Source: a virus
Taxonomy: Duplodnaviria > Caudoviricetes
Length of the DNA stretch: 64,000 nt
Strand: one strand, 5' to 3'
IMG/VR virus record: IMGVR_UViG_3300029305_003192
Shown: positions 1 through 64,000 of the stretch, piece by piece
Layout of the letters: every line of letters starts with the position of its first letter
How positions within the stretch are numbered: position 1 is the stretch's first letter
Program-made: the position numbers and the translations under genes
Notes under the pieces: generated by a model
The model's database searches: none
What the model saw: the letters and a program-made list of their open reading frames with translations, nothing else
What the model was told of the DNA's origin: nothing

Positions 1-204
1 AGTCTCATTCCATTCAGTTGGTTTATGACACTGCACACATGAACCATGTGTCTTTCCAGTGTCCACATAATAAAAATAACGAGCAACTGAATATCCATCC
101 GGAATTGTATCCGGATGGAGTCTTTCAATATGCTCACCCCAGCCTGAGAGAGATTTGAATCTCATACCACAGACAGGGCATTTATATACACTAACCTTTC
201 TCAT
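1..204 (-). CDS. N-terminal part of a zinc-finger protein (C2H2 plus CxxC); runs off the window edge
   Basis: Own translation from ATG 204 after AGGAG: MRKVSVYKCPVCGMRFKSLSGWGEHIERLH...GSCVQCHKPTEWNET; open to position 1; not in the ORF track. Confidence 0.8.
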   Translation of the reverse strand, partial: MRKVSVYKCPVCGMRFKSLSGWGEHIERLHPDTIPDGYSVARYFYYVDTGKTHGSCVQCHKPTEWNET

Positions 205-224
205 AGGTCAATCTCTCCTATCAG

Positions 225-1538
225 TTAGAATTTTGCATTGATACGTCCGAGCTTAGGTGCAGCAGCTGCATTAACATCGAGATAATCGCTCTTCTTATAA
301 TTTGTCTTGGCAACAGTATTTGACACCGTCTTAGCCGCATTGGCTATACCCCTACCAGCATTCTGGGCTTTACGTTTAACGCCCTTTCTGAATCCGAGCT
401 CAAGTTTATCCTCATCATTAGTAAGATTACGGTCAACTGCATGCTCCTTAAACTTTCTAAGAAGTTTCTTATCCTCAACATCACTCGCTCCACCAAGGCA
501 CGCCTTAACTACCATACGGCAATTAACAAGCTGCTCCGTATATGATGATACAAGGAAGTTTACCATAGTAGAGAAGAAGTTGAGACTCTTAGTCATATTG
601 AGAATCGATGTTGCGGAACCCTTCTCTGCAGTCTGCTGGGAGTTATTAGTAATGCTCTCAATATCACTCTTCATCTTATCCTGATACATCTTGAGTCTGT
701 CGATGAAGTGATGACAGTTCTGTATACGGGTATTGAAGTTCATGATGAACTTAGAGCAGTTATTATACAGCTGCTGGTCAAGCACCATCTCAACACTACC
801 CTCACCTTTAGGAGCATTCTCGTTGTTATCAACAGATGCTGATATCTGCATACCTCGATGCTTCTGTTGAATGGCTTTGATTAGATGAGAGAACGTTTCG
901 ACTTTACCAAATTCAGAACCAAGAACTCTAGCCACTTCCTTCGCAGTGTTAGCATGTACTGGCTTCTTCTTATATTCGTCCATCTTGGTATTATATTCCT
1001 CAGCGGACATCTGACCATTAATGGACTTACGATAGAGACCGATACAAGCAGTGAGGTCGTTGGTATATTCATTATATACCCTATCAAGTGCCTGCACCGC
1101 CTTATTAAGAATATCAAAGTTGTATCTTCGATTCTTCTTAACCAAGTCGAATCGGGGTTTATACTTCTTCTGAAGCTCCTTGATTTCTCTGTCATATGCA
1201 AGCTTTGACTGAGAAATATACTGAAGCTTACCCTTGATATTAGTGATGACCTTCATTACCATATCCTGGAGGAACTGGAATATCTTCTTTATCTTCTCGA
1301 TAAGATTGAAGTCTTTCTTCTCATTAGCTTCTCCAGATGCAGTGGGTTTAGCTTCATTCTTATTATCAGTAGTATTTGGTGCAGTGGTAGATGTATTGGT
1401 CGTAGATGCATTAGACGGGGTACCAGTCTGACCAGCTTCTTCCATTGCAGGACTCATTGGAATATCGTTAATGATTGCGTCCAATAAGTCATTATTGAAA
1501 CGGTAGCTTTCAATAGCTTCCGATAATATAGCATTCAT
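225..1538 (-). CDS. Putative virion head/inner-body protein with AxE propeptide sites
   Basis: 437 aa helical protein; N-terminal AIE/AME motifs followed by a T/N/P-rich linker; AACA-N6-TA motif upstream. Confidence 0.55.
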   Translation of the reverse strand: MNAILSEAIESYRFNNDLLDAIINDIPMSPAMEEAGQTGTPSNASTTNTSTTAPNTTDNKNEAKPTASGEANEKKDFNLIEKIKKIFQFLQDMVMKVITNIKGKLQYISQSKLAYDREIKELQKKYKPRFDLVKKNRRYNFDILNKAVQALDRVYNEYTNDLTACIGLYRKSINGQMSAEEYNTKMDEYKKKPVHANTAKEVARVLGSEFGKVETFSHLIKAIQQKHRGMQISASVDNNENAPKGEGSVEMVLDQQLYNNCSKFIMNFNTRIQNCHHFIDRLKMYQDKMKSDIESITNNSQQTAEKGSATSILNMTKSLNFFSTMVNFLVSSYTEQLVNCRMVVKACLGGASDVEDKKLLRKFKEHAVDRNLTNDEDKLELGFRKGVKRKAQNAGRGIANAAKTVSNTVAKTNYKKSDYLDVNAAAAPKLGRINAKF

Positions 1539-1566
1539 ATCGCTTATTCCTTTCGATAAAAAATAT

Positions 1567-1578
1567 TAATGGTTTGTT
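1567..1578 (-). promoter_or_regulatory. Putative late promoter AACA-N6-TA
   Basis: AACAAACCATTA just downstream of a hairpin and upstream of a putative structural gene; motif recurs. Confidence 0.55.
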
Positions 1579-1591
1579 ACGGGGAATAAAT

Positions 1592-1623
1592 ATGAGGGTT
1601 ACCCATTGTAGGGTAACCCTCAT
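1592..1623. terminator. Intergenic hairpin, 13-bp stem
   Basis: ATGAGGGTTACCC...GGGTAACCCTCAT. Confidence 0.7.
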
Positions 1624-1628
1624 TACTA

Positions 1629-2168
1629 TTATAAACGAGTTTCTATCATAAGCTGTATGCTATATGTACTATTACCAGGATGAACCAGTATGTCAACTGG
1701 ACGATGGTCTGGGTCGGCTTCTTTACCTTTATACAGATTAGCATTTATGATAAGGAGTCTTTCGAACTTACTCAGATCAACTCTAGTATCATTCTTCATA
1801 CGGTTGACGTACTCAATGACCGCTCTCGAGCCGAAATGTAGAACCGTATCAACATATGCGTCTCTACCATCACGGTAATCATCATAATCAATTTCTCGAC
1901 CAGAAGCTTTAGCTTTGCTATCAACCCTGCGATTATGATCGATGATTGCAGTCAGATGATGTAGTAAATATACGAGCACTGCATGTGAGTTGATATTTTC
2001 AGGATTACCTATAAATTCTGGAAGACAAATGTCCGTACCTTCGGATATATCTGAGCTATTAACGAAGAAGTCGGAATAGCTATAGATATCTTTCGTGATG
2101 ATTCTATGCTTAATAGCATCATCATTATCAGTATCTGATGAAATAGTAAATCTTATATCGTCTGTCAT
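1629..2168 (-). CDS. Hypothetical protein
   Basis: 179 aa ORF, start overlaps the stop of the RNAP gene. Confidence 0.7.
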   Translation of the reverse strand: MTDDIRFTISSDTDNDDAIKHRIITKDIYSYSDFFVNSSDISEGTDICLPEFIGNPENINSHAVLVYLLHHLTAIIDHNRRVDSKAKASGREIDYDDYRDGRDAYVDTVLHFGSRAVIEYVNRMKNDTRVDLSKFERLLIINANLYKGKEADPDHRPVDILVHPGNSTYSIQLMIETRL

Positions 2169-4576
2169 TACTTCTTATCCTCCTTCTCCGACACTGTAAT
2201 CATATCCTGATACTGTCCATAGATAGCATCGCGAACACAGCGTACGATGTATGATGGAATCTCAAGGAACTTGAAATCTTCAGAGTTCTTGATATCCTTA
2301 AAGATAGCTGGGTCACCTGGTGTTGCACCGTCTCTGAGAGCACGGGTGTATCTGTCAACCAGGAATACATAGTATTTACGGTTAATCGGCGTATCGATAA
2401 AGGTATAGCCATACACCTTTATGAACTGACGGATATTCGCAATTTCATCTTCTCTTAATGAAAGATTGGTCACGAATTTATATCCGATACCCATAACCTT
2501 AAGACGAGCCTTGAGTGCAAGTACGTTATCGTTAACGTAGTTACTCTTAATCTTAAATGAACCAATATTCATTGGGTCACCTGTAGCACTGATAATCTTA
2601 CCAAGTGCCTTACGTCCAAGTACAGATGTACGTGTCCATACATTATGCTCTGCGAGTACTACTGGAGCAATCTGTGTCTGAAGGTCAGCGATTTCTGAAA
2701 TACATACAGGTGTATTACTATTACATATACGATTCTCCTTCTTATCAGATGACTTAGTAGGTAAACCCGCCTTAGATGTAGTACCAGTTGAACGTGCAGA
2801 GAAGTTCTTGTTGGATGTCTGCTTGAGCAGGAACATGTACTTGTATCCGACAACCATCTTCTTCATGAGAGGTTTCTTCATTCCGAAGATGTTTACATAG
2901 AGCTGGTATGGCTCTACAATATCGGCATAGATCTTATAGAGTTTCTGGAACGCGTCGAATCTGAGCTGAGCTGCAGGAGACTTAATGAAATAGTATCCAT
3001 CTCTCTCAACGGATTCGACAATCTTACGCTTGATTTCCTTATCTTCAACGTATGTGTCACCATCAACTCTTACCCTGAACTGGTGTAAGAATACCTTACA
3101 CTGTTCGGCGTTGATATAGCCAATGAATCTGAGAATTTCGTCCATCTTAGTGTCAACATTATCAAGTGTAGTAATCCACTTACGGTGACATTCGGCAAGG
3201 AAGTTGAGGTCAACTTCATACAACTGGTCGGTATTCTCACGACGGAACGCACCTGTAGCATTGAGCACAATATCAAGTGGTGTACCGTCTTCCATGTAGT
3301 ACATACTTTCATCATCAACGATGTCAATATGTGTGTTATTGAGATTGCTTACATCGATACCGAGGGACTCGACCAGAAGACTTGTGAATGTATCGAATTC
3401 TTCCTTGTCGATTTCCTCGTTAGGACCTCCATCACCGATAACCTTGGAAACTACACCTTTATCACCATAACGTCCTACGAACTTACAACCTTCCTTAGGG
3501 AAGCAGGTTGTTTTTGTCTTGAAGACCAATACGATGTTAGAGAAGGGCTTGTCTCTCATTTTCCATTTCTTCGTTGGGTCATTATATCTATCGAAACGCT
3601 TACGCTGGAATGTGACATTATCTGTGTAGCGAGAACCACTCTGCTTAATCTTAGTAGCAGCTTCGAACACCCTATCAGCGTATGTGCAGCAATATTCATA
3701 GTATTTAATGAGCTGTGCGTTATAAATTGTGTCTGGGATGGGTTCATCCCCATTATAGTACACATCGATGTCATATACTACTGTGCCGAGCTTGGTACAG
3801 TATTTATTGTCAGTATTGCAGATATCATGAACGTTCTTCTCACGGAAGTCATATGTTGCATACATGGAGTTATATCTTCTGGTAGCACAAAGAATCTCAA
3901 CGTCATTGATTACTTCACCTACGTCAGGGAAGGATTTATCTCCATGAATAAAGAGGAGAATATCGTTGTCGTTGATAGATACTGTAGTCTGTCCTACTTC
4001 AACATATCCAAAGTCCTTAAGATATCCGCGACGGATTTTGATACCGTCTTCATATGTCGCTACGTCGTTACTGTATGCGACTAAAGCATTCTTACCAAGA
4101 CGATAGTTCATATGTTCATCATATGATGTAGACTTGAAGAGAATTGGGTCGGTTGTCTTATCGCCAACATTGAGGCTATCCATGCCTTCAGTATTATACT
4201 GATAGCCAAAGCTCTCTGCAATGTATCTAGCCTGCTGCTTCTCAATCATATCATATGTATCAGTCTCAGCGTTGTAGAGAATGAGCATATATACATTATC
4301 GTCTCCGAATTTTTGAATTTTGTCAACTACTTCCCATTCGCCTTTGAGTTCTTTATAGGCGTGAGAGTATTTACCAAATGCACGTTCATGTCCTGTCTGA
4401 ACACGTGCGATGTCTGGATTAAGAAGTGTCACGTACTGCTTCTGGTTCTGAGTAGCCATGAAGAGACGTGAGCCGTTGGAGCCACCTGGGTACAAGATAG
4501 AACTTGGACCATAGCAATGCTCCATATTACTTATGCGGTGATTAACTTCCTCGTATACGCTTTTATCATATCCCAT
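2168..4576 (-). CDS. Phage multisubunit RNA polymerase beta-like subunit, C-terminal half (probably non-virion RNAP)
   Basis: RpoB motifs SRLFMATQNQKQ, TGHE, GKNALVAY, TYEDG, GCKFVGRYGDKGVVS, DGTPLDIVLN, GYKYMFLLKQ, SARSTG. Confidence 0.9.
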   Translation of the reverse strand: MGYDKSVYEEVNHRISNMEHCYGPSSILYPGGSNGSRLFMATQNQKQYVTLLNPDIARVQTGHERAFGKYSHAYKELKGEWEVVDKIQKFGDDNVYMLILYNAETDTYDMIEKQQARYIAESFGYQYNTEGMDSLNVGDKTTDPILFKSTSYDEHMNYRLGKNALVAYSNDVATYEDGIKIRRGYLKDFGYVEVGQTTVSINDNDILLFIHGDKSFPDVGEVINDVEILCATRRYNSMYATYDFREKNVHDICNTDNKYCTKLGTVVYDIDVYYNGDEPIPDTIYNAQLIKYYEYCCTYADRVFEAATKIKQSGSRYTDNVTFQRKRFDRYNDPTKKWKMRDKPFSNIVLVFKTKTTCFPKEGCKFVGRYGDKGVVSKVIGDGGPNEEIDKEEFDTFTSLLVESLGIDVSNLNNTHIDIVDDESMYYMEDGTPLDIVLNATGAFRRENTDQLYEVDLNFLAECHRKWITTLDNVDTKMDEILRFIGYINAEQCKVFLHQFRVRVDGDTYVEDKEIKRKIVESVERDGYYFIKSPAAQLRFDAFQKLYKIYADIVEPYQLYVNIFGMKKPLMKKMVVGYKYMFLLKQTSNKNFSARSTGTTSKAGLPTKSSDKKENRICNSNTPVCISEIADLQTQIAPVVLAEHNVWTRTSVLGRKALGKIISATGDPMNIGSFKIKSNYVNDNVLALKARLKVMGIGYKFVTNLSLREDEIANIRQFIKVYGYTFIDTPINRKYYVFLVDRYTRALRDGATPGDPAIFKDIKNSEDFKFLEIPSYIVRCVRDAIYGQYQDMITVSEKEDKK

Positions 4577-4606
4577 GATCCTTTTACCTCCTAGAAATTT
4601 AAGTCA

Positions 4607-4783
4607 TCATTTAGCAACGAACTTGTTGCAATTAGATATTGCTCCAGAGCAATTCATACACTTGCTAACGGGGCAATTCTTATCTTTTCCAGTAGGTCCA
4701 TGGTCACACTGCATACACTTGCAAGTTGCACACGTGCCAGGGTCATTAATTCCTCCCATGAGGAGGTTAGCAATAATACCCAT
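4607..4783 (-). CDS. Small 58-aa protein with 8 Cys (putative metal-binding)
   Basis: Own translation MGIIANLLMGGINDPGTCATCKCMQCDHGPTGKDKNCPVSKCMNCSGAISNCNKFVAK with AAGGAGG RBS; below the ORF-track cutoff. Confidence 0.75.
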   Translation of the reverse strand: MGIIANLLMGGINDPGTCATCKCMQCDHGPTGKDKNCPVSKCMNCSGAISNCNKFVAK

Positions 4784-4811
4784 AATTCTTATTCCTCCTT
4801 TAATAAAAGTT

Positions 4812-4842
4812 AAACGACCTAATCGTTATGATTAGGTCGTTT
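4812..4842. terminator. Intergenic hairpin
   Basis: AAACGACCTAATC...GATTAGGTCGTTT. Confidence 0.7.
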
Positions 4843-4854
4843 TAAGCGTATAAA

Positions 4855-5436
4855 TTAACTCTCGTGAAGCACGAGTTTCTTAACTGCTATCTTGAGCATT
4901 TCTCTGATTTGGGATTTAGCCACAATAATACATCCGGGTTCGAACGTAGTATCACTTTCGTTGAATTTTGGCGGATCTACTAGCATACACGAATGGGTAA
5001 TTGGATGAAGAATGAATACTCTACCGAAATCATCGAGCATTTTCATGAATCCTTCAGTGAGAGCATCAATCGCCAGACCATTAAATGGTTCAACCATTCG
5101 GGCAAGGTCTAAACATGGTATATTGATACGAACGAGAGGGTCTACCGTAAATGCCGCAGCTGAGTCGCTAGTATCCTCAAATTCGATCCACGATGCATCG
5201 GATATACTGAGAGATATTCGTCCCCTATCTTTATCGATATCCATTTTACAAATAAACTTTGCAAGCTGCACACTATCGAAATGGATAAACATCCAGCAAA
5301 GCCTTTCAGGATGCTTTTCTATATCGAATTTCCTAGGAGCCTCAAACGTAAACTGTGATTTAGACGTCGAAGTTATTAACACATCTGCCAAGATGTGATG
5401 AGATTCATATAAAGCCGTAGGGCATATAGTAGTCAT
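4855..5436 (-). CDS. Hypothetical protein, member of ~190-aa paralog array
   Basis: Shares hP..L...hh.E motif (IPCLDLARM...LAIDALTEGF). Confidence 0.7.
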   Translation of the reverse strand: MTTICPTALYESHHILADVLITSTSKSQFTFEAPRKFDIEKHPERLCWMFIHFDSVQLAKFICKMDIDKDRGRISLSISDASWIEFEDTSDSAAAFTVDPLVRINIPCLDLARMVEPFNGLAIDALTEGFMKMLDDFGRVFILHPITHSCMLVDPPKFNESDTTFEPGCIIVAKSQIREMLKIAVKKLVLHES

Positions 5437-5970
5437 TTACAAGACACATCCTCTCTTATTACACTCAAAGATATTTCTGACTGCGATATCAAAGATATCA
5501 AACAACTGCTGTTCATCGAATTCTGGAGGCTCGATTGTGATTAGCGTATTATTCGCATCCATCATATATGATGGTAGCTCACTAAGTATCATATGCTGAA
5601 ATTCTTCCACCAGTATATCAATAGCGTATGAACGGCATCGGTCATTGAACGATACTAGATCATATATTGGTATTTGTACCTCTGTAATCTTGGTACTATC
5701 TGACAAGGAATTGCCTTCAGCAACCATTAATCGTATAACGTTGAGTTCAACAATGTCGTTGCGGTAAGAACCCATAAACACTGTCATTCTGGAAATGACT
5801 TCGTTACTTAAGAGCGATTCTGTTGTCAGATTAACTTGTATCGTCGTAATTATGCTCGTACTATGATTATCAGTAATCGTTTCAATTGGAACGATTGTCA
5901 TATTGGCTCTAGCTTTCGGTATAAACGTGTAGTTATATTTGATACACTTGATGTTAGTTACATTTGACAT
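5437..5970 (-). CDS. Hypothetical protein, paralog array member
   Basis: IPIYDLVSF...YAIDILVEEFQHMILSELP; start chosen by RBS. Confidence 0.7.
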   Translation of the reverse strand: MSNVTNIKCIKYNYTFIPKARANMTIVPIETITDNHSTSIITTIQVNLTTESLLSNEVISRMTVFMGSYRNDIVELNVIRLMVAEGNSLSDSTKITEVQIPIYDLVSFNDRCRSYAIDILVEEFQHMILSELPSYMMDANNTLITIEPPEFDEQQLFDIFDIAVRNIFECNKRGCVL

Positions 5971-5993
5971 AAGCATTCTCCTTTGATTTAATA

Positions 5994-6563
5994 TTAGTGG
6001 GCAACGGATACCGCAGATGCAATAGCCTCGCGTAACTGAGTGGTTGTAGTAATTTGCTCTCCCAGTGTCAGAGGTGCACTACCAATTGTTAAAACGCACC
6101 TCTCAACCGCTTTAACCATATTACCATTACCCGTAACTACAAACGGTAATTGGAATGTGACTATATCAGCAAGTTCCTCGGCGAGTATTTGCTTCGCATG
6201 CTGCATCATACGACCTCCAGAACGCATCAGATTAATGAGCGGATAGGCCGATTCATGTATCAGATAACAATCGTCCGGTCTTGGTAATGGGCGTTCATCG
6301 ACGTTAATTTTATCATATATCTGCAAGTATACATCTAGGTTACCACTACCTTTCCCAGGTGTTGCTAACCATACTTCCATATATTTGATCGGGTTTCCGT
6401 CCAGATAAATGACAAGGTTGACTAATCTCTGAGTATGATTCAAATCCTTATTATAGCGGGCCTCTTCTTCAGAGATGGCATATAAAGCCATCTCTACACT
6501 AGACTGAGGAGTCAATAAATTTCCCACATCAATACAGTTGATTTTTCTTATAGGCGATGCCAT
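5994..6563 (-). CDS. Hypothetical protein, paralog array member
   Basis: YPLINLMRS...QILAEELADIVTFQLPFVV. Confidence 0.7.
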   Translation of the reverse strand: MASPIRKINCIDVGNLLTPQSSVEMALYAISEEEARYNKDLNHTQRLVNLVIYLDGNPIKYMEVWLATPGKGSGNLDVYLQIYDKINVDERPLPRPDDCYLIHESAYPLINLMRSGGRMMQHAKQILAEELADIVTFQLPFVVTGNGNMVKAVERCVLTIGSAPLTLGEQITTTTQLREAIASAVSVAH

Positions 6564-7126
6564 TATACTCTCCTCCTTTTAGTGGTTTCGGGAATATCAT
6601 CGGTTTCAGCACCATACCTATGTACGAGTGTATGAATGATATCAGGTTTCATATCTGCATTCTGGAAAGCATTATCCTTGCCATTACCGTCTGTATCAAG
6701 AATGCGAATAACACCCATTTTGTCTTTGATTACTATTGGAAGTAACAGGTTGGCAAACATCCATCTGATTTCTTCTTCGATAATCATTGCAGTATATTCA
6801 GTATACCTGCTATTGCCACATACACGTGTGAGCTGTCTGATTGGGAGCTGGTCAGAGGTGCAAAGAATTGTCTTTTCCATACCCCTCATGGTAAACATCT
6901 GGATGCAGAATGTGTCTATCGCGTCATTGCTCGAGTTAGGTACCAGCTCCAAATCTACATGGATTGTAGCAATCTCCCCACCCGACTCGTTGTCAATGTT
7001 TATCTCAAGCATCGATGGTGCTTGTTTCACTTCTCCCTCTGTAACGGCCTCTCTTCCAACCCAGACACAGATGCCTGAGTCGGTTTTAAATATTTCCTCT
7101 GTTTCGATATAGAATGCATGTTTCAT
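6563..7126 (-). CDS. Hypothetical protein, paralog array member
   Basis: LPIRQLTRV...YTAMIIEEEIRWMFANLLLPIVIKD; ATG 7126 follows GGAGG. Confidence 0.7.
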   Translation of the reverse strand: MKHAFYIETEEIFKTDSGICVWVGREAVTEGEVKQAPSMLEINIDNESGGEIATIHVDLELVPNSSNDAIDTFCIQMFTMRGMEKTILCTSDQLPIRQLTRVCGNSRYTEYTAMIIEEEIRWMFANLLLPIVIKDKMGVIRILDTDGNGKDNAFQNADMKPDIIHTLVHRYGAETDDIPETTKRRRV

Positions 7127-7145
7127 TTCAAATACCTCCATTATT

Positions 7146-7691
7146 TTAGCAACTCATAAGTGTTATCGAATCTGCACCATACGCGTGTATCAGGATATAA
7201 CGTATCGCGTCGATGAGATTGAAATTGTTAATATAATCTGCCTGCTTACCCTGAGGTCTGATTAGGTGTCGTTTATGAGTAGGATTCATATCCGTGACTA
7301 TCATGGGAAGCATCTGCGTTGTAATAGCATGTTTGATCTCATGCTCCAGCATATAACATACATACTCAGTACCGCGTCCATTACATAACTTGGTTAGCTG
7401 TACTCCCGGAATAAATGGTGTCGCACAGATAAAATCCGTCCCGCCATCACTATTCGCAACTCTTGATATCGTGGCGTGGAAATCACCGTACTCACTCTTA
7501 TCGATATCAATATTAAATACATCAATCACCGGTCCTTCGGGATATGTGTGAATACATAACTGACATACTCTTTTATCCTTGCCGAATACTCCTCCCATGT
7601 ACGACTCCGCCGATGATTGGATTGTGAACACTGGGTCACAACTGTCAAATGTGGGGTCATCTGAAATTACCATCCATGCTTTTTGCATCAT
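7146..7691 (-). CDS. Hypothetical protein, paralog array member
   Basis: IPGVQLTKL...YVCYMLEHEIKHAITTQMLPMIVTD; ATG 7691 follows AAGGAG. Confidence 0.7.
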   Translation of the reverse strand: MMQKAWMVISDDPTFDSCDPVFTIQSSAESYMGGVFGKDKRVCQLCIHTYPEGPVIDVFNIDIDKSEYGDFHATISRVANSDGGTDFICATPFIPGVQLTKLCNGRGTEYVCYMLEHEIKHAITTQMLPMIVTDMNPTHKRHLIRPQGKQADYINNFNLIDAIRYILIHAYGADSITLMSC

Positions 7692-7722
7692 AATTTTTAC
7701 TCTCCTTTGATTCATATTTTAT

Positions 7723-9006
7723 TTATGCCTGGCTAATGATTTTAAGCTTACCATCACTACCTTCAGTAACATTCGCTGGAACGAGGTTGCCTGCCTCATC
7801 AATAACGAAGAGCTTACTGGAGTCAATGTTGGATACAGCTGTCTCATTATCCTTACAGCCTGCGATAGCGTCGAGTGCTGGCTGGATTGCAGCAAGCACT
7901 GCATTTCGGAACTTCTCGTCCTCCTCGAACTGCTTTCCGAATGTATTCTTAGCAAACTTTGTCACTTCTTTGTCAGTGTTAGCGAAGTAAAGAGCCTGTC
8001 CTCTACCCTCAATAAGACCGGCGTCCTTAGCGAACTGGTAGATTGAGTATATAGGATCATATCCAATATCTTCTCTGAATACGAGGTTTACTTCACCACC
8101 GATGAATGCTGTCTTAGACTTCGCAACCTGTACTGAACACAGGAATCCGTCAAATCCATACTCTTCGACTGTGAACGCTTTAGCCTTAGCCGCAGATGGG
8201 TTCATACGGAACATTGATGATGCATAGAAGATTGGAGCTTCACCTCTTGGGAGAGCTTCAGTATCCTTAAGCATCATAAGCTGTGGCTTGGAGAAGTCAA
8301 ACATATTAGCCTTAATCTTCGGTCTGAGGTGATTGATAGCGATAACGATGATATTGTACTTAGCACAAACACCGAGCATCTTCTTATAGAACTGACCGAT
8401 TTCCTTAGTTTCACGGTTAGCTGCCATACCACCTTCGAGTTCATCAACACTGGTATCTTTAGATACGAAGGATGGTAATGAGTCGATGATAATGACCGTT
8501 GGTACATAGACTTTTACCTTATCCTTACCGAATACCCTACCATCGATGGAGTACATTGCAGCCGAACCAAGTTCTTCCTTTTCTTTAGCAATAGCATTGA
8601 TTTGTGCCATTACTGTCTCAATATACGCATCGTCGTCGTTAAGAATGATACGTGGGTCATCTTCACTACTCTTTGTAATCTGATGAATACGTGGCTTGAA
8701 TGCAGTATGCTCGCAGTCAGCAACCACCATAAGACCGTCTTCGAAGCCATTGATGATATTATACGCCATCTGTGTGGCAAGCGTTGATTTACCGCCACCG
8801 GAACCTCCGATGATGGTAATGAACTTACCTCCCATAACGCCTGGGAGTACAGTTACGTGTTCGGTACCATCAGCATCTTTATGATATACCTTAAACGCAT
8901 TAACATAGTCGAGTGGTAAGAACCCCGTACTGTAGTTAGCGAAGATATTATCAAACTTGAAGATACCTTTCTTGTCATTCTTTCTTAAATTATCAATAAG
9001 TGCCAT
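7723..9006 (-). CDS. uvsX: RecA/UvsX-like recombinase
   Basis: YSTGFLPLD, Walker A GGSGGGKST, Walker B VIIIDS, IAINH motif. Confidence 0.85.
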   Translation of the reverse strand: MALIDNLRKNDKKGIFKFDNIFANYSTGFLPLDYVNAFKVYHKDADGTEHVTVLPGVMGGKFITIIGGSGGGKSTLATQMAYNIINGFEDGLMVVADCEHTAFKPRIHQITKSSEDDPRIILNDDDAYIETVMAQINAIAKEKEELGSAAMYSIDGRVFGKDKVKVYVPTVIIIDSLPSFVSKDTSVDELEGGMAANRETKEIGQFYKKMLGVCAKYNIIVIAINHLRPKIKANMFDFSKPQLMMLKDTEALPRGEAPIFYASSMFRMNPSAAKAKAFTVEEYGFDGFLCSVQVAKSKTAFIGGEVNLVFREDIGYDPIYSIYQFAKDAGLIEGRGQALYFANTDKEVTKFAKNTFGKQFEEDEKFRNAVLAAIQPALDAIAGCKDNETAVSNIDSSKLFVIDEAGNLVPANVTEGSDGKLKIISQA

Positions 9007-9008
9007 AT

Positions 9009-9194
9009 TTATCCTTCTCCTTTCACTATTAAAGCACTTGAGCGTGCACTGTGTATTATTGATATCAGGTCGAAAATAAAGTCGACCTTACGCCCATCTG
9101 ATAACTGGTTAAATTCCGAGTCATTAGAGCATCTCAATAGCTCAGACTCAATGAATTCTGCAGTGTCATTTGGTTTGTGTGTTACTAATCCCAT
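9009..9194 (-). CDS. Hypothetical protein
   Basis: 61 aa, GGAGG RBS, fills the gap in the operon. Confidence 0.6.
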   Translation of the reverse strand: MGLVTHKPNDTAEFIESELLRCSNDSEFNQLSDGRKVDFIFDLISIIHSARSSALIVKGEG

Positions 9195-9221
9195 TTTAGC
9201 ATCCTCCCTTAGTTAAAGTCA

Positions 9222-9629
9222 TTATTCGTCTACCTCCACGAGTTCGTATCTTACCTTAGCAACTCCATGATGTTCAAGGTCCCAATATGCCTTCTGGCAT
9301 ACTACTCGATAACACTCATCACCCTCGCATTCAAAAGTACCTTCAAGTACCTTTGGAACATAGCAATGACAAGGTGTATCGAATATGCTGAACGGGTCGA
9401 GACTTGTAGACACAAAGAAGTCTCTCCTGTCACAATGACTGCAAGCAGTATTCGTTACCGGGACAAGCGCGGACATTTTACTTCTTGTAGCATACGATTC
9501 GCTTGCAATCTTATTGAGCTTCTCGACCTTCTCACTTGCAAGTGGTTCGGTCATAAAGGTCTGACTTACGAACGTCTTTGTGGTAGTATTGTGGGTTTCG
9601 ACAATTTCCATGATTTTGTAATGCTTCAT
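9222..9629 (-). CDS. Hypothetical Cys-containing protein
   Basis: Start moved to ATG 9629 (GGGGAG RBS); CxxC, CxC and CxxxxC motifs. Confidence 0.65.
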   Translation of the reverse strand: MKHYKIMEIVETHNTTTKTFVSQTFMTEPLASEKVEKLNKIASESYATRSKMSALVPVTNTACSHCDRRDFFVSTSLDPFSIFDTPCHCYVPKVLEGTFECEGDECYRVVCQKAYWDLEHHGVAKVRYELVEVDE

Positions 9630-9700
9630 GTGTTTACTCTCCCCTTTAGACAAAGCAATTATATATGGATATAAAAAATTTACGTATATCGTATCATGTT

Positions 9701-9739
9701 TAATTACCATCAAAGGCATAACTCCTTTGATGGTAATTA
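9701..9739. terminator. Intergenic hairpin, 16-bp stem
   Basis: TAATTACCATCAAAGG...CCTTTGATGGTAATTA. Confidence 0.7.
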
Positions 9740-9746
9740 GTTGATA

Positions 9747-10532
9747 TTACTTGCTTCTGATGATATCGCTCACACGAGCATTTCTTATGATATTAGAAGC
9801 GACTCTCTTGAGGACCTTATTGGCAATGGTCTTCTTCTCATATGGATAGTCGGTTGGATAGAGAGTTGTATCATTGCAACCTTCATATCTAACCTTAAGT
9901 GCAGTAGCGCTCTCAGCCGGTGTAAGCTGAATATGAATAGTTCTCTGATGGAATGATGTCTTACCTTCTGGATTATCGAGAATCTTCTGAGCAAGCTGCT
10001 TGCCAATGGTTGATTCGGAAATAGTGATCTGATGGTCTTCAGATTCCATATTAACATTGGCAATGAGTACGAGAATCTTGTTGTATGTTGCCTTATCTTC
10101 TGCAACATCCTTTGACTCATCACTCCACATGAATGTCTTATCCTTGCTGCAGATAACGGTAGCCTTCATGATATCAACGCCTGTTGTATCAAGGGAAGTA
10201 ACCATTCTCTGGACTGGAATAGCAATGAAGTATGTTACAGACTTACCTTCCATAGAAGCACATGGTCCTTCGGATAAGATGGATGTAACGTTGCACAGTC
10301 CCTTCTTGGATTCGTCACGAAGGTATGCATGTACACGCTTAGACCAGAATGCATCGATTTCTGGAGAATCGTTGTAGTTGTCAGCGATAATGGTGATAGG
10401 ACCATCTTCCTTGAGGTCACGTGGCTCAACGTTAGTCGGTTCTCTGAGAATTGTGTCGAGTGCGAAGAGGTCGCAATCTCTCTTGTTTTTGTAAAGTTCT
10501 GCGGTGAAAAGGGCTTTGTTAATGAAATTCAT
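9747..10532 (-). CDS. Hypothetical protein
   Basis: 261 aa ORF with AAGGAG RBS. Confidence 0.75.
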   Translation of the reverse strand: MNFINKALFTAELYKNKRDCDLFALDTILREPTNVEPRDLKEDGPITIIADNYNDSPEIDAFWSKRVHAYLRDESKKGLCNVTSILSEGPCASMEGKSVTYFIAIPVQRMVTSLDTTGVDIMKATVICSKDKTFMWSDESKDVAEDKATYNKILVLIANVNMESEDHQITISESTIGKQLAQKILDNPEGKTSFHQRTIHIQLTPAESATALKVRYEGCNDTTLYPTDYPYEKKTIANKVLKRVASNIIRNARVSDIIRSK

Positions 10533-10601
10533 ATTTACTCTCCTTTATATAAAAAAGAACGGATGAGTGGAGTACTCCTCCCACCCGTTCTTCATAATTA
10601 A

Positions 10602-11600
10602 TTAATCGATAAGGTTTGATACAGACAGAGGTCTGAAGAGATCATCAAACTTGTCTCTATATCTGCAAATTGTCTTAGTGAGATTCGGATAAGCCGACTC
10701 ACTGAGGCTTCTGAGGTCTACGCGAACCTCATGTTCGCCATTTTCGAGAGCTCTTGCAAGTCTCTTGATATAAACTTCAAGTACATGCTCTCGTGAATTG
10801 TTATCAGCTCTGTCGAGTGTATCGAGAGCGAACGCTGTAAGGGAATCCCATACCTTGCGTACCTTCTTACTTGACAGTGATTCGATATGTTTGTTGGTTT
10901 CGAGTAAGATGAAGCTTGCAACTTCGTATCTTGACTCCTTGCCAAACAGAGTATCGAAGAACAGCTTCCAATCAACATCATCAAGGTCAGTATCACGATG
11001 GTCAATCATCTGATACATATTGGCAAGTACTGTATTGAGGTACACGCCAACCTTAGGATTGTTGATGAAGCATGGGTCTGGCACCTGCTTGAGTGCCATC
11101 TTGCATACTGCCTTAGGAAGACCAGTTTCCTTAGCGAGCTTCTTAGCATCCTTCTTAACAATGCTAAGGAGTGCATCGTTGAGTCTTTCAACGATTTCTG
11201 CATATTTGCGTACCTGGTCCTGTTTTGATTCTGCTTCTCTCTTCTTAAGATCACCTTCAGCAAACTGTCTGTCGATGCCCTTATAAGCGGCATTAATTGA
11301 ATCGATGCCGAAATTTACTACAGACAGCAGGAATGTTGCTGTAGAACGACCGAACTTATTAGGTTCGTCTTCGATAAGCTCGCAGAGAAGTTCGAGCTTG
11401 CGTGGGTTGTCACAGATACCACCGTATACACCTTCAATGATGCCGGAGTAGTCTGTTATCTCACCTTTAGATGGATTAAATAACCATCCGTAGAAATCTG
11501 TGGAGCGAAGATACTCTCTCATGATCTTCTTCCACTTTTCTGCCTTCTTGATGTCCTTCTGGACAAAGTCCAGAAACATATTAGCATTGAACACTTTCAC
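10602..11600 (-). CDS. Hypothetical helical protein
   Basis: 332 aa, GTG start with AAGGAGG RBS. Confidence 0.75.
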   Translation of the reverse strand: MKVFNANMFLDFVQKDIKKAEKWKKIMREYLRSTDFYGWLFNPSKGEITDYSGIIEGVYGGICDNPRKLELLCELIEDEPNKFGRSTATFLLSVVNFGIDSINAAYKGIDRQFAEGDLKKREAESKQDQVRKYAEIVERLNDALLSIVKKDAKKLAKETGLPKAVCKMALKQVPDPCFINNPKVGVYLNTVLANMYQMIDHRDTDLDDVDWKLFFDTLFGKESRYEVASFILLETNKHIESLSSKKVRKVWDSLTAFALDTLDRADNNSREHVLEVYIKRLARALENGEHEVRVDLRSLSESAYPNLTKTICRYRDKFDDLFRPLSVSNLID

Positions 11601-11633
11601 GTTCCTCCTTAAAAATTAGATTAGATAGTAGTT

Positions 11634-11663
11634 GCACCCAATGTGAAATATCACATTGGGTGC
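11634..11663. terminator. Intergenic hairpin
   Basis: GCACCCAATGTGA...TCACATTGGGTGC. Confidence 0.7.
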
Positions 11664-11668
11664 TTTCC

Positions 11669-11686
11669 TATCATATATCTTTGAAA
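11669..11686 (-). promoter_or_regulatory. Putative early/middle phage promoter
   Basis: TTTCAAAGATATATGATA; near-identical to the motif at 46748-46764. Confidence 0.4.
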
Positions 11687-12886
11687 TTAAAGACTGGATG
11701 TAAGGAAGTCTGGAAGTTCTTCAACTTCTTCATTTCCTACATTGTTTGCAGAACCCAGAATTTTGTCAACCTGTGGGTTCTTTGCATATGAAGCAAATGC
11801 CTTTGCATTATCAGCAATGCTGTAGCTTCTTTCCTTAATGGAATCCTCATATGCATTGACTCTCTCGATACAACGATTGAGTCTGTCGTATGGCATACTC
11901 TGACCTGATACCAACATACCAAACTTAGCAGTTGGCTGGTCAGTGATTCCATAGTTTACAAAGATTTCGAACGGCTCACCGAGAGCATTGAAGAGTTCGG
12001 AATAGTCTGCCTTCTTAACTGGGTCGTCGATATTATCATCGACTTCGAGGCAGATGCCGAAATACTTCGAAAGCTTGTCTCTCTGTGGGTTTACTACAGA
12101 TGTCTTTGCAAGACGAGTTGTAATAATCTTCTGAATACCATTATCAGAGACCTCACTCATCTTGATACCTTCTGCAGAGAATGCTGTAATCATACCCTTA
12201 CAGGAAATGATTGTGAGCATATTACGCTCATCAATCATACCATACTTTGTCATGATTGCATAATCGCCGCGAACTGTCTTAACGGCTCCTACGATATCTG
12301 CCGCTACCATGGTGTAAGATTCCTCAATATTATACTCAGTATACTTCTCGAGGTCGAATACCATGTATGGAATGTTCTTGCTCTTGTTGATAAGTTCAAC
12401 TTCAGAGAAGAACTGAATAGCATTCTGCTGGCTATTGATAGACTCGGAGAGTCTTGGAAGGATACCAATCAGAATGATATTTTTACTAGGGTACTTGCTG
12501 GAAAGCTGGAATGCGATAGTTGGTGCAATACCAGAACCAGTACCGCCAGCGGTGGATGCAATCACGAAGATTACATCCTTATCGCTTACAAAGTCAACGA
12601 ATTCGGGACCACTCATAAGCTTCTGAGACTGGTCCCATTCGCTATAGAGCTTCTTAGCGATTTCTCTGTTACGACCAGCACCTCTACCAAGAGATGCTGA
12701 GTCTTCGATGATGTAGCTTCTTACACCCTGAGGAACCACGGTATTGTCCAGGTCCCTTGCGGATGAGTTAATAAGAATGGTTTCTACACCATTCTTGTGA
12801 AGTTCGACGCCGGCCTGACCGCCGCCGTTACCAATACAGATTGCACCGACTTTAAGTGCAACCTGATTAATTCTCTCCGTTGTCAT
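11687..12886 (-). CDS. Tubulin/FtsZ-family GTPase (PhuZ/TubZ-like)
   Basis: IGNGGGQAG, INSSARDL, GRGAGRN, signature AGGTGSG, T7-loop-like GMIDERN. Confidence 0.9.
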   Translation of the reverse strand: MTTERINQVALKVGAICIGNGGGQAGVELHKNGVETILINSSARDLDNTVVPQGVRSYIIEDSASLGRGAGRNREIAKKLYSEWDQSQKLMSGPEFVDFVSDKDVIFVIASTAGGTGSGIAPTIAFQLSSKYPSKNIILIGILPRLSESINSQQNAIQFFSEVELINKSKNIPYMVFDLEKYTEYNIEESYTMVAADIVGAVKTVRGDYAIMTKYGMIDERNMLTIISCKGMITAFSAEGIKMSEVSDNGIQKIITTRLAKTSVVNPQRDKLSKYFGICLEVDDNIDDPVKKADYSELFNALGEPFEIFVNYGITDQPTAKFGMLVSGQSMPYDRLNRCIERVNAYEDSIKERSYSIADNAKAFASYAKNPQVDKILGSANNVGNEEVEELPDFLTSSL

Positions 12887-13811
12887 TGCTTTCTTCCTCC
12901 TCAGGAATATTAGTTTCTTTTACGCTTTCGTCTTCAGCGATATCTTCATCAAAGAGTTCATCGCCTTCAGGGCAGTATTCCTCATCATCAGATGGGCCGC
13001 AATCCTCATTTACAAATTCCTCAATATCCTCTTCATCAGAGTTATCTGTGAAGATATCATCATCTGGGTCGTCAACACCTTCGAGGAGAATATCCAATGG
13101 TTTTGATTTGATGACCTGGAAATCATATAAATAGTATTTCGTTGGATCCATCTCTCTCTTGCATTTCTCCTCGACTTCCACCGATGGTGGGGCGATTAGG
13201 CATACTGCCTTAGAAGCATACTGGTCGCTCTTGTCGACAATATCATCAACAGTTATTGGGCTGTTGATGAATTCCGCATGCTCGAAGAGCTTGTTAAACA
13301 TCTTAAGCTTGCGAATTTCAAAGCATCTCTCGCCGCAGATGGTGAAATAGCTGGTATCAACATATTCATCGATGATGGATCGGATCACCCTTTCAAGGAT
13401 GACCACTATTGAGTCATTGGTATCAAGAGCACATGCCTCATCGAACCTATCCGCCTCCATACCAACTATTTCGAAGGTACATTTATTCTTACCTTCGGGT
13501 ATGACTTTAACACCCTTCTTTACGGACATTCCAGTATAATCCCTGAGGTCCATCAGGAATGATACAGTCTCCCAGTCGTCGGTTGCCCCGTGAAGGAATA
13601 CCTCTGGCCAAATACATGGTATGCTCGGTTTCGGCTGACTTTCATTCCCAATCGGGTTTGATAAAATTGGATTAGCCACAGCGCCATATGTGCTATTGAA
13701 TTTAATCTGCTCCATACTGTTACGTAATGAGAGCATATCGTTCTGCTTACGCAGATATTTAACCTTCTTACGGAGTTTCTTAAATTCCTTCTTCGATATC
13801 TTCTTAGCCAT
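12867..13811 (-). CDS. Hypothetical protein with basic N-terminus and very acidic C-terminus
   Basis: Start at ATG 13811 (GAGGAGG RBS); D/E-rich tail. Confidence 0.75.
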   Translation of the reverse strand: MAKKISKKEFKKLRKKVKYLRKQNDMLSLRNSMEQIKFNSTYGAVANPILSNPIGNESQPKPSIPCIWPEVFLHGATDDWETVSFLMDLRDYTGMSVKKGVKVIPEGKNKCTFEIVGMEADRFDEACALDTNDSIVVILERVIRSIIDEYVDTSYFTICGERCFEIRKLKMFNKLFEHAEFINSPITVDDIVDKSDQYASKAVCLIAPPSVEVEEKCKREMDPTKYYLYDFQVIKSKPLDILLEGVDDPDDDIFTDNSDEEDIEEFVNEDCGPSDDEEYCPEGDELFDEDIAEDESVKETNIPEEEESNDNGEN

Positions 13812-14574
13812 TGTTTTCTTCCTCCTCTTTGATTGTGAAGTCGATATTCTTAGTATCGTATATTGGGTTATACTCAAATGTCATAACCAGCTTCATGAGC
13901 TGGTATTCATAAGAGTACCCATTTTTTGGGACTTCGGCAGATTCGTAGATCATAAAGTCGTCGTCGGTATTGATGTCCTCAAAGTCATTGACACCACGCA
14001 GTACTTCAAAGTCATCGACATCATCGACCATTGATGTTACCGATGCTGCGAGATTTACCAGGTTGATATTATCGGGCTTATAAGTATCAACGCTTTCGAG
14101 CAGTCTTCTCACCGCTGCGTCAATGACAGACGATGCGGTGTTGTATGAAAGACGGAGCTGATTTTCGTCATATTCACTTGATGTAGCGAAGTTGAATACT
14201 ACACTCTTATCATCTTCACCATTTGGATTGAAGCTAAAGTATCTTGTGACTGAATCACCGAGATGGTCGATGAGAACTGCTGTAAATGTCATGATGTAAC
14301 CATATGGTGTTGTAAGCTTTGCAATCTTGCCGAGATTTACCTTATCGAAGTAGAAACGCATAGTTTCATCATCGTTAGGTCCACATGTCGTAGTTTCTAC
14401 TGGTGACACGCGTACTTCTGGAACTCTGATTACGTCGTCTTCTTTCGGCTTATTACCGAACTTCTCAGCAATGACCATATCAGTCAATGTGCGCTGGTTG
14501 GTAGCCATATCAGCTACCAGTTTTTCAAGTGTTTTTACTCTCTTCTCGAGAGTCTTTTTGGTTTTCTTACCCAT
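13804..14574 (-). CDS. Hypothetical protein with N-terminal Lys-rich coiled coil
   Basis: Start at ATG 14574 (AAAGGA RBS). Confidence 0.7.
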   Translation of the reverse strand: MGKKTKKTLEKRVKTLEKLVADMATNQRTLTDMVIAEKFGNKPKEDDVIRVPEVRVSPVETTTCGPNDDETMRFYFDKVNLGKIAKLTTPYGYIMTFTAVLIDHLGDSVTRYFSFNPNGEDDKSVVFNFATSSEYDENQLRLSYNTASSVIDAAVRRLLESVDTYKPDNINLVNLAASVTSMVDDVDDFEVLRGVNDFEDINTDDDFMIYESAEVPKNGYSYEYQLMKLVMTFEYNPIYDTKNIDFTIKEEEENNG

Positions 14575-14636
14575 AAGTAAAACCATCCTTTCTGTTAATA
14601 TTTTCGAAAATATTGATGGCGTCATCGTCATCTAAG

Positions 14637-14656
14637 CAATGATATATACTTTAAAA
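14637..14656 (-). promoter_or_regulatory. Putative early phage promoter
   Basis: TTTTAAAGTATATATCATTG; TATATATCAT core also at 23733 and 25969. Confidence 0.5.
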
Positions 14657-14688
14657 CCCCATAGCCACTGTAGGGCTATGGGGTTTTA
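14652..14688. terminator. Intergenic hairpin, 15-bp stem
   Basis: TAAAACCCCATAGCC...GGCTATGGGGTTTTA. Confidence 0.75.
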
Positions 14689-14694
14689 TATTAG

Positions 14695-15426
14695 TTACTT
14701 AGCTTTCTTTCTTGGAGATGCAAGCAGTTTACTACCACTAATGATGTTAGTCTTCATACCTGCAGAGGTATAATACACATCAAGGGTATTGACTGCCGTC
14801 TTATCCTCAGGCAATGATTCGAGTTCACCAAGATAACATACGCCATCTGTAGCGATTCTGTTATATGCCTGGTTCTTAGCCATCTCATCATCGGCACGGA
14901 ATCCGAGGAATTCCTTAAGAGTATTATTAGCACCATATGCACTGAGGGCATATGTCTCAACATTAGAGATTCTCGCATTCTTATCCTGACCAGATACCTG
15001 ACCAGTTATAGAGCTTCTCTTATTGATACTTGTGGAACCGCTGTTCTTATGATGAACCGTCTGTGGAAGACGTTTCTCGTGTATATAACCAACCGGAACT
15101 TTATCCGGTGTAACAACTACTGGTCCGTCTTTACCATTCAGATGTGGAATACATACCCTTTCATAAAGAGGGATACCAAAGAGGTCTGCGGCCTTCTGAA
15201 TATATTCAAGTTTCGCCGGTCGTTCATATTCGTCGATCTCCCAGTAGAAGTTGTGCTCAAATGCTTCGTCGAGCCAAAGTACCCACTTATCGAATTCCTT
15301 ATCGGATACCTTGTCCCACTTTTCATGATAGAATTTAGTATTAGTACCTGTAGGGTCTAATGCATTGAAGAGTTTATCCAGGTCCGCCATGAAATCGGCT
15401 CTGGCCTTATTTGAGTATGTGGGCAT
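14695..15426 (-). CDS. Small RNA polymerase beta C-terminal subunit (probably virion RNAP, phiKZ gp149-like)
   Basis: PVGYIHEKRLPQ, SITGQV, RISNVETYALSAYGANNTLKEFLGFRADD matches the RpoB region-I pattern (RFGEME.WAL.AYGA...L.E.LT..SDD). Confidence 0.85.
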   Translation of the reverse strand: MPTYSNKARADFMADLDKLFNALDPTGTNTKFYHEKWDKVSDKEFDKWVLWLDEAFEHNFYWEIDEYERPAKLEYIQKAADLFGIPLYERVCIPHLNGKDGPVVVTPDKVPVGYIHEKRLPQTVHHKNSGSTSINKRSSITGQVSGQDKNARISNVETYALSAYGANNTLKEFLGFRADDEMAKNQAYNRIATDGVCYLGELESLPEDKTAVNTLDVYYTSAGMKTNIISGSKLLASPRKKAK

Positions 15427-15440
15427 AATTAATCCTCCTT

Positions 15441-16718
15441 TTATCTCTTCGTCGATACTACAAGGACGAAGTAAAGATAGATTGCCTTACGATAACGATT
15501 AAGAGTATCAGGTCTTGTAGATGACCTATATGTATTGGAACCTCTTGAAAGCCATACATGACTAAGTTCCTTAATACGAATAATATTCTTATCGTTACTA
15601 TTACCCTTCTTATAAATCGAGTCGCCGGCAACGAAGAACTTGTTAGAGTTTACATCACTCTTAGTTGCCTTCGGATATTCTTCAAAGAATAACTGGAAGA
15701 GGCAGTTATAGAACTCACGAACTTCACGAGCATTATTCTCATCATGTAATAGAGAAATACATGTACGAAGTTCATTATCTGCAACTGCACAAAGTTTCGC
15801 AACTGTTGATACTACCTGGGTATTGACGCGTTCCTGGAAGAACTGCATTGTATACTGACCAGCAAGGGTATCGACAAGTGCAATGTGACTCTCTCTATCA
15901 ACAAGAAAATCACCTTCGTCATTACGTTCTATAGCTTCGAAGTAACGATTACCTTTATCGTAGTTCTTCTGATACTCACCACGGATAGACCTCATCTTAT
16001 GTGCAACACGAGTCTTGAATGCGTTGATAAGATTAATGATATCCATATCGCCACATTCCTTGAGGTTTGTCTTGTATGTAGTACAAGCTACTGCCATTGT
16101 ATCGTCGAGCATGCCTTCAAGCGAGCCACACTTCTTGAGGTCAAATTTGTTAGTCATATTATTGACTGTGAACTTCATACAGTCCATATTGATATTGGAT
16201 TCTGAGATGAAGAATGTCGTATATACACTGAAATAGAACGAGTATGCATAGTATAGATAAACTGCTCTGAACTTCTCGGGCTGGTCCATATAATGCGACA
16301 TAGCCATGATAAGGGCAACTCTGATAGGAATGATATTAGCAGCATCACCGCCGGATGGTCCAGCTTTATCAAGCTTAACTTCTTTAAGAGTCTTCTTGAG
16401 TACTTCGGCTAATTCATCCTCATCGATACCACATGCACGGTATACTACCTTAGCATCTTCACCGCGGGTATTAAATGGAATAATCTTCTCGATGTATGGA
16501 GAAGATAAAGCTGTGATATTTCTATCACGGAATTTAGCAATATGCATAAAGAGTGCCTTCTCATTAGCAGGCTTTGATAAGTTAGTTGCCACTGTATCGT
16601 AGAATGCATTCTTCAGATTATATGAGTTGATTCTTTCTATCCCGGTTGCGGCCTCCATGGCCATATCCCAGTCATCATATTCTAAGAGATAATCAAAGAA
16701 AAAATCATAGTTTGACAT
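15441..16718 (-). CDS. Putative virion structural protein
   Basis: 425 aa; acidic N-terminus ending in AMEA (AxE site); late-type motif upstream; adjacent to the vRNAP subunit. Confidence 0.55.
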   Translation of the reverse strand: MSNYDFFFDYLLEYDDWDMAMEAATGIERINSYNLKNAFYDTVATNLSKPANEKALFMHIAKFRDRNITALSSPYIEKIIPFNTRGEDAKVVYRACGIDEDELAEVLKKTLKEVKLDKAGPSGGDAANIIPIRVALIMAMSHYMDQPEKFRAVYLYYAYSFYFSVYTTFFISESNINMDCMKFTVNNMTNKFDLKKCGSLEGMLDDTMAVACTTYKTNLKECGDMDIINLINAFKTRVAHKMRSIRGEYQKNYDKGNRYFEAIERNDEGDFLVDRESHIALVDTLAGQYTMQFFQERVNTQVVSTVAKLCAVADNELRTCISLLHDENNAREVREFYNCLFQLFFEEYPKATKSDVNSNKFFVAGDSIYKKGNSNDKNIIRIKELSHVWLSRGSNTYRSSTRPDTLNRYRKAIYLYFVLVVSTKR

Positions 16719-16749
16719 AAATTATTATCCCTCGCTTTCACATAGCATT

Positions 16750-16761
16750 TAAATGCCTGTT
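16750..16761 (-). promoter_or_regulatory. Putative late promoter AACA-N6-TA
   Basis: AACAGGCATTTA upstream of 16718. Confidence 0.55.
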
Positions 16762-16781
16762 CGAGCGAGGGATTTCATGGA

Positions 16782-18014
16782 TTATGTTAAGTCGTATTTT
16801 GTCCACTTATCTGACTCAAATGCACAGTCCTGTGGTGTTCCTGGTAAGAAGAGTGTCGCGAGATTATCATTATCGTCATATATCTCGATGAACGAAACCT
16901 GATAAAATACAGAGTCATGTATCATATCGTACACTTTCTTCTGTGCATACTTGAGTATCATCTTCTTCGCTTCTTCTTCGGGCATGTTGTAGTCACACAG
17001 CTGATCGTTTGTACAATATGTCTGCACAATCTGATGATTAGTATCGTCCACTGCGGCATGGAACCCAATACGTAGGTATTTATAATTATCAGTATTATAT
17101 GCAAGATAACTACATACGTCTTCATCACTTACCGCTGATGTGATAGCTCCGTAATTAGATATGGACGTAGTGAAGAGCAAATAACCCTTGATACTGGAGT
17201 GCTTCCACAGTGTATAGATAATGTCGTCTATTTTAACGTGTACCGACTCGGCACTTGTACTATTCGGGTCCTTACACATCTCCGCAAGACGCTTGGACGT
17301 ACAAACTTCCCTGAAGAATGAGAGTTTCTCGTTTGTCTCAGCATAACTGTGTGCTATACAGAACACTTCCGAATTCGTTGCGAGAATCTTATGCTTCTCA
17401 TCACGAAGGAATTTGGATATATTATCGGATGCATCAGATATCTCAGTAATTGAATACTTAGGGATATTTTTGATTCTGATAGGTCCGTTATCTGGTTCAG
17501 TGGTTTTTGTCTCTTCGGGAGATGTTTCGTCGTCATCCAAGTCAATAAATCTTTCCGGATTTACTATATCGACCAGCTCCTGAACACGTCTGTTATTTGC
17601 AAGTATATTCACCTTATACAGACGAACCTCAATAATATCAGTTATATCATCAGCTATGTCCTCGATAATCTTCTCGGTGTCGGGGTAATTGGCACTGTCA
17701 TAGCCCTTGGTGATAGTTCTGACAATATCTGGGTCTTCATCAGTATCGTTAGCATAGAATACCTCAACGAAGAAGTTCTTAATTTCAAGCTGCTCTATGA
17801 GTTCGCACCACTTATTAACCAACATGGGTATTCTCTTGAGTGTGGTTAATGATGCCATATGTGTAAGATTCAGATAATCGTCATCAGTACAATCCCACTC
17901 GATAGCAAGGCCTGTCTGAAGTGGTCTTATATTAAGCTTTCTTGGACAATCGTTGGTTTTATTATTGAGTACATACTGTCCAATATGCTCAATAAATTTC
18001 TGTAAGTTCATCAT
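16782..18014 (-). CDS. Hypothetical protein
   Basis: Start at ATG 18014 (AAGGAG RBS). Confidence 0.7.
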   Translation of the reverse strand: MMNLQKFIEHIGQYVLNNKTNDCPRKLNIRPLQTGLAIEWDCTDDDYLNLTHMASLTTLKRIPMLVNKWCELIEQLEIKNFFVEVFYANDTDEDPDIVRTITKGYDSANYPDTEKIIEDIADDITDIIEVRLYKVNILANNRRVQELVDIVNPERFIDLDDDETSPEETKTTEPDNGPIRIKNIPKYSITEISDASDNISKFLRDEKHKILATNSEVFCIAHSYAETNEKLSFFREVCTSKRLAEMCKDPNSTSAESVHVKIDDIIYTLWKHSSIKGYLLFTTSISNYGAITSAVSDEDVCSYLAYNTDNYKYLRIGFHAAVDDTNHQIVQTYCTNDQLCDYNMPEEEAKKMILKYAQKKVYDMIHDSVFYQVSFIEIYDDNDNLATLFLPGTPQDCAFESDKWTKYDLT

Positions 18015-18039
18015 AAGTATTCTCCTTCCATACTTTAAA

Positions 18040-18067
18040 GACCCCAAGGCAAATCGTCCTTGGGGTC
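18040..18067. terminator. Intergenic hairpin after the topoisomerase genes
   Basis: GACCCCAAGG...CCTTGGGGTC. Confidence 0.65.
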
Positions 18068-18082
18068 ATAGATAATTTTGAC

Positions 18083-20623
18083 TTATTTATCAATGCAGGC
18101 ATTGATGATTAAATCTCCATTTGGTACTGGTACAAGCTTCTTGCCCTTAGCCATTCTGGAGAGTGTTGGAATGTTGGCTACATCATATGCAACCTCACCA
18201 TTTGTCTGGGTGATAACGTAGAGTTTCTCATCATCATTACAGCTCTGTGCGAAGATTACTTCATCACCATCATCGACCTTGATGAGGTAAGAGTCATCCT
18301 TACGCTTAGTAGCTTCCTGAAGATACTCAGTCTCAACCTTCTTAGCGTATCCCTTAGCTGTGAGAATAACGATATACTTATCATTATTCTCTGGGAATAT
18401 CTGTCGAAGTCCAACACATCTGTCACCTTCGTCAGTTGCAATGAACTGAAGGCCAATTGTGTCCTTAAGTGCTGTAACAGGGAGTTCGGAATCCTTAACC
18501 ACAATATACTTACCCTTAGCTGTATATAAGAGCAGCTTGGATGTATCTGGAGTTTCCGGATTTGATACTACCATAGTAACTGCACAAATTCTGTCATTAT
18601 CTCTGAGCTTAGCTGCTCTTGCAGCATATCTCTCAGCAACATCTGTAGAGTCTCCCTGATATACATAATCAGAGAACTTGGTAGCCTTGACCATACCTTT
18701 CTCGGACAATGTTGTGAGATAGAGATTGTCATAGGATACCTTAGTTTTCTTCGCTTCCTTCTTAGTGGCATGTGCTTCATGACTGATAGCGAATCTTCCC
18801 TTAATATTACCTTCGAGCTTTGTAACATTGTAGATTGTCTCACCGATAGATGAGTAGATAGTATTTGGAATCTCATGAACTGGCATGATTGTATACTTAC
18901 CATAGTCATCTACAAGGATTACTGAGTCGAGGTTGTTTGCGAAGAATCTACCAAGCGGTCTGTCGCCCTGAGCGAGTGTACCGATAGGATTCTTTGTGTG
19001 GTATTTGTCAGGTGTCTTAGGAACCTTCTTGATATAACCCTGGAGAGTATTGACGATAATGTGCTCGGAGTTCATGATAACCTCATCCTTGTTAACCTGG
19101 ATGATAGGTGAACGTCTTTCCACAGGTCCATACTTTCTAAGGTCTTCGAGTTCCTTAAGGATAACCTTATCAATCTTCTTTGGAGAGTATGCGATTTCTG
19201 CAATCTCATCAAACTTCTCCTGAAGCTTCTTTCTGTCAGTGATGTACTTCTCATGAGCATCTGCAGTGAATGCTGAGAGCGGCATACCAATAACAATCTT
19301 TGCCTGGTGAGATGACATACCATATTCAGACATAAGTGCATGAGCAAGTTTCTCAGCAGGTGTCTTTCTGATAATAGTGATTGTCTTCTCGAGATTCTTG
19401 CCTTCTGTAAGCTCAATCATGATGTCCTTTGTATCAATATCGGAGCGGAGCTTATTGAGGCTGTGGTTGTAGAGTGAACGCTTATAGAGTCTTCTCTGGT
19501 CAATCCATGCAAGCACAAGTGTCTTGAGTGAGCATGGAACGATGTCTGTGTCACCTACGATAACCTTAAGGCTGATAGAGAGTGTCTTCTCAAGGTCTGT
19601 AAGTCTGAAGAGGTCCGCTCTAACTCTTCTTGGGTCAAGTGCCTTGTCGAGCTTAACCACCAGCTTGGGTTCAACGAATGTGGAACCATCTGGGTTGAGA
19701 TAAGACTCAGACTCATTTGCAATATGCTTAAAGTTGATAATCTTCTGCTTAGCAAGTTCGATTATCTTTGGCATAAGCTTTGCAAAGTCAACTGTATATG
19801 GAATATTAGTAATTACCAATCTCCATTCTGTATTAGTTTCTTCGATATCGATATTAGCTCTCATTCTGAGTCTACCGATACCTGTCTTACAAATATCCTC
19901 AATACCCTTAACGTCATCCACAATACAGCAACCTGTAGGGAGGTCTGGGTAAATGATGATATCTGATGCAGTTGGGTCTTTCAGATATGTCTTACATAAC
20001 TCAATGATATCACTGATGTGATATGGTGGAATACATCCAAGATGTCCCCAACCAATACCACTTGTACCATTGACAAGGATATTTGGGAACTTGGATGGAA
20101 GATATTCTGGTTCTTCCAGACCAGTTACGAATGATACCATTCCAACAGCAGCTGTGCTGAAGTCACTGAAGAAACACTCATAACCATATTTGGAAAGGAA
20201 TGCCTCAGTGTATCGATAAGCACCATACGCGTCTGCTGCGTCTGCTGAACCAAAGTTAGATGGTCCAGATATATAAGGTACCGCAGTCTTCCAGTCCTGT
20301 GCCATACCAACCATTGTACCATACACGGAGATATCTCCGTGGTTGTGGTACTTCATGGCAGTAGTTACCAGTGCAGAACACTTTGTCTTCTTTCCTGGTA
20401 ATGCACCTTCCTTATAGAAGGCGAAGAGGATTCTTCTTTCAACTGGTGTAAGAGAATCCATAATGTTAACCAACTGACGGGCATAGTTCAAGTTAGCTCC
20501 GAAGATGGTCATTGACTCCGTATTGAAGTCTGAGATATCCATATCGACGATATTGGACTCGTCGATAAAGTCGTTCTCGGTAATATTGTCCCATACTTTG
20601 GACGTTCCCTTTTTCTTGGCCAT
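18083..20623 (-). CDS. gyrA: Type IIA topoisomerase subunit A (GyrA/ParC-like)
   Basis: TPVERRILFA, KYHNHGD, AQDW, catalytic RYTEA, PNILVNGTSGIG, C-terminal beta-pinwheel repeats (T.KGYxK). Confidence 0.92.
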   Translation of the reverse strand: MAKKKGTSKVWDNITENDFIDESNIVDMDISDFNTESMTIFGANLNYARQLVNIMDSLTPVERRILFAFYKEGALPGKKTKCSALVTTAMKYHNHGDISVYGTMVGMAQDWKTAVPYISGPSNFGSADAADAYGAYRYTEAFLSKYGYECFFSDFSTAAVGMVSFVTGLEEPEYLPSKFPNILVNGTSGIGWGHLGCIPPYHISDIIELCKTYLKDPTASDIIIYPDLPTGCCIVDDVKGIEDICKTGIGRLRMRANIDIEETNTEWRLVITNIPYTVDFAKLMPKIIELAKQKIINFKHIANESESYLNPDGSTFVEPKLVVKLDKALDPRRVRADLFRLTDLEKTLSISLKVIVGDTDIVPCSLKTLVLAWIDQRRLYKRSLYNHSLNKLRSDIDTKDIMIELTEGKNLEKTITIIRKTPAEKLAHALMSEYGMSSHQAKIVIGMPLSAFTADAHEKYITDRKKLQEKFDEIAEIAYSPKKIDKVILKELEDLRKYGPVERRSPIIQVNKDEVIMNSEHIIVNTLQGYIKKVPKTPDKYHTKNPIGTLAQGDRPLGRFFANNLDSVILVDDYGKYTIMPVHEIPNTIYSSIGETIYNVTKLEGNIKGRFAISHEAHATKKEAKKTKVSYDNLYLTTLSEKGMVKATKFSDYVYQGDSTDVAERYAARAAKLRDNDRICAVTMVVSNPETPDTSKLLLYTAKGKYIVVKDSELPVTALKDTIGLQFIATDEGDRCVGLRQIFPENNDKYIVILTAKGYAKKVETEYLQEATKRKDDSYLIKVDDGDEVIFAQSCNDDEKLYVITQTNGEVAYDVANIPTLSRMAKGKKLVPVPNGDLIINACIDK

Positions 20624-20635
20624 TTTAATCCCTCC

Positions 20636-23032
20636 TTAGTTATCAAGGTCGTCGATAGTGATTTCAGCATTAGCAATCAGGTCTCTTCTTGCCTGTCTTG
20701 GTTTATTACCCTTACCATGCAAGATGAATACTGTATCAATCGCCTTCTGTCTGTCATCCATTGTAAGACGTGTAAGCTTACGTGTCTTTGGATTGAGAGA
20801 TGTTGCGAACATCAGCATTGCTTCTGCTTCACCAAGTCCCTTGAATCTCTGCTCGGCTGTAATATTATATATACTGCCAATCTGATTAAAGAACTGACCA
20901 ATCGTAATCTTTTCGGGGATATCCTTCTCGTCTTTATTCTTATTACAGAATGCGACGTAAAGGCTTTCGTTCTGATTGAGAATATCGATGAAATGCTCTG
21001 CCATAGTCATAAAGCCTTCGTCGATGATAAGTCCATACTGTTCGGACTCGTAAGCACCTACGAGTGAACGAGACTCTGCATCATAAACCATTTCTGGAAG
21101 ACGCTTCTTAAGGTCCTTAACCATTGCCGCTGTGCCGAGACCATGCTCAACTACCGCATCACAAACATATTCAATGAGTGTTGGGTCACACGCTTCTCTT
21201 GTTTCAGCAAGCTTAAGCAGACGTTCGTAGTATCTCTTATTGAGCTCGAGGAAATTGATAATTTCTCTCTTATTCTGCTCAACTGGAGTACCGTCTGTAT
21301 CGAATACCCAGAGGCGGATATTCTTGGAAATAATGTCATTATATTCCCTCTGGAATTCCTTCTTGTCATAGTAGAAGTTCTTCTTCATACCGTACTTCTT
21401 AACGGTACTATCAGGGAATACGTAAAGTGGTGGCATACCTGCAAAGAGTCTGCCTTCCTCAATAAGCTGTGGATACCACGTTACAAGGTCCGTAGATACA
21501 AGTGAACGAATGTTCTTACCATCGGCATCGGCGTCTTGTAAGAATATAATCTTATTCCACTTGAAGTTATTGATGTCAAATGGCTTACCAGGTTCAATAC
21601 CGAGAATCTGTGAAAGCTCTCTTGGAATTGCAGACTTGTTTCTCTGAGCGATATTGAGCTCTGCAGTATTCTTAAGCACACCCTGGGTATGGTAGATTGC
21701 CTGGAAGTCGTGGTTTACCGTCTTATTAATAGCTCCGGCTGCGGATTTACCCTCAGTGATAATGAGCTCACGATAACCCTTCTTATTGCTATCAGAAAGC
21801 GGGATATATCTATCGATAGCGCTTTCGTCAAATACAGACATTGGCTTTGGAGGCTTGATGCCTTTCATTTGAATTGCAGCAAGTCTAATCTTTGACATCT
21901 GTCTGTAGTAACTGATGAGTTTATTAAGGAGTGCATTATTGGAGGAGAAGAATTCTGCAATAGCATTATGAATTCCCTTACGACCAATCTCGTCAATCTC
22001 CTTAGATGTTACAGATGACTTATGCTGACCTGCAAGTACTACTGAACCCCACTTACATCCAACTACCATTACGAGTCCCTTACGAACATCGGCAGCAGTT
22101 ACCGGATACTTAGAATCTGGGTCAGCTACTCTTGCAGCTTTGACCATAAAGTCACAAAGTGCACTACGACATGTATTGAGGTGATAACCGCCTTCAAATG
22201 TCCATACGTAGTTACAGTAAGAGTCATTAACTTCCTCTTCAATTGCCTTGTCGTATGAGAATGACATCTTGAGGAGAAGTGCGCCTGGTTCATTAGATTC
22301 TTCCCAGTCAATGTTGATTGGGTCAAATTCGAGTTTGGAAGCAGCAAGGAACTTAACGTTTGAGTCAAGTCCTGCGTACTTGAATACTCTGTCATAAGCT
22401 ATCTCAGTACAGTCACCCTTCATAGAGTAGAAGTGAATTGTGAGATGCTTAGGCATATCATATGACATGTGTCTTAACCACTCGAGACACATGTCTGTAG
22501 TAACATGTACTGGACCAAGCATGGTATCACTTGGTATAAAGTTAATCGTGAGACCGTGCTCATCCTTCTTAGCTGGTGTTGGGTCAAACTCCTGAAGTTC
22601 ACAATCGATAAACTTGATAAGTTTACTCTTACCTTCACGAATTGACTCCATGCTAAATACATGAGAATATGCATTAGTTACTTTCATACCAACACCAAAG
22701 CATCCTGCTGAGTAATAGTTGTTGGTACGGTCATATTTGGTAGATGTATGCTTATTGGTACAGAACTCGACCATCTTATCATGCTTGATACCTCTACCAT
22801 TATCAGATACAATGAAGTGCTGATATTCTTCATCGAAGTAAATCTCAATCTTATCACATGGCGACATCACGTTTGTCGCTTCGTCGATTGAGTTATTAAC
22901 GATTTCTTTGAAGAGATGTAATGCACCTTCAGTTCCCAATGTACTGATGTACATACCGGCACACTTCTGTATCTGCTCAAGCTCATTTTCTATGTGCTCG
23001 TAGTTATCATCTACGAACTGAGTCTTTGCCAT
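20636..23032 (-). CDS. gyrB: Type IIA topoisomerase subunit B (GyrB/ParE-like)
   Basis: GMYIS, EIVNNSIDEA, DNGRGI, TOPRIM TEGKSAA and DADADG, PPLY, RFKGLGE. Confidence 0.93.
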   Translation of the reverse strand: MAKTQFVDDNYEHIENELEQIQKCAGMYISTLGTEGALHLFKEIVNNSIDEATNVMSPCDKIEIYFDEEYQHFIVSDNGRGIKHDKMVEFCTNKHTSTKYDRTNNYYSAGCFGVGMKVTNAYSHVFSMESIREGKSKLIKFIDCELQEFDPTPAKKDEHGLTINFIPSDTMLGPVHVTTDMCLEWLRHMSYDMPKHLTIHFYSMKGDCTEIAYDRVFKYAGLDSNVKFLAASKLEFDPINIDWEESNEPGALLLKMSFSYDKAIEEEVNDSYCNYVWTFEGGYHLNTCRSALCDFMVKAARVADPDSKYPVTAADVRKGLVMVVGCKWGSVVLAGQHKSSVTSKEIDEIGRKGIHNAIAEFFSSNNALLNKLISYYRQMSKIRLAAIQMKGIKPPKPMSVFDESAIDRYIPLSDSNKKGYRELIITEGKSAAGAINKTVNHDFQAIYHTQGVLKNTAELNIAQRNKSAIPRELSQILGIEPGKPFDINNFKWNKIIFLQDADADGKNIRSLVSTDLVTWYPQLIEEGRLFAGMPPLYVFPDSTVKKYGMKKNFYYDKKEFQREYNDIISKNIRLWVFDTDGTPVEQNKREIINFLELNKRYYERLLKLAETREACDPTLIEYVCDAVVEHGLGTAAMVKDLKKRLPEMVYDAESRSLVGAYESEQYGLIIDEGFMTMAEHFIDILNQNESLYVAFCNKNKDEKDIPEKITIGQFFNQIGSIYNITAEQRFKGLGEAEAMLMFATSLNPKTRKLTRLTMDDRQKAIDTVFILHGKGNKPRQARRDLIANAEITIDDLDN

Positions 23033-23137
23033 ACATTTTCAATCCTTTCGCGTTTTATTACTGAGTCCCAGCTATCACTCGGACTAATAATATAGTTCAG
23101 CCAGAAATAAAAATTTTCTCTCTGGGAAAATATAATA

Positions 23138-23164
23138 CCCCAAAGCGGGGATACCGCTTTGGGG
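23138..23164. terminator. Intergenic hairpin
   Basis: CCCCAAAGCGG...CCGCTTTGGGG. Confidence 0.65.
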
Positions 23165-23195
23165 AGTAAGTATTGCCTGGCCAGGAAATACTTGA

Positions 23196-23630
23196 TTAGT
23201 TTTCGTAGTGGGCACCGCCGTGGTTACCACGTCTCTTGTTTGCCTTATCCTTCTTCTTAGCCTGTTCGCCTCTCTGCTGCTTATAAGCCTTGACGAACTT
23301 CTCAGCGTCCATAAGGAAATCAGCCTGCCATTCGCATCTGTGCTGGCCCTTTTCTGTACTTGTGTCCGTAAGCATTCGCATGAAGTCAGAAGCAGTTTCC
23401 AGCTGGTTGAGAACCTGATCCATCTCCTGGTCTGTTGGAGCCTTCTGGTCGATGATTTTATGACATTTCTTACAGCGCCATGCTGTCTTGCCGTCCTTCT
23501 GAATTACTTCGAGAAAGATTTCGCCGTTCTTCTGGTGGTCGCACATACATCTAAAGCGACGCTTATTTTTCTCCAGTTTTTCCTGGGTAGACTCGATTTC
23601 GTTCAGAGCCTTGTGGATGTTGTTACCCAT
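23196..23630 (-). CDS. Zinc-ribbon-containing basic protein
   Basis: CxCxH...WRCKKC motif, basic C-terminus, AGGAGG RBS. Confidence 0.75.
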   Translation of the reverse strand: MGNNIHKALNEIESTQEKLEKNKRRFRCMCDHQKNGEIFLEVIQKDGKTAWRCKKCHKIIDQKAPTDQEMDQVLNQLETASDFMRMLTDTSTEKGQHRCEWQADFLMDAEKFVKAYKQQRGEQAKKKDKANKRRGNHGGAHYEN

Positions 23631-23732
23631 GATAGAATTCCTCCTATGAATTGAAATTTATGGATTATGTCCATTAGAGATATTATTTCTTGAGTGGTAA
23701 GAATTAATATCCGATATGGAGTTGTCCGGCTG

Positions 23733-23751
23733 TATGATATATAACTGAAAA
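23733..23751 (-). promoter_or_regulatory. Putative early phage promoter
   Basis: TTTTCAGTTATATATCATA directly after a hairpin. Confidence 0.5.
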
Positions 23752-23755
23752 TAAA

Positions 23756-23785
23756 ATACCCGATGCCCATTTAGGCATCGGGTAT
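23756..23785 (-). terminator. Terminator after the endolysin
   Basis: ATACCCGATGCC...GGCATCGGGTAT followed by T-rich sequence on the minus strand. Confidence 0.75.
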
Positions 23786-23791
23786 AAACGA

Positions 23792-25906
23792 TTACTTAGT
23801 TTCCATAAGCTGTGTCCAGAGGTTAAGAATTTTCTCACCGTATCCTGTACCTGTACACCATTTACCGTCGAGGTCAATCCATCTTGGAGCACAACCTCTT
23901 GTGACGAATTTGAATCTTGGGTCATACAAAGTTCTGCCTGCAGGAATAGCATCCTTACATGCATATGCGTACAGATGCTGCATCTGTGCTTCAACGCCGT
24001 TCTCAATAGTAACGAATGCGTTACCTGAGATACCGAGAGATGTTACACCAAGTCCGCAATAGTTATGCTGATTTGGCTTTACAGCTGTACCGCCTTCAAA
24101 CTTAAACCATCCAGTTTCAACGATAGACTGGCAGATAGCAACGTCGCCACGGATACCATAAATCGCAGAAATCTCTACGAAAGCACGAGCGATTGCTGGG
24201 TCAAAGTCAGGGTTGTGTTTCTGAATGAACTTGACCATCTGAGCTTCAGTAGCAAGTGTAGTACCACGGATAAGCTCAGAAGCTTCCGGAGTTTCGATAA
24301 CTTCATCGTCTTCACTCAGGATTTCGATGACATCTGCAAGGAACTGGCTGAGGATACCGGATTTGATAGCACTGCGGATACCTTCATACTTAGGGTCACC
24401 GAGTACTTCTCTTACCCTATCCATGCCATCATCTTCTTCGATGATTTCCTCTTCAACGAGTTCCTCCTCGAGAACTTCACCGTCTTCGATAATCTCTTCC
24501 TCAAGAATCTCATCTTCAGTCTTAGGTGTTTCGACCTTGGCTGGTTTCTGGAAGAGTTCGAGATAGTTAATAGGAACCCAAGAGTTGATAGTATCAAGTT
24601 TAGCCTCGAACTGAATCTCGGACTTACCAATATCTCTCTTGATAAGGTCGATAACCTTTGTCACACACTTGGAGTTGACAGATGCGATTACTGATGTAGG
24701 AATGACTGTACCGTTGTTACCGTAATATGGAGTAAATCCGGAGCGGAACTTAACCACATCATTCTTCTCAAGGACATACTGCTTACCTGTAGCGTCATAT
24801 ACAGCAAATCCTGTATAGATATTCTGCTCAAGGTTAGCCCAGAATCCAGCGGTACCTCTCTTCTTTGTGAGATTATACATACCGTTGGAGATTGCATATA
24901 CGTAGTATGTACCTGGCTCTGCTTCGCCCTTGTTGTTAATCATCTTAGATGCATCGTCAGCAGTAGAGTACTTCTTAATGTACTTGAATACTTCGTACTT
25001 TTCATTAACCTCAAGGATACCATCGCCGTCATCGTCCACAGGAGTATCGGTTTCTGGCTTTTCGTTATCGTTAGGGTTAATCCAAGCACCAGCAGTGCCT
25101 ACTGTCTTTGTGAGGTTATACATACCATTATACTTCTTATAGATGTAATATGTACCAGCTGCAAGCTTACCCACTGCAAGAGATCCATCACCGCTTTTAG
25201 CATTATCTGCTGAAACGAACTTAGGAAGCTCGGTATAAACTGTATACTTTTCAGTATCAGTAATTTCTGTAGAAGGTACGACGATAACTTCATTACCAAT
25301 GCTGGAGCTAACATATGTCACGTTAAACCAGTCACAGATAATCTTTGCATCAACATCTGCAATCTTAGCAAGCTTTGTATCATCGATAAGCCATTTTACA
25401 TCAGTTGGGTTGGAATGAAATCCATGTTCAATAAGGAAAGCTCTCTTACATCCAGCTGCAGCTGAATTACGGATTACACCGTAGTAGTCAAGGCCACCAT
25501 TACCGATACGAGTCATAGGACCGCGGTTTCTGGTACCCATCAGTTCAGCAACTGCTGCGGAGAGATTGGTAGCAAACTTCTTATTTGGCTCAGCATCCTG
25601 GATACTATAGTATACGGATACACCATTGGCGGATGTACTTACGTAGTTACCGATAGCATCAGAGTGAAGAGAAATAAAGAGGTCAGCCTTAGTACTTCCT
25701 GCCAACTTACCACGGTTAGCAAGAGTCGGGTCATCGGACACCTGGTTACGGGTAAGCACCACATCAATACCTGCAGTTTCCAGCTTCTTACGAAGCATGA
25801 GTGCAAGTTTGTACATCTGAGTGCCTTCATAGAAGCCCTCAGCTGTTGGATATGGGTTACCATACTGACCATGTCCTGGGTCGAGTACGACTTTAATCGT
25901 GCCCAT
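23792..25906 (-). CDS. Bifunctional peptidoglycan hydrolase: Amidase_3, two cell-wall-binding repeats, acidic linker, GH73-like glucosaminidase
   Basis: VVLDPGHG, E, SLHSDA, LIEHGFHSN (Amidase_3); repeats GTYYIYKKYNGMYNLTK and GTYYVYAISNGMYNLTK; QSIVETGW, HNYCGLG, YAYA. Confidence 0.88.
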   Translation of the reverse strand: MGTIKVVLDPGHGQYGNPYPTAEGFYEGTQMYKLALMLRKKLETAGIDVVLTRNQVSDDPTLANRGKLAGSTKADLFISLHSDAIGNYVSTSANGVSVYYSIQDAEPNKKFATNLSAAVAELMGTRNRGPMTRIGNGGLDYYGVIRNSAAAGCKRAFLIEHGFHSNPTDVKWLIDDTKLAKIADVDAKIICDWFNVTYVSSSIGNEVIVVPSTEITDTEKYTVYTELPKFVSADNAKSGDGSLAVGKLAAGTYYIYKKYNGMYNLTKTVGTAGAWINPNDNEKPETDTPVDDDGDGILEVNEKYEVFKYIKKYSTADDASKMINNKGEAEPGTYYVYAISNGMYNLTKKRGTAGFWANLEQNIYTGFAVYDATGKQYVLEKNDVVKFRSGFTPYYGNNGTVIPTSVIASVNSKCVTKVIDLIKRDIGKSEIQFEAKLDTINSWVPINYLELFQKPAKVETPKTEDEILEEEIIEDGEVLEEELVEEEIIEEDDGMDRVREVLGDPKYEGIRSAIKSGILSQFLADVIEILSEDDEVIETPEASELIRGTTLATEAQMVKFIQKHNPDFDPAIARAFVEISAIYGIRGDVAICQSIVETGWFKFEGGTAVKPNQHNYCGLGVTSLGISGNAFVTIENGVEAQMQHLYAYACKDAIPAGRTLYDPRFKFVTRGCAPRWIDLDGKWCTGTGYGEKILNLWTQLMETK

Positions 25907-25953
25907 TGTGAATTCCACCTTTCATAGATAGATTATTTTGTGATTCTGACCTA

Positions 25954-25965
25954 TACCCTCTTGTT
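25954..25965 (-). promoter_or_regulatory. Putative late promoter AACA-N6-TA for the endolysin
   Basis: AACAAGAGGGTA. Confidence 0.55.
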
Positions 25966-25968
25966 TCG

Positions 25969-25986
25969 GAAAAGTATATATCATAG
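25969..25986 (+). promoter_or_regulatory. Putative early promoter, divergent from the endolysin promoter
   Basis: GAAAAGTATATATCATAG upstream of the plus-strand gene at 26019. Confidence 0.5.
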
Positions 25987-26018
25987 AGGTATACTTAACC
26001 CGGAAAGGAGTAATTAAT

Positions 26019-26525
26019 ATGGGTAAGAAGACAAAGGACAAGGTAAACAAGAAGGCAATGAAGATGATCAACGAGATCAACGAACTGCTTGACCGAAAGA
26101 AGAAGACACCGAGTTACAACAAGATTATCAACGGCAAACTCAAAGACATTTACATCTACACGGACTTCGGTCCAGGATGTCGCAGACTTGTGAACTTTAC
26201 AAACGAAATGAAGAAGTTTGTTGAGTTACATGATATGAAAGACGATAAGATTAAGATGATTCATATTAATACGGTCATCAAGAATATCCTCCAGCGTCAG
26301 GGTTATGATATTTATGATGAAGATAGCGAGCGTTTTCACACATCGCGTTACGTCTTCAACGATATGGGATGTAAGATCGTATCTCTGGTCCGTGACTATG
26401 AGGATGGTATTGGAGAATGCTGGGGACACCTCAGTGATTCCGAGTATATTGGAGAGTCTCTCCCTATCCGCTGGTGTGTATCGTTCGGACCTCCAACGGG
26501 TACAGATGCTCCGGTTGACGAATAA
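26019..26525 (+). CDS. Hypothetical protein
   Basis: 168 aa, AAGGAG RBS. Confidence 0.75.
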   Translation: MGKKTKDKVNKKAMKMINEINELLDRKKKTPSYNKIINGKLKDIYIYTDFGPGCRRLVNFTNEMKKFVELHDMKDDKIKMIHINTVIKNILQRQGYDIYDEDSERFHTSRYVFNDMGCKIVSLVRDYEDGIGECWGHLSDSEYIGESLPIRWCVSFGPPTGTDAPVDE

Positions 26526-26614
26526 CGATTGTTGGGTAGGAGGGTGTAAATCACCCTCCGAATGACCCGACAACTTACTAAACCTATGATTTTTTTGTTA
26601 TAAGAGGTGATTTT

Positions 26615-27340
26615 ATGTATCTTTTATTGGATGACGCCAATACGATTCTTCTTATCACACAGGCGTGTAAGAAGACATCTATCGGATGGCAAGTCAATAA
26701 GAATATGATAATCAGAAAGCCTGATGCGACTTTAGTCGAAGTTGACGAGGTACCTGATTATGTTGAACCTATGAAATATCGTTATATGGACGGAGTATTC
26801 TCCATATCTCCACATTGGGTTGAGCCGGTTAATGAGATGGCTGAGCTTAAGAAACAGGTTAAGACTCTCACAGCCGAACTTAATCAGGTCAATATGGATG
26901 TTAATGGTACTGACCCAAATAAGATGAATACTGAGGAATACCGCACATATCTCAGAAGTAAAAATAACCAGCTTCTCGCCAAGTTCCTTCTTGAGAATCC
27001 ACTCAAGTGGACAAATAATAAGTATTATGGGGCTACTGAGGAAGATCAGAGTCTCATGCTTAACAACTACAACGGCTGGAAGATGTTTAATCAGCTTGGT
27101 ATTCCAATTAAACTCGAGTGGAATGCTGCTAACGAGGGCTGTACTGAATGGACTGAAGAAGAATATCTGTCACTGATGGGTGCGATTTATACCTATGCTA
27201 AAAAGATGCTTAAACTTTGTCAGTGGTATAAAGTAAAGATTATCAATGCTGCCAATAAGTTTGAGATGGATGCTGTCACACTCGAGTATTCGGTCGAGAA
27301 AGCTGATGAAGTTATCCAGAGTCTCCAGGCAAATGAATAA
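26615..27340 (+). CDS. Tail-associated protein, DUF4376-like C-terminus
   Basis: YYGATEEDQ...LEWNAANEGCTEWTEEE pattern shared with 36430 and 45573. Confidence 0.65.
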   Translation: MYLLLDDANTILLITQACKKTSIGWQVNKNMIIRKPDATLVEVDEVPDYVEPMKYRYMDGVFSISPHWVEPVNEMAELKKQVKTLTAELNQVNMDVNGTDPNKMNTEEYRTYLRSKNNQLLAKFLLENPLKWTNNKYYGATEEDQSLMLNNYNGWKMFNQLGIPIKLEWNAANEGCTEWTEEEYLSLMGAIYTYAKKMLKLCQWYKVKIINAANKFEMDAVTLEYSVEKADEVIQSLQANE

Positions 27341-27353
27341 GAGGTGATTATAC

Positions 27354-28118
27354 ATGCAGGTTAGTAATCTCTTAGTGAATGGGGACATGCGAGTAGATGG
27401 TAAGATATATGGTATATCTGCGATTTCTACTCGAGAAGTGGTTCAGGTATCATCAGATGAGCCTGTTAATCTTGTTAAGATAGGCACTCTCAAAATGAAA
27501 GACTCTGTACCAGATGCTATATCCCCACTCGCCAATATTAATTTCAGTATTATGCCCGATAGTGAGAGCATATCATCTCCATCAATGGCAACTATGGTTA
27601 TTGGTGAAGAACCAGATAATACTCCGATGATGGGATCGATGCTCTTTGACTTTGGACATAATAGTAATGATGAGGAAAAGTTGTTCGTTAAATCATCTAT
27701 GGATGCTCATCTTGTTAAACTTACCTCATATGATAATTATACGGCAGATGTATATTTGGCATTTGAAGAAACCCTCGATAGCGTTACAGTTATCGCGGAT
27801 GTGGTTTTTAATAATGCCTTCTCATTCACCACAGATACTGCGACATATTTATCAAATCCGTGGGAAACTGGAACCATCGTCTCACCTGCTATTAAGAGGG
27901 TGATAGGTGGTACCATCCCAGTATTTAAAGGTGCTACAGATAGTACCGATGGTGGTGAAGGATTAGTTCCGGCACCTGTTAAGGGTAACCCGGAACGATT
28001 CCTTAAGGTCGATGGTACTTGGGAACCTGTCGATTTCGCCACATTTGAACATGTTGAAGATTCTGATATCAACACTTTGTTTGGAGATGAGGAGATAACT
28101 CCCATCTACTCGACATAG
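27354..28118 (+). CDS. Tail fibre-associated protein
   Basis: LLVNGDMRVDG N-terminus; FKGATDSTDGGEGLVPAP...FLKVDGTW tail-fibre motif. Confidence 0.7.
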   Translation: MQVSNLLVNGDMRVDGKIYGISAISTREVVQVSSDEPVNLVKIGTLKMKDSVPDAISPLANINFSIMPDSESISSPSMATMVIGEEPDNTPMMGSMLFDFGHNSNDEEKLFVKSSMDAHLVKLTSYDNYTADVYLAFEETLDSVTVIADVVFNNAFSFTTDTATYLSNPWETGTIVSPAIKRVIGGTIPVFKGATDSTDGGEGLVPAPVKGNPERFLKVDGTWEPVDFATFEHVEDSDINTLFGDEEITPIYST

Positions 28119-28171
28119 TTAAGATACCGGATTTCAAATAATATTTTTTACGTGAAAGGAATGATTTTAAC

Positions 28172-28891
28172 ATGGCTGATACTAAGAAGCTTATGAACCT
28201 TGCCACCTTGACTTACTACGATAACAAGCTTAAGACATGGGTAGCAACACAGATCGACGGCGCTATCGCTGAACTCGGTAACGTATTTACACTCCTCGGT
28301 TCTAAGAATTCCTTTGCAGAGCTTCCTGCTGAAGGCAACAACGTAGGCGACATCTGGCTCGTACCTAACGGTAATGCTTCTGATGAATACTACTGGACTG
28401 CTGAAGGTAAGTGGGAACTCATGGGTACAACAGCTACTGACATCAGTGGTTGTGTAACTAAGGAATCTCTCTATGCTGGTGCTGACGGCACAGGTACAAC
28501 AGCTGCTCCTGCTGAAGGTACAATCCTTGCAAGTATTCTTGCTAAGATTGCTGATGGCGTTACAGATGTTACTTTCACAGCTGCTGCAGAAACATCTGCT
28601 GCAGTAAGTGATACAGTTAACGGTACTGTAAAGACAACTGAAACAACAGTTGCTATCACAACTGCTGATGGTGAAGTTGACGATACACAGAAGATCGTTA
28701 CTAAGTACATCGAATACGGCGCTGCTGATACAGCTAAGGACGGTCTTATGACTGCTACTCAGGTAGCTGCTCTCAATAAGGCTGGTACAGACATTACAGC
28801 TATCGATGGTCGCGTACTTGCACTTGAACAGGCACAGCCTGACCTCATCCAGAACAACGACATCGACGCCCTCTTTACAGTCGGCGAATAA
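28172..28891 (+). CDS. Tail fibre-associated protein
   Basis: ELPAEGNNVGDIW...EYYW...WELMG motif; DGLMT repeat; ends DIDALF. Confidence 0.7.
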   Translation: MADTKKLMNLATLTYYDNKLKTWVATQIDGAIAELGNVFTLLGSKNSFAELPAEGNNVGDIWLVPNGNASDEYYWTAEGKWELMGTTATDISGCVTKESLYAGADGTGTTAAPAEGTILASILAKIADGVTDVTFTAAAETSAAVSDTVNGTVKTTETTVAITTADGEVDDTQKIVTKYIEYGAADTAKDGLMTATQVAALNKAGTDITAIDGRVLALEQAQPDLIQNNDIDALFTVGE

Positions 28892-28905
28892 TCCATAATG
28901 TCACT

Positions 28906-28938
28906 TATGGGCAAGACCACATTATGGTCTTGCCCATA
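28906..28938. terminator. Intergenic hairpin
   Basis: TATGGGCAAGACCA...TGGTCTTGCCCATA. Confidence 0.7.
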
Positions 28939-28967
28939 TTATTTTACAATAAGGGAGTGATACTGAT

Positions 28968-30893
28968 ATGGCAGATACCGGAAAGAGTAAGGTATTGGAC
29001 CTCGTAGGTCTTAATAAGTATGACGAATTGCTTAAGCAATTAATTACTGCTCATACCACTAACAAAGACAATCCACATGAAGTGACCAAGGATCAAATTG
29101 GTCTCGGTAGTGTTGAAAATAAATCGGTTGCAGAAATACTTGCAGCCATGACATCTGAAGATGTTACTAAAGCCCTGGGATTTACCCCACAGAAACAGGG
29201 TGCCGGTGGCGGTGGAAGTTACGGTTTCGCAACCGAAACAGAAGCCGGTATTATTATGTCAGGTGGGGATATCTCGGTAGGTGAAGATGGTACTGTTACA
29301 GTAAACAGCATTGGTGATATCAACGTTGGTAGTGATGTCCAGCCAGTTTACTTCAAGGATGGAAAACCAGTAGTAGGACACTATACTTTAGCAGAAGCTG
29401 CTGGTAAGGGTATCACCAACATCACCGAATCTAGCAATCTCGGATGGGCAAATACTTCCGTAGGCGGTTTATTTGTACCATCATTAAATACACTCGCATT
29501 CTGGAATGGTGAATATGCCGAAGGAATGTCTAATATCGAGTACTTTAAGCTCGGTAAGTTTGGCTCGATGGCTACCAGAAGTAAAGATGAATATCTCGAA
29601 ACTGGAGATATTGCTGATTGGGCTAAGGCTGAAAATAAGCCTGAATATACGTATACCGAAGTGGGTGCTGACAAAGCCGGTGCTGCTGACACAGCTCTTG
29701 CATCTGCTAAGGAATATGCATTGAATACTGTTAATACCAAGATTGCAGAACTTATCAACTCTGCTCCAGAAACAATGGATACTCTTGGTGAGCTCGCTAT
29801 GCTCATGACTTCCAACCAGGAAGCTGTTGATATTCTCAATGAAGCTATTGCCAAGAAGGCTACGATAAGTGACCTTACCGCTCATACTGGAAATAAGTCC
29901 AACCCTCATGGCGTTACTAAGGCCCAGGTTGGACTTGATAAGGTTGACAATACTGCAGATGCTGATAAGAGTGTTCTGAGAGCAACAACCGCCGGTTCTC
30001 TTGAGCCAGTAGAGTCTAAGGCGACCACTAGTGCATATGGTAACGTATGGTTTTCTGAAGAGCCAAATACTGGAAGATTGGTTGTTAAATCAACATTTCA
30101 ATATGATCCCGTTACTGACACACTTAAAGTTGGAAATATCACAGGTAGAGCGAACAATTCAGCCACAGCGGATGCTCTCACAGTAGCAGCAGCCGTTGGC
30201 TCTGCAACTAATCCTGTTTATATAGATGCGAACGGTAAACCGGTGAAGACTACATATACACTTGGAGCATCAGTTCCATCTGGTGCTAAGTTTACGGATA
30301 CAACATATGCACAGGCTACGTCATCTGCTCTTGGTCTCGTTAAGATAGGATACGATGAAAATGGTAAGAACTATCCCGTCGAGCTTAATGCCTCGGGACA
30401 GATGTTTGTTAATGTACCATGGACAGATAATAACACTACTTATTCAGCTGCTACTGCAAGTGCAGCAGGACTTATGAGTGCTGCAGATAAGACTACACTG
30501 GACAATGTCGCAAAAACGTACTTGCCTTTGGCAGGTGGTAGTATGTCTGTAAAATCTTCGATAACAATCCCGGCCGGTGGTAGCGGTAGATGGTCTAAAA
30601 TCACGTACGGTGGTTTAGATTTAGGGTCGGATGCGACTAGTGGATGGGCGATTGGTATGTCATTTAAATCGAATGATGGTAATACAAGACTCGGAACAAT
30701 CGGTGCACATGGTACAGCAGACTCCATGGCTTATTACTATTTTGGTGAATCGTTTGATACCGCAAAAATTAAGGCATATAATTCAGGCGTTATGTCTATG
30801 ACTAAACTGATGGCCACATCAGCTGTCATCGACGAAAAGGTAACTCTTGCTTATAGCGACACAACTGACTCACTTTCATTTAACTTTGCTTAA
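28968..30893 (+). CDS. Tail fibre protein
   Basis: NPHxVTKxQxGL repeats, APETMDTLGELA, AGLMSAADK, YLPLAGG. Confidence 0.8.
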   Translation: MADTGKSKVLDLVGLNKYDELLKQLITAHTTNKDNPHEVTKDQIGLGSVENKSVAEILAAMTSEDVTKALGFTPQKQGAGGGGSYGFATETEAGIIMSGGDISVGEDGTVTVNSIGDINVGSDVQPVYFKDGKPVVGHYTLAEAAGKGITNITESSNLGWANTSVGGLFVPSLNTLAFWNGEYAEGMSNIEYFKLGKFGSMATRSKDEYLETGDIADWAKAENKPEYTYTEVGADKAGAADTALASAKEYALNTVNTKIAELINSAPETMDTLGELAMLMTSNQEAVDILNEAIAKKATISDLTAHTGNKSNPHGVTKAQVGLDKVDNTADADKSVLRATTAGSLEPVESKATTSAYGNVWFSEEPNTGRLVVKSTFQYDPVTDTLKVGNITGRANNSATADALTVAAAVGSATNPVYIDANGKPVKTTYTLGASVPSGAKFTDTTYAQATSSALGLVKIGYDENGKNYPVELNASGQMFVNVPWTDNNTTYSAATASAAGLMSAADKTTLDNVAKTYLPLAGGSMSVKSSITIPAGGSGRWSKITYGGLDLGSDATSGWAIGMSFKSNDGNTRLGTIGAHGTADSMAYYYFGESFDTAKIKAYNSGVMSMTKLMATSAVIDEKVTLAYSDTTDSLSFNFA

Positions 30894-30909
30894 TAAGAGG
30901 TGAACTTTT

Positions 30910-32766
30910 ATGAGCTTAAAAATATGGCTTACCGGTAACGGTAATGTTGAAAACCAAGGATGTGGATTATTAGATAATCCGTTTATTACATCCCCAGTTT
31001 ACGACTCTGGTAAACTGGGGAAATGTATCAAATTAACTAACACTGGATCAAATATGGTATCCCTATTGGACGAACCGACAAGTAGGACATTCTCAGCATC
31101 ATACTGGGTAAGACTCGACTCGTCGTCATATACCAACTGGGCAGATATATTTGGGTTACGATTTGTTACGGACGATGGAACGGTTAACGAATTTAGAGAG
31201 GAACTATTCATAGAGGGTTCAAAGCTCTATACAAATTTTTTCGGCCCACCACTTACTGGTACTGCCGGTATGATTGTTAATGGAACCTCAAATCTGATGA
31301 CCGTAGGAGAATGGGTACATGATGCGATAACATGTGATGGTAATAATCTCACATGGTATCGTAACAATAAAGTGATCGGAACGTATACTATTGCTAGTGA
31401 TCGTAAAGGATCCGTCGATTGGCAGAGGATTCATATAGGGTCATCAGCTGCACAAATGAGCATGTGCGATTTCCGACTCTATGACCACTGCTTATCTAAG
31501 AAAGAGATTCACGAGATCTACAAATCTCTTATATTACATTACCCACTCAATAACCCATTCGGTAACCCGAATCTTGTACCAAACACCTTTGACTGGGACG
31601 GGTTTTATATCGGTTCTGGTGGATCGATTACTGATGAATATTATCATGGCTTCAGAGTATTAAAATGTAGTGTGCTCGCAGATGATACAAGCGCTTTTCG
31701 AGACATTTGTGCTTTCAATGTCGCAGTTGAGCCATCTACAACATATACCCTCAGCTTTTATTACAAGGGGATCTTCTTCGATTCATTTTTCCATCCGTCT
31801 GTCGTCGCCAGTGGTAAAAATAATACTGGTAGCACAACTACACGGTCTGATGGTTGTATTACTGCACCAAGTACTGACATATGGAAGAAATATACCATAA
31901 CTTGGACCACTTTGAGTACAGTGGCAAGTGGTACTTCCAAACAGGTAATTCCCGTCAGAATGTATCGTGGAGATACGGATAGATATGGATATATATGTGG
32001 TATCAAATTTGAAAAAAGCGACACTGTAACTCCATGGTGTCCAAATTCCGCTGATGAAGAATATTCATTGCTGGGATTGGATTCCAATATCATTGCGGAT
32101 TGTAGCGGATATGGTAACGATGGTACGATGTCTGGTAGGTATACATATGCCCAGCTATCTCCTAGATATGATAGTTTCTGGAAACTATTAGATGGTGGGT
32201 ATATAAATTGTGGTGTCGGTGCAAAAGTATCAGACACATTAACGATAAATATATGGGCCGGTCGTGACGATTGGACTCTACCGTCCGATAGACTTATATC
32301 GTGTACAGAAACCGGTGGCTGGTCATTTCAACGCGTCATTAACAGCGATGGAGACGACACGTACGAGTTCGTAATTTATGTCAATGATGCATATCACTTC
32401 GTACATTTCCAAACCCTTATATCTGAATTGAGCAGTGGATGGCACATGTTCACTGCGACATATGATGGATGTGAATGTAAGATATATCTCGATGGTATTT
32501 TCGAAGCATCCAAAATACTTAATACCACGAAATCCAACATAATATACACATGCGACAACTCTATATTCTTAAACGTCGAGTCAGCCGGAAACTCGCCATC
32601 GGCGTTGCCGGATACTACTAATTCAACGCCAAGAGCTATGAATTATTCAGATTTTCGTATATATGCAACAGCTCTTACTGCTGATGATATCAAAGAACTT
32701 TATCAGATGCCTTTCTCTATTGATAAGAATGGTAATGTCTTTGGTTATAACTTTATGGAGGTGTGA
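30910..32766 (+). CDS. Receptor-binding-like protein: LamG, CBM-like, LamG domains
   Basis: Two WxHxxxTxDG...DFRxY LamG units flanking a TYTLSFY...IKFEK CBM4_9-like unit. Confidence 0.75.
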   Translation: MSLKIWLTGNGNVENQGCGLLDNPFITSPVYDSGKLGKCIKLTNTGSNMVSLLDEPTSRTFSASYWVRLDSSSYTNWADIFGLRFVTDDGTVNEFREELFIEGSKLYTNFFGPPLTGTAGMIVNGTSNLMTVGEWVHDAITCDGNNLTWYRNNKVIGTYTIASDRKGSVDWQRIHIGSSAAQMSMCDFRLYDHCLSKKEIHEIYKSLILHYPLNNPFGNPNLVPNTFDWDGFYIGSGGSITDEYYHGFRVLKCSVLADDTSAFRDICAFNVAVEPSTTYTLSFYYKGIFFDSFFHPSVVASGKNNTGSTTTRSDGCITAPSTDIWKKYTITWTTLSTVASGTSKQVIPVRMYRGDTDRYGYICGIKFEKSDTVTPWCPNSADEEYSLLGLDSNIIADCSGYGNDGTMSGRYTYAQLSPRYDSFWKLLDGGYINCGVGAKVSDTLTINIWAGRDDWTLPSDRLISCTETGGWSFQRVINSDGDDTYEFVIYVNDAYHFVHFQTLISELSSGWHMFTATYDGCECKIYLDGIFEASKILNTTKSNIIYTCDNSIFLNVESAGNSPSALPDTTNSTPRAMNYSDFRIYATALTADDIKELYQMPFSIDKNGNVFGYNFMEV

Positions 32767-32771
32767 TAAAC

Positions 32772-33398
32772 ATGTCCGTAGATTTTAAGAAAAATGGTGT
32801 AGCCACTGCTGCCAGCTTTGGCAGTACGGCTGCACCTTTACAGGAAATGGAAATAAAATACCTTGACGATGGAAGTGTATGGGCAAGAATTCACTATCTC
32901 AATGTGGCAAATACCGTCGAGTGGTTTGCTAATGATGCCGAGGTTATGAAATGTATCAATAAAAATAACCGTTATAGTCGTATGGGCATCGTCGATCTAT
33001 TTAAGCAGACTGACGGCACATACGAATTTCTAATAATGTACCCAAGCATCTCATCAACCCTTTATAATAGATGGTCTCAGACATCAAGTCCTAATGTTAC
33101 TACAGGAACCGGATTTAGTGCGATAACTACTACATGGTCCGATCATATCGGACCGATTGTTTTCAATAATAATGAGCTAACATGCTATTCGTGCGATACG
33201 CCTGGTGAAAATACTTGGTTTGCCCCTATCGGGCAATTGGCTGCTTGGGATGCCGCAAAATCTATGTACATACCATCATCGAGAGGTGATTCGGCAACAT
33301 CTACTGAACTCTGGGTCAGAATTGACCAGCTTCCAGAGACTTCTATTTGTCAGATATTTGACAACTCAATAACGGCAACTTCATTTATCGAAATATAA
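32772..33398 (+). CDS. Tail tip lectin/fibrinogen-like protein
   Basis: WARI...YS...YEFL..YP...NRWSQ pattern; in the tail operon. Confidence 0.55.
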   Translation: MSVDFKKNGVATAASFGSTAAPLQEMEIKYLDDGSVWARIHYLNVANTVEWFANDAEVMKCINKNNRYSRMGIVDLFKQTDGTYEFLIMYPSISSTLYNRWSQTSSPNVTTGTGFSAITTTWSDHIGPIVFNNNELTCYSCDTPGENTWFAPIGQLAAWDAAKSMYIPSSRGDSATSTELWVRIDQLPETSICQIFDNSITATSFIEI

Positions 33399-33416
33399 AG
33401 AGGTGAGTTATTTCTC

Positions 33417-35498
33417 ATGATTACTAAAGATTTAGTCAATATTGGTAATGCCAGAATTACTGGTAAAGTGTTTGCCTCTAAATTTATTGGTACCTTCAAC
33501 GGTACAGCGGATTCCGCTGCTGCACTTACTACGAATGCGGGTACGGCAACGAAACCAGTCTATTTTTCTAATGGTAAACCAGTTGCGACAACTTATGCTT
33601 TACAGCTCATGACAGCAGCCTCAGCAAGTGCTGCCGGTGCGGCTGGTCTTGTACCTTCAGCTGGAGCAGGAGCTAATAAAAAGTTTCTCAGGGGTGATGC
33701 TACATGGGCATCTATCGCAGGTAATGCTTATGCTACATGCACTACAGCGGCAGCTACTGCTGCTAAAGTAGCGACGATTTCTGGTAGTGTAAATTGGGAA
33801 CTTGTTACAGGCGCACAGGTAACTGTATTCTTCAGTTATACTAACAGTGCACAGAACCCGACCCTTAACGTCAATGGCACCGGTGCAAAACCCATCAAAT
33901 TAGGTTCAACCACCATTGCCACAACCCATCTGTCATATGCTGCGTATGCTAACCGTGCTATCAACTTTATCTACGATGGTAGCGCATATCAGTTTATTGG
34001 TTGGTCTACGGATACTAACACAACATATTCAGCAGCTACGTCTACAGCGGCTGGTCTTATGAGTGCCGCAGATAAAAGTAAGCTTGATGGTATTCAGGCA
34101 TCTGCAGATGCTGTATCATTCACACAATCACTTACCAGTGGTACTAAAATAGGTTCAATCAGTATTAATGGTGGCCCTACTGACATTTTTGCACCGACTA
34201 CAAAGCTTATTGCAGGTGCATCTGCTACTGCTACTGCAAATGCGGCGGCTTCTAACGGAAGTGCTTTTCTCAACGTTATTGAGAATGGTACTGTTAGGAG
34301 TAGTCATAAGATTGTAGGTAGTGGTGGTACGACCGTAACTACAGATGCTAATGGCGTAATCACTATTAAGTCAACCGATAATAATACCACATACACTCTC
34401 AGCAGTTTTGGTATTACTGCCACTGCGGCTGAGCTTAACATTCTTGATGGTGTTACTGTAACTGCAGCAAAGATTAACTACCTGACAGATGTTACATCCA
34501 ATATCCAGGCACAGCTTAATGGCAAGGCTGCATCATCACATGGCACTCATGTAACATATGCGACAGCAGTTCCATTGGTTGCTGGTACAGCAGCAGTCGG
34601 TACAGCAGCGAATGTTGCAAGAGGTGACCACGTTCATCCGGCACAGACTACTATTAGTGGTAATGCTGGCAGTGCAACTAAACTTGCTACCGCAAGAACT
34701 ATTGATGGTGTAAGCTTTAACGGTTCCGCAGCGATTACGCACTTCGGTACATGTGATACAGCGGCCGGAACTGCCGCAAAGACTGTAGCACTGACGGGAT
34801 TCTCATTAGTAACCGGTGCTAGGGTATTTGTAAAGTTCACATATGCTAATACGGCAGCTAATCCAACGCTGAATGTTAATTCTACCGGAGCCAAGGCTAT
34901 TATATATAGAGGCTCAGCTATCAGTGCGGCATATCTTAGAGCAAACGGTACTTATGAATTCCTGTATGATGGTACTAACTGGAATTTTGTTGGTGATTTA
35001 AACGTGGATACTAACACCACGTATACAAATGCATCTCTCGGCCAGGGATTCGGTACATGTGATACAGCGGCCGGAACTGCCGCAAAGACTGTAGCACTGA
35101 CAAACTATGCACTTACTACTGGTGGTATAGTTTCCGTAAAATTCACATATGCTGTACCCGCAAATGCCACGATGAATATTAACAGTAAGGGTGCGAAGTC
35201 GATTTTTTATAAGGGTGTGTCAATAACCGCAGGAGTCATTAATGCGGGGGACATCGCAACCTTCATATATGATGGTACTCAATATCATCTGATTTCGCTC
35301 GACAGTGGGGGCAGTGGTTCATCTTCCGGTGATTATATACCAACTACTGGTGGTACTGTAACCGGCAATGTTCAACAGTCAGGTGCTACTACTGACTACA
35401 CGACTTATAAATTCAGAAATATTGCCGTAGGTACATCTGCTACACCAACTTCAAATGCTACTTATGGTGTATCTGGATCTATCTATATTTATATCTAA
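33417..35498 (+). CDS. Ala/Thr-rich tail fibre protein with three internal repeats
   Basis: Three TC.TAA.TAAK...TG..V.V.F.Y.N...PTLNVN.TGAK.I...F.YDG units; ATKLATARTI motif. Confidence 0.8.
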   Translation: MITKDLVNIGNARITGKVFASKFIGTFNGTADSAAALTTNAGTATKPVYFSNGKPVATTYALQLMTAASASAAGAAGLVPSAGAGANKKFLRGDATWASIAGNAYATCTTAAATAAKVATISGSVNWELVTGAQVTVFFSYTNSAQNPTLNVNGTGAKPIKLGSTTIATTHLSYAAYANRAINFIYDGSAYQFIGWSTDTNTTYSAATSTAAGLMSAADKSKLDGIQASADAVSFTQSLTSGTKIGSISINGGPTDIFAPTTKLIAGASATATANAAASNGSAFLNVIENGTVRSSHKIVGSGGTTVTTDANGVITIKSTDNNTTYTLSSFGITATAAELNILDGVTVTAAKINYLTDVTSNIQAQLNGKAASSHGTHVTYATAVPLVAGTAAVGTAANVARGDHVHPAQTTISGNAGSATKLATARTIDGVSFNGSAAITHFGTCDTAAGTAAKTVALTGFSLVTGARVFVKFTYANTAANPTLNVNSTGAKAIIYRGSAISAAYLRANGTYEFLYDGTNWNFVGDLNVDTNTTYTNASLGQGFGTCDTAAGTAAKTVALTNYALTTGGIVSVKFTYAVPANATMNINSKGAKSIFYKGVSITAGVINAGDIATFIYDGTQYHLISLDSGGSGSSSGDYIPTTGGTVTGNVQQSGATTDYTTYKFRNIAVGTSATPTSNATYGVSGSIYIYI
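34743..35101 (+). repeat. Perfect 53-nt direct repeat (34743-34795 and 35049-35101)
   Basis: TTCGGTACATGTGATACAGCGGCCGGAACTGCCGCAAAGACTGTAGCACTGAC occurs twice. Confidence 0.9.
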
Positions 35499-35557
35499 AT
35501 AATAGAAACGGATTTCTTGGGATATTTAAATAATACAAATGAAAGGAGGAATAACAT

Positions 35558-36412
35558 ATGGCTTGTGGAGGAGGGTCTTCATCTTCCGGTTGTACCGGTG
35601 CTTGTTCTTCTGATTGCTACTCATGTACCGGGTCATGTTTCGGATGTGTAGGAACGTGTGAGAAAGGTTGTCAAGGCGGATGTGGTGGTACATCATGTAC
35701 GGGATGTACTGGATCTTGTTCGGGTACATGTAATAACACATCCAGTGGTTCTTCAGGATGTTCAGGCTGTACGGGATGTACTGGATGCTCAACGTCATGT
35801 GCAACCGGTTGCGCTTCATATACTTCGTGCTCATGTTCGGGATGTTCCGGTACATGCAGTGGAACTGCATCTGGCAGTACGGCTACACCTACCAGTTGCT
35901 CTGGTACCTGCACCACCACATGCTATTCTGCATGTACTGGTGGTTGTGGCACCACTAATACCGGGGGCGTATTATTTAAGATAAATAAAAACGGATCATG
36001 GTCTACTACAACATCAGGTCTTTGTGCAAACTGCACGGCATCGTGTTCCAGCGGGTGTACCGGTTGTTCTGGCGCATGTTTAGGCTGTACCAATACATGC
36101 AGTTCTGGCTGTACCGCAACATGCGGGGGTTATTGTAGTTCTGCATGTGGTAGATCGTGTATTGCTACTTCAGGAGGCACGTCTAGTGAAGGTTGTACAA
36201 CATCGTCATGTATGAGCGCATGTACTGGTTGTGCTGGAAATTGTACCGGAGGATGTAGCAATAACTGCATCAAAGGATGTTCGAGCACATGTACCGGTGG
36301 ACTTGGCGGATCCAATCTGGCCGCATCGTTGAAAGTTAATAAGGGCGGTACGTGGACCAAGGCATCTGCTATCAGTATAAATCGTAATGGCACATGGTCC
36401 AATAAATCATAA
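35558..36412 (+). CDS. Cys-x-x-x repeat protein inside the tail operon
   Basis: (Cxxx)n of C/S/G/T; KINKNGSW, KVNKGGTW and INRNGTW motifs; AAGGAGG RBS. Confidence 0.85.
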   Translation: MACGGGSSSSGCTGACSSDCYSCTGSCFGCVGTCEKGCQGGCGGTSCTGCTGSCSGTCNNTSSGSSGCSGCTGCTGCSTSCATGCASYTSCSCSGCSGTCSGTASGSTATPTSCSGTCTTTCYSACTGGCGTTNTGGVLFKINKNGSWSTTTSGLCANCTASCSSGCTGCSGACLGCTNTCSSGCTATCGGYCSSACGRSCIATSGGTSSEGCTTSSCMSACTGCAGNCTGGCSNNCIKGCSSTCTGGLGGSNLAASLKVNKGGTWTKASAISINRNGTWSNKS

Positions 36413-36429
36413 TTAAGGAGGTAATTCAA

Positions 36430-37248
36430 ATGCTTTCATATAATGTATCATTCAAGGGGTTTGACCCTATCGACGTAATTACCGTTTTTAATAACGGCGT
36501 AGAAGTGAGCGTAAGCACACAGGATACTATCGCAACTGCGGAAAGAAATTGTCTCGAATTTCATTTTGCTCAGGGAGTCGATAAACTCAAAGTTCTCGAA
36601 ATTTCCGAGACCGATTCAGCTCTCTCAGAAATCACTATTTCCACACCATCTGGTGAAATATATGTGCATCTCAACTACAACATCATGACAAAGTGTGCAT
36701 ATGAAAACTATAATGGTGAAGGATATAGATGGATTCTTAAGCTTCACCAGCTTAATGAAACTGATATCCAGCTTAGAAAGATTGCTGGTAAGGCTGTGAA
36801 TGACAGAGATGTCCTGACACTTGATGAGTATAAGGTATATAAGGTCGATGAGTCCAAGACACTCCTCGCACTCTGGCTTGCAGCTAATCCGATCCTCTTT
36901 ACAGACGGTAAGTATTATTCCGTTACTGAAGAGAAGCAGGCACTTCTTAACAGTAACCTTGCTTCCTACGAAAGAGCTACTGCTGCTGAAGTTCAGTACC
37001 CACTTAAGTGGAACGCGTCTGGAGAGGAATGTGTTGCATGGGAATATGAAAAACTTCTCGAACTTTCTCTTGCAATTGCGGCATATGTTGCTGAACGCGT
37101 GAGTGTACAGCAGGCATATGAAATTGCGGTATATGCTGCTGAAGATAAGATGAGTATCGATAACATGGTTCTCGATTATGATCTCGAAACAACAGCTACA
37201 GAAGTAGATACCGAAACAGAGACTGAAACTTCATCCGAAGCTGAATAA
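36430..37248 (+). CDS. Tail-associated protein, DUF4376-like
   Basis: YYSVTEEKQ...LKWNASGEECVAWEYE. Confidence 0.65.
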   Translation: MLSYNVSFKGFDPIDVITVFNNGVEVSVSTQDTIATAERNCLEFHFAQGVDKLKVLEISETDSALSEITISTPSGEIYVHLNYNIMTKCAYENYNGEGYRWILKLHQLNETDIQLRKIAGKAVNDRDVLTLDEYKVYKVDESKTLLALWLAANPILFTDGKYYSVTEEKQALLNSNLASYERATAAEVQYPLKWNASGEECVAWEYEKLLELSLAIAAYVAERVSVQQAYEIAVYAAEDKMSIDNMVLDYDLETTATEVDTETETETSSEAE

Positions 37249-37256
37249 TTTAAGTA

Positions 37257-37290
37257 ATTAACCCTACCGGGACAATCCGGTAGGGTTAAT
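37257..37290. terminator. Intergenic hairpin
   Basis: ATTAACCCTACCGG...CCGGTAGGGTTAAT. Confidence 0.7.
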
Positions 37291-37312
37291 ATTTTCAATA
37301 GGAGGTTTAACG

Positions 37313-38590
37313 ATGACAAGAAAAGAATTCGCAGAGTCCATCATGATTGGACATAATATCGGCAACGCTCTTGAGTGTATCGAGCCATACCGATATAATA
37401 ACACTGTTAAATCATTCAACGTTGAGCGAGAGGTTAATGATATCAATGGATATCATGACTTCAGAATATCAGTGCAGCTGGATGATGATAAGTATGAACT
37501 TCATTATTCATATGAAGAAATATGGTCAAATACGCCCATTACAACTGAATATTTGGCAAAGCTTAAAAGTTTTGGAATACAGGCGGTACGTCTCCCGTTT
37601 AATCTGATAGGCCATATTATAGATCCTACTAATCATACGGTTGATCCTCTTTGGCTTAAGAGAATTCGTGAGGTTGTCGAAATGTGTATTGATAATGGTC
37701 TTAAGTGTATACTGAATATGCACACTGACTATGCAGCAGCATGTAAGACACCTTCACTTTTATCAATTATTGATACTACCAGGGACCCATATACTGATAC
37801 AATGGGACGGTTAATGTCCGTTTGGGCACAATTGACAGAGTATCTCAATGATATATCGGTAGAAGATTTAGCATTTGAACTCACTAACGAGTTTCAGCTG
37901 ACCGATATCGAAAATAGGACGGATGCTGATACTCTGGCATCATATGCTTCAAATCTTTATAGATATCTTTTCACATCTATTCGTAATGTAGGTGGTAATG
38001 CTGCTGAAAGATTTCTACTTATTGGCGGTTATCGTAATGATATATGGTATTCGATATCTACATTCATAGATTTAATTAATACTGAGCTGGACGATAAGTG
38101 CTTGCTCACAACCTGTTATTATACTCCATGGCAATTTACCGTCGGCGACAGAGTGGAATGGGAGTACTCTGGTGACACTAAGGTCGAAATGGATAAACAC
38201 TATCAGTACATTCTCGATACCATCAACTCTACCGAAATACCATTCGTTATTACTGAATATGGTGCGGGATTACCATCCAAGAACCATTTCGATTCGGTGA
38301 ATTACACATATCATAACATGAAATGGGCATATGATAATAGTATACCAGCGTTCGTATGGGACCCTGGTTATATTCTACATCGCAACACTCTCGAATACGG
38401 TATCCCGTTCTGGGAAGATATGGTACGTTCGGTTATTAACGGTACTGATTATGATATTACATCGGCATATGATACGTATAAAGATAGTATCACATTCGAC
38501 AGATGTACTGAACAGACGCTTTTGACATATATGGATATATCACAGCTTGATAATCCTGCAAATATTAAGAAATATGCATCACAGTTCTAA
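37313..38590 (+). CDS. Glycoside hydrolase family 5 (cellulase-like), paralog 1
   Basis: GHNIGNALE, AVRLP, NMHTD, FELTNE (acid/base), YYTPW, ITEYG (nucleophile), WD. Confidence 0.85.
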   Translation: MTRKEFAESIMIGHNIGNALECIEPYRYNNTVKSFNVEREVNDINGYHDFRISVQLDDDKYELHYSYEEIWSNTPITTEYLAKLKSFGIQAVRLPFNLIGHIIDPTNHTVDPLWLKRIREVVEMCIDNGLKCILNMHTDYAAACKTPSLLSIIDTTRDPYTDTMGRLMSVWAQLTEYLNDISVEDLAFELTNEFQLTDIENRTDADTLASYASNLYRYLFTSIRNVGGNAAERFLLIGGYRNDIWYSISTFIDLINTELDDKCLLTTCYYTPWQFTVGDRVEWEYSGDTKVEMDKHYQYILDTINSTEIPFVITEYGAGLPSKNHFDSVNYTYHNMKWAYDNSIPAFVWDPGYILHRNTLEYGIPFWEDMVRSVINGTDYDITSAYDTYKDSITFDRCTEQTLLTYMDISQLDNPANIKKYASQF

Positions 38591-38607
38591 TAGGAGGCAT
38601 GATACTA

Positions 38608-39909
38608 ATGACTAGACGAGAATTTGCAGAAAGTATTCGTATTGGCCACAATCTTGGCAATGCACTTGAATGCATTGAGCCTGTGTGTAATAACGGGCTT
38701 GCCGTTACTGTTGATAGAGAAGTGACCGATATTAACGGATACCATGACCACAGAATCATCATTAAATATCCTGATGGCTCATATAGCTATTACTACAGCT
38801 TCGAAGAAATTTGGTCGAATGTACCAATTACTCAGGAATGGTTTAATATCTTAAAATCTATCGGCGTGCAGGCTATTCGTGTTCCTATGAATCTTTCGGG
38901 GCATCTTATAGATGGCATTAATCATACTATTGACCCCCTCTGGCTTAAAAGAATCCGTGAAGTAATCAACATGTGTATCTCTGCAGGATTAAAATGCGTC
39001 CTGACACTTCATACTGATTTCGTCATTATGTACAGAGTGGGAAGTTATCGTTCACTCATTGATACTACAAGAGACCCGTCCACGGATGGTGTTGGTAGAC
39101 TGATGAGTGCATGGAAGCAGATGGCTGAATATGTCAATGATATATCAGTAGAGGACCTGGCATTTGAACTTACTAACGAATTCAGATTATATGATATCGA
39201 TGGAAATGAACTTGCCACATATAACGAGGATGCTACTGATGAAGAAAAGGCAACGTATGCTGCCAGACTGAATAAGCATTTATTCGATGCTATCCGTAGC
39301 GTCGGTGGTAATGCTGCTGAAAGATTCTTACTTATTGGCGGATATGGTAATAACCCGGATACATGCCCCGATATTCTCATCAACTCAATCAAAAATGATA
39401 TGGATGATAAGTGTATCATAACAGCGTGTTATTATACACCGTGGGAGTTTACCGTATCAAGCATTAATACTACCTGGGAATATTGTAAGCGTATGAGGGA
39501 TATTATGGATAATCATTTCAATCGTCTGCTTGCAGTAAGTAATGATAACGACATCCCATTGGTAATTACCGAGTTCGGTATTGGTTGTGATGAGGGTGCT
39601 ATGGCTAAGAAGGAGAAGTTCTCGTTCTGCAGTTATATCTTCACAGTAATGAATATGATGAAGGAGCACAATGTTCCTGCATTTATTTGGGATCCTGGAT
39701 ATATTCTCAGAAGGGATAGTATGACCTTCGGATTACCATTCTACCCATCATTGGTTGAGAGTGTTGCTAATGGTACACCTTTCGATCCATACAATGCATA
39801 TCTGGAGACAATTGACAATTATAATATCGAAAGATTAACATATCGTGACGAATTAACCCTCGAGGACATTCAGGCTCTCGATAATCTCCAAAACTCCGAG
39901 GAGGTGTAA
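38608..39909 (+). CDS. Glycoside hydrolase family 5, paralog 2
   Basis: GHNLGNALE, AIRVP, FELTNE, ITEFG, WD; start aligned to the paralogs. Confidence 0.85.
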   Translation: MTRREFAESIRIGHNLGNALECIEPVCNNGLAVTVDREVTDINGYHDHRIIIKYPDGSYSYYYSFEEIWSNVPITQEWFNILKSIGVQAIRVPMNLSGHLIDGINHTIDPLWLKRIREVINMCISAGLKCVLTLHTDFVIMYRVGSYRSLIDTTRDPSTDGVGRLMSAWKQMAEYVNDISVEDLAFELTNEFRLYDIDGNELATYNEDATDEEKATYAARLNKHLFDAIRSVGGNAAERFLLIGGYGNNPDTCPDILINSIKNDMDDKCIITACYYTPWEFTVSSINTTWEYCKRMRDIMDNHFNRLLAVSNDNDIPLVITEFGIGCDEGAMAKKEKFSFCSYIFTVMNMMKEHNVPAFIWDPGYILRRDSMTFGLPFYPSLVESVANGTPFDPYNAYLETIDNYNIERLTYRDELTLEDIQALDNLQNSEEV

Positions 39910-39912
39910 TGT

Positions 39913-41193
39913 ATGACCAGGGAACAATTCGCAGAGAGAATCCGCATAGGGCATAACCTTGGTAATGCCCTTGAATGCATCGAACCTGTATATGATTCGG
40001 CCGCTACTATAAAGATCGACAGAGCAGTTACCGACAAGAATGGCTATCATGACCACCGTATAATCATTCAGTATCCGGATGGTACATATAGCTATTTCTA
40101 CAATTTTGACGAGATATGGTCAAATGCACCAGTAACCGAGGATTTCTTTAAAATCCTGGCAGACATCGGGGTTCAGTTAGTGAGAATTCCAATGAATCTA
40201 TCTGGTCACATAATCGATGATAATAACACCGTGGATCCTTTATGGCTTAAGAAGATACGGTCCGTCGTCGAGATGTGTATTAATAACGATATGGTAGCTA
40301 ATCTTTGTCTGCATACAGACTTCGTAAAATATTACAGAGAAACTCAGTTCGAATCGCTATTTGATCTTCAAAATGATCCAAATGATGATGCTGTCGGAGT
40401 TCTTATGTCAGTATGGAAGCAGATGGCTGAATATGTCAATGATATCCCAGTAGACGTATTGTGCTTCGAGCTGACCAATGAATTCCGAATTCATGATATG
40501 GATGATGATTTAAGCCATCCAAATGGTAGAGTATTAACTTTCCAGGAGAAGGCTATGTATGCTGCACGTTTAAATAAGTACCTGTTTGATGCAGTACGCA
40601 GCGTCGGTGGAAATGCGGCTAAAAGATTCTTATTAATTGAAAACTATGCTAACTGTGCTGATATGGATAAGCAGACATATATAGAGAGTTTCAAGAACGA
40701 TTTTGATTCCAGATGTCTTATGACAGCATGTTATTATTGCCCGTGGGAATTCACGGTGTGCGATAGGCACAACACGTGGGAGTTAAATTCTGCAATAAAA
40801 CCTATCATGGAACGAGAAATGAATAGACTCAAATATATCCGTGAGGAATCAGGAGTCCCACTCGTCATTACAGAATATGGCGTCGGTTGCGATAACTCTG
40901 GTATGGAGCATAAAGACAAATTCTCAATATGCAGGTACTTGTATACCGTAATGAAGATGATGAAAAATGAAGGATTTCCTGCATTTATTTGGGATCCTGG
41001 ATATATCATCAAGCGTATCGATTATCATTACGGTATCCCGTTCTGGAGAGAAATGCTGAGGGGTATATACTTCGGAGAACCTTTCGATCTCTACGAATCG
41101 TTTACAGAACACTCCGAGCATTTACTCTTTACACGACATTATTATGGCGTCTCCAGAACTGCTGAAGATATCCGAGCACTCGACGATATATAA
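39913..41193 (+). CDS. Glycoside hydrolase family 5, paralog 3
   Basis: GHNLGNALE, VRIP, FELTNE, ITEYG, WD. Confidence 0.85.
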   Translation: MTREQFAERIRIGHNLGNALECIEPVYDSAATIKIDRAVTDKNGYHDHRIIIQYPDGTYSYFYNFDEIWSNAPVTEDFFKILADIGVQLVRIPMNLSGHIIDDNNTVDPLWLKKIRSVVEMCINNDMVANLCLHTDFVKYYRETQFESLFDLQNDPNDDAVGVLMSVWKQMAEYVNDIPVDVLCFELTNEFRIHDMDDDLSHPNGRVLTFQEKAMYAARLNKYLFDAVRSVGGNAAKRFLLIENYANCADMDKQTYIESFKNDFDSRCLMTACYYCPWEFTVCDRHNTWELNSAIKPIMEREMNRLKYIREESGVPLVITEYGVGCDNSGMEHKDKFSICRYLYTVMKMMKNEGFPAFIWDPGYIIKRIDYHYGIPFWREMLRGIYFGEPFDLYESFTEHSEHLLFTRHYYGVSRTAEDIRALDDI

Positions 41194-41198
41194 AAGAC

Positions 41199-41228
41199 AA
41201 TCCACCAAGGGAATTCCCTTGGTGGATT
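41199..41228. terminator. Perfect 30-nt palindrome/hairpin
   Basis: AATCCACCAAGGGAATTCCCTTGGTGGATT. Confidence 0.7.
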
Positions 41229-41295
41229 TATACTGTCGGTGGAGCTAACTCCGAAACCTATACTTAATATATCATGACAAGAAAGGAGAATAAGT

Positions 41296-42615
41296 ATGTC
41301 AACCGAACGTGACAATTTACCTGTCATACTGAGCAATTTAGCTCATTATGATGCCATGATAAAAGGTTATATCAAAAATCGTCAGGATGAGATGGCTCCA
41401 CTTAAACATACCCATGTTAAAAGTGAGGTCGGATTATCTAATGTAGATAATACTGCCGATAAAAATAAATCAGTTGCATCCGCTACTAAGTGGACAACTC
41501 CAATGACCCTTACAGTTACTGGGGCTATGAACGGCTCAATGAGCTTTGATGGGTCAACCGCATCCACTCTCAAGTTAACAGAAGGGGATGTGTCGTTCAA
41601 GAATAGTCTGACCATGATTACTGGCTCAGCAGATTGGAATCTGATAATAACTCCAGGATGTTATAACGTTAATAACATGGGCGATTATGCTACTTATCAT
41701 ACACCTAAGCAGTATAGTACGAATATTAATGACCAGGGACTATTATTGGTATTTAAAACTGCACTGGCAAATGTATCTGCCAATCAGAATAATCGGGTAG
41801 AGTATTATAAGACAATTCAGATATACTTCCCGATACCAGGTTCCAAGCTTCATACAATCGTTACACGCATGCTTAGTTCCGCAGATGTTAGTACCGGAGA
41901 TTATATTTGGACCGAGTGGAAATCGTTATCTGCAGACATTGCGAATGAAATGTATCCTGGGCTCGTTAAGTCCGGTGGAGACGTAACTATTTCTGAGGAC
42001 GGTCTGATTAGTGTAAATGATGACAGTCACAATCACGTGATAGGTAATATTGATGGTCTTCAAGAATTACTTGACACATTTGAAGCTAACGGTAGTGCAG
42101 ATGGTGCATATGCCAAAGCTGTATCGTATACTGATAGTAAGATCGCAGACCTTATCAACTCGGCACCGGCAACTCTCGATACGCTCAAAGAATTAGCAGA
42201 TGCAATAACCTCCAATCAAGAGGTTATTGACGTTTTAAACTCTGCTATAACTGAGAAACTCCCTCTTGCAGGTGGTACTATGAATACAAATGCCACCATC
42301 ATTTTTCCAAATGGTGCTGGTATGAGTTCATCGATGATTAATAGTTCCAAGCTCCAATTTACTGCCGCATCCGGAGATGGGTGGGCAAGAGGTATTTCTT
42401 ATTACAGTAATGATGGTACTATCGGATTGGGCTCTATCGGCGCATTTGGTACTGGTGACAGTCTCGATTACTTTTATATCGGAAGCAGGTGGGATACTGC
42501 AAAGGTTAAGATATATAATGACGGTAACACCAAAGCAGAGAAATTCACAGTTAAAGATAAAGTTGAGCTGGATTATAACTCCACAACTGACTCTTTAACT
42601 CTAAACTTCCTTTAA
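41296..42615 (+). CDS. Tail fibre protein, paralog of 28968..30893
   Basis: VGLSNVDNTADK, APATLDTLKELA, KLPLAGG and a shared C-terminal domain. Confidence 0.8.
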   Translation: MSTERDNLPVILSNLAHYDAMIKGYIKNRQDEMAPLKHTHVKSEVGLSNVDNTADKNKSVASATKWTTPMTLTVTGAMNGSMSFDGSTASTLKLTEGDVSFKNSLTMITGSADWNLIITPGCYNVNNMGDYATYHTPKQYSTNINDQGLLLVFKTALANVSANQNNRVEYYKTIQIYFPIPGSKLHTIVTRMLSSADVSTGDYIWTEWKSLSADIANEMYPGLVKSGGDVTISEDGLISVNDDSHNHVIGNIDGLQELLDTFEANGSADGAYAKAVSYTDSKIADLINSAPATLDTLKELADAITSNQEVIDVLNSAITEKLPLAGGTMNTNATIIFPNGAGMSSSMINSSKLQFTAASGDGWARGISYYSNDGTIGLGSIGAFGTGDSLDYFYIGSRWDTAKVKIYNDGNTKAEKFTVKDKVELDYNSTTDSLTLNFL

Positions 42616-42642
42616 GATTTATCATTAAAAGAGGTGATAAAT

Positions 42643-43728
42643 ATGATAACTAATGATTTATTAGTAAGGGGTGACCTTCAGGTCAATGGAGAGATTCATG
42701 GTGTTTATGATTCATTCATTGGTATCACTAGAGGTAATCCCATAAACATAGATTCGAATATAGTATATCCTTTTCTGAGCGTTACTATATATGGTAAATC
42801 GGTAATATCTCCTAGCTCCATATTGGTTACTAACACTATAGCTAATGAGGGATGGCATTATACATACTCATCGTCTTCTGGTAGCGGCGGTATTGACCAT
42901 ACAGATGCACCCGGTGGTACCGAATATATTCTGAGGGGGATTCCCGAGTTATCCGGTTCGATATACAAGGACCCTGAGAGAGTGTATGTCGATACATCCA
43001 ACATTGCTATGATATGTGACACTGTTGAGTGGGATGTAGATAATGCCCAGGTTATTACCAGAAGATTAAACCAGGTGAATATCCTAGGGACCGAACAGAT
43101 AGTTCAGGTACCTACTGGTACAACTGGAAAAAGTGCATGGGCCATCAAAATCGGTAAACTTGCAAGATACGCGGATGATAACACGAAGCCAAATATCGCC
43201 GTAAGCAAGTCTGTACCAACGGTATCAGTATCCGATATTAATAATTGCAACGAAGGTTTATCAGTGTGTAATAGTAACTACGGTAGTGTTAAGGCAGGCT
43301 GGCTGATGTTATATAAAGAGGATTATGCTACTATGACATTAGATGAGGTTAAATTGGCATTATCTTCAGATATTATTGTAGTAATATATGAACTGAAAAC
43401 TTATGAGATGAGTAGATCCAATAATGGATTCGTCCTTGGAAACGTAGGTACCGTTAATGGTAACTGTCAATTGAGTCATAACAGTGAGTACGATATAGTG
43501 GTCAAGTATGCCAAGTCAGCGACTCTTGAACAGGCAATTTACTACTCTGAAGTCGGTCAGACTTTAAGAGAGCATATAAAAAATCACCCATCCGGTAGTG
43601 GCTCTGGAGGCGACGGTGGATTGGGTGGAGACGAAGGATCCGGTGGAGATACTGGCTCTGGAGGCAACTTTGTTTATCAGGGGTCTAATATAGATGTATT
43701 AGACCGTATCAGAATAGGAGGTATTTAA
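42643..43728 (+). CDS. Tail-associated protein
   Basis: MITNDLLVRGDLQVNG N-terminus, YxLRGIP..D, YELK pattern, Gly-rich tail. Confidence 0.65.
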   Translation: MITNDLLVRGDLQVNGEIHGVYDSFIGITRGNPINIDSNIVYPFLSVTIYGKSVISPSSILVTNTIANEGWHYTYSSSSGSGGIDHTDAPGGTEYILRGIPELSGSIYKDPERVYVDTSNIAMICDTVEWDVDNAQVITRRLNQVNILGTEQIVQVPTGTTGKSAWAIKIGKLARYADDNTKPNIAVSKSVPTVSVSDINNCNEGLSVCNSNYGSVKAGWLMLYKEDYATMTLDEVKLALSSDIIVVIYELKTYEMSRSNNGFVLGNVGTVNGNCQLSHNSEYDIVVKYAKSATLEQAIYYSEVGQTLREHIKNHPSGSGSGGDGGLGGDEGSGGDTGSGGNFVYQGSNIDVLDRIRIGGI

Positions 43729-43731
43729 AAT

Positions 43732-45558
43732 ATGGTAACTCCAAAGATGCTCGGTCACGTTAGACCGGACTACCTTTTCAATTATTCAAGTAAACCAGGA
43801 CGAGTTTATCCTGGTACAGATGCGAATTTCTTCTGCATACACGATGGGTATGCATATGAGTTTTTTACGGCTGCTAATAAGATTATCGCCATATATAAAG
43901 TAATAACCGATGAAGATGATTATATCATAGATTTCGAATTTGTCAAAATTATATCCATTGGCAATATTAATAAAAGCTATAGATGGGTGGTAATTGATGG
44001 TTATGCAATAGCATTTACGGTTTCAGGTTCATCGACCTCGGCACCAAATAGTAGCAATAATTCATACAGGGTTTCGGCATCCGCGACTTCCAACTTACAA
44101 TTATCGTTATTCAAGCTGAATGGTACCAGTGTAATAGAAAGCTATATTAACCACGGGACAATAGCGAGCGCTAGCTCATCTGCTAACGCTCCAGATGCGA
44201 TTACGGATGCCAGTGATAAACGAATCGACCTCAAGTTTATGATATACGACGATGTAAATGTACGTATAGCCGTGTATGCCTATGCCAAAGCGAGTGGAAC
44301 GTATACATATAATGGTTCTACATCATCATGTAACGGATCGGCATCTAGTACATCGGCAATAGTTCATTTTAATATACGCGATATTATTTCAGCCATTGAG
44401 AGTGGTGGGGACGCATCAGCTTTAGTTGTCAAAGAGTCAGGTACTGGTAATTTGTATATGACCGGATTAAATGATTATGTGATGTATAGCAGGCAGATCC
44501 AGGATGGTACAACTAGTGCAAAAAATGGTTTGTGGAAATATACAATTAATGATGACAATTCATGTACTATCGATACCTCTGCGGTAACAACCGCCCCGAC
44601 TAATATTCCCACTGTATTCACATTAAATGGATACCAGTTTGGTGAATATGACCAAATGTCCGGTAGATATTTATATACCGACAGTAATACCAATGCTGTA
44701 AATCAGGTGCCTTGGTACGTGGTATGGTTAGGTAGAAGTGATAAAAGTTATAGTAATGTGGTCGGTTTTAAAGGCGGACAGGTCGCATTATCAAAAAATA
44801 TTCCTACCATGGATAGCATAGGCGATTATTTCCTCAATTATGATGGTAAAAGATATGCACAGACATTAGCATATGATATAGTCAATAACACCAACCTTAT
44901 TAGCACTATTGCAGAACGTACAATGGATCAGATTTCTACTATCATGTATGCTTCTAAGATAGATACCTCGATTGATAGTATTTGTTATTATATCGAGTAT
45001 AAGAGATTACCATTACTAAAACTTGCCGGTGGACATATCGTCACATATAATGGTAGGTGGTATTGTATTGGTATGCAGCACACCACTAATGGATTCATAT
45101 CCAATTCGGCGATTGCCGGTGATACCGTAAACGACCTATACGGTAAGCTTATTTTTACAACCATCGAGTATGATGAAGATACCGATGAATTCTATAATGT
45201 ATTTAGAAGTCGAAAACCTGCAGTGTCGGCAGATAATAGTATAGTTGAAATCACACGCATGGATTATATACTTAATACCTCCGAGTTCAGCATATCCACA
45301 CCAATTATATACATACTTGATGCCGATGAGGATGATAGAGTAAGCATAGTAACATATAGAGAGGTATTCACTTCGAAAACTGCTTATACTTCAGAAACTT
45401 ATATAAATGCTTACGGTACGATCGATTTCAGTAGTCATCCATTAATTATTAATCCTGGGCATAAACTATATATATGCTACGGTACACCAGATGCTCCTGC
45501 AGTATATCACATATATCCAGAGTTTACAATTTATGGATGTAAATTGACTAATTCATAA
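43732..45558 (+). CDS. Putative tail/receptor-binding beta-rich protein
   Basis: 608 aa Tyr/Ser/Ile-rich, within the tail operon. Confidence 0.5.
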   Translation: MVTPKMLGHVRPDYLFNYSSKPGRVYPGTDANFFCIHDGYAYEFFTAANKIIAIYKVITDEDDYIIDFEFVKIISIGNINKSYRWVVIDGYAIAFTVSGSSTSAPNSSNNSYRVSASATSNLQLSLFKLNGTSVIESYINHGTIASASSSANAPDAITDASDKRIDLKFMIYDDVNVRIAVYAYAKASGTYTYNGSTSSCNGSASSTSAIVHFNIRDIISAIESGGDASALVVKESGTGNLYMTGLNDYVMYSRQIQDGTTSAKNGLWKYTINDDNSCTIDTSAVTTAPTNIPTVFTLNGYQFGEYDQMSGRYLYTDSNTNAVNQVPWYVVWLGRSDKSYSNVVGFKGGQVALSKNIPTMDSIGDYFLNYDGKRYAQTLAYDIVNNTNLISTIAERTMDQISTIMYASKIDTSIDSICYYIEYKRLPLLKLAGGHIVTYNGRWYCIGMQHTTNGFISNSAIAGDTVNDLYGKLIFTTIEYDEDTDEFYNVFRSRKPAVSADNSIVEITRMDYILNTSEFSISTPIIYILDADEDDRVSIVTYREVFTSKTAYTSETYINAYGTIDFSSHPLIINPGHKLYICYGTPDAPAVYHIYPEFTIYGCKLTNS

Positions 45559-45572
45559 ATGGAGGTGATAGT

Positions 45573-46280
45573 ATGTATCTTATCTACGATATCGTATGTG
45601 GTGATTGTTTGAATATCTACGATGGCGATATTCGAACGTTCGATAAGTCGTTTAAAACGGGTACTGCTTACTATAATTCGGAATCGTTCGGATATATCGA
45701 GGTTCCAGAAGACTGTGTTGAGAATATAAATACAAACGGACTCGATAATTACAAGGTTATCGATGGTGAAGTAGTATATGAAAAGCCCGCGGCAGAAATT
45801 ATTCCCGATCCAGAGGAACCACCTACTGAGGAGGATAATGTAGTAGTTGGTGAATCTGCTCTCGAATATATGATTACTATGAAATGTGAAGAGATTAATA
45901 ATACATGCCATGCTGCCATCATTGCAGGTATAGACGTGGAAACATCTTATGGTCTCGAGCATTTCAGCCTCACTAAAGATGATCAGTCTAATATTCAGCA
46001 GTGGTATGCAATTGCTAAGACAACTGATGTCAATCTTCCATATCATGCAGATGATGGTGATTGTAAGCCCTATACAAATACCGACATCATTAAGATTGGT
46101 AGTATGGCCACAGCTCATATTACACATCATACAACTTACTGTAACCAGTTAAAGAAGTATGTAAAGTCACTTACATCTGTAAAGGATGTATTCGATGTCG
46201 AATACGGAGTTACTCAGTTAACGGGCGAGTTCCTCGAGAAGTACGAAACTTGTATGGGACTCCTTGCGGTGCTTAATTAA
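45573..46280 (+). CDS. Tail-associated protein, DUF4376-like
   Basis: HFSLTKDDQSNI...YHADDGDCKPY...HTTYCNQLK. Confidence 0.7.
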   Translation: MYLIYDIVCGDCLNIYDGDIRTFDKSFKTGTAYYNSESFGYIEVPEDCVENINTNGLDNYKVIDGEVVYEKPAAEIIPDPEEPPTEEDNVVVGESALEYMITMKCEEINNTCHAAIIAGIDVETSYGLEHFSLTKDDQSNIQQWYAIAKTTDVNLPYHADDGDCKPYTNTDIIKIGSMATAHITHHTTYCNQLKKYVKSLTSVKDVFDVEYGVTQLTGEFLEKYETCMGLLAVLN

Positions 46281-46281
46281 C

Positions 46282-46324
46282 AAAAAAAAATGAATCGAGT
46301 AGGCTAATGAAACCTACTCGATTC
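46282..46324 (-). terminator. Intrinsic terminator oriented for a minus-strand transcript
   Basis: 12-bp stem GAATCGAGTAGG/CCTACTCGATTC with A9 on the plus strand (U9 after the hairpin on minus). Confidence 0.8.
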
Positions 46325-46745
46325 TTACCCTATATTCCACTCAAAGTGTGCTGGGTTAATAGCCACCAGTGACGAGTATCGGATAGTCCCATAGTCTTTA
46401 TCACTATGGGAGTCCGTACCATTTGTCACCGGCGTTTGACGCTTTGAGCTTCCTACCGGGTGTGATGAATAACAACCTAATGTGTGGTACGTACCACCCT
46501 TTCGGCCAGGTCGTACCAATCAGAGGTAAGTGCCTTCATTGCTGAAGGTTGAACCCTCTGATATGAGGTAGGTTGTTTTCAAGACCGTACCAGTATCTCA
46601 CGACACAAATACGGTCAAGCAAGCATATCCTATTACTGAGATATACTTTGCGTTCACCCTAGTAGGCGTAGCTTTATATATAAACAGTGCAATTCAATGC
46701 ACAGGTATTATAGTAGTTTCATCACGATACTATCTATAACGCACT
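46325..46745 (-). ncRNA. Putative large structured non-coding RNA (~420 nt), family unknown
   Basis: No credible ORF; nested helices, several GNRA-capped hairpins and G-U pairs on the minus strand; promoter-like motif upstream, terminator downstream. Confidence 0.7.
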
Positions 46746-46747
46746 AA

Positions 46748-46764
46748 TATCATATATATTTGAA
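46748..46764 (-). promoter_or_regulatory. Putative promoter of the ncRNA
   Basis: TTCAAATATATATGATA, matches 11669-11686. Confidence 0.45.
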
Positions 46765-46808
46765 CCCTCTGACAATTTTAATAATTATTAAAAAGGAGGA
46801 ATCTTATT

Positions 46809-47183
46809 ATGACACCAGCTCAGAAAATCGCCGCAAATTATAAGGCAAAAAATATGCAGGAACCTGACCCTAACGCGGTTCCAGAGAACAAAACTACATT
46901 ACCGGTTGAGGAGGAAACACCAATGGCAGAAGTAAATACAGCCCCAGTACAGGAAACTGCTCCAGGATCTGCTCAGGAACAGGTAGTGGTGATTCCAGTA
47001 ACAGGAATCTCCGCACTTATCAACGCACTCAATGACACTCAGAAGAACCTTATGGAATTTAAGTTCCATGATGTAACTGCAGGAGAGCTTACCGATTATC
47101 TTGCAAATATTACAAATATTCAGCAGTGCGTACAGTATCTCGGTGAAGTTGTTAAGGCAAACTACGAGAATCTTCATAAGTAA
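46809..47183 (+). CDS. Hypothetical protein
   Basis: 124 aa, AAGGAGG RBS, disordered N-half. Confidence 0.75.
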   Translation: MTPAQKIAANYKAKNMQEPDPNAVPENKTTLPVEEETPMAEVNTAPVQETAPGSAQEQVVVIPVTGISALINALNDTQKNLMEFKFHDVTAGELTDYLANITNIQQCVQYLGEVVKANYENLHK

Positions 47184-47196
47184 TCGGTGATATAAT

Positions 47197-47361
47197 ATGG
47201 CAAGAAAATCATCAGGGAATTTCTTTACCGTTAAAGAAGCTGCAGAATTTCTCGGAGTGTCAACTGTTACAATGTACCGTTATATAAAAGACGGTGGAGT
47301 AGAGGCGGTAAAGCCATTAATGAAACTGACTGGTCTCGATAACGACAATGCTGAGAAATAA
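47197..47361 (+). CDS. Small excisionase/MerR-like helix-turn-helix protein (54 aa)
   Basis: Own translation MARKSSGNFFTVKEAAEFLGVSTVTMYRYIKDG...; HTH_17-type pattern. Confidence 0.75.
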   Translation: MARKSSGNFFTVKEAAEFLGVSTVTMYRYIKDGGVEAVKPLMKLTGLDNDNAEK

Positions 47362-47367
47362 AAGAGT

Positions 47368-47403
47368 AAATAGAGGAAAGCGAATCATCGCTTTCCTCTA
47401 TTT
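47368..47403. terminator. Bidirectional terminator between convergent genes
   Basis: AAATAGAGGAAAGCGA...TCGCTTTCCTCTATTT. Confidence 0.8.
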
Positions 47404-48804
47404 TTATATCTCTTGGAAGTTAGTACATTCAATATGGTCCTTGTATGCCCTGAACCCATTTTCAGATTCGATAATATCTGATTTGACTACACCATTAGCA
47501 CCAAATGCTATCTGGTCAGTATTGGGTTCGATGTTATGAGCATATAGGTTACCCTTATTATCTACACCAATCTTTGCGATATATAAATCATTTAGATCGT
47601 CCATAGACAACCTCATTGCGTATACTCGCATATCATACAACGAAAGTCCGTTGGCAAGATTACCCTCGAGATCTTTGCCAATAATCATATTACCAGTACC
47701 GGTTTCAACATTACTTGTCTCATCGAACTGAGTTCCATATGCTTCATTATCGTCAACGCGGACTTCAACGGAACCTTTATAATACGATACGGAGAAGAAG
47801 TGCCAGCCATCGGTAAGGGTACTAACATCATACGAATGATTACAATAGGAATCTTCGGTTTCGATCACAACTTCTATGGAACCGTTAAGAAATTTTATCT
47901 CTGTCAGGTCATTCTCGAATGATAAAACGGGATATGATTGACCTTGTGTCATACCAGACCAGCTGGCCACCTTAGCCCAGAATGTATAATTACACCCTGG
48001 TGTGTTGAGTTCAATATTTGGTGTAGAGAAATATCCACGACCATCGAACGCGACGCTACCATATGACAGAGGAGAGTTCGATTGCCATACTACAATACCG
48101 TCGATAACTGTATCATGGCCAAATCCACTTAAGTCGGATAATCCATATGATGCATACTCATCAGTATTATATATGAGCGGGTCCGCTCCTCTAGACAAAA
48201 GCTGCCTGAATATAAGGGGTCTTGAAATTATATCTATCTCTTTGGTAGATAAGCAGTGGTCATATATACGAATATCACTATATCTGAAATCAGTTCGTGT
48301 GATTGTAATTGGTATATTTATGGAATAGTCTGTCCACTGTACAGTATAGTTTCCTGTACCTTTTAGTTCCCCATTAACATATACACGAACTATCCGACCA
48401 TCATATGTCAATATAACATGAGTCCAGGTATAAGAGGGTAATGCTCCGGTAATTACACCAGAACATGGGAATGATGTACAATCAGCATTATGGTATGACC
48501 AATGAAGGTCGTTAACCGTGGGATAATTGAAAAGACAATGAATACGTTTAGCATTATTACCAAAGAATATATTAGGTCCTGCAACCGTTCCCTCATCGGC
48601 ATCCACATATACCCACATTGCTACTGAGAATTTAATGCCAAGGATAATATCGTTGGATTGATCAGCGGGAATATATGTTCGGGTAGTTAACGCCTTTCCA
48701 GAGAGTCCTTCTTTGTATGTAGGAACCTCGTCTATACATACATCCCCGGCCATTCCTAAATTCTTAATACTACCGTTACACGGTAACCAATATCGTAAAG
48801 CCAT
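47404..48804 (-). CDS. Double LamG/concanavalin-A-like domain tail protein
   Basis: WTHVILTYDG...SDIRIYDHCL and WHFFSVSY...DMRVY; N-terminus paralogous to 30910. Confidence 0.75.
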   Translation of the reverse strand: MALRYWLPCNGSIKNLGMAGDVCIDEVPTYKEGLSGKALTTRTYIPADQSNDIILGIKFSVAMWVYVDADEGTVAGPNIFFGNNAKRIHCLFNYPTVNDLHWSYHNADCTSFPCSGVITGALPSYTWTHVILTYDGRIVRVYVNGELKGTGNYTVQWTDYSINIPITITRTDFRYSDIRIYDHCLSTKEIDIISRPLIFRQLLSRGADPLIYNTDEYASYGLSDLSGFGHDTVIDGIVVWQSNSPLSYGSVAFDGRGYFSTPNIELNTPGCNYTFWAKVASWSGMTQGQSYPVLSFENDLTEIKFLNGSIEVVIETEDSYCNHSYDVSTLTDGWHFFSVSYYKGSVEVRVDDNEAYGTQFDETSNVETGTGNMIIGKDLEGNLANGLSLYDMRVYAMRLSMDDLNDLYIAKIGVDNKGNLYAHNIEPNTDQIAFGANGVVKSDIIESENGFRAYKDHIECTNFQEI

Positions 48805-48813
48805 AATATATTA

Positions 48814-48846
48814 AATTCAGATACGGACACTGTCCGTATCTGAATT
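48814..48846 (-). promoter_or_regulatory. Hairpin lying between the Shine-Dalgarno and the start codon of 47404..48804
   Basis: Minus strand reads AAAGGAGG-AT-[16-bp inverted repeat]-TAATATATT-ATG. Confidence 0.6.
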
Positions 48847-48860
48847 ATCCTCCTTTAGAA

Positions 48861-50651
48861 TTATTCTTCAGGGAAAACGAAGTACATGTACTTGTCGTTC
48901 TGGTCATATTTAACAAGCACTTCGCCACCAAGCATATCAGTCGAGCATCTTATATACTCTGAACCGGACCATCTATATGATGCATTTGTCGTCGTATCAA
49001 GATATATCTTACCTTTGCCAGGTTCGGCGAATATTGCCGTATCGGATATAAATACGAGTTTGCCGTCGCCATCTACAGCCATCTCACCTTCAACTACATC
49101 ATCAACGAACGATGGTAAGTGCTTTGTAAGAATAATACCATTTGCATCTATTTGAGCATATCCTTTCTTAAGCATATTCTCCGTAAACTGTGATGAATAC
49201 ACTGTAAGAGACGACGGTGTATTATCATCAATAAATGCCGCGGATGTTTCGGTTCTCGCGATTACACTAAGAATACCCGATTCATCTACCTGTAATGTGG
49301 TACCATCTGGACGAATAGAGCCAAGTTCAGATATCGTTGCGGGATGCTTATGTGCATTGATGATATCGTAATATGAAGGTGAATAAGCGGACTCGAATCG
49401 ACCGTTTTCAACTTTAACATGCGTGATGTTGATCGTGAAATTAAATCCCGAGATATTTGTAAACTGAATGATATCATTGGTAGAATGATAATCGTTCTCA
49501 ATAGTAAATGAATATTCAGTCCAGATTGAATCTTTGAGCTCGAATTCTATATCATTATTACAAATACGAAGTCGCATCTTCATAGGTGCAGGTGCGCCGT
49601 CGGTCGGGATAGCCTTGGCAATAAATGAAATAGTTGCATGATGGTTAATAGATGACAGTAAGCTACCTTGCAACGTACATCCATTCGCAACGTATACACT
49701 GCCATACGAATCCGTATATACGTCACCTATATAATCACCATCACATGATACAACGTTACCTGATTCACAGAACCAGTTTCTAGCCACCTTATCCGGGTAC
49801 GTCATATATCTGAAATCTGAATTATATACCAGATTAATTCCACCGAGCTCTCCAAAATAGTATGCTAATGTATTCGCTGATACGTATGGTACGTCATTTG
49901 CAAAGCTCGAAAGTGTGAATGAGCTCATCGTTGCATTGATATTGTTAATGATGGTATCCATCTCGGCAAAGCTCGGGATACTATTCTTAATATTATCAAT
50001 TTCTCTCAATAAATCTGGGGTTGCGAGACCCGATTTTTCATATGATACATTAGGTATGTCTTCATATCTTACATACTTTACATCGTTTGTGTAGTGAGAT
50101 AAGTTCTTGGGTATATCGGTAAGGGTTATATATTTAGCATCATTTTCAAAAGCAGATACTTTCTTTGGAAGATTAGCTGTTAATAAGTACTGCTCGTGGG
50201 TATGATCCTTTGGAGCTCTCGTAGCAATTGCAACATCGAGTGCCTTCTTATATACGATATTTTCAGCATCTATACCCCTGAGCTTCTTGTATAACTCAGG
50301 AGTCATCATACCATTCTCGGTTTCGGATACTATTGGGAAGAGTATGTCTGCCCAATCGAGTGGATCTGGCTGAGTATCATCATTAGATCTTTCCCATATG
50401 AGACTCTTGTTGGAAACAACAGGCTTCCACATGATAAAGTTACGAAGATTCTCATTAAGATATTGCATGAGCTGGTCTACTGTTACTCGAAGGGTAAGGT
50501 CGTTCTCAGTAGCAACGATGAGAGAGTCTCCGAAGTTTAAGGTAGGAGCTTTCTCAATACCTATCTGCTCCAGCTCTAATATTTCAGTAAATTTTAGCTT
50601 CGTTATAGCTTCAACTACATCCGAAGGTAAATTTACAGGAGTGGTATTCAT
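48861..50651 (-). CDS. Tail fibre/baseplate-associated protein with CBM-like domain
   Basis: NGMMTPE, LPKKVSAFENDAKY repeats, NLVYNSDF...VKVENG, LPSFVDDVVE...GKIYLD...YRWSGSEY. Confidence 0.7.
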   Translation of the reverse strand: MNTTPVNLPSDVVEAITKLKFTEILELEQIGIEKAPTLNFGDSLIVATENDLTLRVTVDQLMQYLNENLRNFIMWKPVVSNKSLIWERSNDDTQPDPLDWADILFPIVSETENGMMTPELYKKLRGIDAENIVYKKALDVAIATRAPKDHTHEQYLLTANLPKKVSAFENDAKYITLTDIPKNLSHYTNDVKYVRYEDIPNVSYEKSGLATPDLLREIDNIKNSIPSFAEMDTIINNINATMSSFTLSSFANDVPYVSANTLAYYFGELGGINLVYNSDFRYMTYPDKVARNWFCESGNVVSCDGDYIGDVYTDSYGSVYVANGCTLQGSLLSSINHHATISFIAKAIPTDGAPAPMKMRLRICNNDIEFELKDSIWTEYSFTIENDYHSTNDIIQFTNISGFNFTINITHVKVENGRFESAYSPSYYDIINAHKHPATISELGSIRPDGTTLQVDESGILSVIARTETSAAFIDDNTPSSLTVYSSQFTENMLKKGYAQIDANGIILTKHLPSFVDDVVEGEMAVDGDGKLVFISDTAIFAEPGKGKIYLDTTTNASYRWSGSEYIRCSTDMLGGEVLVKYDQNDKYMYFVFPEE

Positions 50652-50674
50652 ATAAATTCCTCCTTTCGATTGAT

Positions 50675-50686
50675 TATATAGCTGTT
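50675..50686 (-). promoter_or_regulatory. Putative late promoter AACA-N6-TA
   Basis: AACAGCTATATA between a hairpin and a tail gene. Confidence 0.55.
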
Positions 50687-50697
50687 GAAAGGCGGTA

Positions 50698-50731
50698 GTT
50701 ACCCCGTTACCTTTAAAGGTAACGGGGTAAC
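50698..50731. terminator. Perfect 34-nt palindrome/hairpin
   Basis: GTTACCCCGTTACCTTTAAAGGTAACGGGGTAAC. Confidence 0.7.
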
Positions 50732-50986
50732 ATGCTAATGACGTTTGAACACAATATGGTTGTGCTTATCTTAAGATACTGTAGTTAAATCGCATAGGAT
50801 TATGGGGTTAGATTGTAATATCATATACAAGTTAAGCAATGTTAACGTAGAGACATAATAGTTATAGTGTAAGTACACTTGCTCTTTTCGTTGGGGAATT
50901 TCGCACTATTACGTCTGGTAGAAAGAAAGTGTCTACTGGCACAAGTTGAGAAATGCACAGTATAATACCAGACATGTGTTTATTTA

Positions 50987-51424
50987 TCATATCAATTTGA
51001 TATCTTTCATGGGTTCTCCAAAGAAATAATGCCGTACCAAATTATCAATCACTACTGCGACCATGCCAAGGACCATCCAAGCCAGCGAAAAATAGAGGCA
51101 TATTTGGCCGTCAACATTAAACGGTAATTCTGAGTAGTCCCAGATGTCCATTCCTAGCTTAAGATTAAGTATACATCCCGCATAGTATTCCAACAGCGTG
51201 ATTATTATAGAGGCAAGTGGTGCCTGAACCATTAACGGTAAATCTTCGGTTGTCAACTCATCGATGATACCAATTAATATCAAAGATATTCCGCCGAGCA
51301 CTCCCATAGTCCAATGGGTAAATCCTCGATACAGAATTTCAATCGTCATGTAAACCGCAGCACCTACAGCAAAAATAACACAGTATTTTACTATATTGTA
51401 TAACCAACGTTTATTTTTACGCAT
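50987..51424 (-). CDS. Four-TM membrane protein (DUF1113/CmpB-like; possible holin)
   Basis: IEILYRGFTHWTM, LEYYAG, IWDYSELPFNVDGQICLYFS.W; hydrophobic helices. Confidence 0.7.
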   Translation of the reverse strand: MRKNKRWLYNIVKYCVIFAVGAAVYMTIEILYRGFTHWTMGVLGGISLILIGIIDELTTEDLPLMVQAPLASIIITLLEYYAGCILNLKLGMDIWDYSELPFNVDGQICLYFSLAWMVLGMVAVVIDNLVRHYFFGEPMKDIKLI

Positions 51425-52085
51425 CTTCATTCACCTCCTCTTCATCCACATCATCATATTCAACCTCAGGTGCGGAATCGAATGTTATGGTAAATTCCGA
51501 GCGGGCATTTATGTTAGTATTACCAACAATCACGATATCCATTTTGTTAACAGTACCTATCGGGAAGTCCAGGTACTGCACGCCCGTAAACGGATCACCC
51601 ATATCAATATCCTCGGAACCCAGAGGAATACTAACTACTATATTATCGTCAATGTAAATATTGGCTACCGAACCTTCTGAATACGGGTCCTTTATATGCA
51701 CATGAATATGATAAATTGATATATCTTCGAGAGTTTGCTTAATATAGAAATACTTCTCGATACCTTTATCGTCACAATCACGTTCATATTCGAATCTGGT
51801 TGCAACGGATGTATTGAAACAGATAATTTCGTGATTATCATCATGCATCTGACGCTCGTAATCATATACAAATACGCCACCGCCAGCTTCGGTAGACAGG
51901 TCTGAATTAAAGTTAACATAGTCTGGGATATCGATAAACGTGTCGTTATTCTTAACCATGGTATTGAATATACTATCTGGTATAATCTCAGTAAATGATC
52001 TGGTCACAAGTCCTCGTTTAGTGAACGATAATTGTTTAGTGACCCGAAGTTTACTTATCAGATCATCGGTGATATATTCTCGCAT
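51417..52085 (-). CDS. Hypothetical protein
   Basis: Start at ATG 52085 (AAGGAGG RBS). Confidence 0.7.
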   Translation of the reverse strand: MREYITDDLISKLRVTKQLSFTKRGLVTRSFTEIIPDSIFNTMVKNNDTFIDIPDYVNFNSDLSTEAGGGVFVYDYERQMHDDNHEIICFNTSVATRFEYERDCDDKGIEKYFYIKQTLEDISIYHIHVHIKDPYSEGSVANIYIDDNIVVSIPLGSEDIDMGDPFTGVQYLDFPIGTVNKMDIVIVGNTNINARSEFTITFDSAPEVEYDDVDEEEVNEDA

Positions 52086-52113
52086 ATTACCAACCTCCTT
52101 TATATATTTGTAA

Positions 52114-52147
52114 ATCACAGGTAATGACATTCGTCATTACCTGTGAT
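52114..52147. terminator. Hairpin closing the rSAM operon
   Basis: ATCACAGGTAATGAC...GTCATTACCTGTGAT. Confidence 0.7.
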
Positions 52148-52155
52148 ATTTTTAA

Positions 52156-54117
52156 TTATAAATTACGAACCGTACCGTCGGCACCTACGAACTCCCAGTC
52201 ACGTGCAACCTTACCATCAGGATTACATATAACCGGTTTACCTATGTCAAGACATGCCTGTTTATATGCATTGTATTCTGGTGTGTCAACTGCAACTTCG
52301 TATGCTTCCACATCCTTAAGATGTTCTGGTCCGAACGATTCGAGATCCTTAAGCATATCAAGCTCATCATGGTCGATAATTTCAAGAGCCCATTCATCTG
52401 GTACCCAAATCTTAAATCTGAGGAACGGCGCATACTTACGGAAGCCTTTATTCCAGAAGTATGCATTAGCGAGCGCTCTCGCCTTATGCATAATACAGAT
52501 ATATGTCGCACGCTTATCAACCGTACCAAATACCTGATAGTTATATGCAGAGCACCAGCTACAACCGGAAGCAATTGGACAGTTAAAGCATTCGTCAGTG
52601 GACTGCGAACGTCTCGTTACACATCGCATACACTTAATGATATCCTTTTCCTTATCCGTTGGAAGGAGACCATCATATACGTTACCAATGATAACAGGTT
52701 CTCTTTCATCTCCAAGGGAGCTTTCCATATATCTGATACATGGATAAAGATCGCCCTTATAGTCGCAAGAGAGCATTGAACCGGTACCACCGCACCAGTT
52801 ATTATTTTCCTCTGGACTCATCGGACAGAAATTGGTATCCTCAAAGATAGAGAAATAGATCTTATCGAAGAGATCCTTCTCGATGATATAGTCAGCCAAC
52901 TGCTTCAGCTGATTATAGAGTATATTTGCATAATGAGCATCCCAGCCTTCTTCATATACGCAATTGAGGAAGATTTCCTCATAACCAAGAGCGATAAGGT
53001 TCTGAGTAGCCACAAATACTTTGTCGACATTACCTGGAGCGATTGTCATCTTACTTCCCATATGACCGTGGTGGAATTCCTTAAAGTGCTTAACACCAGC
53101 GATTGCGATATCGTAACTACCGCTACCGTCTGGGAAAATACGGCACGCGTCGTGGAGTTCCTTATTACCATCGATAGAGATGGAGAATGAGAGATGATAC
53201 TTATTCTTGGTGATATACTCCTGGAACTTCGGATCGAAGTAAAGTACACCATTAGAGCAGATAGAAATCATAAACTTATCTCTCCACGGGTGGTCGAGTT
53301 CAATCATTCTATCGTAAAGATAGTCAGTTACCTTGTCGATGAGGTCGATTTCGAGGAGTGGTTCACCACCAATAAATTCAACGATGAGTCCCTCACTGAT
53401 TTTTGTATTAACATAGTCATTTTCTCTATCATCTTCGAGAAGCATATCAATATATCTCTTAGCGATATCAAAAGACATACGGTGTGTCTGCTTGTTAATC
53501 TGATAACAGTTGTGTACACCAATATCGTTTGCAAGATATGTGTGGGTTGATGTACCGATATTATATACATCAATCATTCTTTGATTATATTTAATGGCTG
53601 AAACGCCTCTCCAGTTAAACTCGCCAGTATGTGTATCAAACATATACAGCAAACATCCTGGATTCTCGTCATCAGTCATATATTTTCTGAGTTCATCAGC
53701 CTCTACCCAGTGACCATAATCATCATCCTTACCCTTCATATAAACGGAGTGGTTTGGAGTAATCTGAAGGACAGTCTGGTCATCCATAACAATTGACATG
53801 GTTACGGCCTGACGCTGGAAGAGCTGTTCTACCTTGGCAGTTTCAAGTTCGCCAGTAGCTTCGTTAAATGCAATAATTTCATCGCCAACCTGAATATCTC
53901 TGATTGGCTTACTGGACTTATCTACCATTGTAATGTGAGTATTTCCACTCACACAGTAAGTACAACGAAGATTGCACGCGTCAGTTACCTGAAGCGTGCA
54001 AGTTCTTGTTAAACCGTCATGGTAGGAATCGTCCGCCGATGGTGCTCGGTCTCGACCATAAAGTCGTGCGACCTTATCCTGATAATTTTCAGTTATCTTG
54101 TACTTACGACGAAACAT
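52156..54117 (-). CDS. Radical SAM/SPASM peptide maturase, CXXX-repeat target class, intein-containing
   Basis: CNLRCTY[intein]CYQ, FIGGEPLL, SNG, SISIDG, GSY; SPASM WCGG...YPC...CxxCxxxxxCxxC...C. Confidence 0.9.
   Translation of the reverse strand: MFRRKYKITENYQDKVARLYGRDRAPSADDSYHDGLTRTCTLQVTDACNLRCTYCVSGNTHITMVDKSSKPIRDIQVGDEIIAFNEATGELETAKVEQLFQRQAVTMSIVMDDQTVLQITPNHSVYMKGKDDDYGHWVEADELRKYMTDDENPGCLLYMFDTHTGEFNWRGVSAIKYNQRMIDVYNIGTSTHTYLANDIGVHNCYQINKQTHRMSFDIAKRYIDMLLEDDRENDYVNTKISEGLIVEFIGGEPLLEIDLIDKVTDYLYDRMIELDHPWRDKFMISICSNGVLYFDPKFQEYITKNKYHLSFSISIDGNKELHDACRIFPDGSGSYDIAIAGVKHFKEFHHGHMGSKMTIAPGNVDKVFVATQNLIALGYEEIFLNCVYEEGWDAHYANILYNQLKQLADYIIEKDLFDKIYFSIFEDTNFCPMSPEENNNWCGGTGSMLSCDYKGDLYPCIRYMESSLGDEREPVIIGNVYDGLLPTDKEKDIIKCMRCVTRRSQSTDECFNCPIASGCSWCSAYNYQVFGTVDKRATYICIMHKARALANAYFWNKGFRKYAPFLRFKIWVPDEWALEIIDHDELDMLKDLESFGPEHLKDVEAYEVAVDTPEYNAYKQACLDIGKPVICNPDGKVARDWEFVGADGTVRNL
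53509..53955 (-). mobile_element. Mini-intein (149 aa, no homing endonuclease) in the rSAM gene
   Basis: Block A CVSGNTHI, block B TPNH, block F/G VYNIGT...YLANDIGVHN followed by Cys+1. Confidence 0.9.
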
Positions 54118-54155
54118 AATTTACCTCCATTAGTCTTTCATTATGACAGCAAAAA

Positions 54156-54803
54156 TTACACTGCATATGATACTGTTACCTTCTTAGTATCAAAATCAAG
54201 AGACCAGGAGCGTGTGTTGATAGGAGCGTCTGGTTCGTTTGTATCAAACCATACTCTCACGTATTCGCGGTCGATAATCTTGATATTATTCTGGTAAGCA
54301 TCCTCGACTTCATCATAGATTTTCTGGAGTTCCATGAAGGATGGGTTATCGATCGATGGAGCAATCTGAATTACTCTATCAATGATATCAGCAAGGGCTG
54401 TTCGCTCGATGGAAAGCTCTCTCTGCTTTTCGATGAATTCCGCATCCATATCAATATCAGTTTCAGTCGTCTGACGATTGTCATTACCATTATATGTGAT
54501 GGTAAGTACATGTGACGCGAAGTCGATGACCCAGTTAACAACCGCAGTTTCACCCCACTTTTCGATAGAAAGTGGACGTGCATACTTATCGGAAATTGCT
54601 GTCTTGTCATGGCTGTAGTCAGCTTCGAGCTTGCAAATTTCCTTAAAAATCTTCTGGAGGGTCTCGTTATTGAAGGATGTATCCTTAGAAATAAGACGGG
54701 CCACATCAGTGCATCTTCTGTCAATCATATCAGCACGTCTTTCGAGTGTAATATTTTCGTCTTCCTCGATAGTAATCTTGATCATTGTTTCATTCATATT
54801 CAT
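54156..54803 (-). CDS. CXXX-repeat modification system accessory protein, two tandem domains
   Basis: Two ~100-aa helical units ending NWVIDFASHVLTI and SWSLDFDTKKVTV; adjacent to the rSAM. Confidence 0.7.
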   Translation of the reverse strand: MNMNETMIKITIEEDENITLERRADMIDRRCTDVARLISKDTSFNNETLQKIFKEICKLEADYSHDKTAISDKYARPLSIEKWGETAVVNWVIDFASHVLTITYNGNDNRQTTETDIDMDAEFIEKQRELSIERTALADIIDRVIQIAPSIDNPSFMELQKIYDEVEDAYQNNIKIIDREYVRVWFDTNEPDAPINTRSWSLDFDTKKVTVSYAV

Positions 54804-54855
54804 TATAGATTCCTCCTATAAATTTCATTACCATTCTATTGATATTCGCTATTTT

Positions 54856-55671
54856 TTAAGCATCAAAGCTTTGACTTGTGGCTACCGCCGAGCACGATGT
54901 AGTGCATACAATTGCACATGTACTGTTACATGAGGATGTGCATCCGAAACACTGTAATTTACAGCTTTCTTTACACGTCTGTGTACATTCTTCCATACAT
55001 GTATATCCGCATGATTCTCTACAATCATTATCGCATGTAGTTGCACATGAATTGGTACATGTTGTCGAGCATGTTCCCGCACACGAGCCGCACAAATGAA
55101 TACATCCTGCACCGCACGTAGAACATTGACCCATACAATTATCACCACATGAGTTTTGACAAAATCCAAAGCACGCATTCGAGCATCCCTCACAACCGTC
55201 AGTGCACGCATCACTACATGTCGACGTACAACCTAGACATACGCCGGTGCAGCTATGGAGACACTCGGCACCGCATGCTGATGAACACACGTCTCCACAT
55301 GCACCACTACACTTTCCACGACATGTACTGCCACAGCCGGAACAGCCGGAGCATCCCTGGCATAGATTTTTGCAGGAATCACTACAACCACCAGAGCATC
55401 CTCCGCATCCATCAGTACAGTCACCTCTACATCCTCCAGAACACGAATTGACGCATCCTGTTCCGCATCCGTACTGACAATCTGCAGTACACCCATTACA
55501 GCCACCTTGACATGTTGCTTGGCATCCATAATGACACCCATGACCGCATCCTTCAGTACACAGCGCACTACATACTACCAAACATGAGTTACCACATCCG
55601 CCTGAACATTCGCCAAAATAATCACCATCGGGCTGACCACCTACGATATTACTAGTATTCGGATCTGACAT
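54856..55671 (-). CDS. Cys-x-x-x repeat protein (271 aa)
   Basis: Near-continuous Cxxx/Cxx periodicity; GAGGTGA RBS. Confidence 0.85.
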   Translation of the reverse strand: MSDPNTSNIVGGQPDGDYFGECSGGCGNSCLVVCSALCTEGCGHGCHYGCQATCQGGCNGCTADCQYGCGTGCVNSCSGGCRGDCTDGCGGCSGGCSDSCKNLCQGCSGCSGCGSTCRGKCSGACGDVCSSACGAECLHSCTGVCLGCTSTCSDACTDGCEGCSNACFGFCQNSCGDNCMGQCSTCGAGCIHLCGSCAGTCSTTCTNSCATTCDNDCRESCGYTCMEECTQTCKESCKLQCFGCTSSCNSTCAIVCTTSCSAVATSQSFDA

Positions 55672-55678
55672 ATACTAA

Positions 55679-55981
55679 TCACCTCGTCCCATATGTTTTT
55701 ATAATAATTGCATTCTCACTACCAAAGCACGAGAATGCACAACCACTAGAGCATGAACGACTGCAATCATTTCCGCAAGAAGTTGCACAACTTCCTTCAC
55801 ATTTATTAGCACAGCTAATACATGAGTTCTTACATCCCTGACATGAACCTTTACAGTCTCCAGAGCACTGTGATTCACACGTTCCATAACAACTGCCCAG
55901 ACACGTATTAAAACACGTGTCTGTACAGGTCGTTTCGCATGATGATGCACAGTCAATACACTCGATAGTCAATGGTATCAT
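55679..55981 (-). CDS. Cys-x-x-x repeat protein (100 aa)
   Basis: Continuous Cxxx periodicity; AGGTGA RBS. Confidence 0.8.
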   Translation of the reverse strand: MIPLTIECIDCASSCETTCTDTCFNTCLGSCYGTCESQCSGDCKGSCQGCKNSCISCANKCEGSCATSCGNDCSRSCSSGCAFSCFGSENAIIIKTYGTR

Positions 55982-55989
55982 ATCATCAC

Positions 55990-58896
55990 CTACTCTTTAA
56001 CTAGAAGTAATATTATACTAGCACGTCCATATATGGAGTATGTAGTATCAAAATTAAATGTCATAGTTCTGGATTCGAATTCTGCGACCGATGGAGCGTT
56101 GGTGGCATGGGAATAACCGTCAATTTTAGGAATCATAAACTCATATTCCTCGAATGACGTATCCTTTCTATTCAACGGTACTATCTTAACTATCGATTTT
56201 GAATCCTGGTCATATAATACGACGTTGAAATCTGAATCAGTACGACCATCTGTAGAGTATGAATATGGAATATCTATACCATAATCGTATGATTCGTATA
56301 ACTCAAATCCAGCATTATATACGATACCCGAATAGCTACCATCCGCAAGAATTTCTTTATACTCATTAGCCTCGACGGTAACAGTTACCGTGTCAGTGAG
56401 TCTTGAAGGATAATTCGTAACTCCAGTGATTGCCTCTGGAGCACTCAAAGGTATTGAGCCCGATACATCGGTGATTTGTCCACCATCACGGATTATCAGA
56501 TCACTGGTGACTTTGGCATGTGGATTATTTGCTAGATTACATACGTCGGCTACACCGGGAACTATACTCACATTACCTGATGAATCAAACGAAATATCAA
56601 TTTCGCTACACTCACAGAACGGTACGATTCCAATACCACGTTTTATCATACTTCCTTCATATATAAGTGGTACTGATATAGCTTTCTTTGCCACGTTATC
56701 TATGTGACGCAGTATATTAAATGTTACATTATCACCGTACACTGAAATGATATCACCACTATGTAGAATAGCACTATATGGCAATGCTTCATATGTGTTA
56801 TTAATCTTAAGATTCCAGCTAGAATCATGAGCTCCGCTAATTAGACTACCGCTGGAATTTGTAGCGGTAATAAAGACGATAGTATCGGTGGCTATAGAAA
56901 TATTTTTAGTCTGATTAACCAGGGTCATTGTCTCTTCATCAGCCTCGAAAGATAAACCAACCTCAACCTTGGAGTATAAATACATTTCTCGTATAGTCGA
57001 TGAATACATCTTGGTTACAGAGGGATCCGAATTTGTCATGATGGCAGTAGGTAACGATGAATCGATTGGATAAACCGTACCATCCGTACTGTCGACCCAT
57101 TTTCTTTGGGACGGAATGCCACCATCATATAATGGGAATATATCATCAATGATATCAAATGTAGGGAGCTTAATATCTCCAACCGAAAGGGGTTCCGAAA
57201 CCGCACTATTGTCATGATAAATCGTTGATAGTGTACCATATAAATATCCGTTGTGGTATAATTCAACGGATCTATATTTCGGTGAAGATGCTATGGAACG
57301 TGTAACACCACCACAACCTGTAGTACACCTAGCACCGCATCCACCACATGTATCCTGCAATCCTGTATTACCATAGCAACCTGCAGTACATCCATGGCAT
57401 GTAGTTTTACAGGTTGTGGCACATGAACCATCGCAAGTATTAGTACATCCTGTACATCCCGAGCAACCCGAGGAACATCCACTACATCCAGATGCCTTTC
57501 CGCTACAATCACTTCCGCAATTCATACCGCATGACGTTCCACATGACTCGGAGCAACCCGTACACTGTCCAGAACACTTACCGGAACATACCTCACTACA
57601 CGATGCACACTCATTGATACATCCACCACTGCATGCAGTGGTGCAGTTGTTTTGACATAAACCAGTACATGCCCCACGACAATGTGACACTGGTGCATCA
57701 AATGGTGTATCCCTCAGGAACTTTACGAACTTTAATAGTTTCTCTTTATGATAGATTCCTGGGAGAAGATCCAGCTCTCTAACATGACGTGCATCTGCAA
57801 AATCGCATATATTAAGAAGCATATCTATGACTGGAATACCATGTCCAACGCGAATTATATCGGTACTACTATCTATTATAAACAGCGTATCATCCGGTTC
57901 AGATAAGATAGGACCACAATAATGACGAAATTCTGGTTGATGGAGGTAATCTCCATCTTCATTAAATCCAGATCGTCTATATATTTCATTACGAACTTGA
58001 ACGATAATCTGCTCGAGTTCGCTCGTATTTGTAATTAATGAATTAGAACCTGTACATGTTTCCCAACATGTACCAGTACACGATGTACATTCATCGGTAC
58101 ATCTACCGGCACAATCTTCTTCACATGTACCTGTGCATACAGCGGCGCATGTCATAGCACATTCTTTCGAACATGTACCAGAGCATCCTCCGGTACAACC
58201 GGTACATATGTCCGTGCATGCGCTCATGCACGCACCAGTACATCCACCGGCACAATCATCTGCACACGTTTTTGAGCACGTACTCGTGCACGTTTCATTG
58301 CATGTGTTTTTACAGCTATTATCACATCCGCCAGTACATGTTGTATTACATCCAGTGGAGCAGCCACCAGTACATGCATTTCCACATTTACCAGTGCAGT
58401 TAGTACCACATCCAGTATCACATGTTGATGTACATGTCTCCGAGCATCCTCCGGAACAGCCGGAACACGATGATGTACAGCCGGAACCACATCCCTCACA
58501 ATAACCTGCACAAGCAGTCGAGCAGTTGGATGCACATGACGAACATGACTGTTTACAACTACCATAACATCCAGTACTGCATCCTCCGGAACAGCCGGAA
58601 CAGCCGGAACATGATGATGCACAGCCGGAACCACATCCTGCACATGCAGCTGCCGTATTTGTACAACCATAACATCCATCGCAAGCATTAGTACATGTAC
58701 TATCACATGAACCCGAGCAAGATGTACTACACGTGCCGGTACAAGACATACATCCAGTGGAACATGAACCGCACGTACTTGCACATGTACCATTACAACC
58801 ATATGATGGAGTCTGATGGTTACCAGTACTCGCCATGCTGGTGCAGTCACCACAACCACCGCTGCCAGATCCACTATTGCTTCCTCCACACGACAT
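55990..58896 (-). CDS. Large Cys-repeat protein (968 aa): Cxxx tract, globular insert, Cxxx tract, Cys-poor C-terminal domain
   Basis: Two Cxxx tracts separated by an E..RR...CRGACTGLC domain; ~430-aa beta-rich C-terminus. Confidence 0.85.
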   Translation of the reverse strand: MSCGGSNSGSGSGGCGDCTSMASTGNHQTPSYGCNGTCASTCGSCSTGCMSCTGTCSTSCSGSCDSTCTNACDGCYGCTNTAAACAGCGSGCASSCSGCSGCSGGCSTGCYGSCKQSCSSCASNCSTACAGYCEGCGSGCTSSCSGCSGGCSETCTSTCDTGCGTNCTGKCGNACTGGCSTGCNTTCTGGCDNSCKNTCNETCTSTCSKTCADDCAGGCTGACMSACTDICTGCTGGCSGTCSKECAMTCAAVCTGTCEEDCAGRCTDECTSCTGTCWETCTGSNSLITNTSELEQIIVQVRNEIYRRSGFNEDGDYLHQPEFRHYCGPILSEPDDTLFIIDSSTDIIRVGHGIPVIDMLLNICDFADARHVRELDLLPGIYHKEKLLKFVKFLRDTPFDAPVSHCRGACTGLCQNNCTTACSGGCINECASCSEVCSGKCSGQCTGCSESCGTSCGMNCGSDCSGKASGCSGCSSGCSGCTGCTNTCDGSCATTCKTTCHGCTAGCYGNTGLQDTCGGCGARCTTGCGGVTRSIASSPKYRSVELYHNGYLYGTLSTIYHDNSAVSEPLSVGDIKLPTFDIIDDIFPLYDGGIPSQRKWVDSTDGTVYPIDSSLPTAIMTNSDPSVTKMYSSTIREMYLYSKVEVGLSFEADEETMTLVNQTKNISIATDTIVFITATNSSGSLISGAHDSSWNLKINNTYEALPYSAILHSGDIISVYGDNVTFNILRHIDNVAKKAISVPLIYEGSMIKRGIGIVPFCECSEIDISFDSSGNVSIVPGVADVCNLANNPHAKVTSDLIIRDGGQITDVSGSIPLSAPEAITGVTNYPSRLTDTVTVTVEANEYKEILADGSYSGIVYNAGFELYESYDYGIDIPYSYSTDGRTDSDFNVVLYDQDSKSIVKIVPLNRKDTSFEEYEFMIPKIDGYSHATNAPSVAEFESRTMTFNFDTTYSIYGRASIILLLVKE

Positions 58897-58897
58897 A

Positions 58898-59890
58898 TTA
58901 TGTCACCTCCTCAGAATTCGTTTCGCTTGAAGTGCCTGTAGTGTCAGATGATGCCATTGCTAAACACGAACCAGTACAACCAAGACAACCCGTATTGACG
59001 GTTCTTCCCTCTGCCGTACCGAAGCATTCATCTTTACATCCACCAAAACACGTATTATCGCAGATATCACTACATGAATTCATACATCCCATATGACATC
59101 CATTCATACAGTGGTCACCACATTCATGAACACATTCACCACCGCATGTGGTTACACACATACCGGCACATAACTCACTACATCCGGTACAACCTTTACA
59201 TTTATCGTCGCACCCTGTACATCCGCCGCCACAACCGGAGCATCCGTGACATCCATCACATTCTCCACGACAGCACTCTTTACAGGTGCCACCACATCCG
59301 CCTTTACATTCATCGTGACATCCTTCGTCACATGAATCAGAGCATCCGCCGGTACATCCTGTACATCCTGCACAAGATGTACACATTCCAGTACATACCG
59401 TACCACAGTTTTTCTTACAAGCATCAGTACATGCAGTAGTACATTCACCACCACATTTCTTTATACATCCATTAGTACACGAGTCTCCGCATCCGGCACA
59501 TCCGGAACCACATCCGGAGAAACATTTCGATTTACATGTATTATTACACGTGGTTCCACATCCTGTTTTACATCCACCGGTACATGTTGTTGAGCATGAT
59601 TTAGCAGCAGCTGCAGAAGACTGACAGCTGCTATGACACTCACCGCCACAACCACTACCACACTGTCTGCTACACGAGCCACTACAATCGCTACCGCATG
59701 AGCCACCACATCCAGAACCACATGATCCACCACATGCTCCCTTACCACAGGATCCACAGCCCTGACATCCAGATGAGCATATACTATTACACGATGACTT
59801 ACACTGGCTCGTACATGACTGATTGCACGAACCCGATGTTCTACCGGAACATGATGCCATGCATCCGTTTCCGGAACAATCAACTGCCAT
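58898..59890 (-). CDS. Cys-x-x-x repeat protein (~330 aa)
   Basis: Continuous Cxxx periodicity; ATG 59890 after GAGGTG. Confidence 0.85.
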   Translation of the reverse strand: MAVDCSGNGCMASCSGRTSGSCNQSCTSQCKSSCNSICSSGCQGCGSCGKGACGGSCGSGCGGSCGSDCSGSCSRQCGSGCGGECHSSCQSSAAAAKSCSTTCTGGCKTGCGTTCNNTCKSKCFSGCGSGCAGCGDSCTNGCIKKCGGECTTACTDACKKNCGTVCTGMCTSCAGCTGCTGGCSDSCDEGCHDECKGGCGGTCKECCRGECDGCHGCSGCGGGCTGCDDKCKGCTGCSELCAGMCVTTCGGECVHECGDHCMNGCHMGCMNSCSDICDNTCFGGCKDECFGTAEGRTVNTGCLGCTGSCLAMASSDTTGTSSETNSEEVT

Positions 59891-60089
59891 TTGTTCCACC
59901 TCGCTTTATAGTCGAAGATATTGATTCGTTATTAATGGTCTTTTTTACAATCGTCGGTATCATTACCTTATTATATCTGATTATACCTCTACTGGATGAC
60001 GTAGCGTCGCATGACGCGCCGCAATTATTTTTACATCCGCTTACACATGCGGTACTACATGTAGTACCGCATCCACATTCAATAGCCAT
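59880..60089 (-). CDS. Short Cys-x-x-x repeat protein (69 aa)
   Basis: CGCGTTCSTACVSGCKNNCGASC then a basic tail; fills the operon gap. Confidence 0.65.
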   Translation of the reverse strand: MAIECGCGTTCSTACVSGCKNNCGASCDATSSSRGIIRYNKVMIPTIVKKTINNESISSTIKRGGTNGS

Positions 60090-60099
60090 TTATTCAGCC

Positions 60100-61233
60100 T
60101 CAATTCTTTTTATTACCTTTATCTCCGTTAGTATTTGCGGTATTATGATTATTTCCATTAGGCGAGTATGAATTATTAGCACATGCTGCCGAACAGGTTT
60201 TATTACAACCTCCAGCACATCCTCCCTTACAGGAACCAGTACAACCTGATCCACAACTTGTACTACATCCACTACACTGTCCAGTACATGCAGATCCACA
60301 AGCACGTGTGCATATAGAGGAGCATCCATCACTACACCCAGTAGGGGTTGATGGGCCGCCAGGATTATTTGATGATGATCTACATGTTGATGAGCACGAT
60401 GTCGTACAATTACCGTTACATGATGGAGCCTGGTTAACTGTTGAACTCGTAGCAGTATCTTTACAGCCACCAGTACATGTATCTGTGCATCCTGTACTAG
60501 CACCGCCTGTAGCACTACCAGTACATCCAGCGCATGTACTCGTACACGATTCTTCGCACGAATCATGTTTCTTGGTAGCGAATCCCGTACACGATTTCCA
60601 ACAACCGCCATCACATTTACCGTTACATCCGCCAGTACAACCTGTACCACATCCATTGGTACATTTATTTTCACACTTACCCGTGCACGTGCCACTACAT
60701 CCTTCACACGTACCACCACATCCATTACATGTTGTAGTACAAGCTCCACATGAAGTACATGCTACATTACAGGCAGTTGTACAAGCACCACAACCAGTAC
60801 AACCATTGGTACATTCCTCACTGCAACCGTTACAGGTATTGATACATGTCATCATACATAGACCGGAACATGCAGATCTACATGAGATGGCACCGTTTCT
60901 GTCAGTATTAAGTGGGTTAGAAGTTGCAAGCATATCCTCGCTCTGAAGAAGCTTTATAAATGCGAGAAGTTCATTATATTCGAATGAATCAGGGATAGGG
61001 TCGGCCACTTCAACGAGGATAAGGTCTCCCTTATCACAAATATGAAGTAATGGGTCAATCGTTTTAGCACCCTGCTCCTGCGTAATAACATCATGAGTTC
61101 TTGGCACTACACTGAAATCATAAGCATCTTTAGAGAATTCGGTCATACGGCCATATCCGCCGCGACGCATCATCTCTTGTTTAATTAACGCTTTAAGTTC
61201 TTTCGCCTGGTCAGGCGTTACATGAAGAATCAT
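60100..61233 (-). CDS. Cys-repeat protein with ~105-aa N-terminal leader-like domain
   Basis: ATG 61233 after AAGGAGG; EMMRR...CRSACSGLC then Cxxx tract. Confidence 0.85.
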   Translation of the reverse strand: MILHVTPDQAKELKALIKQEMMRRGGYGRMTEFSKDAYDFSVVPRTHDVITQEQGAKTIDPLLHICDKGDLILVEVADPIPDSFEYNELLAFIKLLQSEDMLATSNPLNTDRNGAISCRSACSGLCMMTCINTCNGCSEECTNGCTGCGACTTACNVACTSCGACTTTCNGCGGTCEGCSGTCTGKCENKCTNGCGTGCTGGCNGKCDGGCWKSCTGFATKKHDSCEESCTSTCAGCTGSATGGASTGCTDTCTGGCKDTATSSTVNQAPSCNGNCTTSCSSTCRSSSNNPGGPSTPTGCSDGCSSICTRACGSACTGQCSGCSTSCGSGCTGSCKGGCAGGCNKTCSAACANNSYSPNGNNHNTANTNGDKGNKKN

Positions 61234-61260
61234 TATAATCCTCCTTCTTATAAAATTAGA

Positions 61261-61288
61261 ACCCAATGCAATTATAATTGCATTGGGT
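61261..61288. terminator. Perfect palindrome/hairpin upstream of the Cys-repeat operon
   Basis: ACCCAATGCAATTATAATTGCATTGGGT. Confidence 0.65.
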
Positions 61289-61317
61289 CCATTTATAATT
61301 ATTTTGTCATTCTAATC

Positions 61318-63099
61318 CTATCCACTAACTTCCGGTGTCGGTGTTATTGATGGAGTACCCATGATAGTTTCATCGGGTTCAGCAGTAATAGGATTGTCCT
61401 TAATATTCTCACCCCAAATAGCATGGATTGGAACCCAAGCTCCATCATAATAAAATTTGAGGACAAACTGAGGTGTCTGAATCCACATCTTCTCAGTATC
61501 GGCTGGAGGTGTTGCTCCGAACACCCAGTTAGCTGCAGGGGCAGCACCGATTGGACGCCACTTCTTATGTGTGGTATCATAATAGTTGAGAGTTGCGGGA
61601 TGATACACGTTTTCAGTATCCTTATTAAGCCATGGTCTTTCCAGGTCATGGATAGACATCCATACATCTTTGGTATAATAAGCCAATGCCGGTGGAATCA
61701 ATCTCTTCCATGTCCCACCGGGATACTTATTAGTTGAACCTGGTGGCGATGGTGGCACTACAATGGCCTCTTCGTAATGTGGGTCATCTACACCATCGGA
61801 TGTTCCCATACAGTGGTACAATTTGAAATTTTGTGTATATGAATTCTTATGATTGGGGTCAGCGATTGGACCGGCGGCTGGTACTTTATACCAAAGCACC
61901 TGATTCTCCACCGGAGGTTCTACGCTCTGCACGAATCCGCCGCCACCTCCGACTGCAACGAACTCATTTACGAATTCGCCCTTATCATCATTATAGACAA
62001 TAGTCTGCTGATTTTCGATTAAGCATTTCCCCTGAGCATCATACGCAATATTTACTGGAACCTCATTGAGGAAATTTGCATTGTCAAATTCAGTCCACAT
62101 GTCATAATAGCTAGGCATCCACTGAGTCGCATAAACACCCCATTCGAGCTTAGGAAGAGCAAAATGAGCAAGCGTGAGTCTGTTTACACCAAATGCGATC
62201 TTAACATATTTAGCGTTAAGATACTCATTGGTAACAGTAACAGATATTCTCTCCCAAGTTTCGGAATTTGGCTGGATTATTTCTTCGTATTTGGAGCCAT
62301 TGATTCTCTGATGATTTGCATCTTCGAATGTGATCTGGATAAATACTGATCCATCCTTCGTGGTATTAGATACAAAAGTGGATGCAGTATATGTCATTCC
62401 ATATATTGCTTCTGTACAATATGCATTGGACTGAGCAACTACTACTGATTCAGTAAGACTTATCAGTTTAGACGCGTCCATCTTAAACGCTGGTCTATCA
62501 CACAGTGTCTTAGATGTATCTCTAGTGGCATAGGCTGCGTGAGTTGTACTCCATGCATCAAAACCACGCACAAGACCTGTATTATCGGCAAGATTAATAT
62601 TACCAATAACAAGATTATCGATGATAGACTTAAGATGTCTACCCATATTAGCAGATAACGCAGCATCCGCTCTTTCAGACTTCAGATGGTCGATAACATC
62701 TACCTTCTGCACACCAAGGTCGATATGCTTCCAGCTATAGTCCTTAGAACCATCTGCAAGGTCAAGATCTCTGTAATAAAGGTGTGCACCAATGTACAGT
62801 CTCTGCCAGTGGTGATTACCTTCATAGGAAACCTGTAAGAAAATTGGAGATACCGAGGTTGTCTTGAAGAGAGTCTGCCAAGGCATCTCAATCTCAACAT
62901 TATCGGGTCCAATATCATAATAGAAGAATATAGTATATTTACCAGGGATAGTAATCTGGAAAAGGTTCTCAGGCATATCCTGAGTCTCACCGATAAGATA
63001 ACATCCTGGGTCAACATTCTCCTGATATGTATTACCAAGAATTCTGCCGACGGCAAGGTCTATCTCGTGACCGGTGTATAAGCTTTTATAAGCACCCAT
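61318..63099 (-). CDS. Tail fibre/baseplate protein with CBM-like domain
   Basis: YKSLYTGHEID N-terminus, DHLKS..DAALSANMG..LK repeat, YTAS...WERISVT...PKLEWG, PP...W...W motifs. Confidence 0.7.
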   Translation of the reverse strand: MGAYKSLYTGHEIDLAVGRILGNTYQENVDPGCYLIGETQDMPENLFQITIPGKYTIFFYYDIGPDNVEIEMPWQTLFKTTSVSPIFLQVSYEGNHHWQRLYIGAHLYYRDLDLADGSKDYSWKHIDLGVQKVDVIDHLKSERADAALSANMGRHLKSIIDNLVIGNINLADNTGLVRGFDAWSTTHAAYATRDTSKTLCDRPAFKMDASKLISLTESVVVAQSNAYCTEAIYGMTYTASTFVSNTTKDGSVFIQITFEDANHQRINGSKYEEIIQPNSETWERISVTVTNEYLNAKYVKIAFGVNRLTLAHFALPKLEWGVYATQWMPSYYDMWTEFDNANFLNEVPVNIAYDAQGKCLIENQQTIVYNDDKGEFVNEFVAVGGGGGFVQSVEPPVENQVLWYKVPAAGPIADPNHKNSYTQNFKLYHCMGTSDGVDDPHYEEAIVVPPSPPGSTNKYPGGTWKRLIPPALAYYTKDVWMSIHDLERPWLNKDTENVYHPATLNYYDTTHKKWRPIGAAPAANWVFGATPPADTEKMWIQTPQFVLKFYYDGAWVPIHAIWGENIKDNPITAEPDETIMGTPSITPTPEVSG

Positions 63100-63114
63100 A
63101 TCTAGTCACCTACC

Positions 63115-63414
63115 TTAGAACGACAGCATATATGGATCGATGGGATCATTTTCATCTTCCATAGTGGTTATCTTCTCTATGAATTCAGTTGTGCAATACT
63201 CATAGAAGTATTTCTTAGTATTTGGATTATATCTGCGCACTTTAAGTACATCAGTATCGCCGATCGTTTCGAATTCGATATCATCCTTGGTGAGCATTGG
63301 ATAACCAGTGCCCGGGACATATAACGAAATGACGAAGGCGGTACTTCTAATAGAACGAACTTTCTTACCCTCTTTATCAAGAAAAGACTTGAGGGATGCA
63401 TTTGTCCATGCCAT
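63115..63414 (-). CDS. Hypothetical protein
   Basis: 99 aa, AAAGGT RBS. Confidence 0.7.
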   Translation of the reverse strand: MAWTNASLKSFLDKEGKKVRSIRSTAFVISLYVPGTGYPMLTKDDIEFETIGDTDVLKVRRYNPNTKKYFYEYCTTEFIEKITTMEDENDPIDPYMLSF

Positions 63415-63471
63415 ATAATCACTACCTTTCTTTATAGAGTATGGATTATAATATGGTTCACCGATACCTGG

Positions 63472-63894
63472 TTATGGAGTCGGTATCCATACACCCACTT
63501 CATGCACGCTCTTAGTGATTTTGAATCTTTCCGGGATAATCTTCTCACACATATACTCCGGCTTATTAATCAGATACGTACCACCATGACCAATAACTGC
63601 CGAGAGTTTATCGAGATGCTTCTGAGTAATCTTCTTACCTATAGCAGAGTAGATAAGTGTGTTAGTGGTACGCTCAGTAGAATTATTCTCAGGTACACGA
63701 GTGATTAAAACGTCCGTCGTGTCTGGGAATTTATACCATCTCAAATAATCATGAAGTACATGCTCAATGGGTACTTCATCAATATATTCAAGAATTAATG
63801 GTTTATCAAGTTCAACATCGTCCGGATTGGATGGCAATGTTTCATCTGTATACTCCTTAATTCGGAGCACTGTAAATCTATTCATATCTTTCAT
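63472..63894 (-). CDS. Hypothetical protein
   Basis: 140 aa, AAGGAG RBS. Confidence 0.7.
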   Translation of the reverse strand: MKDMNRFTVLRIKEYTDETLPSNPDDVELDKPLILEYIDEVPIEHVLHDYLRWYKFPDTTDVLITRVPENNSTERTTNTLIYSAIGKKITQKHLDKLSAVIGHGGTYLINKPEYMCEKIIPERFKITKSVHEVGVWIPTP

Positions 63895-63949
63895 CTCCTT
63901 ACATAATCGATTAGGTTACCATATTTTCGGGGAGTATCAGTATTAAATC

Positions 63950-63985
63950 AAAAAAAAAAACAGCGGATGTATTGTCCGCTGTTTT
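63950..63985 (-). terminator. Intrinsic terminator (minus strand)
   Basis: CAGCGGA/TCCGCTG stem with an A11 tract on the plus strand. Confidence 0.75.
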
Positions 63986-64000
63986 AATGTTAGTCCTTTT

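Follow-up and report, generated by a model that had tools for sequence, protein, structure and literature searches.

A Cys-repeat protein in a phage tail-fibre operon: a candidate distal fibre component, possibly modified in trans by a radical SAM enzyme

In the 64,000-nucleotide stretch of DNA from a large gut or rumen phage analysed here (the window), a tail-fibre operon contains a gene for a 284-aa Cys-repeat protein. The reading that we favor, with a probability of roughly one half, is that this protein is a distal tail-fibre component which combines a hairpin anchor with Cys tracts, the tracts being most likely modified in trans by a radical SAM enzyme. From its sequence features, the protein is probably part of a host-recognition fibre, and it is possibly cross-linked by the phage's own radical SAM enzyme. 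The gene and its conservation, the operon, the repeats, the gene triplet, and the presence and family of the enzyme are shown by the sequences. That the protein is in the virion, touches the fibre and is modified, and by what chemistry, is what we infer in the following.

Results

The Cys-repeat gene and its product

The gene and its parts are listed below.

35558..36412 (+): Cys-repeat protein of 284 aa; an ORF with orthologues at the equivalent position in contigs L145, L146/L149 and L147
35542..35549 (+): Shine-Dalgarno sequence AAAGGAGG, read directly, 8 nt 5' of the ATG of the 284-aa ORF
35564..35947 (+): Cys tract I, residues 3-130, from the gap histogram; its Cys columns are invariant in the orthologues
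35972..36010 (+): hairpin repeat 1, residues 139-151, separating the two Cys tracts; retained in L145 and L146
36023..36292 (+): Cys tract II, residues 156-245, from the gap histogram and the orthologue alignment
36326..36409 (+): hairpin repeats 2 and 3, residues 257-284, tandem 14-residue units at the C terminus

An earlier note on this DNA had described the product as a Cys polymer, and this was borne out: the protein contains 51 Cys residues (18%), and of its 50 Cys-to-Cys gaps, 41 measure either 4 residues (30 gaps) or 3 residues (11 gaps). Gly, Ser, Thr and Ala together account for 63% of the protein. Asp and Glu account for 1.1%, versus 4.6 to 9% in the Cys proteins that adjoin the radical SAM gene. 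The motifs KINKNGSW, KVNKGGTW and INRNGTW quoted in the earlier note are all present and lie in Cys-free stretches, as FKINKNGSW at residues 140-148, LKVNKGGTW at 258-266 and INRNGTW at 274-280.

No signal peptide was found in the 284-aa protein, and it has no leader or recognition domain before the core of the kind that marks leader-dependent RiPP precursors; the N terminus varies among the orthologues. The MACGGG start had been likened to that of a 968-aa Cys protein of the same phage. The two N termini are indeed similar, but since the orthologues start differently the likeness appears to be compositional, and MACGGG as a shared leader was ruled out. Single-sequence AF2 modelling of the 284-aa protein gave no fold and was uninformative (pLDDT 38); in that low-confidence model, a short strand segment lies on each side of the turn of hairpin repeat 1. 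Codon use of the gene is similar to that of the phage's other Cys genes. No DNA-level similarity was found between the 284-aa gene and the genes of the radical SAM cluster, which ruled out a recent duplication from that cluster.

Orthologues in metagenome contigs

Direct searches with the 284-aa protein returned almost nothing. There was no match in phage records at the DNA or protein level, none in IMG/VR and none in a search of 5.8 billion proteins, and the exact sequence is absent from the cluster collection. A library of 1.84 billion representative proteins gave one compositional match, P0001 (E = 4.5e-4). This single match is a bacterial-type CXXX protein of 193 aa with a Tat-like signal, whereas the 284-aa protein carries no signal. 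An identical 284-aa protein is encoded on at least 24 metagenome contigs, one of which is a 239.6-kb JGI contig.

The direct searches missed orthologues that are present in metagenome assemblies, so that the apparent orphan status of the protein is due in part to the handling of low-complexity sequence. Orthologues were found only via contigs carrying homologues of the 272-aa neighbour of the Cys gene. Contigs in which the 272-aa homologue is 93%, 73% and 70% identical carry in the same slot a Cys-repeat gene of 293, 246 and 289 aa, and the relatives' Cys-repeat proteins are 66%, 47% and 39% identical to the 284-aa protein. The gene order in the relatives is LamG protein, ~208-aa gene, fibre, Cys gene and 272-aa homologue, followed by GH5 genes where the contig extends far enough.

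Cys accounts for 37 of the 62 invariant columns in the orthologue alignment, and the C-terminal hairpins for another 7 (N261, G264, W266, N275, G278, T279 and W280, invariant in four orthologues). The Cys tracts differ between orthologues by many indels that keep the reading frame. No other part of the protein is as well conserved as the hairpin repeats; in all four orthologues the two C-terminal hairpins keep a spacing of exactly 14 residues, and the internal hairpin, retained in L145 and L146, is relocated to the N terminus in L147.

These data bear on whether the ORF might be spurious, arising from a low-complexity, codon-biased stretch. Other frames of the DNA at 35558-36412 are likewise open for 66 to 114 codons, which speaks for such an artefact, but the 284-aa ORF has a Shine-Dalgarno sequence graded strong, gene callers place a gene at the slot in all contigs examined, and the Cys columns and hairpins are conserved at 39-66% identity with indels in frame. 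The orthologue alignment practically refutes a spurious ORF, to which we give next to no credence; the 284-aa ORF is a real gene.

Two further observations concern the surroundings of the Cys gene in other genomes. None of the IMG/VR homologues of the fibre (L081-L139) has an adjoining Cys gene, and a candidate Cys gene beside the fibre homologue in L126 proved to be an antisense artefact. Strong terminator-like hairpins that are absent from the window flank the Cys gene at L146:5104-5226 and at L147:4951-5029 and 5900-6000, and the Cys gene may therefore be separately regulated or attenuated in these relatives.

The fibre operon

The operon that contains the Cys gene is delimited and composed as follows.

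28906..28938 (+): strong intrinsic terminator, a 14-bp stem with 7 GC pairs and then a T-run; it closes the preceding unit and is the 5' limit of the fibre operon
33417..35498 (+): tail fibre of 693 aa, with PHROG matches
36430..37248 (+): 272-aa partner gene, with a beta-rich N domain and a helical DUF4376/DUF2977-type C domain
37257..37290 (+): strong intrinsic terminator with a 15-bp stem; the 3' limit of the operon

Between the two terminators are genes for a 641-aa fibre, a LamG protein, a 211-aa product, the 693-aa fibre, the Cys protein and the 272-aa protein. No protease or exporter gene was found in the operon, the neighbours of the Cys gene being fibres, the LamG protein, the gene that we call tail-fibre-assembly-like (Tfa-like) below, and GH5 enzymes. 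The Shine-Dalgarno sequence, the terminator-bounded operon and the fibre genes on both sides suggest that the 284-aa gene is expressed with the fibres. Three tandem GH5 (cellulase-family) paralogues lie 3' of the operon at 37313-41193 (+), and L146 and L147 retain one to three of them.

Fibre-like genes fill ~37 kb of the window, which also encodes an RNA polymerase beta-like subunit, topoisomerase II, a UvsX-like recombinase and an endolysin. The record that includes the window spans 141 kb, with its completeness rated at 59%. The polymerase subunit, at 2168-4576 (-), and a weak PhuZ/tubulin-like match at 11687-12886 (-), taken with the 239.6-kb contig, suggest a jumbo phage that encodes a transcription apparatus of its own.

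Hairpin repeats and a conserved gene triplet

The earlier note placed the Cys gene between a fibre with a GxIY ending and a DUF4376-like gene. The fibre ends as quoted, and the DUF4376 match of the 272-aa protein is weak (E = 0.0078; 17.1 bits, under the Pfam cut-off of 25). The C-terminal ~45 residues of the 693-aa fibre (nt 35367-35495) form a conserved module, GGTxTG...DYT...RN...GxIY, which can be aligned to fibres in L145-L147 and L151 as well as to stand-alone proteins of 84 and 86 aa in L148 and L150; in L151 the module is the end of a 414-aa fibre.

L148, L150 and L151 are small temperate-type phages whose 272-aa homologues are 43-48% identical to that of the window, N domain included. 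The gene upstream of the homologue encodes in these phages a Cys-poor protein of 445, 315 and 245 aa, respectively, with three tandem N-terminal hairpin repeats followed by beta-rich repeats. The beta-rich bodies are of surface-adhesin type, with a faint Flg_new match. In the 284-aa protein the hairpin unit is 14 residues long, with the consensus hydrophobic-K-[V/I]-N-x-x-G-T-W-[K/S], and the repeats of L148 and L150 have the same 14-residue period and consensus. The slot and the three repeats are thus like those of the 284-aa protein, while the arrangement differs: in L148, L150 and L151 the repeats are N-terminal and tandem and the body consists of Cys-poor beta repeats, whereas in the 284-aa protein the repeats are internal and C-terminal and the body is made of Cys tracts.

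Altogether, seven phage contigs, which fall into two very different kinds, carry a triplet of fibre C-module (GGTxTG...DYT...RN...GxI[Y/H]), three-hairpin protein and 272-aa homologue. Each of the seven hairpin proteins has three hairpins, at residues 139-151, 257-270 and 271-284 in the 284-aa protein; the copies in L151 were read by eye. The junction proposed in the earlier note, a GxIY-ending fibre followed by a K.nG.W module, is therefore recurrent. A loose hairpin pattern run over the six-frame ORFs of the retrieved loci (1.3 million residues) hit only the 284-aa orthologues and two positional analogues, and the fibre-module pattern was found solely upstream of hairpin-repeat proteins; neither pattern occurred again in the window or the retrieved loci. 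The hairpin motifs are thus no product of chance. A search with the N-terminal repeats of L148 found two proteins only. PDB sequence searches with profiles of the fibre module and of the 272-aa family gave nothing meaningful.

The recurrent triplet indicates that the Cys protein belongs to the distal tail-fibre set. By gene slot and by its three repeats, the 284-aa protein falls into a class of hairpin-repeat distal fibre proteins that we define here from sequence features. The claim that the fibre junction is the best evidence for a virion role is in line with these results, the triplet being better evidence for such a role than the radical SAM cluster itself. Comparative evidence supports the proposed virion-fibre role well. 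A structure prediction that combined the fibre C-module, in triplicate, with the 272-aa protein and with residues 240-284 of the Cys protein speaks neither for nor against contact with the fibre, since a control with chain 2 replaced scored equally high.

The hairpins could instead bind a ligand on the host surface in the manner of cell-wall-binding repeats, with the 284-aa protein acting as an independent adhesin or as a released factor. Short G-x-W hairpin repeats presumably resemble cell-wall-binding repeats, and the strong conservation of the hairpins would fit such a role. However, no Pfam repeat family matched the hairpin repeats, the protein lacks a signal peptide, and the repeats always accompany the fibre C-module and the N domain of the 272-aa family. 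This constant co-occurrence argues for a phage-internal partner, and binding of a host ligand appears very improbable.

The Tfa-like downstream gene

More than 1000 homologues share the C domain of the 272-aa protein. Among 22 relatives, 9 match DUF4376 (best E = 1.1e-5) and 3 match DUF2977. The DUF4376/DUF2977-type C domain is the conserved domain of tail-fibre assembly proteins, which have a fibre-chaperone role (PMC7882524, PMC10579305). The N domain is common only to phages that also have hairpin-repeat proteins. From these features, the 272-aa protein appears to be Tfa-like and is a putative chaperone. It resembles the Tfa proteins U/TfaMu of phage Mu, the partner of the Campylobacter CJIE1 H-fibre and gp27 of Alteromonas phage V22 in its conserved C domain, in its gene position after the fibre genes and in having a lineage-specific N domain. 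It differs from them in that its DUF4376 match is under the cut-off and its N domain models as Hcp/tail-tube-like.

The AF2 model of the 272-aa protein (pLDDT 80) divides into a beta domain (residues 1-118) and a helical domain (residues 131-244). Structure comparison of this model matched the N domain to B. fragilis Hcp5 at a borderline level (Z 9.1, rmsd 4.2 over 98 residues), and many tube proteins match it at Z 6.5-8.7; the match lists contained no solved Tfa entry. An Hcp/tail-tube-like N domain is unusual for a fibre chaperone.

A further lineage combines Cys repeats, the 272-aa chaperone family and fibres. In the pig gut contigs L152 (at 334-3180) and L153, of 270 and 71 kb, a 942-948-aa protein has a precomputed match to PF27846 (CXXX target). 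Genes for a 578-aa fibre, a 200-aa DUF4376-type homologue of the 272-aa protein and a Peptidase_G2 appendage protein lie 3' of it.

The slot between a fibre gene and a Tfa-like gene is one where helper genes are common. The 284-aa protein could thus be a non-virion assembly factor, such as a scaffold or a chaperone-like client of the 272-aa protein, that acts while the 693-aa fibre folds and is then discarded. Nevertheless, a polymer with 51 retained Cys residues would be a costly helper, and the proteins in the same slot of L148, L150 and L151, with their adhesin-type repeats, look like end-products. We consider an assembly factor improbable.

The radical SAM locus

The second Cys locus of the phage contains the following genes.

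52156..54117 (-): radical SAM/SPASM maturase of the CXXX-repeat target family (TIGR04115), with a Hint-type intein; the candidate enzyme in trans
54156..54803 (-): 215-aa accessory protein, assigned by position only; a 215-aa gene is at the equivalent place in L149
54856..61266 (-): four large Cys-repeat proteins (271, 968, 333 and 388 aa), which adjoin the radical SAM gene and have phrog_6085 matches

The radical SAM protein scores 438.7 bits against TIGR04115 (cut-off, 350), and its gene is the single Radical_SAM match in the 141-kb record. It lies 15.7 kb from the 284-aa gene on the opposite strand, close to the 16 kb given in the earlier note. The intein occupies residues 50-205 of the protein and is retained in L149 (18272-20233) at an equal protein length of 653 aa, while the fibre-region proteins are only ~70% identical. 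No family match was found for the 215-aa accessory protein. L149 retains the unlinked Cys gene together with the intein-bearing radical SAM gene and its 215-aa accessory gene at the spacing seen in the window, and its flanking 265-aa gene stands where the window has the 271-aa Cys protein; the co-occurrence of unlinked Cys gene and enzyme is based on two genomes.

Radical SAM relatives are encoded in 115 stretches of IMG/VR, and nearly all of the 80 loci retained have an adjoining Cys-repeat ORF of 185-590 aa. In other annotated viral lineages these cassettes are mostly near tail or fibre genes: a fibre is directly upstream in L029, baseplate wedge genes are a few genes upstream in L002, L043 and L056, and tail or fibre neighbours are present in L003, L005, L009 and L055. 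The window phage shares with them the enzyme family, the type of Cys polymer and the tail-fibre neighbourhood. In the cassettes, however, the Cys protein adjoins the enzyme, whereas the 284-aa copy is detached, lies in another fibre operon and is joined to an anchor. A globular domain of ~140 aa (residues 1-143) in the 388-aa protein, encoded at 60100-61266 (-), is ~40% identical to Cys proteins in 73 viral radical SAM loci. It precedes the Cys tracts in two proteins of the window phage and is missing from the 284-, 271- and 333-aa proteins.

Other fibre-like genes lie near this locus. A 593-aa tail-like protein at 61318-63099 (-), beside the Cys cluster, ends in the repeats W-x-x-T...L-K-F-Y-Y-D-G-A-W. 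The C-terminal repeats of a 795-aa fibre (L029:5360-7747), just upstream of a Cys protein in a phage unrelated to that of the window, are similar, and tblastn joins the two proteins over ~50 residues, in 20 loci. In a 596-aa protein at 48861-50651 (-), the C-terminal ~85 residues match a PHROG labelled peptidase (residues 491-573). A self-cleaving fibre chaperone domain is a possible identity for this end; if so, another fibre would lie between the two Cys loci.

Modification in trans or an unmodified fibre protein

No NCBIfam CXXX-target model matched the 284-aa protein at E <= 0.01, and no precomputed Pfam match was listed for its identical copies. The target-model test discriminates poorly, since the four enzyme-adjacent Cys proteins fail it too; a 265-aa protein of L056 passes TIGR04114. 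The missing ~140-aa domain, the missing target-model match, the few acidic residues and the lack of DNA similarity to the cluster all count against modification in trans. The low content of acidic residues does so on the assumption that this enzyme, like PapB, requires an acidic acceptor.

The same protein could therefore be a fibre-associated structural protein that the radical SAM enzyme leaves unmodified, with Cys residues that bind metal ions, form disulfides after release or belong to a flexible small-residue spacer. In addition to the lack of a leader domain and of a target-model match and the few acidic residues, the distance of the enzyme and its location on the other strand are consistent with such a protein. 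Several results point the other way. The strict Cys spacing of 3-4 residues matches that of the enzyme-adjacent proteins and has been held across drifting orthologues; in L056, a leaderless pure Cys protein is directly beside the enzyme; and L149, the one relative examined, retains both loci. Disulfides would also be unstable in an anoxic reducing habitat. We regard an unmodified fibre protein as unlikely, though by no means negligible, and modification of the 284-aa protein in trans as plausible.

Discussion

The reading of the 284-aa protein as a distal fibre component modified in trans may be set out as follows. The three hairpins would serve as a fibre-type docking or oligomerisation element and would work with the C-module of the 693-aa fibre and with the Tfa-like 272-aa protein. 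The two Cys-x-x-x tracts would replace the adhesin-like beta-repeat body of the related phages. They would be modified post-translationally and in trans by the single CXXX-family radical SAM/SPASM enzyme encoded 15.7 kb away. By analogy with the nearest studied relatives of the enzyme, the modification may consist of thioether cross-links, and the product would be a rod or loop held together by covalent staples, able to persist in the anoxic and reducing gut.

Of the known systems, the CXXX-repeat radical SAM system (enzyme TIGR04115; targets TIGR04114/TIGR04117 and PF27846) offers the closest comparison. Its targets, like the 284-aa protein, have long runs with Cys at every fourth residue that are rich in Gly, Ser and Thr, and the genome of the window likewise has a TIGR04115 enzyme above the cut-off. 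The catalogued targets are mostly small and adjoin the enzyme, whereas the 284-aa protein is unlinked and 15.7 kb off; it is also without a signal or leader and carries fibre-type hairpin repeats. We found no paper on the chemistry of this system, none that links it to phages and none on a detached Cys polymer fused to a fibre anchor.

The nearest named radical SAM/SPASM family by score is that of PapB, whose substrate is PapA (freyrasin), although the phage enzyme reaches 171 bits against a cut-off of 340. PapB catalyses thioether macrocyclisation in a ranthipeptide system (PMC12373016). Both PapB and the phage enzyme are SPASM peptide maturases associated with Cys-x-x-x motifs. PapB joins Cys to Asp in CX3D. 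In the 284-aa protein, in contrast, a further Cys occupies position +4 and there are hardly any acidic residues, so that any acceptor must be a different one from that of PapB.

A more general proposal, which we put forward tentatively and with the odds against it, is that phages of the anoxic gut construct a portion of the host-recognition fibre out of a Cys polymer stapled by an enzyme. Such a polymer would be a swappable body on a conserved three-hairpin anchor, replacing an ordinary adhesin domain. It would depend for its maturation in trans on a radical SAM enzyme whose recognition element is the Cys-x-x-x repeat and not a leader.

What is new here is an unlinked Cys polymer in one chain with an anchor which in unrelated phages belongs to fibre-end proteins of the ordinary type, the flanking partner genes being the same. 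With this, a location "near fibre genes" becomes a defined architecture with a candidate docking piece and a piece that would be stapled. Although catalogued, the CXXX-repeat radical SAM system has gone unstudied. If the more general proposal is true, one enzyme would serve at least five structural substrates over two loci, and this would be the first RiPP-type chemistry on a virion protein. If the cross-linking is real, it would represent a new viral way to harden host-recognition gear where disulfides fail, and a natural case of repeat-directed, leader-independent peptide stapling.

Follow-up and report, generated by a model that had tools for sequence, protein, structure and literature searches.

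Within the 64,000 nt of viral DNA that we analysed (the window, which is part of a 141-kb IMG/VR viral contig of an estimated 59% completeness), two plus-strand genes are separated by a gap of 528 nt, and the question raised by this locus is what such a gap encodes. An earlier note had proposed, from the letters alone, that its minus strand specifies a large and strongly structured RNA. Folding bears out the strength of the structure: the minus strand has a minimum free energy of -187.6 kcal/mol, with z = -12.7 against dinucleotide shuffles, while the plus strand of the same gap gives z = -7.8, and this is the most structured ORF-free gap of the contig, all others being no better than -7. Moderate values (z from -5 to -7) were obtained for other ORF-free gaps (21653-22078 of the contig, and 50652-50986 and 14095-14694 of the window), which may contain further small structured RNAs or leaders. 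The sole sizeable reading frame within the RNA locus, of 64 codons, is broken in five homologues and its variable sites are spread evenly over the codon positions (13/13/15), so that a coding reading was rejected and the region is taken to be non-coding.

The surroundings tell us what kind of genome carries the locus. The contig encodes a multisubunit RNAP beta subunit, a PhuZ-like tubulin, a topoisomerase II and a UvsX-like recombinase, and its RNAP beta has about 27-28% identity to those of the Bacillus phages AR9/PBS1 and of Staphylococcus jumbo phages. Judging by these genes and by the AR9/PBS1-type similarity of the polymerase, the carrier is a jumbo phage of the RNAP-encoding kind, whose bacterial host probably belongs to the Bacillota. 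The RNA gene sits within a tail-fibre/virion module, in which the tail-fibre-like gene next to the gap is preceded by three GH5 glycosidase genes and by further tail-fibre-like genes. These GH5 genes (37313-41193, plus strand) are tandem paralogues that are placed directly upstream of tail-fibre-like genes and share DNA blocks of 60-76% identity at a spacing of 1.3 kb; their products, all about 430 aa long and containing a GH5 "cellulase" domain, are probably virion-associated glycanases. On the other side of the gap, the gene for a 124-aa protein is followed by a small HTH/excisionase-like gene (47197-47361, plus strand) that only some of the relatives possess. Elsewhere in the window, large minus-strand ORFs (54856-61266) are packed with short degenerate repeats of 12-nt period (families D1, D2, D4 and D7-D11), whose richness in Cys codons on the coding strand suggests very Cys-rich repeat proteins, and a 693-aa ORF (33417-35498) contains an exact 53-nt direct repeat (34743-34795 and 35049-35101, plus strand, 306 nt apart; family D14).

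Homologues of the RNA were sought by several routes. Phage GenBank records gave no RNA match to blastn in its distant mode, and the neighbouring proteins had no relatives in IMG/VR. The earlier note had looked to related jumbo phages as the source of homologues, but in five such records (found via RNAP beta, two of them complete) neither BLAST nor a covariance model found the RNA; a stretch of 15 nt matched by BLAST in L010 fell in a ribosome-binding-site/start-codon region and was dismissed as chance. It was synteny that supplied the collection. In a large protein collection the 124-aa protein has eight relatives (66-93% identity), and in every contig that bears such a relative and extends sufficiently upstream, the 124-aa-type gene is preceded by the same gap, about 525 nt long. 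The alignment built from these metagenome contigs holds 12 distinct RNA sequences of 61-95% identity. In most comparisons the DNA of the RNA exceeds both flanking genes in conservation; in L026 the values are 94.5% versus 76% and 75%.

The revised structure, counted on this alignment, has 139 pairs in 17 helices, and 97.2% of its pair cells are standard pairs on the minus strand. Changes on both sides of a pair, i.e. compensatory changes, occur in 32 of the 139 pairs, compared with 11.6 +/- 2.6 in shuffled alignments (none of 500 shuffles reached 32), and a control in which the partners were slid by one to three columns gave just three to seven such pairs; the covariation that the earlier note had expected among homologues is thus present. 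When the alignment is read as the plus strand the paired cells fall to 89.5%, and the minus strand has 138 G-U as against 13 A-C cells, from which it follows, as had been claimed from the window alone, that the RNA is the minus strand. A search for extra tertiary helices by covariation returned noise only, driven by L031.

Signals for transcription were also looked for at the two ends. The earlier note had spoken of a promoter-like motif, and upstream of the RNA there is a copy of a recurrent AT-rich motif of this phage: TATATATNAT occurs 24 times in the 141-kb contig where nine copies would be expected, and 19 of the 24 are intergenic (intergenic DNA being 9% of the genome), mostly 17-80 nt upstream of an ORF on the same strand. 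Several copies have in common a longer form, TATATAT[C/G]ATATTAGT; the motif often takes the form TATATATCATATTAGT, and further examples in the window lie near 25984 (plus strand) and 14650 (minus strand). Upstream of the RNA the AT-rich block is invariant across the 12 homologues and overlaps a sigma-70-like scan match (TTGTCA-18-GATATT, 46775-46746), and we infer a transcription start at about 46742 +/- 4. The motif may represent the promoter consensus of a phage polymerase. In RNAP-encoding jumbo phages the early promoters of the virion RNAP have AT-rich motifs about 10 nt long, with their centre near -10 (PMC7598289), and by analogy the RNA is probably made by a phage polymerase and perhaps expressed early.

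The terminator has its U-tract on the minus strand, between two plus-strand neighbours, just as the earlier note described it; 12 of its stem pairs were counted across homologues and four are compensatory. In three homologues (L018, L025 and L031) it is replaced by a different hairpin and U-tract. In the same three the body of the RNA is conserved while the DUF4376 tail-fibre-like gene upstream has either been replaced or diverged strongly (DNA identity 49-55%), a pattern that suggests a recombination breakpoint at the 3' end of the RNA. These exchanges can also be taken as a sign that the locus works in cis, as an antisense element or insulator that would regulate how plus-strand transcription runs on from the tail-fibre gene to the 124-aa gene, be it via transcriptional interference, double-stranded RNA or a bidirectional terminator. 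One would then understand why the RNA lies antisense between plus-strand genes with its promoter against the start of the 124-aa gene, why A- and T-tracts occur on both sides of the terminator in L018, L025 and L031, and why the terminator is exchanged where the tail-fibre gene is. However, simple antisense control needs no elaborate fold, whereas the 32 compensatory pairs, a pseudoknot (see below) and the G-U asymmetry show selection on a folded minus-strand RNA; in addition, a relative of the RNA in another phage type (L037, see below) is on the same strand as its neighbours, and targets complementary to the conserved loops are not enriched elsewhere in the phage genome. We therefore consider control in cis to be distinctly improbable.

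Could the gene belong to a described family? Rfam 15 contains no family that matches at gathering score anywhere in the window, or at E<=10 in 46150-46900 (the RNA body), beyond terminator-like chance matches, which are also all that it gives on the L032/L037 relatives; ARAGORN finds no tRNA or tmRNA in the window and no tRNA in the 141-kb contig. The earlier note had seen no tmRNA, RNase P or group I hallmarks and had named a match to a known Rfam family as the result that would remove novelty, and these searches side with it. We rejected tmRNA and RNase P RNA because neither ARAGORN nor Rfam matched, and a group I intron (RF00028) because there is no model match and both neighbours are complete genes of the opposite strand. 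A guide RNA of TnpB/IscB type (omega RNA, HEARO) was set aside as well, there being no same-strand neighbour, no TnpB-type domain in the contig and no HEARO match, and so was a retron or DGR template RNA, since the 141 kb (about 59% of the genome) hold no RVT_1 domain and no repeat involves the RNA region. As to a riboswitch or other cis-acting leader, no gene follows on the same strand: the terminator is succeeded by the 3' end of the convergent plus-strand gene, both in the window and in every homologue whose contig reaches that far. On the evidence of sequence, the minus strand is a stand-alone gene for a folded, conserved non-coding RNA with a promoter motif and a terminator at its ends. 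That this is a real functional RNA gene we regard as almost certain, and that it represents a new RNA family as highly probable; the earlier picture of a large, independently transcribed minus-strand phage ncRNA of no described family is supported.

The features of the locus are listed in the table below. The predicted overall fold opens with a 5' hairpin, and an 8-bp pseudoknot joins its loop to the strand just after the middle domain. The remainder consists of three more hairpins, the two-armed middle domain itself, and a 3' domain of stacked helices with an invariant hairpin at its tip.

Table. Predicted features of the RNA locus and its neighbouring genes, in window coordinates.
Feature	Position	Strand	Remarks
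DUF4376/tail-fibre-like protein gene	45573-46280	+	Converges on the 3' end of the RNA
Whole RNA	46283-46742	-	About 455 nt, from inferred start to end of U-tract; from fold, homologue alignment, covariation and strand
Intrinsic terminator	46283-46324	-	Hairpin 46324-46292, 14-bp stem and 9 U; top terminator call
3' domain	46327-46461	-	Closed by ACCC.GUA (46461-46454) with UAU.GGGU (46334-46327), then CUCAAAG/CUUUGAG, then CCGGUGAC/GUCACUGG
Invariant 40-nt block ACGGACUCCCAUAGUGAUAAAGACUAUGGGACUAUCCGAU, apical hairpin of 3' domain	46378-46417	-	Constant in all 12 homologues
Pseudoknot 3' strand UUCAUCAC	46462-46469	-	Pairs with 46725-46718
Middle domain, helix AACAACCUA/UAGGUUGUU around two arms	46471-46577	-	Helices 7-11 of covariation count
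Hairpin H5, GACCGUAUU.GUGUC / GAUAC.GGUACGGUC, GUGA/GUUA loop	46583-46616	-	4 compensatory pairs; 99.4% of cells paired
Hairpin H4, GCAAAGUAUAUCU/GGAUAUGCUUGC, 8-nt loop	46619-46651	-	2 compensatory pairs
Invariant block ACGCCUA..AGGGUGAA	46653-46670	-	15 of 17 positions invariant across 12 sequences
Hairpin H2, GUGCA/UGCAC	46687-46702	-	A-U to G-C in two sequences
Hairpin H1, UAUAGAUAGU/ACUACUAUA, 11-nt loop	46709-46738	-	L031 exchanges two stem pairs (A-U to G-C, U-A to A-U), read from alignment
Pseudoknot 5' strand GUGAUGAA, in H1 loop	46718-46725	-	Pairs with 46469-46462
Promoter region	46743-46775	-	-35-like TTGTCA 46775-46770; AT-rich phage motif TATATATGAT(ATTAGT) 46758-46743
124-aa protein gene, without family	46809-47183	+	RNA promoter abuts its start

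At the 5' end, H1 covaries in L031 (where its count is blurred by a 1-nt misalignment), and the transcript should therefore start upstream of 46738. The earlier note was right that the RNA is large; its length of about 420 nt has to be raised to nearer 455 nt because this covarying hairpin (46738-46709) belongs to the transcript. The loop of H1 provides one strand of the pseudoknot GUGAUGAA/UUCAUCAC, a pairing first proposed by RNAalifold. It comprises eight perfect pairs and is kept in 99% of cells; A-U is exchanged for U-A once, and five sequences show wobble changes. UCAUCAC is also found at the position of its 3' strand in L032. The invariant block ACGCCUA..AGGGUGAA may contain a weak local hairpin, CGCCU/GGGUG, on which covariation is uninformative since the block hardly varies. 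In the middle domain, one arm consists of AUCAGAGG/CCUCUGAU, a conserved 6x6 internal loop (GUUCAR / YACUUA) whose bases are invariant in the 12 homologues, and a GCAA-capped stem, and the other arm is UGGUACGACC.../...GGUACGUACCA. A T-loop reading of GGGUUCAR was considered but not adopted, since the base that it would require to be A throughout is G in some of the sequences.

Most of the helices that had been drawn from the window sequence alone survive comparison, and most of those confirmed carry compensatory changes. Kept across the 12 homologues are the long-range helices AACAACCUA/UAGGUUGUU and CUCAAAG/CUUUGAG as well as all the hairpins claimed, namely AUCAGAGG/CCUCUGAU (with CCUUCA-GCAA-UGAAGG), UGGUACG.../...CGUACCA (with its GAAA-capped tip), GACCGUA/UACGGUC (GUGA loop), GUAUAUC/GAUAUGC, CCGGUGAC/GUCACUGG and CCCAUAGU/ACUAUGGG. 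For GUAUAUC/GAUAUGC it is the stem that stands and not the "GUAA loop" as a tetraloop, GUAA lying inside a loop of 8 nt. The outermost helix, CCUAC-UA-GGGUG/CACCC-G-GUAGG, is complementary in the window and present in the single-sequence minimum-energy fold, but did not hold up in the alignment: it has no compensatory pairs, six of its 10 pairs vary by breaking only, and 88% of its cells are paired. Covariation favours in its place ACCC.GUA/UAY.GGGU together with the loop pseudoknot. That closing helix of the 3' domain has compensatory changes in four of seven pairs (in L031, for instance, ACCC becomes UUCC with GGGU becoming GGAA, and in L019 a U-A becomes C-G), and the helices stacked on it, CUCAAAG/CUUUGAG and CCGGUGAC/GUCACUGG, in five of seven and three of eight, respectively.

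The apical hairpin of the 3' domain is different. Its loop is GAUAAAG, closed by G-U/A-C, and the 40-nt block varies at a single place, where a C/U wobble turns G-C into G-U in three sequences; L031, whose RNA has just 62% identity overall, keeps the block although other stems covary freely. A search with a stem-variable pattern led to a JGI metagenome contig, L032, which ends within the RNA, and protein synteny to L032, rather than the motif, led to L037, where an RNA of about 390 nt (z = -5.9) has its own terminator. The apical element of L037 is GUGAUAAAGAC, flanked by CCC/GGG and GAC/CUAUC as in the window RNA, and L032 retains UCAUCAC, ACCC and GGGGUAAG in the same order. A covariance model of the 3' domain of the window RNA matches L032 with E 8.5e-5 and L037 with E 1.1e-3, the match spanning the hairpin only, so that homology between the window RNA and this second type is demonstrable over about 35-58 nt. 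Proteins flanking the L032/L037 RNAs are unrelated to those of the window, and the shared apical element in such company places the hairpin module, and probably the RNA as a whole, in unrelated phage backgrounds; in both cases the genomic setting is a virion-structural or lysis region. The second-type RNA is closely followed by one (L037, 3761-3901, plus strand) or two tandem (L032, 400-700, plus strand) small units of about 45 codons, each with an inverted repeat of 12-13 bp around a conserved CUCACCACAGCU, the arms of which differ between the contigs yet remain complementary. These units could be small proteins, RNA hairpins or both, and all contigs of the L032/L037 phage type break at them.

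An inverted repeat of 8 bp lies within the invariant block, and the two transcription directions converge near this region, as might be seen in an element acting at the level of DNA (an origin, a packaging site or an operator palindrome) and not as RNA. Yet an excess of G-U over A-C and GNRA loops specific to one strand would make no sense in duplex DNA, L032 and L037 interrupt the inverted repeat while keeping the apical loop, and a promoter and a terminator bracket the RNA. We find a DNA-level element scarcely credible, and continue with the locus as an RNA gene.

As far as our searches define it, the distribution of this RNA is narrow. Three patterns for the H13 module, run in IMG/VR, found nothing beyond the window's own record, two run in 185,579 GTDB species genomes found no match, and the one run in JGI metagenomes found L032 only; a fourth pattern, for the middle domain, was run in IMG/VR only and had no match. 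A literature search with the hairpin sequence retrieved just an unrelated CRISPR spacer and primers. Known copies amount to 14 sequences including L032 and L037, all from metagenomes, and the sample labels of the contigs suggest ruminant gut studies.

What might the RNA do? We propose that it would act in trans: the folded RNA would be a scaffold for one specific partner, be it a protein of the phage, a protein of the host or a second RNA. The putative docking site is the invariant apical hairpin with its GAUAAAG loop, because this is the only stem in which the sequence is frozen and not just the pairing, and because it is shared with the diverged second RNA. Partner binding as the mode of action is a tentative suggestion, which we hold with some doubt, and the whole statement of a structured ncRNA gene including the scaffold mechanism is in our judgement nearly, if not quite, balanced between right and wrong. 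The 124-aa neighbour was rejected as an RNA-binding partner: it has no Pfam, PHROG or Atlas match, its AlphaFold model is poor (pLDDT 57, a helical hairpin), and no relative of it adjoins the L032/L037 RNAs, all of which counts against the scaffold reading, as do the narrow distribution and the short span over which homology to L032/L037 is demonstrable. The invariant stem could alternatively be an RNA-RNA contact or a catalytic core. In the latter case we would be dealing with a ribozyme that cleaves either itself or acts on some other RNA and whose active site the invariant nucleotides would make up, and one can point to the compact multi-helix junction with its pseudoknot and to the invariant unpaired or weakly paired blocks (ACGCCUA..AGGGUGAA, the 6x6 internal loop and the apical hairpin). 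Against catalysis, however, no known ribozyme family matches, the position between opposite-strand genes does not fit an intron, and neither a processing site nor a substrate can be inferred, so that we consider a ribozyme very improbable.

Large, elaborately folded RNAs without a known function are, to our knowledge, rare, and the ncRNAs of jumbo phages with their own RNA polymerases are, as far as we know, almost unexplored. Each large RNA of this sort characterised so far (RNase P, group I/II introns, OLE, ROOL, GOLLD) revealed new RNA biochemistry. The present candidate offers a covariation-supported secondary structure, a promoter and a terminator, and its frozen hairpin gives pull-downs and mutagenesis a definite target. 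That it occurs in phages of unrelated background suggests that its function can be carried from one phage to another. Going further, a new class of large phage RNAs might begin with this one, its function unprecedented among phage ncRNAs, for example an early RNA that captures a host or phage macromolecule via the frozen GUGAUAAAGAC hairpin, the class having spread among unrelated rumen phages as a mobile module; we think this rather unlikely as it stands.

For the kind of mechanism proposed, the pRNA of phage phi29 may serve as an illustration, being a phage-encoded structured RNA of about 174 nt that has its own promoter and forms part of a protein machine; its fold is different, there is no Rfam match to it, and nothing here links our RNA to a packaging motor. 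The earlier note had instead compared the RNA with ROOL and GOLLD. ROOL RNAs, about 580 nt in length, are often located near tRNA islands. Like them, the RNA described here is a large, highly structured and pseudoknotted phage RNA, encoded by a stand-alone gene without a known protein partner; unlike them it is about 455 nt long and has no adjoining tRNA genes, and membership of ROOL (RF03087) was rejected since no covariance-model match was obtained at gathering score or at E<=10 and neither the window nor the contig contains a tRNA. ROOL, first found in rumen metagenomes, and GOLLD are RNAs of phages and prophages whose function is not established and which form nanocages, and GOLLD, usually longer than 800 nt, combines a conserved 3' region with a variable 5' region (PMC12286853). 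With GOLLD (RF01998) our RNA shares the placement of the conserved part, the element in common with the second RNA type lying in the 3' domain, but it is about half the size, has no tRNA adjacent or embedded and does not match the model, so that membership was again rejected.

These likenesses make it worth asking whether the RNA might assemble by itself into an RNA-only particle, a multimer held by loop-loop and A-minor contacts in which the invariant hairpin would be the intermolecular bridge. In favour of this, the RNA is large, ornate and pseudoknotted, it has several GNRA loops and no protein partner could be identified for it, nanocages are what ROOL and GOLLD form, and a conserved module in the 3' domain is reminiscent of the conserved 3' region of GOLLD (PMC12286853). 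On the other hand, the conserved loops show no self-complementarity, the whole contig, including the vicinity of the RNA, is free of tRNA genes, neither model matches even at E<=10, and the RNA is shorter than both. Self-assembly is thus improbable in our view, and the scaffold that binds a partner remains the reading we prefer. The comparison made in the earlier note holds as an analogy and fails as an assignment to a family: the RNA resembles ROOL and GOLLD in kind only, as a further large and ornate phage RNA.

Follow-up and report, generated by a model that had tools for sequence, protein, structure and literature searches.

The window, a 64,000-nucleotide stretch of phage DNA (Caudoviricetes), carries a minus-strand run of eight co-oriented genes with a strong hairpin at each end. 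Six of them code for proteins built of long cysteine ladders (A to F), and the other two for an accessory protein and a radical SAM (rSAM)/SPASM enzyme. The features of the locus and its surroundings are as follows:

61318..63099, minus strand: upstream tail-fibre-like gene, 593 aa, with tail-protein PHROG matches
61259..61290, minus strand: 14-bp-stem hairpin (terminator-like scan), between the upstream tail-fibre-like gene and ladder gene A
60100..61233, minus strand: ladder A, 377 aa from the ATG at 61233; the open frame extends to a TTG at 61266
59880..60089, minus strand: ladder B, 69 aa
58898..59899, minus strand: ladder C, 333 aa from a GTG, 330 aa from the ATG at 59890
55990..58896, minus strand: ladder D, 968 aa
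55679..55981, minus strand: ladder E, 100 aa
54856..55671, minus strand: ladder F, 271 aa, with a phrog_6085 match
54156..54803, minus strand: accessory protein, 215 aa
52156..54117, minus strand: radical SAM/SPASM maturase precursor, 653 aa, with a TIGR04115 match
53509..53955, minus strand: mini-intein inside the rSAM, 149 aa
52114..52147, no strand assigned: 15-bp-stem palindromic hairpin (terminator-like scan), immediately past the rSAM stop codon
47404-48804: flanking gene, Laminin_G_3
45573-46280: flanking gene, tail-fibre PHROG match and DUF4376
35558..36412, plus strand: seventh ladder protein, 284 aa with 51 Cys, in an opposite-strand late operon 16 kb away
C1:40129-44352 of the genome, outside the window: further ladder protein, 1406 aa

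Between neighbouring ladder genes, the open frames overlap by as much as 20 nt or are separated by up to 10 nt. A strong Shine-Dalgarno (SD) sequence of the GGAGG/GAGGTG type lies 5-9 nt ahead of the ATG of every gene of the run except ladder B, whose SD is the poorest. The ATG at 61233, preceded by the SD sequence AAGGAGGA, is probably the true start of ladder A; a length of 377 aa is also returned by the ENA gene callers. The hairpin past the rSAM gene is likely to be the operon terminator. Thus the six tightly packed, co-oriented ladder genes of 69-968 aa and the bounding hairpins noted in the preliminary description are all recovered, the former in the gene calls with SD sequences upstream, the latter in the scan.

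Cysteine ladders and their domains

The six ladder proteins contain 324 Cys in total, which make up 10.1-23.2% of their residues versus 0.9% in the accessory protein and 3.4% in the rSAM. The impression that Cys stands at about every fourth residue is borne out by the 318 Cys-to-Cys gaps, 239 of which (75%) are of four residues and 56 (18%) of three, with spacers consisting mainly of G, S and T. A DNA artefact can be dismissed as the source of the ladder, since Tandem Repeats Finder detected almost no nucleotide repeats in 54800-61300 and the Cys reading frame continues into conserved domains devoid of the Cys pattern. The ladder genes, with their SD sequences and no tandem repeat at the DNA level, are real genes in the Cys frame. 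Automatic gene callers often misframe or fragment such genes, so the family is under-represented in databases; in the deposited SEGD1 annotation the ladder genes have apparently been misread likewise.

The proteins differ in architecture. Ladder A begins with a conserved domain of ca. 105 aa (the N-domain), followed by the junction motif C-R-x-A-C-x-G-L-C and ladders with 53 Cys. In ladder D (104 Cys), ladder tracts at 34-281 and 406-528 enclose an internal copy of the N-domain (ca. 282-405) and precede a Cys-poor, beta-rich C-terminal domain of ca. 440 aa (530-968), which is kept at 41-44% identity in two homologues of the same architecture. The N-domain is missing from four of the six, among them ladder C (76 Cys, 22.8%); ladder F (63 Cys, 23.2%) is one unbroken ladder, while the seven Cys of ladder B are all N-terminal and its tail is Cys-free. 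Only ladder E, with 21 Cys, exceeds the cut-off of the short TIGR04114 repeat model (20.7 bits against 20); the other five proteins of the operon fall below it. The genome record holds eight ladder proteins, two beyond those originally listed. The late operon with the seventh also carries a tail-fibre-PHROG gene, and the gene for the 1406-aa protein adjoins genes matching "virion structural protein" PHROGs.

The maturase, its intein and the accessory protein

The TIGR04115 model, by which the identity of the enzyme as a CXXX-repeat maturase was to be checked, gives 438.7 bits (cut-off 350) over profile positions 16-359 of 359; judged by this match, the enzyme is a bona fide member of that family. 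The next-best family is PapB (NF047865; 171.2 bits, cut-off 340 not reached), and SCIFF (99.8 bits) and the anaerobic sulfatase maturase TIGR03942 (E 3e-10) also match. Seven SPASM cysteines, C239, C257, C307, C310, C316, C319 and C338, are invariant in the alignment of relatives.

The mini-intein lies inside the CxxxCxxC motif, directly ahead of its third Cys. It has Cys1, a T-x-x-H block, a terminal His-Asn and Cys+1, matches the Hint model PF01079 (35.4 bits, cut-off 29.7) and has no endonuclease domain within its 149 aa. Its removal in silico restores CxxxCxxC, and the spliced junction agrees with intein-free homologues; from these motifs and the restored extein, the intein is predicted to be spliceable. 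A homologous intein in the sister phage contig L004 is placed three residues earlier. Intein-containing rSAMs of the Rv2578c family (NF038136) likewise have a Hint-type mini-intein interrupting the N-terminal cluster-binding region. Nevertheless, they form a different enzyme family, on whose model the rSAM described here scores 42.7 bits (cut-off 700), and its intein differs in sitting exactly ahead of the third motif Cys.

The accessory protein had been described as duplicated. It is indeed a tandem duplication of a ca. 100-aa helper present in nearly all phage-type loci: in jackhmmer searches, either half finds an ORF of that size between the substrate and rSAM genes of almost all loci (E values of 1e-25 to 1e-35). 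The TIGR04116 HMM does not match it even at E 10. A profile-profile comparison of the phage accessories with TIGR04116 (hhalign) gives a probability of 92.9% and E 5e-8 over 95 columns, full length, and points to a remote TIGR04116 homologue too diverged for the HMM.

Related loci and gene neighbourhood

Candidate stretches were screened for relatives of the enzyme: 496 of the 542 from viral contigs and 542 of the 599 from prokaryotic genome contigs encode one, which puts the carriers at no fewer than 496 viral and 542 prokaryotic contigs. The closest prokaryotic relatives belong to Oscillospiraceae, Lachnospiraceae and other Clostridia. The carrier of the cassette described here is a large phage of gut anaerobes, and the window is an extreme case of its kind, with a duplicated helper, an intein and, in the genome record as a whole, eight ladder proteins.

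In phage-type loci a ladder ORF lies immediately upstream of the enzyme gene on the same strand, and in 47 of 49 dereplicated loci the substrate consists of the N-domain followed by a Cys ladder. The N-domain family comprises 680 clusters at 50% identity and has no match among solved folds. The claim that the substrates, unlike the bacterial ones, are protein-sized holds across loci: the median target length is 299 aa in phage-type versus 115 aa in bacterial-type loci. A Tat-like signal is found in none of 148 phage-type substrates versus 15 of 27 bacterial-type ones. The bacterial-type enzymes form a single separate clade (100% support), and their loci (L144-L165) contain TIGR04119, a second maturase in the form of a SPASM-only protein or fusion, as well as TIGR04116. 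In the phage record the best TIGR04119 match reaches 14.3 bits (cut-off 150), and neither a protease at the locus nor a signal peptide on the ladder proteins is present; for the second maturase and the protease this agrees with the absences noticed earlier, which are provisional in a 141-kb record that is 59% complete. A small PF06541 membrane protein is encoded two genes downstream of the cassette, a caveat to these absences.

L004 has a syntenic counterpart of the gene at 61318-63099, which likewise lies upstream of ladder genes and codes for 753 aa. Linkage to tail genes, noted at the flanks of the locus and to be surveyed in phage genomes at large, is found in both: tail PHROGs at 61318-63099 and a tail-fibre PHROG at 45573-46280 flank the cassette, and across the related loci all named PHROG families among the immediate upstream neighbours are tail fibre, minor tail or tail. 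The cassette adjoins tail-fibre genes in hundreds of uncultured phages, so the refuting case named in the preliminary description, homologous loci unconnected with tail modules, does not arise. When downstream genes are included, endolysin/amidase and baseplate families also appear. The cassette is packed tightly and co-oriented with late genes in unrelated phage types. In ca. 35 related contigs the ladder protein ends, after a conserved junction, in one of two unrelated head domains, and a poly-G run is present at the ladder/head junction.

Proposed function and comparison with known systems

The enzyme family, the accessory protein and the ladder targets are identified, they are conserved, and they are linked to tail-fibre genes. 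Taken as a whole, the locus is probably best explained as a form of the CXXX-repeat radical SAM maturation system that phages carry. Excision of the mini-intein would restore the CxxxCxxC cluster site of the enzyme. With the tandem TIGR04116-like accessory as helper, the enzyme would then work in the anoxic cytoplasm of the host, where it would covalently modify several late phage proteins along their tracts with a Cys at every fourth position. It is likely that the ladder proteins are indeed its targets. The most likely product would be a series of intramolecular Cys thioether cross-links, giving a stapled, reduction-proof rod per tract; this is suggested by analogy, because the PapB and SCIFF maturases are the nearest characterised relatives, and we give thioether chemistry a little less than an even chance. 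Speaking against the explanation as a whole are Cys at position +4 where PapB uses Asp, the four ladder proteins of six devoid of the N-domain, the absence of TIGR04119, the lack of a direct TIGR04116 HMM match, and the N-domain matching no solved fold.

With no signal peptide, leader protease or transporter, the modified proteins would stay unexported, each with a ladder stalk between an anchor domain and a distal head. They would most likely serve as parts of the tail-fibre or host-recognition apparatus, a role suggested by gene position, fusion to large beta-rich domains and the swappable C-terminal heads of relatives. Synteny and this head-domain modularity tip the balance slightly towards the ladder proteins being associated with the virion or tail fibre. 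The slot between tail-fibre genes upstream and lysis/endolysin genes downstream counts against a place in the virion, as it is also a classic one for non-structural accessory genes, and the proteins could instead be modified in the cytoplasm and released by phage lysis, for instance as a polymer with antimicrobial, adhesive, matrix-forming or anti-defence action. The classical RiPP transporter would then be replaced by lysis and no protease would be needed; in addition, the bacterial system, which is either ancestral or sister to the phage one, has exported products bearing Tat-like signals. We nevertheless regard such released cargo as unlikely: ladder tracts are fused to large beta-rich and swappable head domains, ladder genes stand in a late operon with a tail-fibre-PHROG gene and beside virion-structural PHROG genes, the globular domain of ca. 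105 aa, conserved in 47 of the 49 loci, does not look like a leader to be discarded, and the co-oriented packing with late genes recurs in unrelated phages.

As to chemistry, the ladders might be metal or iron-sulfur scaffolds (metallothionein- or cluster-chain-like) that the rSAM/SPASM enzyme loads or primes without cross-linking. A Cys content of 10-23% with small spacer residues would suit this option, raised already in the preliminary description, and so would the twin-arginine signals of the bacterial homologues, a route of cofactor-bearing proteins. We consider it improbable, as the characterised relatives of the PapB, SCIFF, QhpD and anSME types all change the peptide covalently, none of them is known to load metal, and the retention of an rSAM and helper of its own beside the ladder in hundreds of loci suggests a covalent product. 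Least probable is another covalent chemistry, for example oxidation that turns Cys into formylglycine or a dehydro residue, epimerisation, or cross-links between chains that polymerise the proteins. The TIGR03942 match among SPASM relatives, the ladders' want of a conserved acidic acceptor residue and the several N-domain-free proteins, which could be mutually cross-linked building blocks, would allow it; against it stands thioether formation by the top-scoring characterised relatives, PapB and SCIFF.

On the preferred reading, phages carrying the cassette probably cross-link a particle protein enzymatically, as far as can be judged from sequence. A more specific version, in which the rSAM is a morphogenetic factor of strict-anaerobe phages and thioether rods serve as tail-fibre shafts or decorations with exchangeable receptor-binding heads, is put forward tentatively. 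Disulfides are unreliable under the reducing conditions of the gut, to which the cassette may be an adaptation. The peptides that radical SAM/SPASM maturases are known to make are small and secreted; in the window, an enzyme of this family is associated with proteins of up to ca. 1000 residues, with ca. 100 target cysteines. If it staples the tracts, it would be a highly processive protein-modifying catalyst. Stapling would also be a naturally occurring way of making protein rods that lack disulfides and withstand reduction, of interest to enzymologists and protein engineers. If the structural role is true as well, the rods would constitute a virion building material of a new class, the chemistry would be the first of RiPP type known on viral structural proteins, and assembly of the host-recognition apparatus would include an enzyme-dependent step. 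The CXXX-repeat type of system is already catalogued and biochemically unstudied: its phage variant was not found in the literature searched, nor was virion proteomics, structure or biochemistry for any member. Cultured carriers with candidate prophages, such as Neglectibacter timonensis SN17, Desnuesiella massiliensis, Eubacterium pyruvativorans i6 and Anaerobacterium chartisolvens DSM 27016, and the 100-aa substrate make this system, uncharacterised since its definition, directly testable.

Modular phage receptor-binding and tail-fibre proteins resemble the ladder proteins in gene position, in layout, with a domain conserved at the N-terminus, a long stretch of repeats in the middle and a variable domain at the C-terminus, and, in related contigs, in head swapping with a poly-G run at the junction. 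Homopolymer-tract switching is reported for Campylobacter phages and T-even phages (PMC10877375; bioRxiv 10.1101/2025.10.21.683753). Unlike the known shafts (coiled coil, beta-helix or collagen repeat), the one proposed here would be an enzyme-modified Cys ladder.

The PapB/PapA (freyrasin) and ranthipeptide/SCIFF maturases, the next-best family matches, are also SPASM radical SAM enzymes, and PapA likewise has Cys motifs repeated with a period of a few residues. In PapB a substrate Cys binds the auxiliary cluster, and CXXXD motifs give thioethers (PMC12373016). However, the six CXXXD motifs of PapA are carried by a short peptide with a leader, whereas the ladder tracts have up to 104 Cys, no CXXXD/E acceptor motifs, and neither a cleavable leader nor an RRE-type domain.

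The bacterial CXXX-repeat system, defined by comparative genomics, comprises TIGR04114/04117/04118 targets, the TIGR04115 rSAM, the TIGR04116 accessory and TIGR04119. Common to both are an rSAM of the same family above cut-off, a target with Cys at every fourth residue, adjacent co-oriented genes and a small accessory, probably homologous to judge by profile-profile comparison, which in the window is tandemly duplicated and beyond the reach of the TIGR04116 HMM. The bacterial targets are shorter, while those of the phage reach 968 and 1406 aa; moreover, in the phage system TIGR04119 is absent, the target has its own domain of ca. 105 aa, and the genes are set in a tail-fibre module.

The ladder operon and its products

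The operon consists of eight genes read in one direction, and two further ladder proteins (284 and 1406 aa) are encoded beyond it in the genome record, the 141,310-bp fragment that contains the window.

Features of the ladder system (window coordinates unless marked C1, the contig coordinates of the genome record)
61233-52156, minus: operon of eight co-oriented genes, coding for six Cys-ladder proteins, an accessory protein and a radical SAM enzyme
ATG at 61233, minus: ladder protein A, 377 aa, 53 Cys
minus: ladder protein B, 69 aa, 7 Cys
minus: ladder protein C, 330/333 aa, 76 Cys
minus: ladder protein D, 968 aa, 104 Cys
minus: ladder protein E, 100 aa, 21 Cys
minus: ladder protein F, 271 aa, 63 Cys
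minus: accessory protein, 215 aa, downstream of the ladder genes
minus: radical SAM enzyme, 653 aa, last gene of the operon
35558-36412, plus: 284-aa ladder protein, 51 Cys, on the opposite strand, 16 kb from the maturase
C1:40129-44352 (= L003:6127-10347), minus: 1406-aa ladder protein, outside the window

A strong Shine-Dalgarno sequence of the Gram-positive type lies 5-9 nt upstream of the ATG of every operon gene except B, and the spacing of the ladder genes ranges from a 20-nt overlap of open frames to a 10-nt gap. Cysteine accounts for 10-23% of the residues of the ladder proteins; the distance between successive cysteines is four residues in 239 of the 318 gaps found in the six proteins and three residues in 56, with Gly, Ser, and Thr predominating in the spacers. 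The Cys pattern is maintained at the protein level, since Tandem Repeats Finder detected almost no DNA-level repeats in the ladder genes and the Cys reading frame is continuous with conserved non-Cys domains. The same two properties, together with the Shine-Dalgarno signals, rule out low-complexity DNA or a wrong-frame artefact. Fusion of B and C (69 and 333 aa) into a single frameshifted gene is likewise unsupported, other assemblies calling both separately. The operon is flanked on both sides by hairpins, with stems of 14 and 15 bp, and the neighbouring genes match tail or tail-fibre PHROGs, Laminin_G_3, and DUF4376. The preliminary description of six packed, co-oriented ladder genes followed by an accessory and a radical SAM gene, bounded by hairpins and set among tail genes, is thus confirmed by gene calls, Cys counts, the hairpin scan, and PHROG matches.

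The gene of the 284-aa protein shares a late operon with a tail-fibre PHROG/DUF4376 gene at 45573-46280. The 1406-aa protein carries a Cys ladder at each end, of about 60 and about 370 aa, and its gene adjoins genes matching "virion structural protein" PHROGs; a family search with its central ca. 960 aa matched none. A small membrane protein of the PF06541 family ("putative ABC-transporter type IV", 57.4 bits; 50987-51430, minus) is encoded by the second gene downstream of the maturase, past the terminator hairpin, and its membership in the cassette is unsupported.

Contigs of about 239.6 kb from several samples, among them L166 (JGI 3300018475, Ga0187907_10000022; 239,607 bp), encode a product that matches residues 224-968 of D exactly, which indicates that the phage is a jumbo phage with a full genome of ca. 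240 kb, the genome record being a fragment rated by CheckV as 59% complete. The automatic gene calls of L166 break up the ladder genes or place them in other frames: D is given as 216 + 745 aa, and C and F are each split into two or three. In the deposited record of Salmonella phage SEGD1 (KU726251.1; locus 3167-3803), gp170 and gp169 apparently follow non-Cys frames, and a Cys-repeat ORF of 134 aa (3380-3784) lacks annotation. Annotation of the ladder family is probably incomplete in public records.

Maturase, intein, and accessory protein

The 653-aa enzyme matches TIGR04115, "radical SAM peptide maturase, CXXX-repeat target family", with 438.7 bits against a cut-off of 350, which bears out its earlier assignment to this family of SPASM maturases, and all seven of its SPASM cysteines are invariant across the family alignment. 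Thioether-maturase models (PapB 171 bits, SCIFF, others) score far under their own cut-offs on the enzyme. Residues 55-203 (149 aa; 53509-53955, minus) constitute a Hint-type mini-intein, with Cys as its first residue, a T-x-x-H block, and a terminal His-Asn followed by Cys. Its deletion in silico yields C-N-L-R-C-T-Y-C-Y-Q, matching the intein-free homologues. Among 165 related loci only the window and the sister phage contig L004 carry inteins. That of L004 (142 aa; L004:9566-9991) is homologous to the window intein (33% identity, E 2e-19), and the insertion points are three residues apart in the CxxxCxxC motif, before the third Cys in the window and before the second in L004.

The two halves of the accessory protein align to each other and to small ORFs of other loci. 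Since jackhmmer started from either half retrieves the same ca. 100-aa ORF, located between substrate and enzyme in almost all related loci (E 1e-25 to 1e-35), the accessory protein, described before as duplicated, is indeed a tandem duplication of a ca. 100-aa helper, as are those of the related loci L004 and L104. The TIGR04116 HMM did not match the window accessory, and jackhmmer did not connect the phage accessories with TIGR04116 members directly, save for marginal bridges through the loci L005 and L111. A profile-profile comparison of 93 phage accessories with 20 TIGR04116 proteins gave a full-length alignment with a probability of 92.9% and E 5e-8.

Relatives and substrate architecture

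A search with an alignment of six enzymes gave relatives in 496 of the 542 candidate stretches taken from IMG/VR viral contigs and in 542 of the 599 taken from prokaryotic genome contigs. The closest genomic carriers, with up to 62% identity, belong to Oscillospiraceae, Lachnospiraceae, and other Clostridia, which points to these as the likely host group of the phage. In a quick maximum-likelihood tree the enzymes of the window and L004 are paired (support 99) within a well-supported group holding Neglectibacter and Papillibacter sequences, while those of loci with TIGR04116 and TIGR04119 form a single separate clade (support 100). With rooting at the midpoint only, the tree gives no direction of transfer. 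In bacterial-type loci from Thermoguttaceae, Halanaerobiales, and Clostridium zeae (L152-L159, L164, and L165) a TIGR04115 enzyme is fused to a TIGR04119 domain in a protein of ca. 720 aa. No INPHARED phage matched 24 kb of the window in a megablast search, and isolated phages match the enzyme with 24-26% identity only (Erwinia and Salmonella jumbo phages). In SEGD1, Cys-repeat ORFs lie next to two radical SAM genes; no paper tying them to virion data was found.

A conserved N-domain of ca. 105 aa, found ahead of the ladder in 47 of the 49 dereplicated loci, terminates in the near-invariant junction C-R-G-A-C-T-G-L-C; in a few loci its position is C-terminal. In the window, A carries this domain at its N-terminus and D has a more diverged copy in its interior. 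A full HMMER search gave 680 clusters of this family at 50% identity. The AlphaFold2 model comprises four helices (pLDDT 76.8, pTM 0.73). Foldseek against the PDB retrieved nothing with E <1, a wide VIA-align search no solved fold (best Z 4.6), and a Pfam-A profile search no family; matches in BFVD are uncharacterised gut-phage homologues only, and some homologues carry a precomputed PF27846.1 assignment. Complex prediction for the N-domain (positions 14-140 of A3) and the C-terminal half of the accessory (positions 104-215 of A6) scored 0.19, a value that weighs neither way on binding. Ladder proteins devoid of the N-domain occur in nine dereplicated loci, as in the window, so the domain would not be required in cis for every ladder, and an anchoring or adaptor role fits at least as well as that of a leader.

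The C-terminal domain of D (440 aa, Cys-poor) has a predicted secondary structure that is mainly beta and is kept at 41-44% identity in two homologues of identical architecture; its AlphaFold2 model, built from three sequences only, has a mean pLDDT of 42.6 and an all-beta tendency at most. In about 35 close viral contigs of ca. 58-60 kb (within L027-L077; e.g. L035:7882-9492, L028:7890-8972, L040:134-1183), the N-domain and ladder are followed by a conserved junction, past which lies one of two unrelated head domains, one with several subtypes, or an early stop. The junction contains a poly-G run of 4, 5, 6, or 8 bases; of 15 "short" forms, 11 retain the coding sequence of the head further downstream, out of frame. 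The run length sets the end of the protein: a stop, or read-through into either head. This variation may represent phase variation of a swappable head; it could also be a homopolymer assembly error.

Proposed function and relation to the catalogued system

According to the mechanism we propose, the intein would splice out, and the enzyme and helper would then work on the ladders within the anoxic cytoplasm. That the ladder proteins are modified by the enzyme is likely. By analogy with PapB, in which an auxiliary cluster binds the substrate Cys and six CXXXD motifs give thioethers (PMC12373016), it would make thioether bridges along the ladder tract. Cys occupies position +4 in the ladders, which excludes Asp there as the acceptor and makes the chemistry the weakest link of the mechanism, and the thioether is a tentative assignment with slightly less than an even chance of being right.

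As to the role of the products, the ladder proteins are putative tail-fibre or virion-associated proteins, an assignment to which we give somewhat better than even chances. The beta-rich C-terminal domain predicted for D, the exchangeable heads, and the slippage-prone junction tracts favour the fibre reading; exchangeable distal domains and such tracts are typical of receptor-binding proteins, with precedents in PMC10877375 and bioRxiv 10.1101/2025.10.21.683753. In 50 dereplicated phage-type loci all named PHROGs of the gene directly upstream are tail fibre, minor tail, or tail, so the linkage to tail modules proposed for the window extends to homologous loci. With downstream genes included, endolysin/amidase and baseplate families join. 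It is unlikely that the ladder proteins are cargo set free by lysis. A role of the ladders, rich in Cys as they are, as metal or Fe-S scaffolds is improbable. Some other covalent chemistry is the least probable of these three alternatives.

The CXXX-repeat system type is already catalogued in NCBIfam; of the four components listed for its bacterial form, three would, judged by profile matches, be present in the window. The fourth, a second maturase of the TIGR04119 type, had been reported as missing, and the search of the genome record, 59% complete, agrees with that (best match 14.3 bits, cut-off 150). The ladder ORF, which in phage-type loci has 200-570 aa and lies immediately upstream of the enzyme, has a median length of 299 aa vs 115 aa in bacterial-type loci, and twin-arginine-like signals were found in 15 of 27 bacterial-type targets vs none of 148 phage-type ones. 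A literature search on TIGR04115, CXXX-repeat, and phage radical SAM/SPASM RiPPs found nothing on function or on a phage version. The window stands out by its scale, the genome record encoding eight ladder proteins, the largest of 968 and 1406 aa. An intein and a duplicated helper are further features, and the full genome of the phage measures ca. 240 kb.
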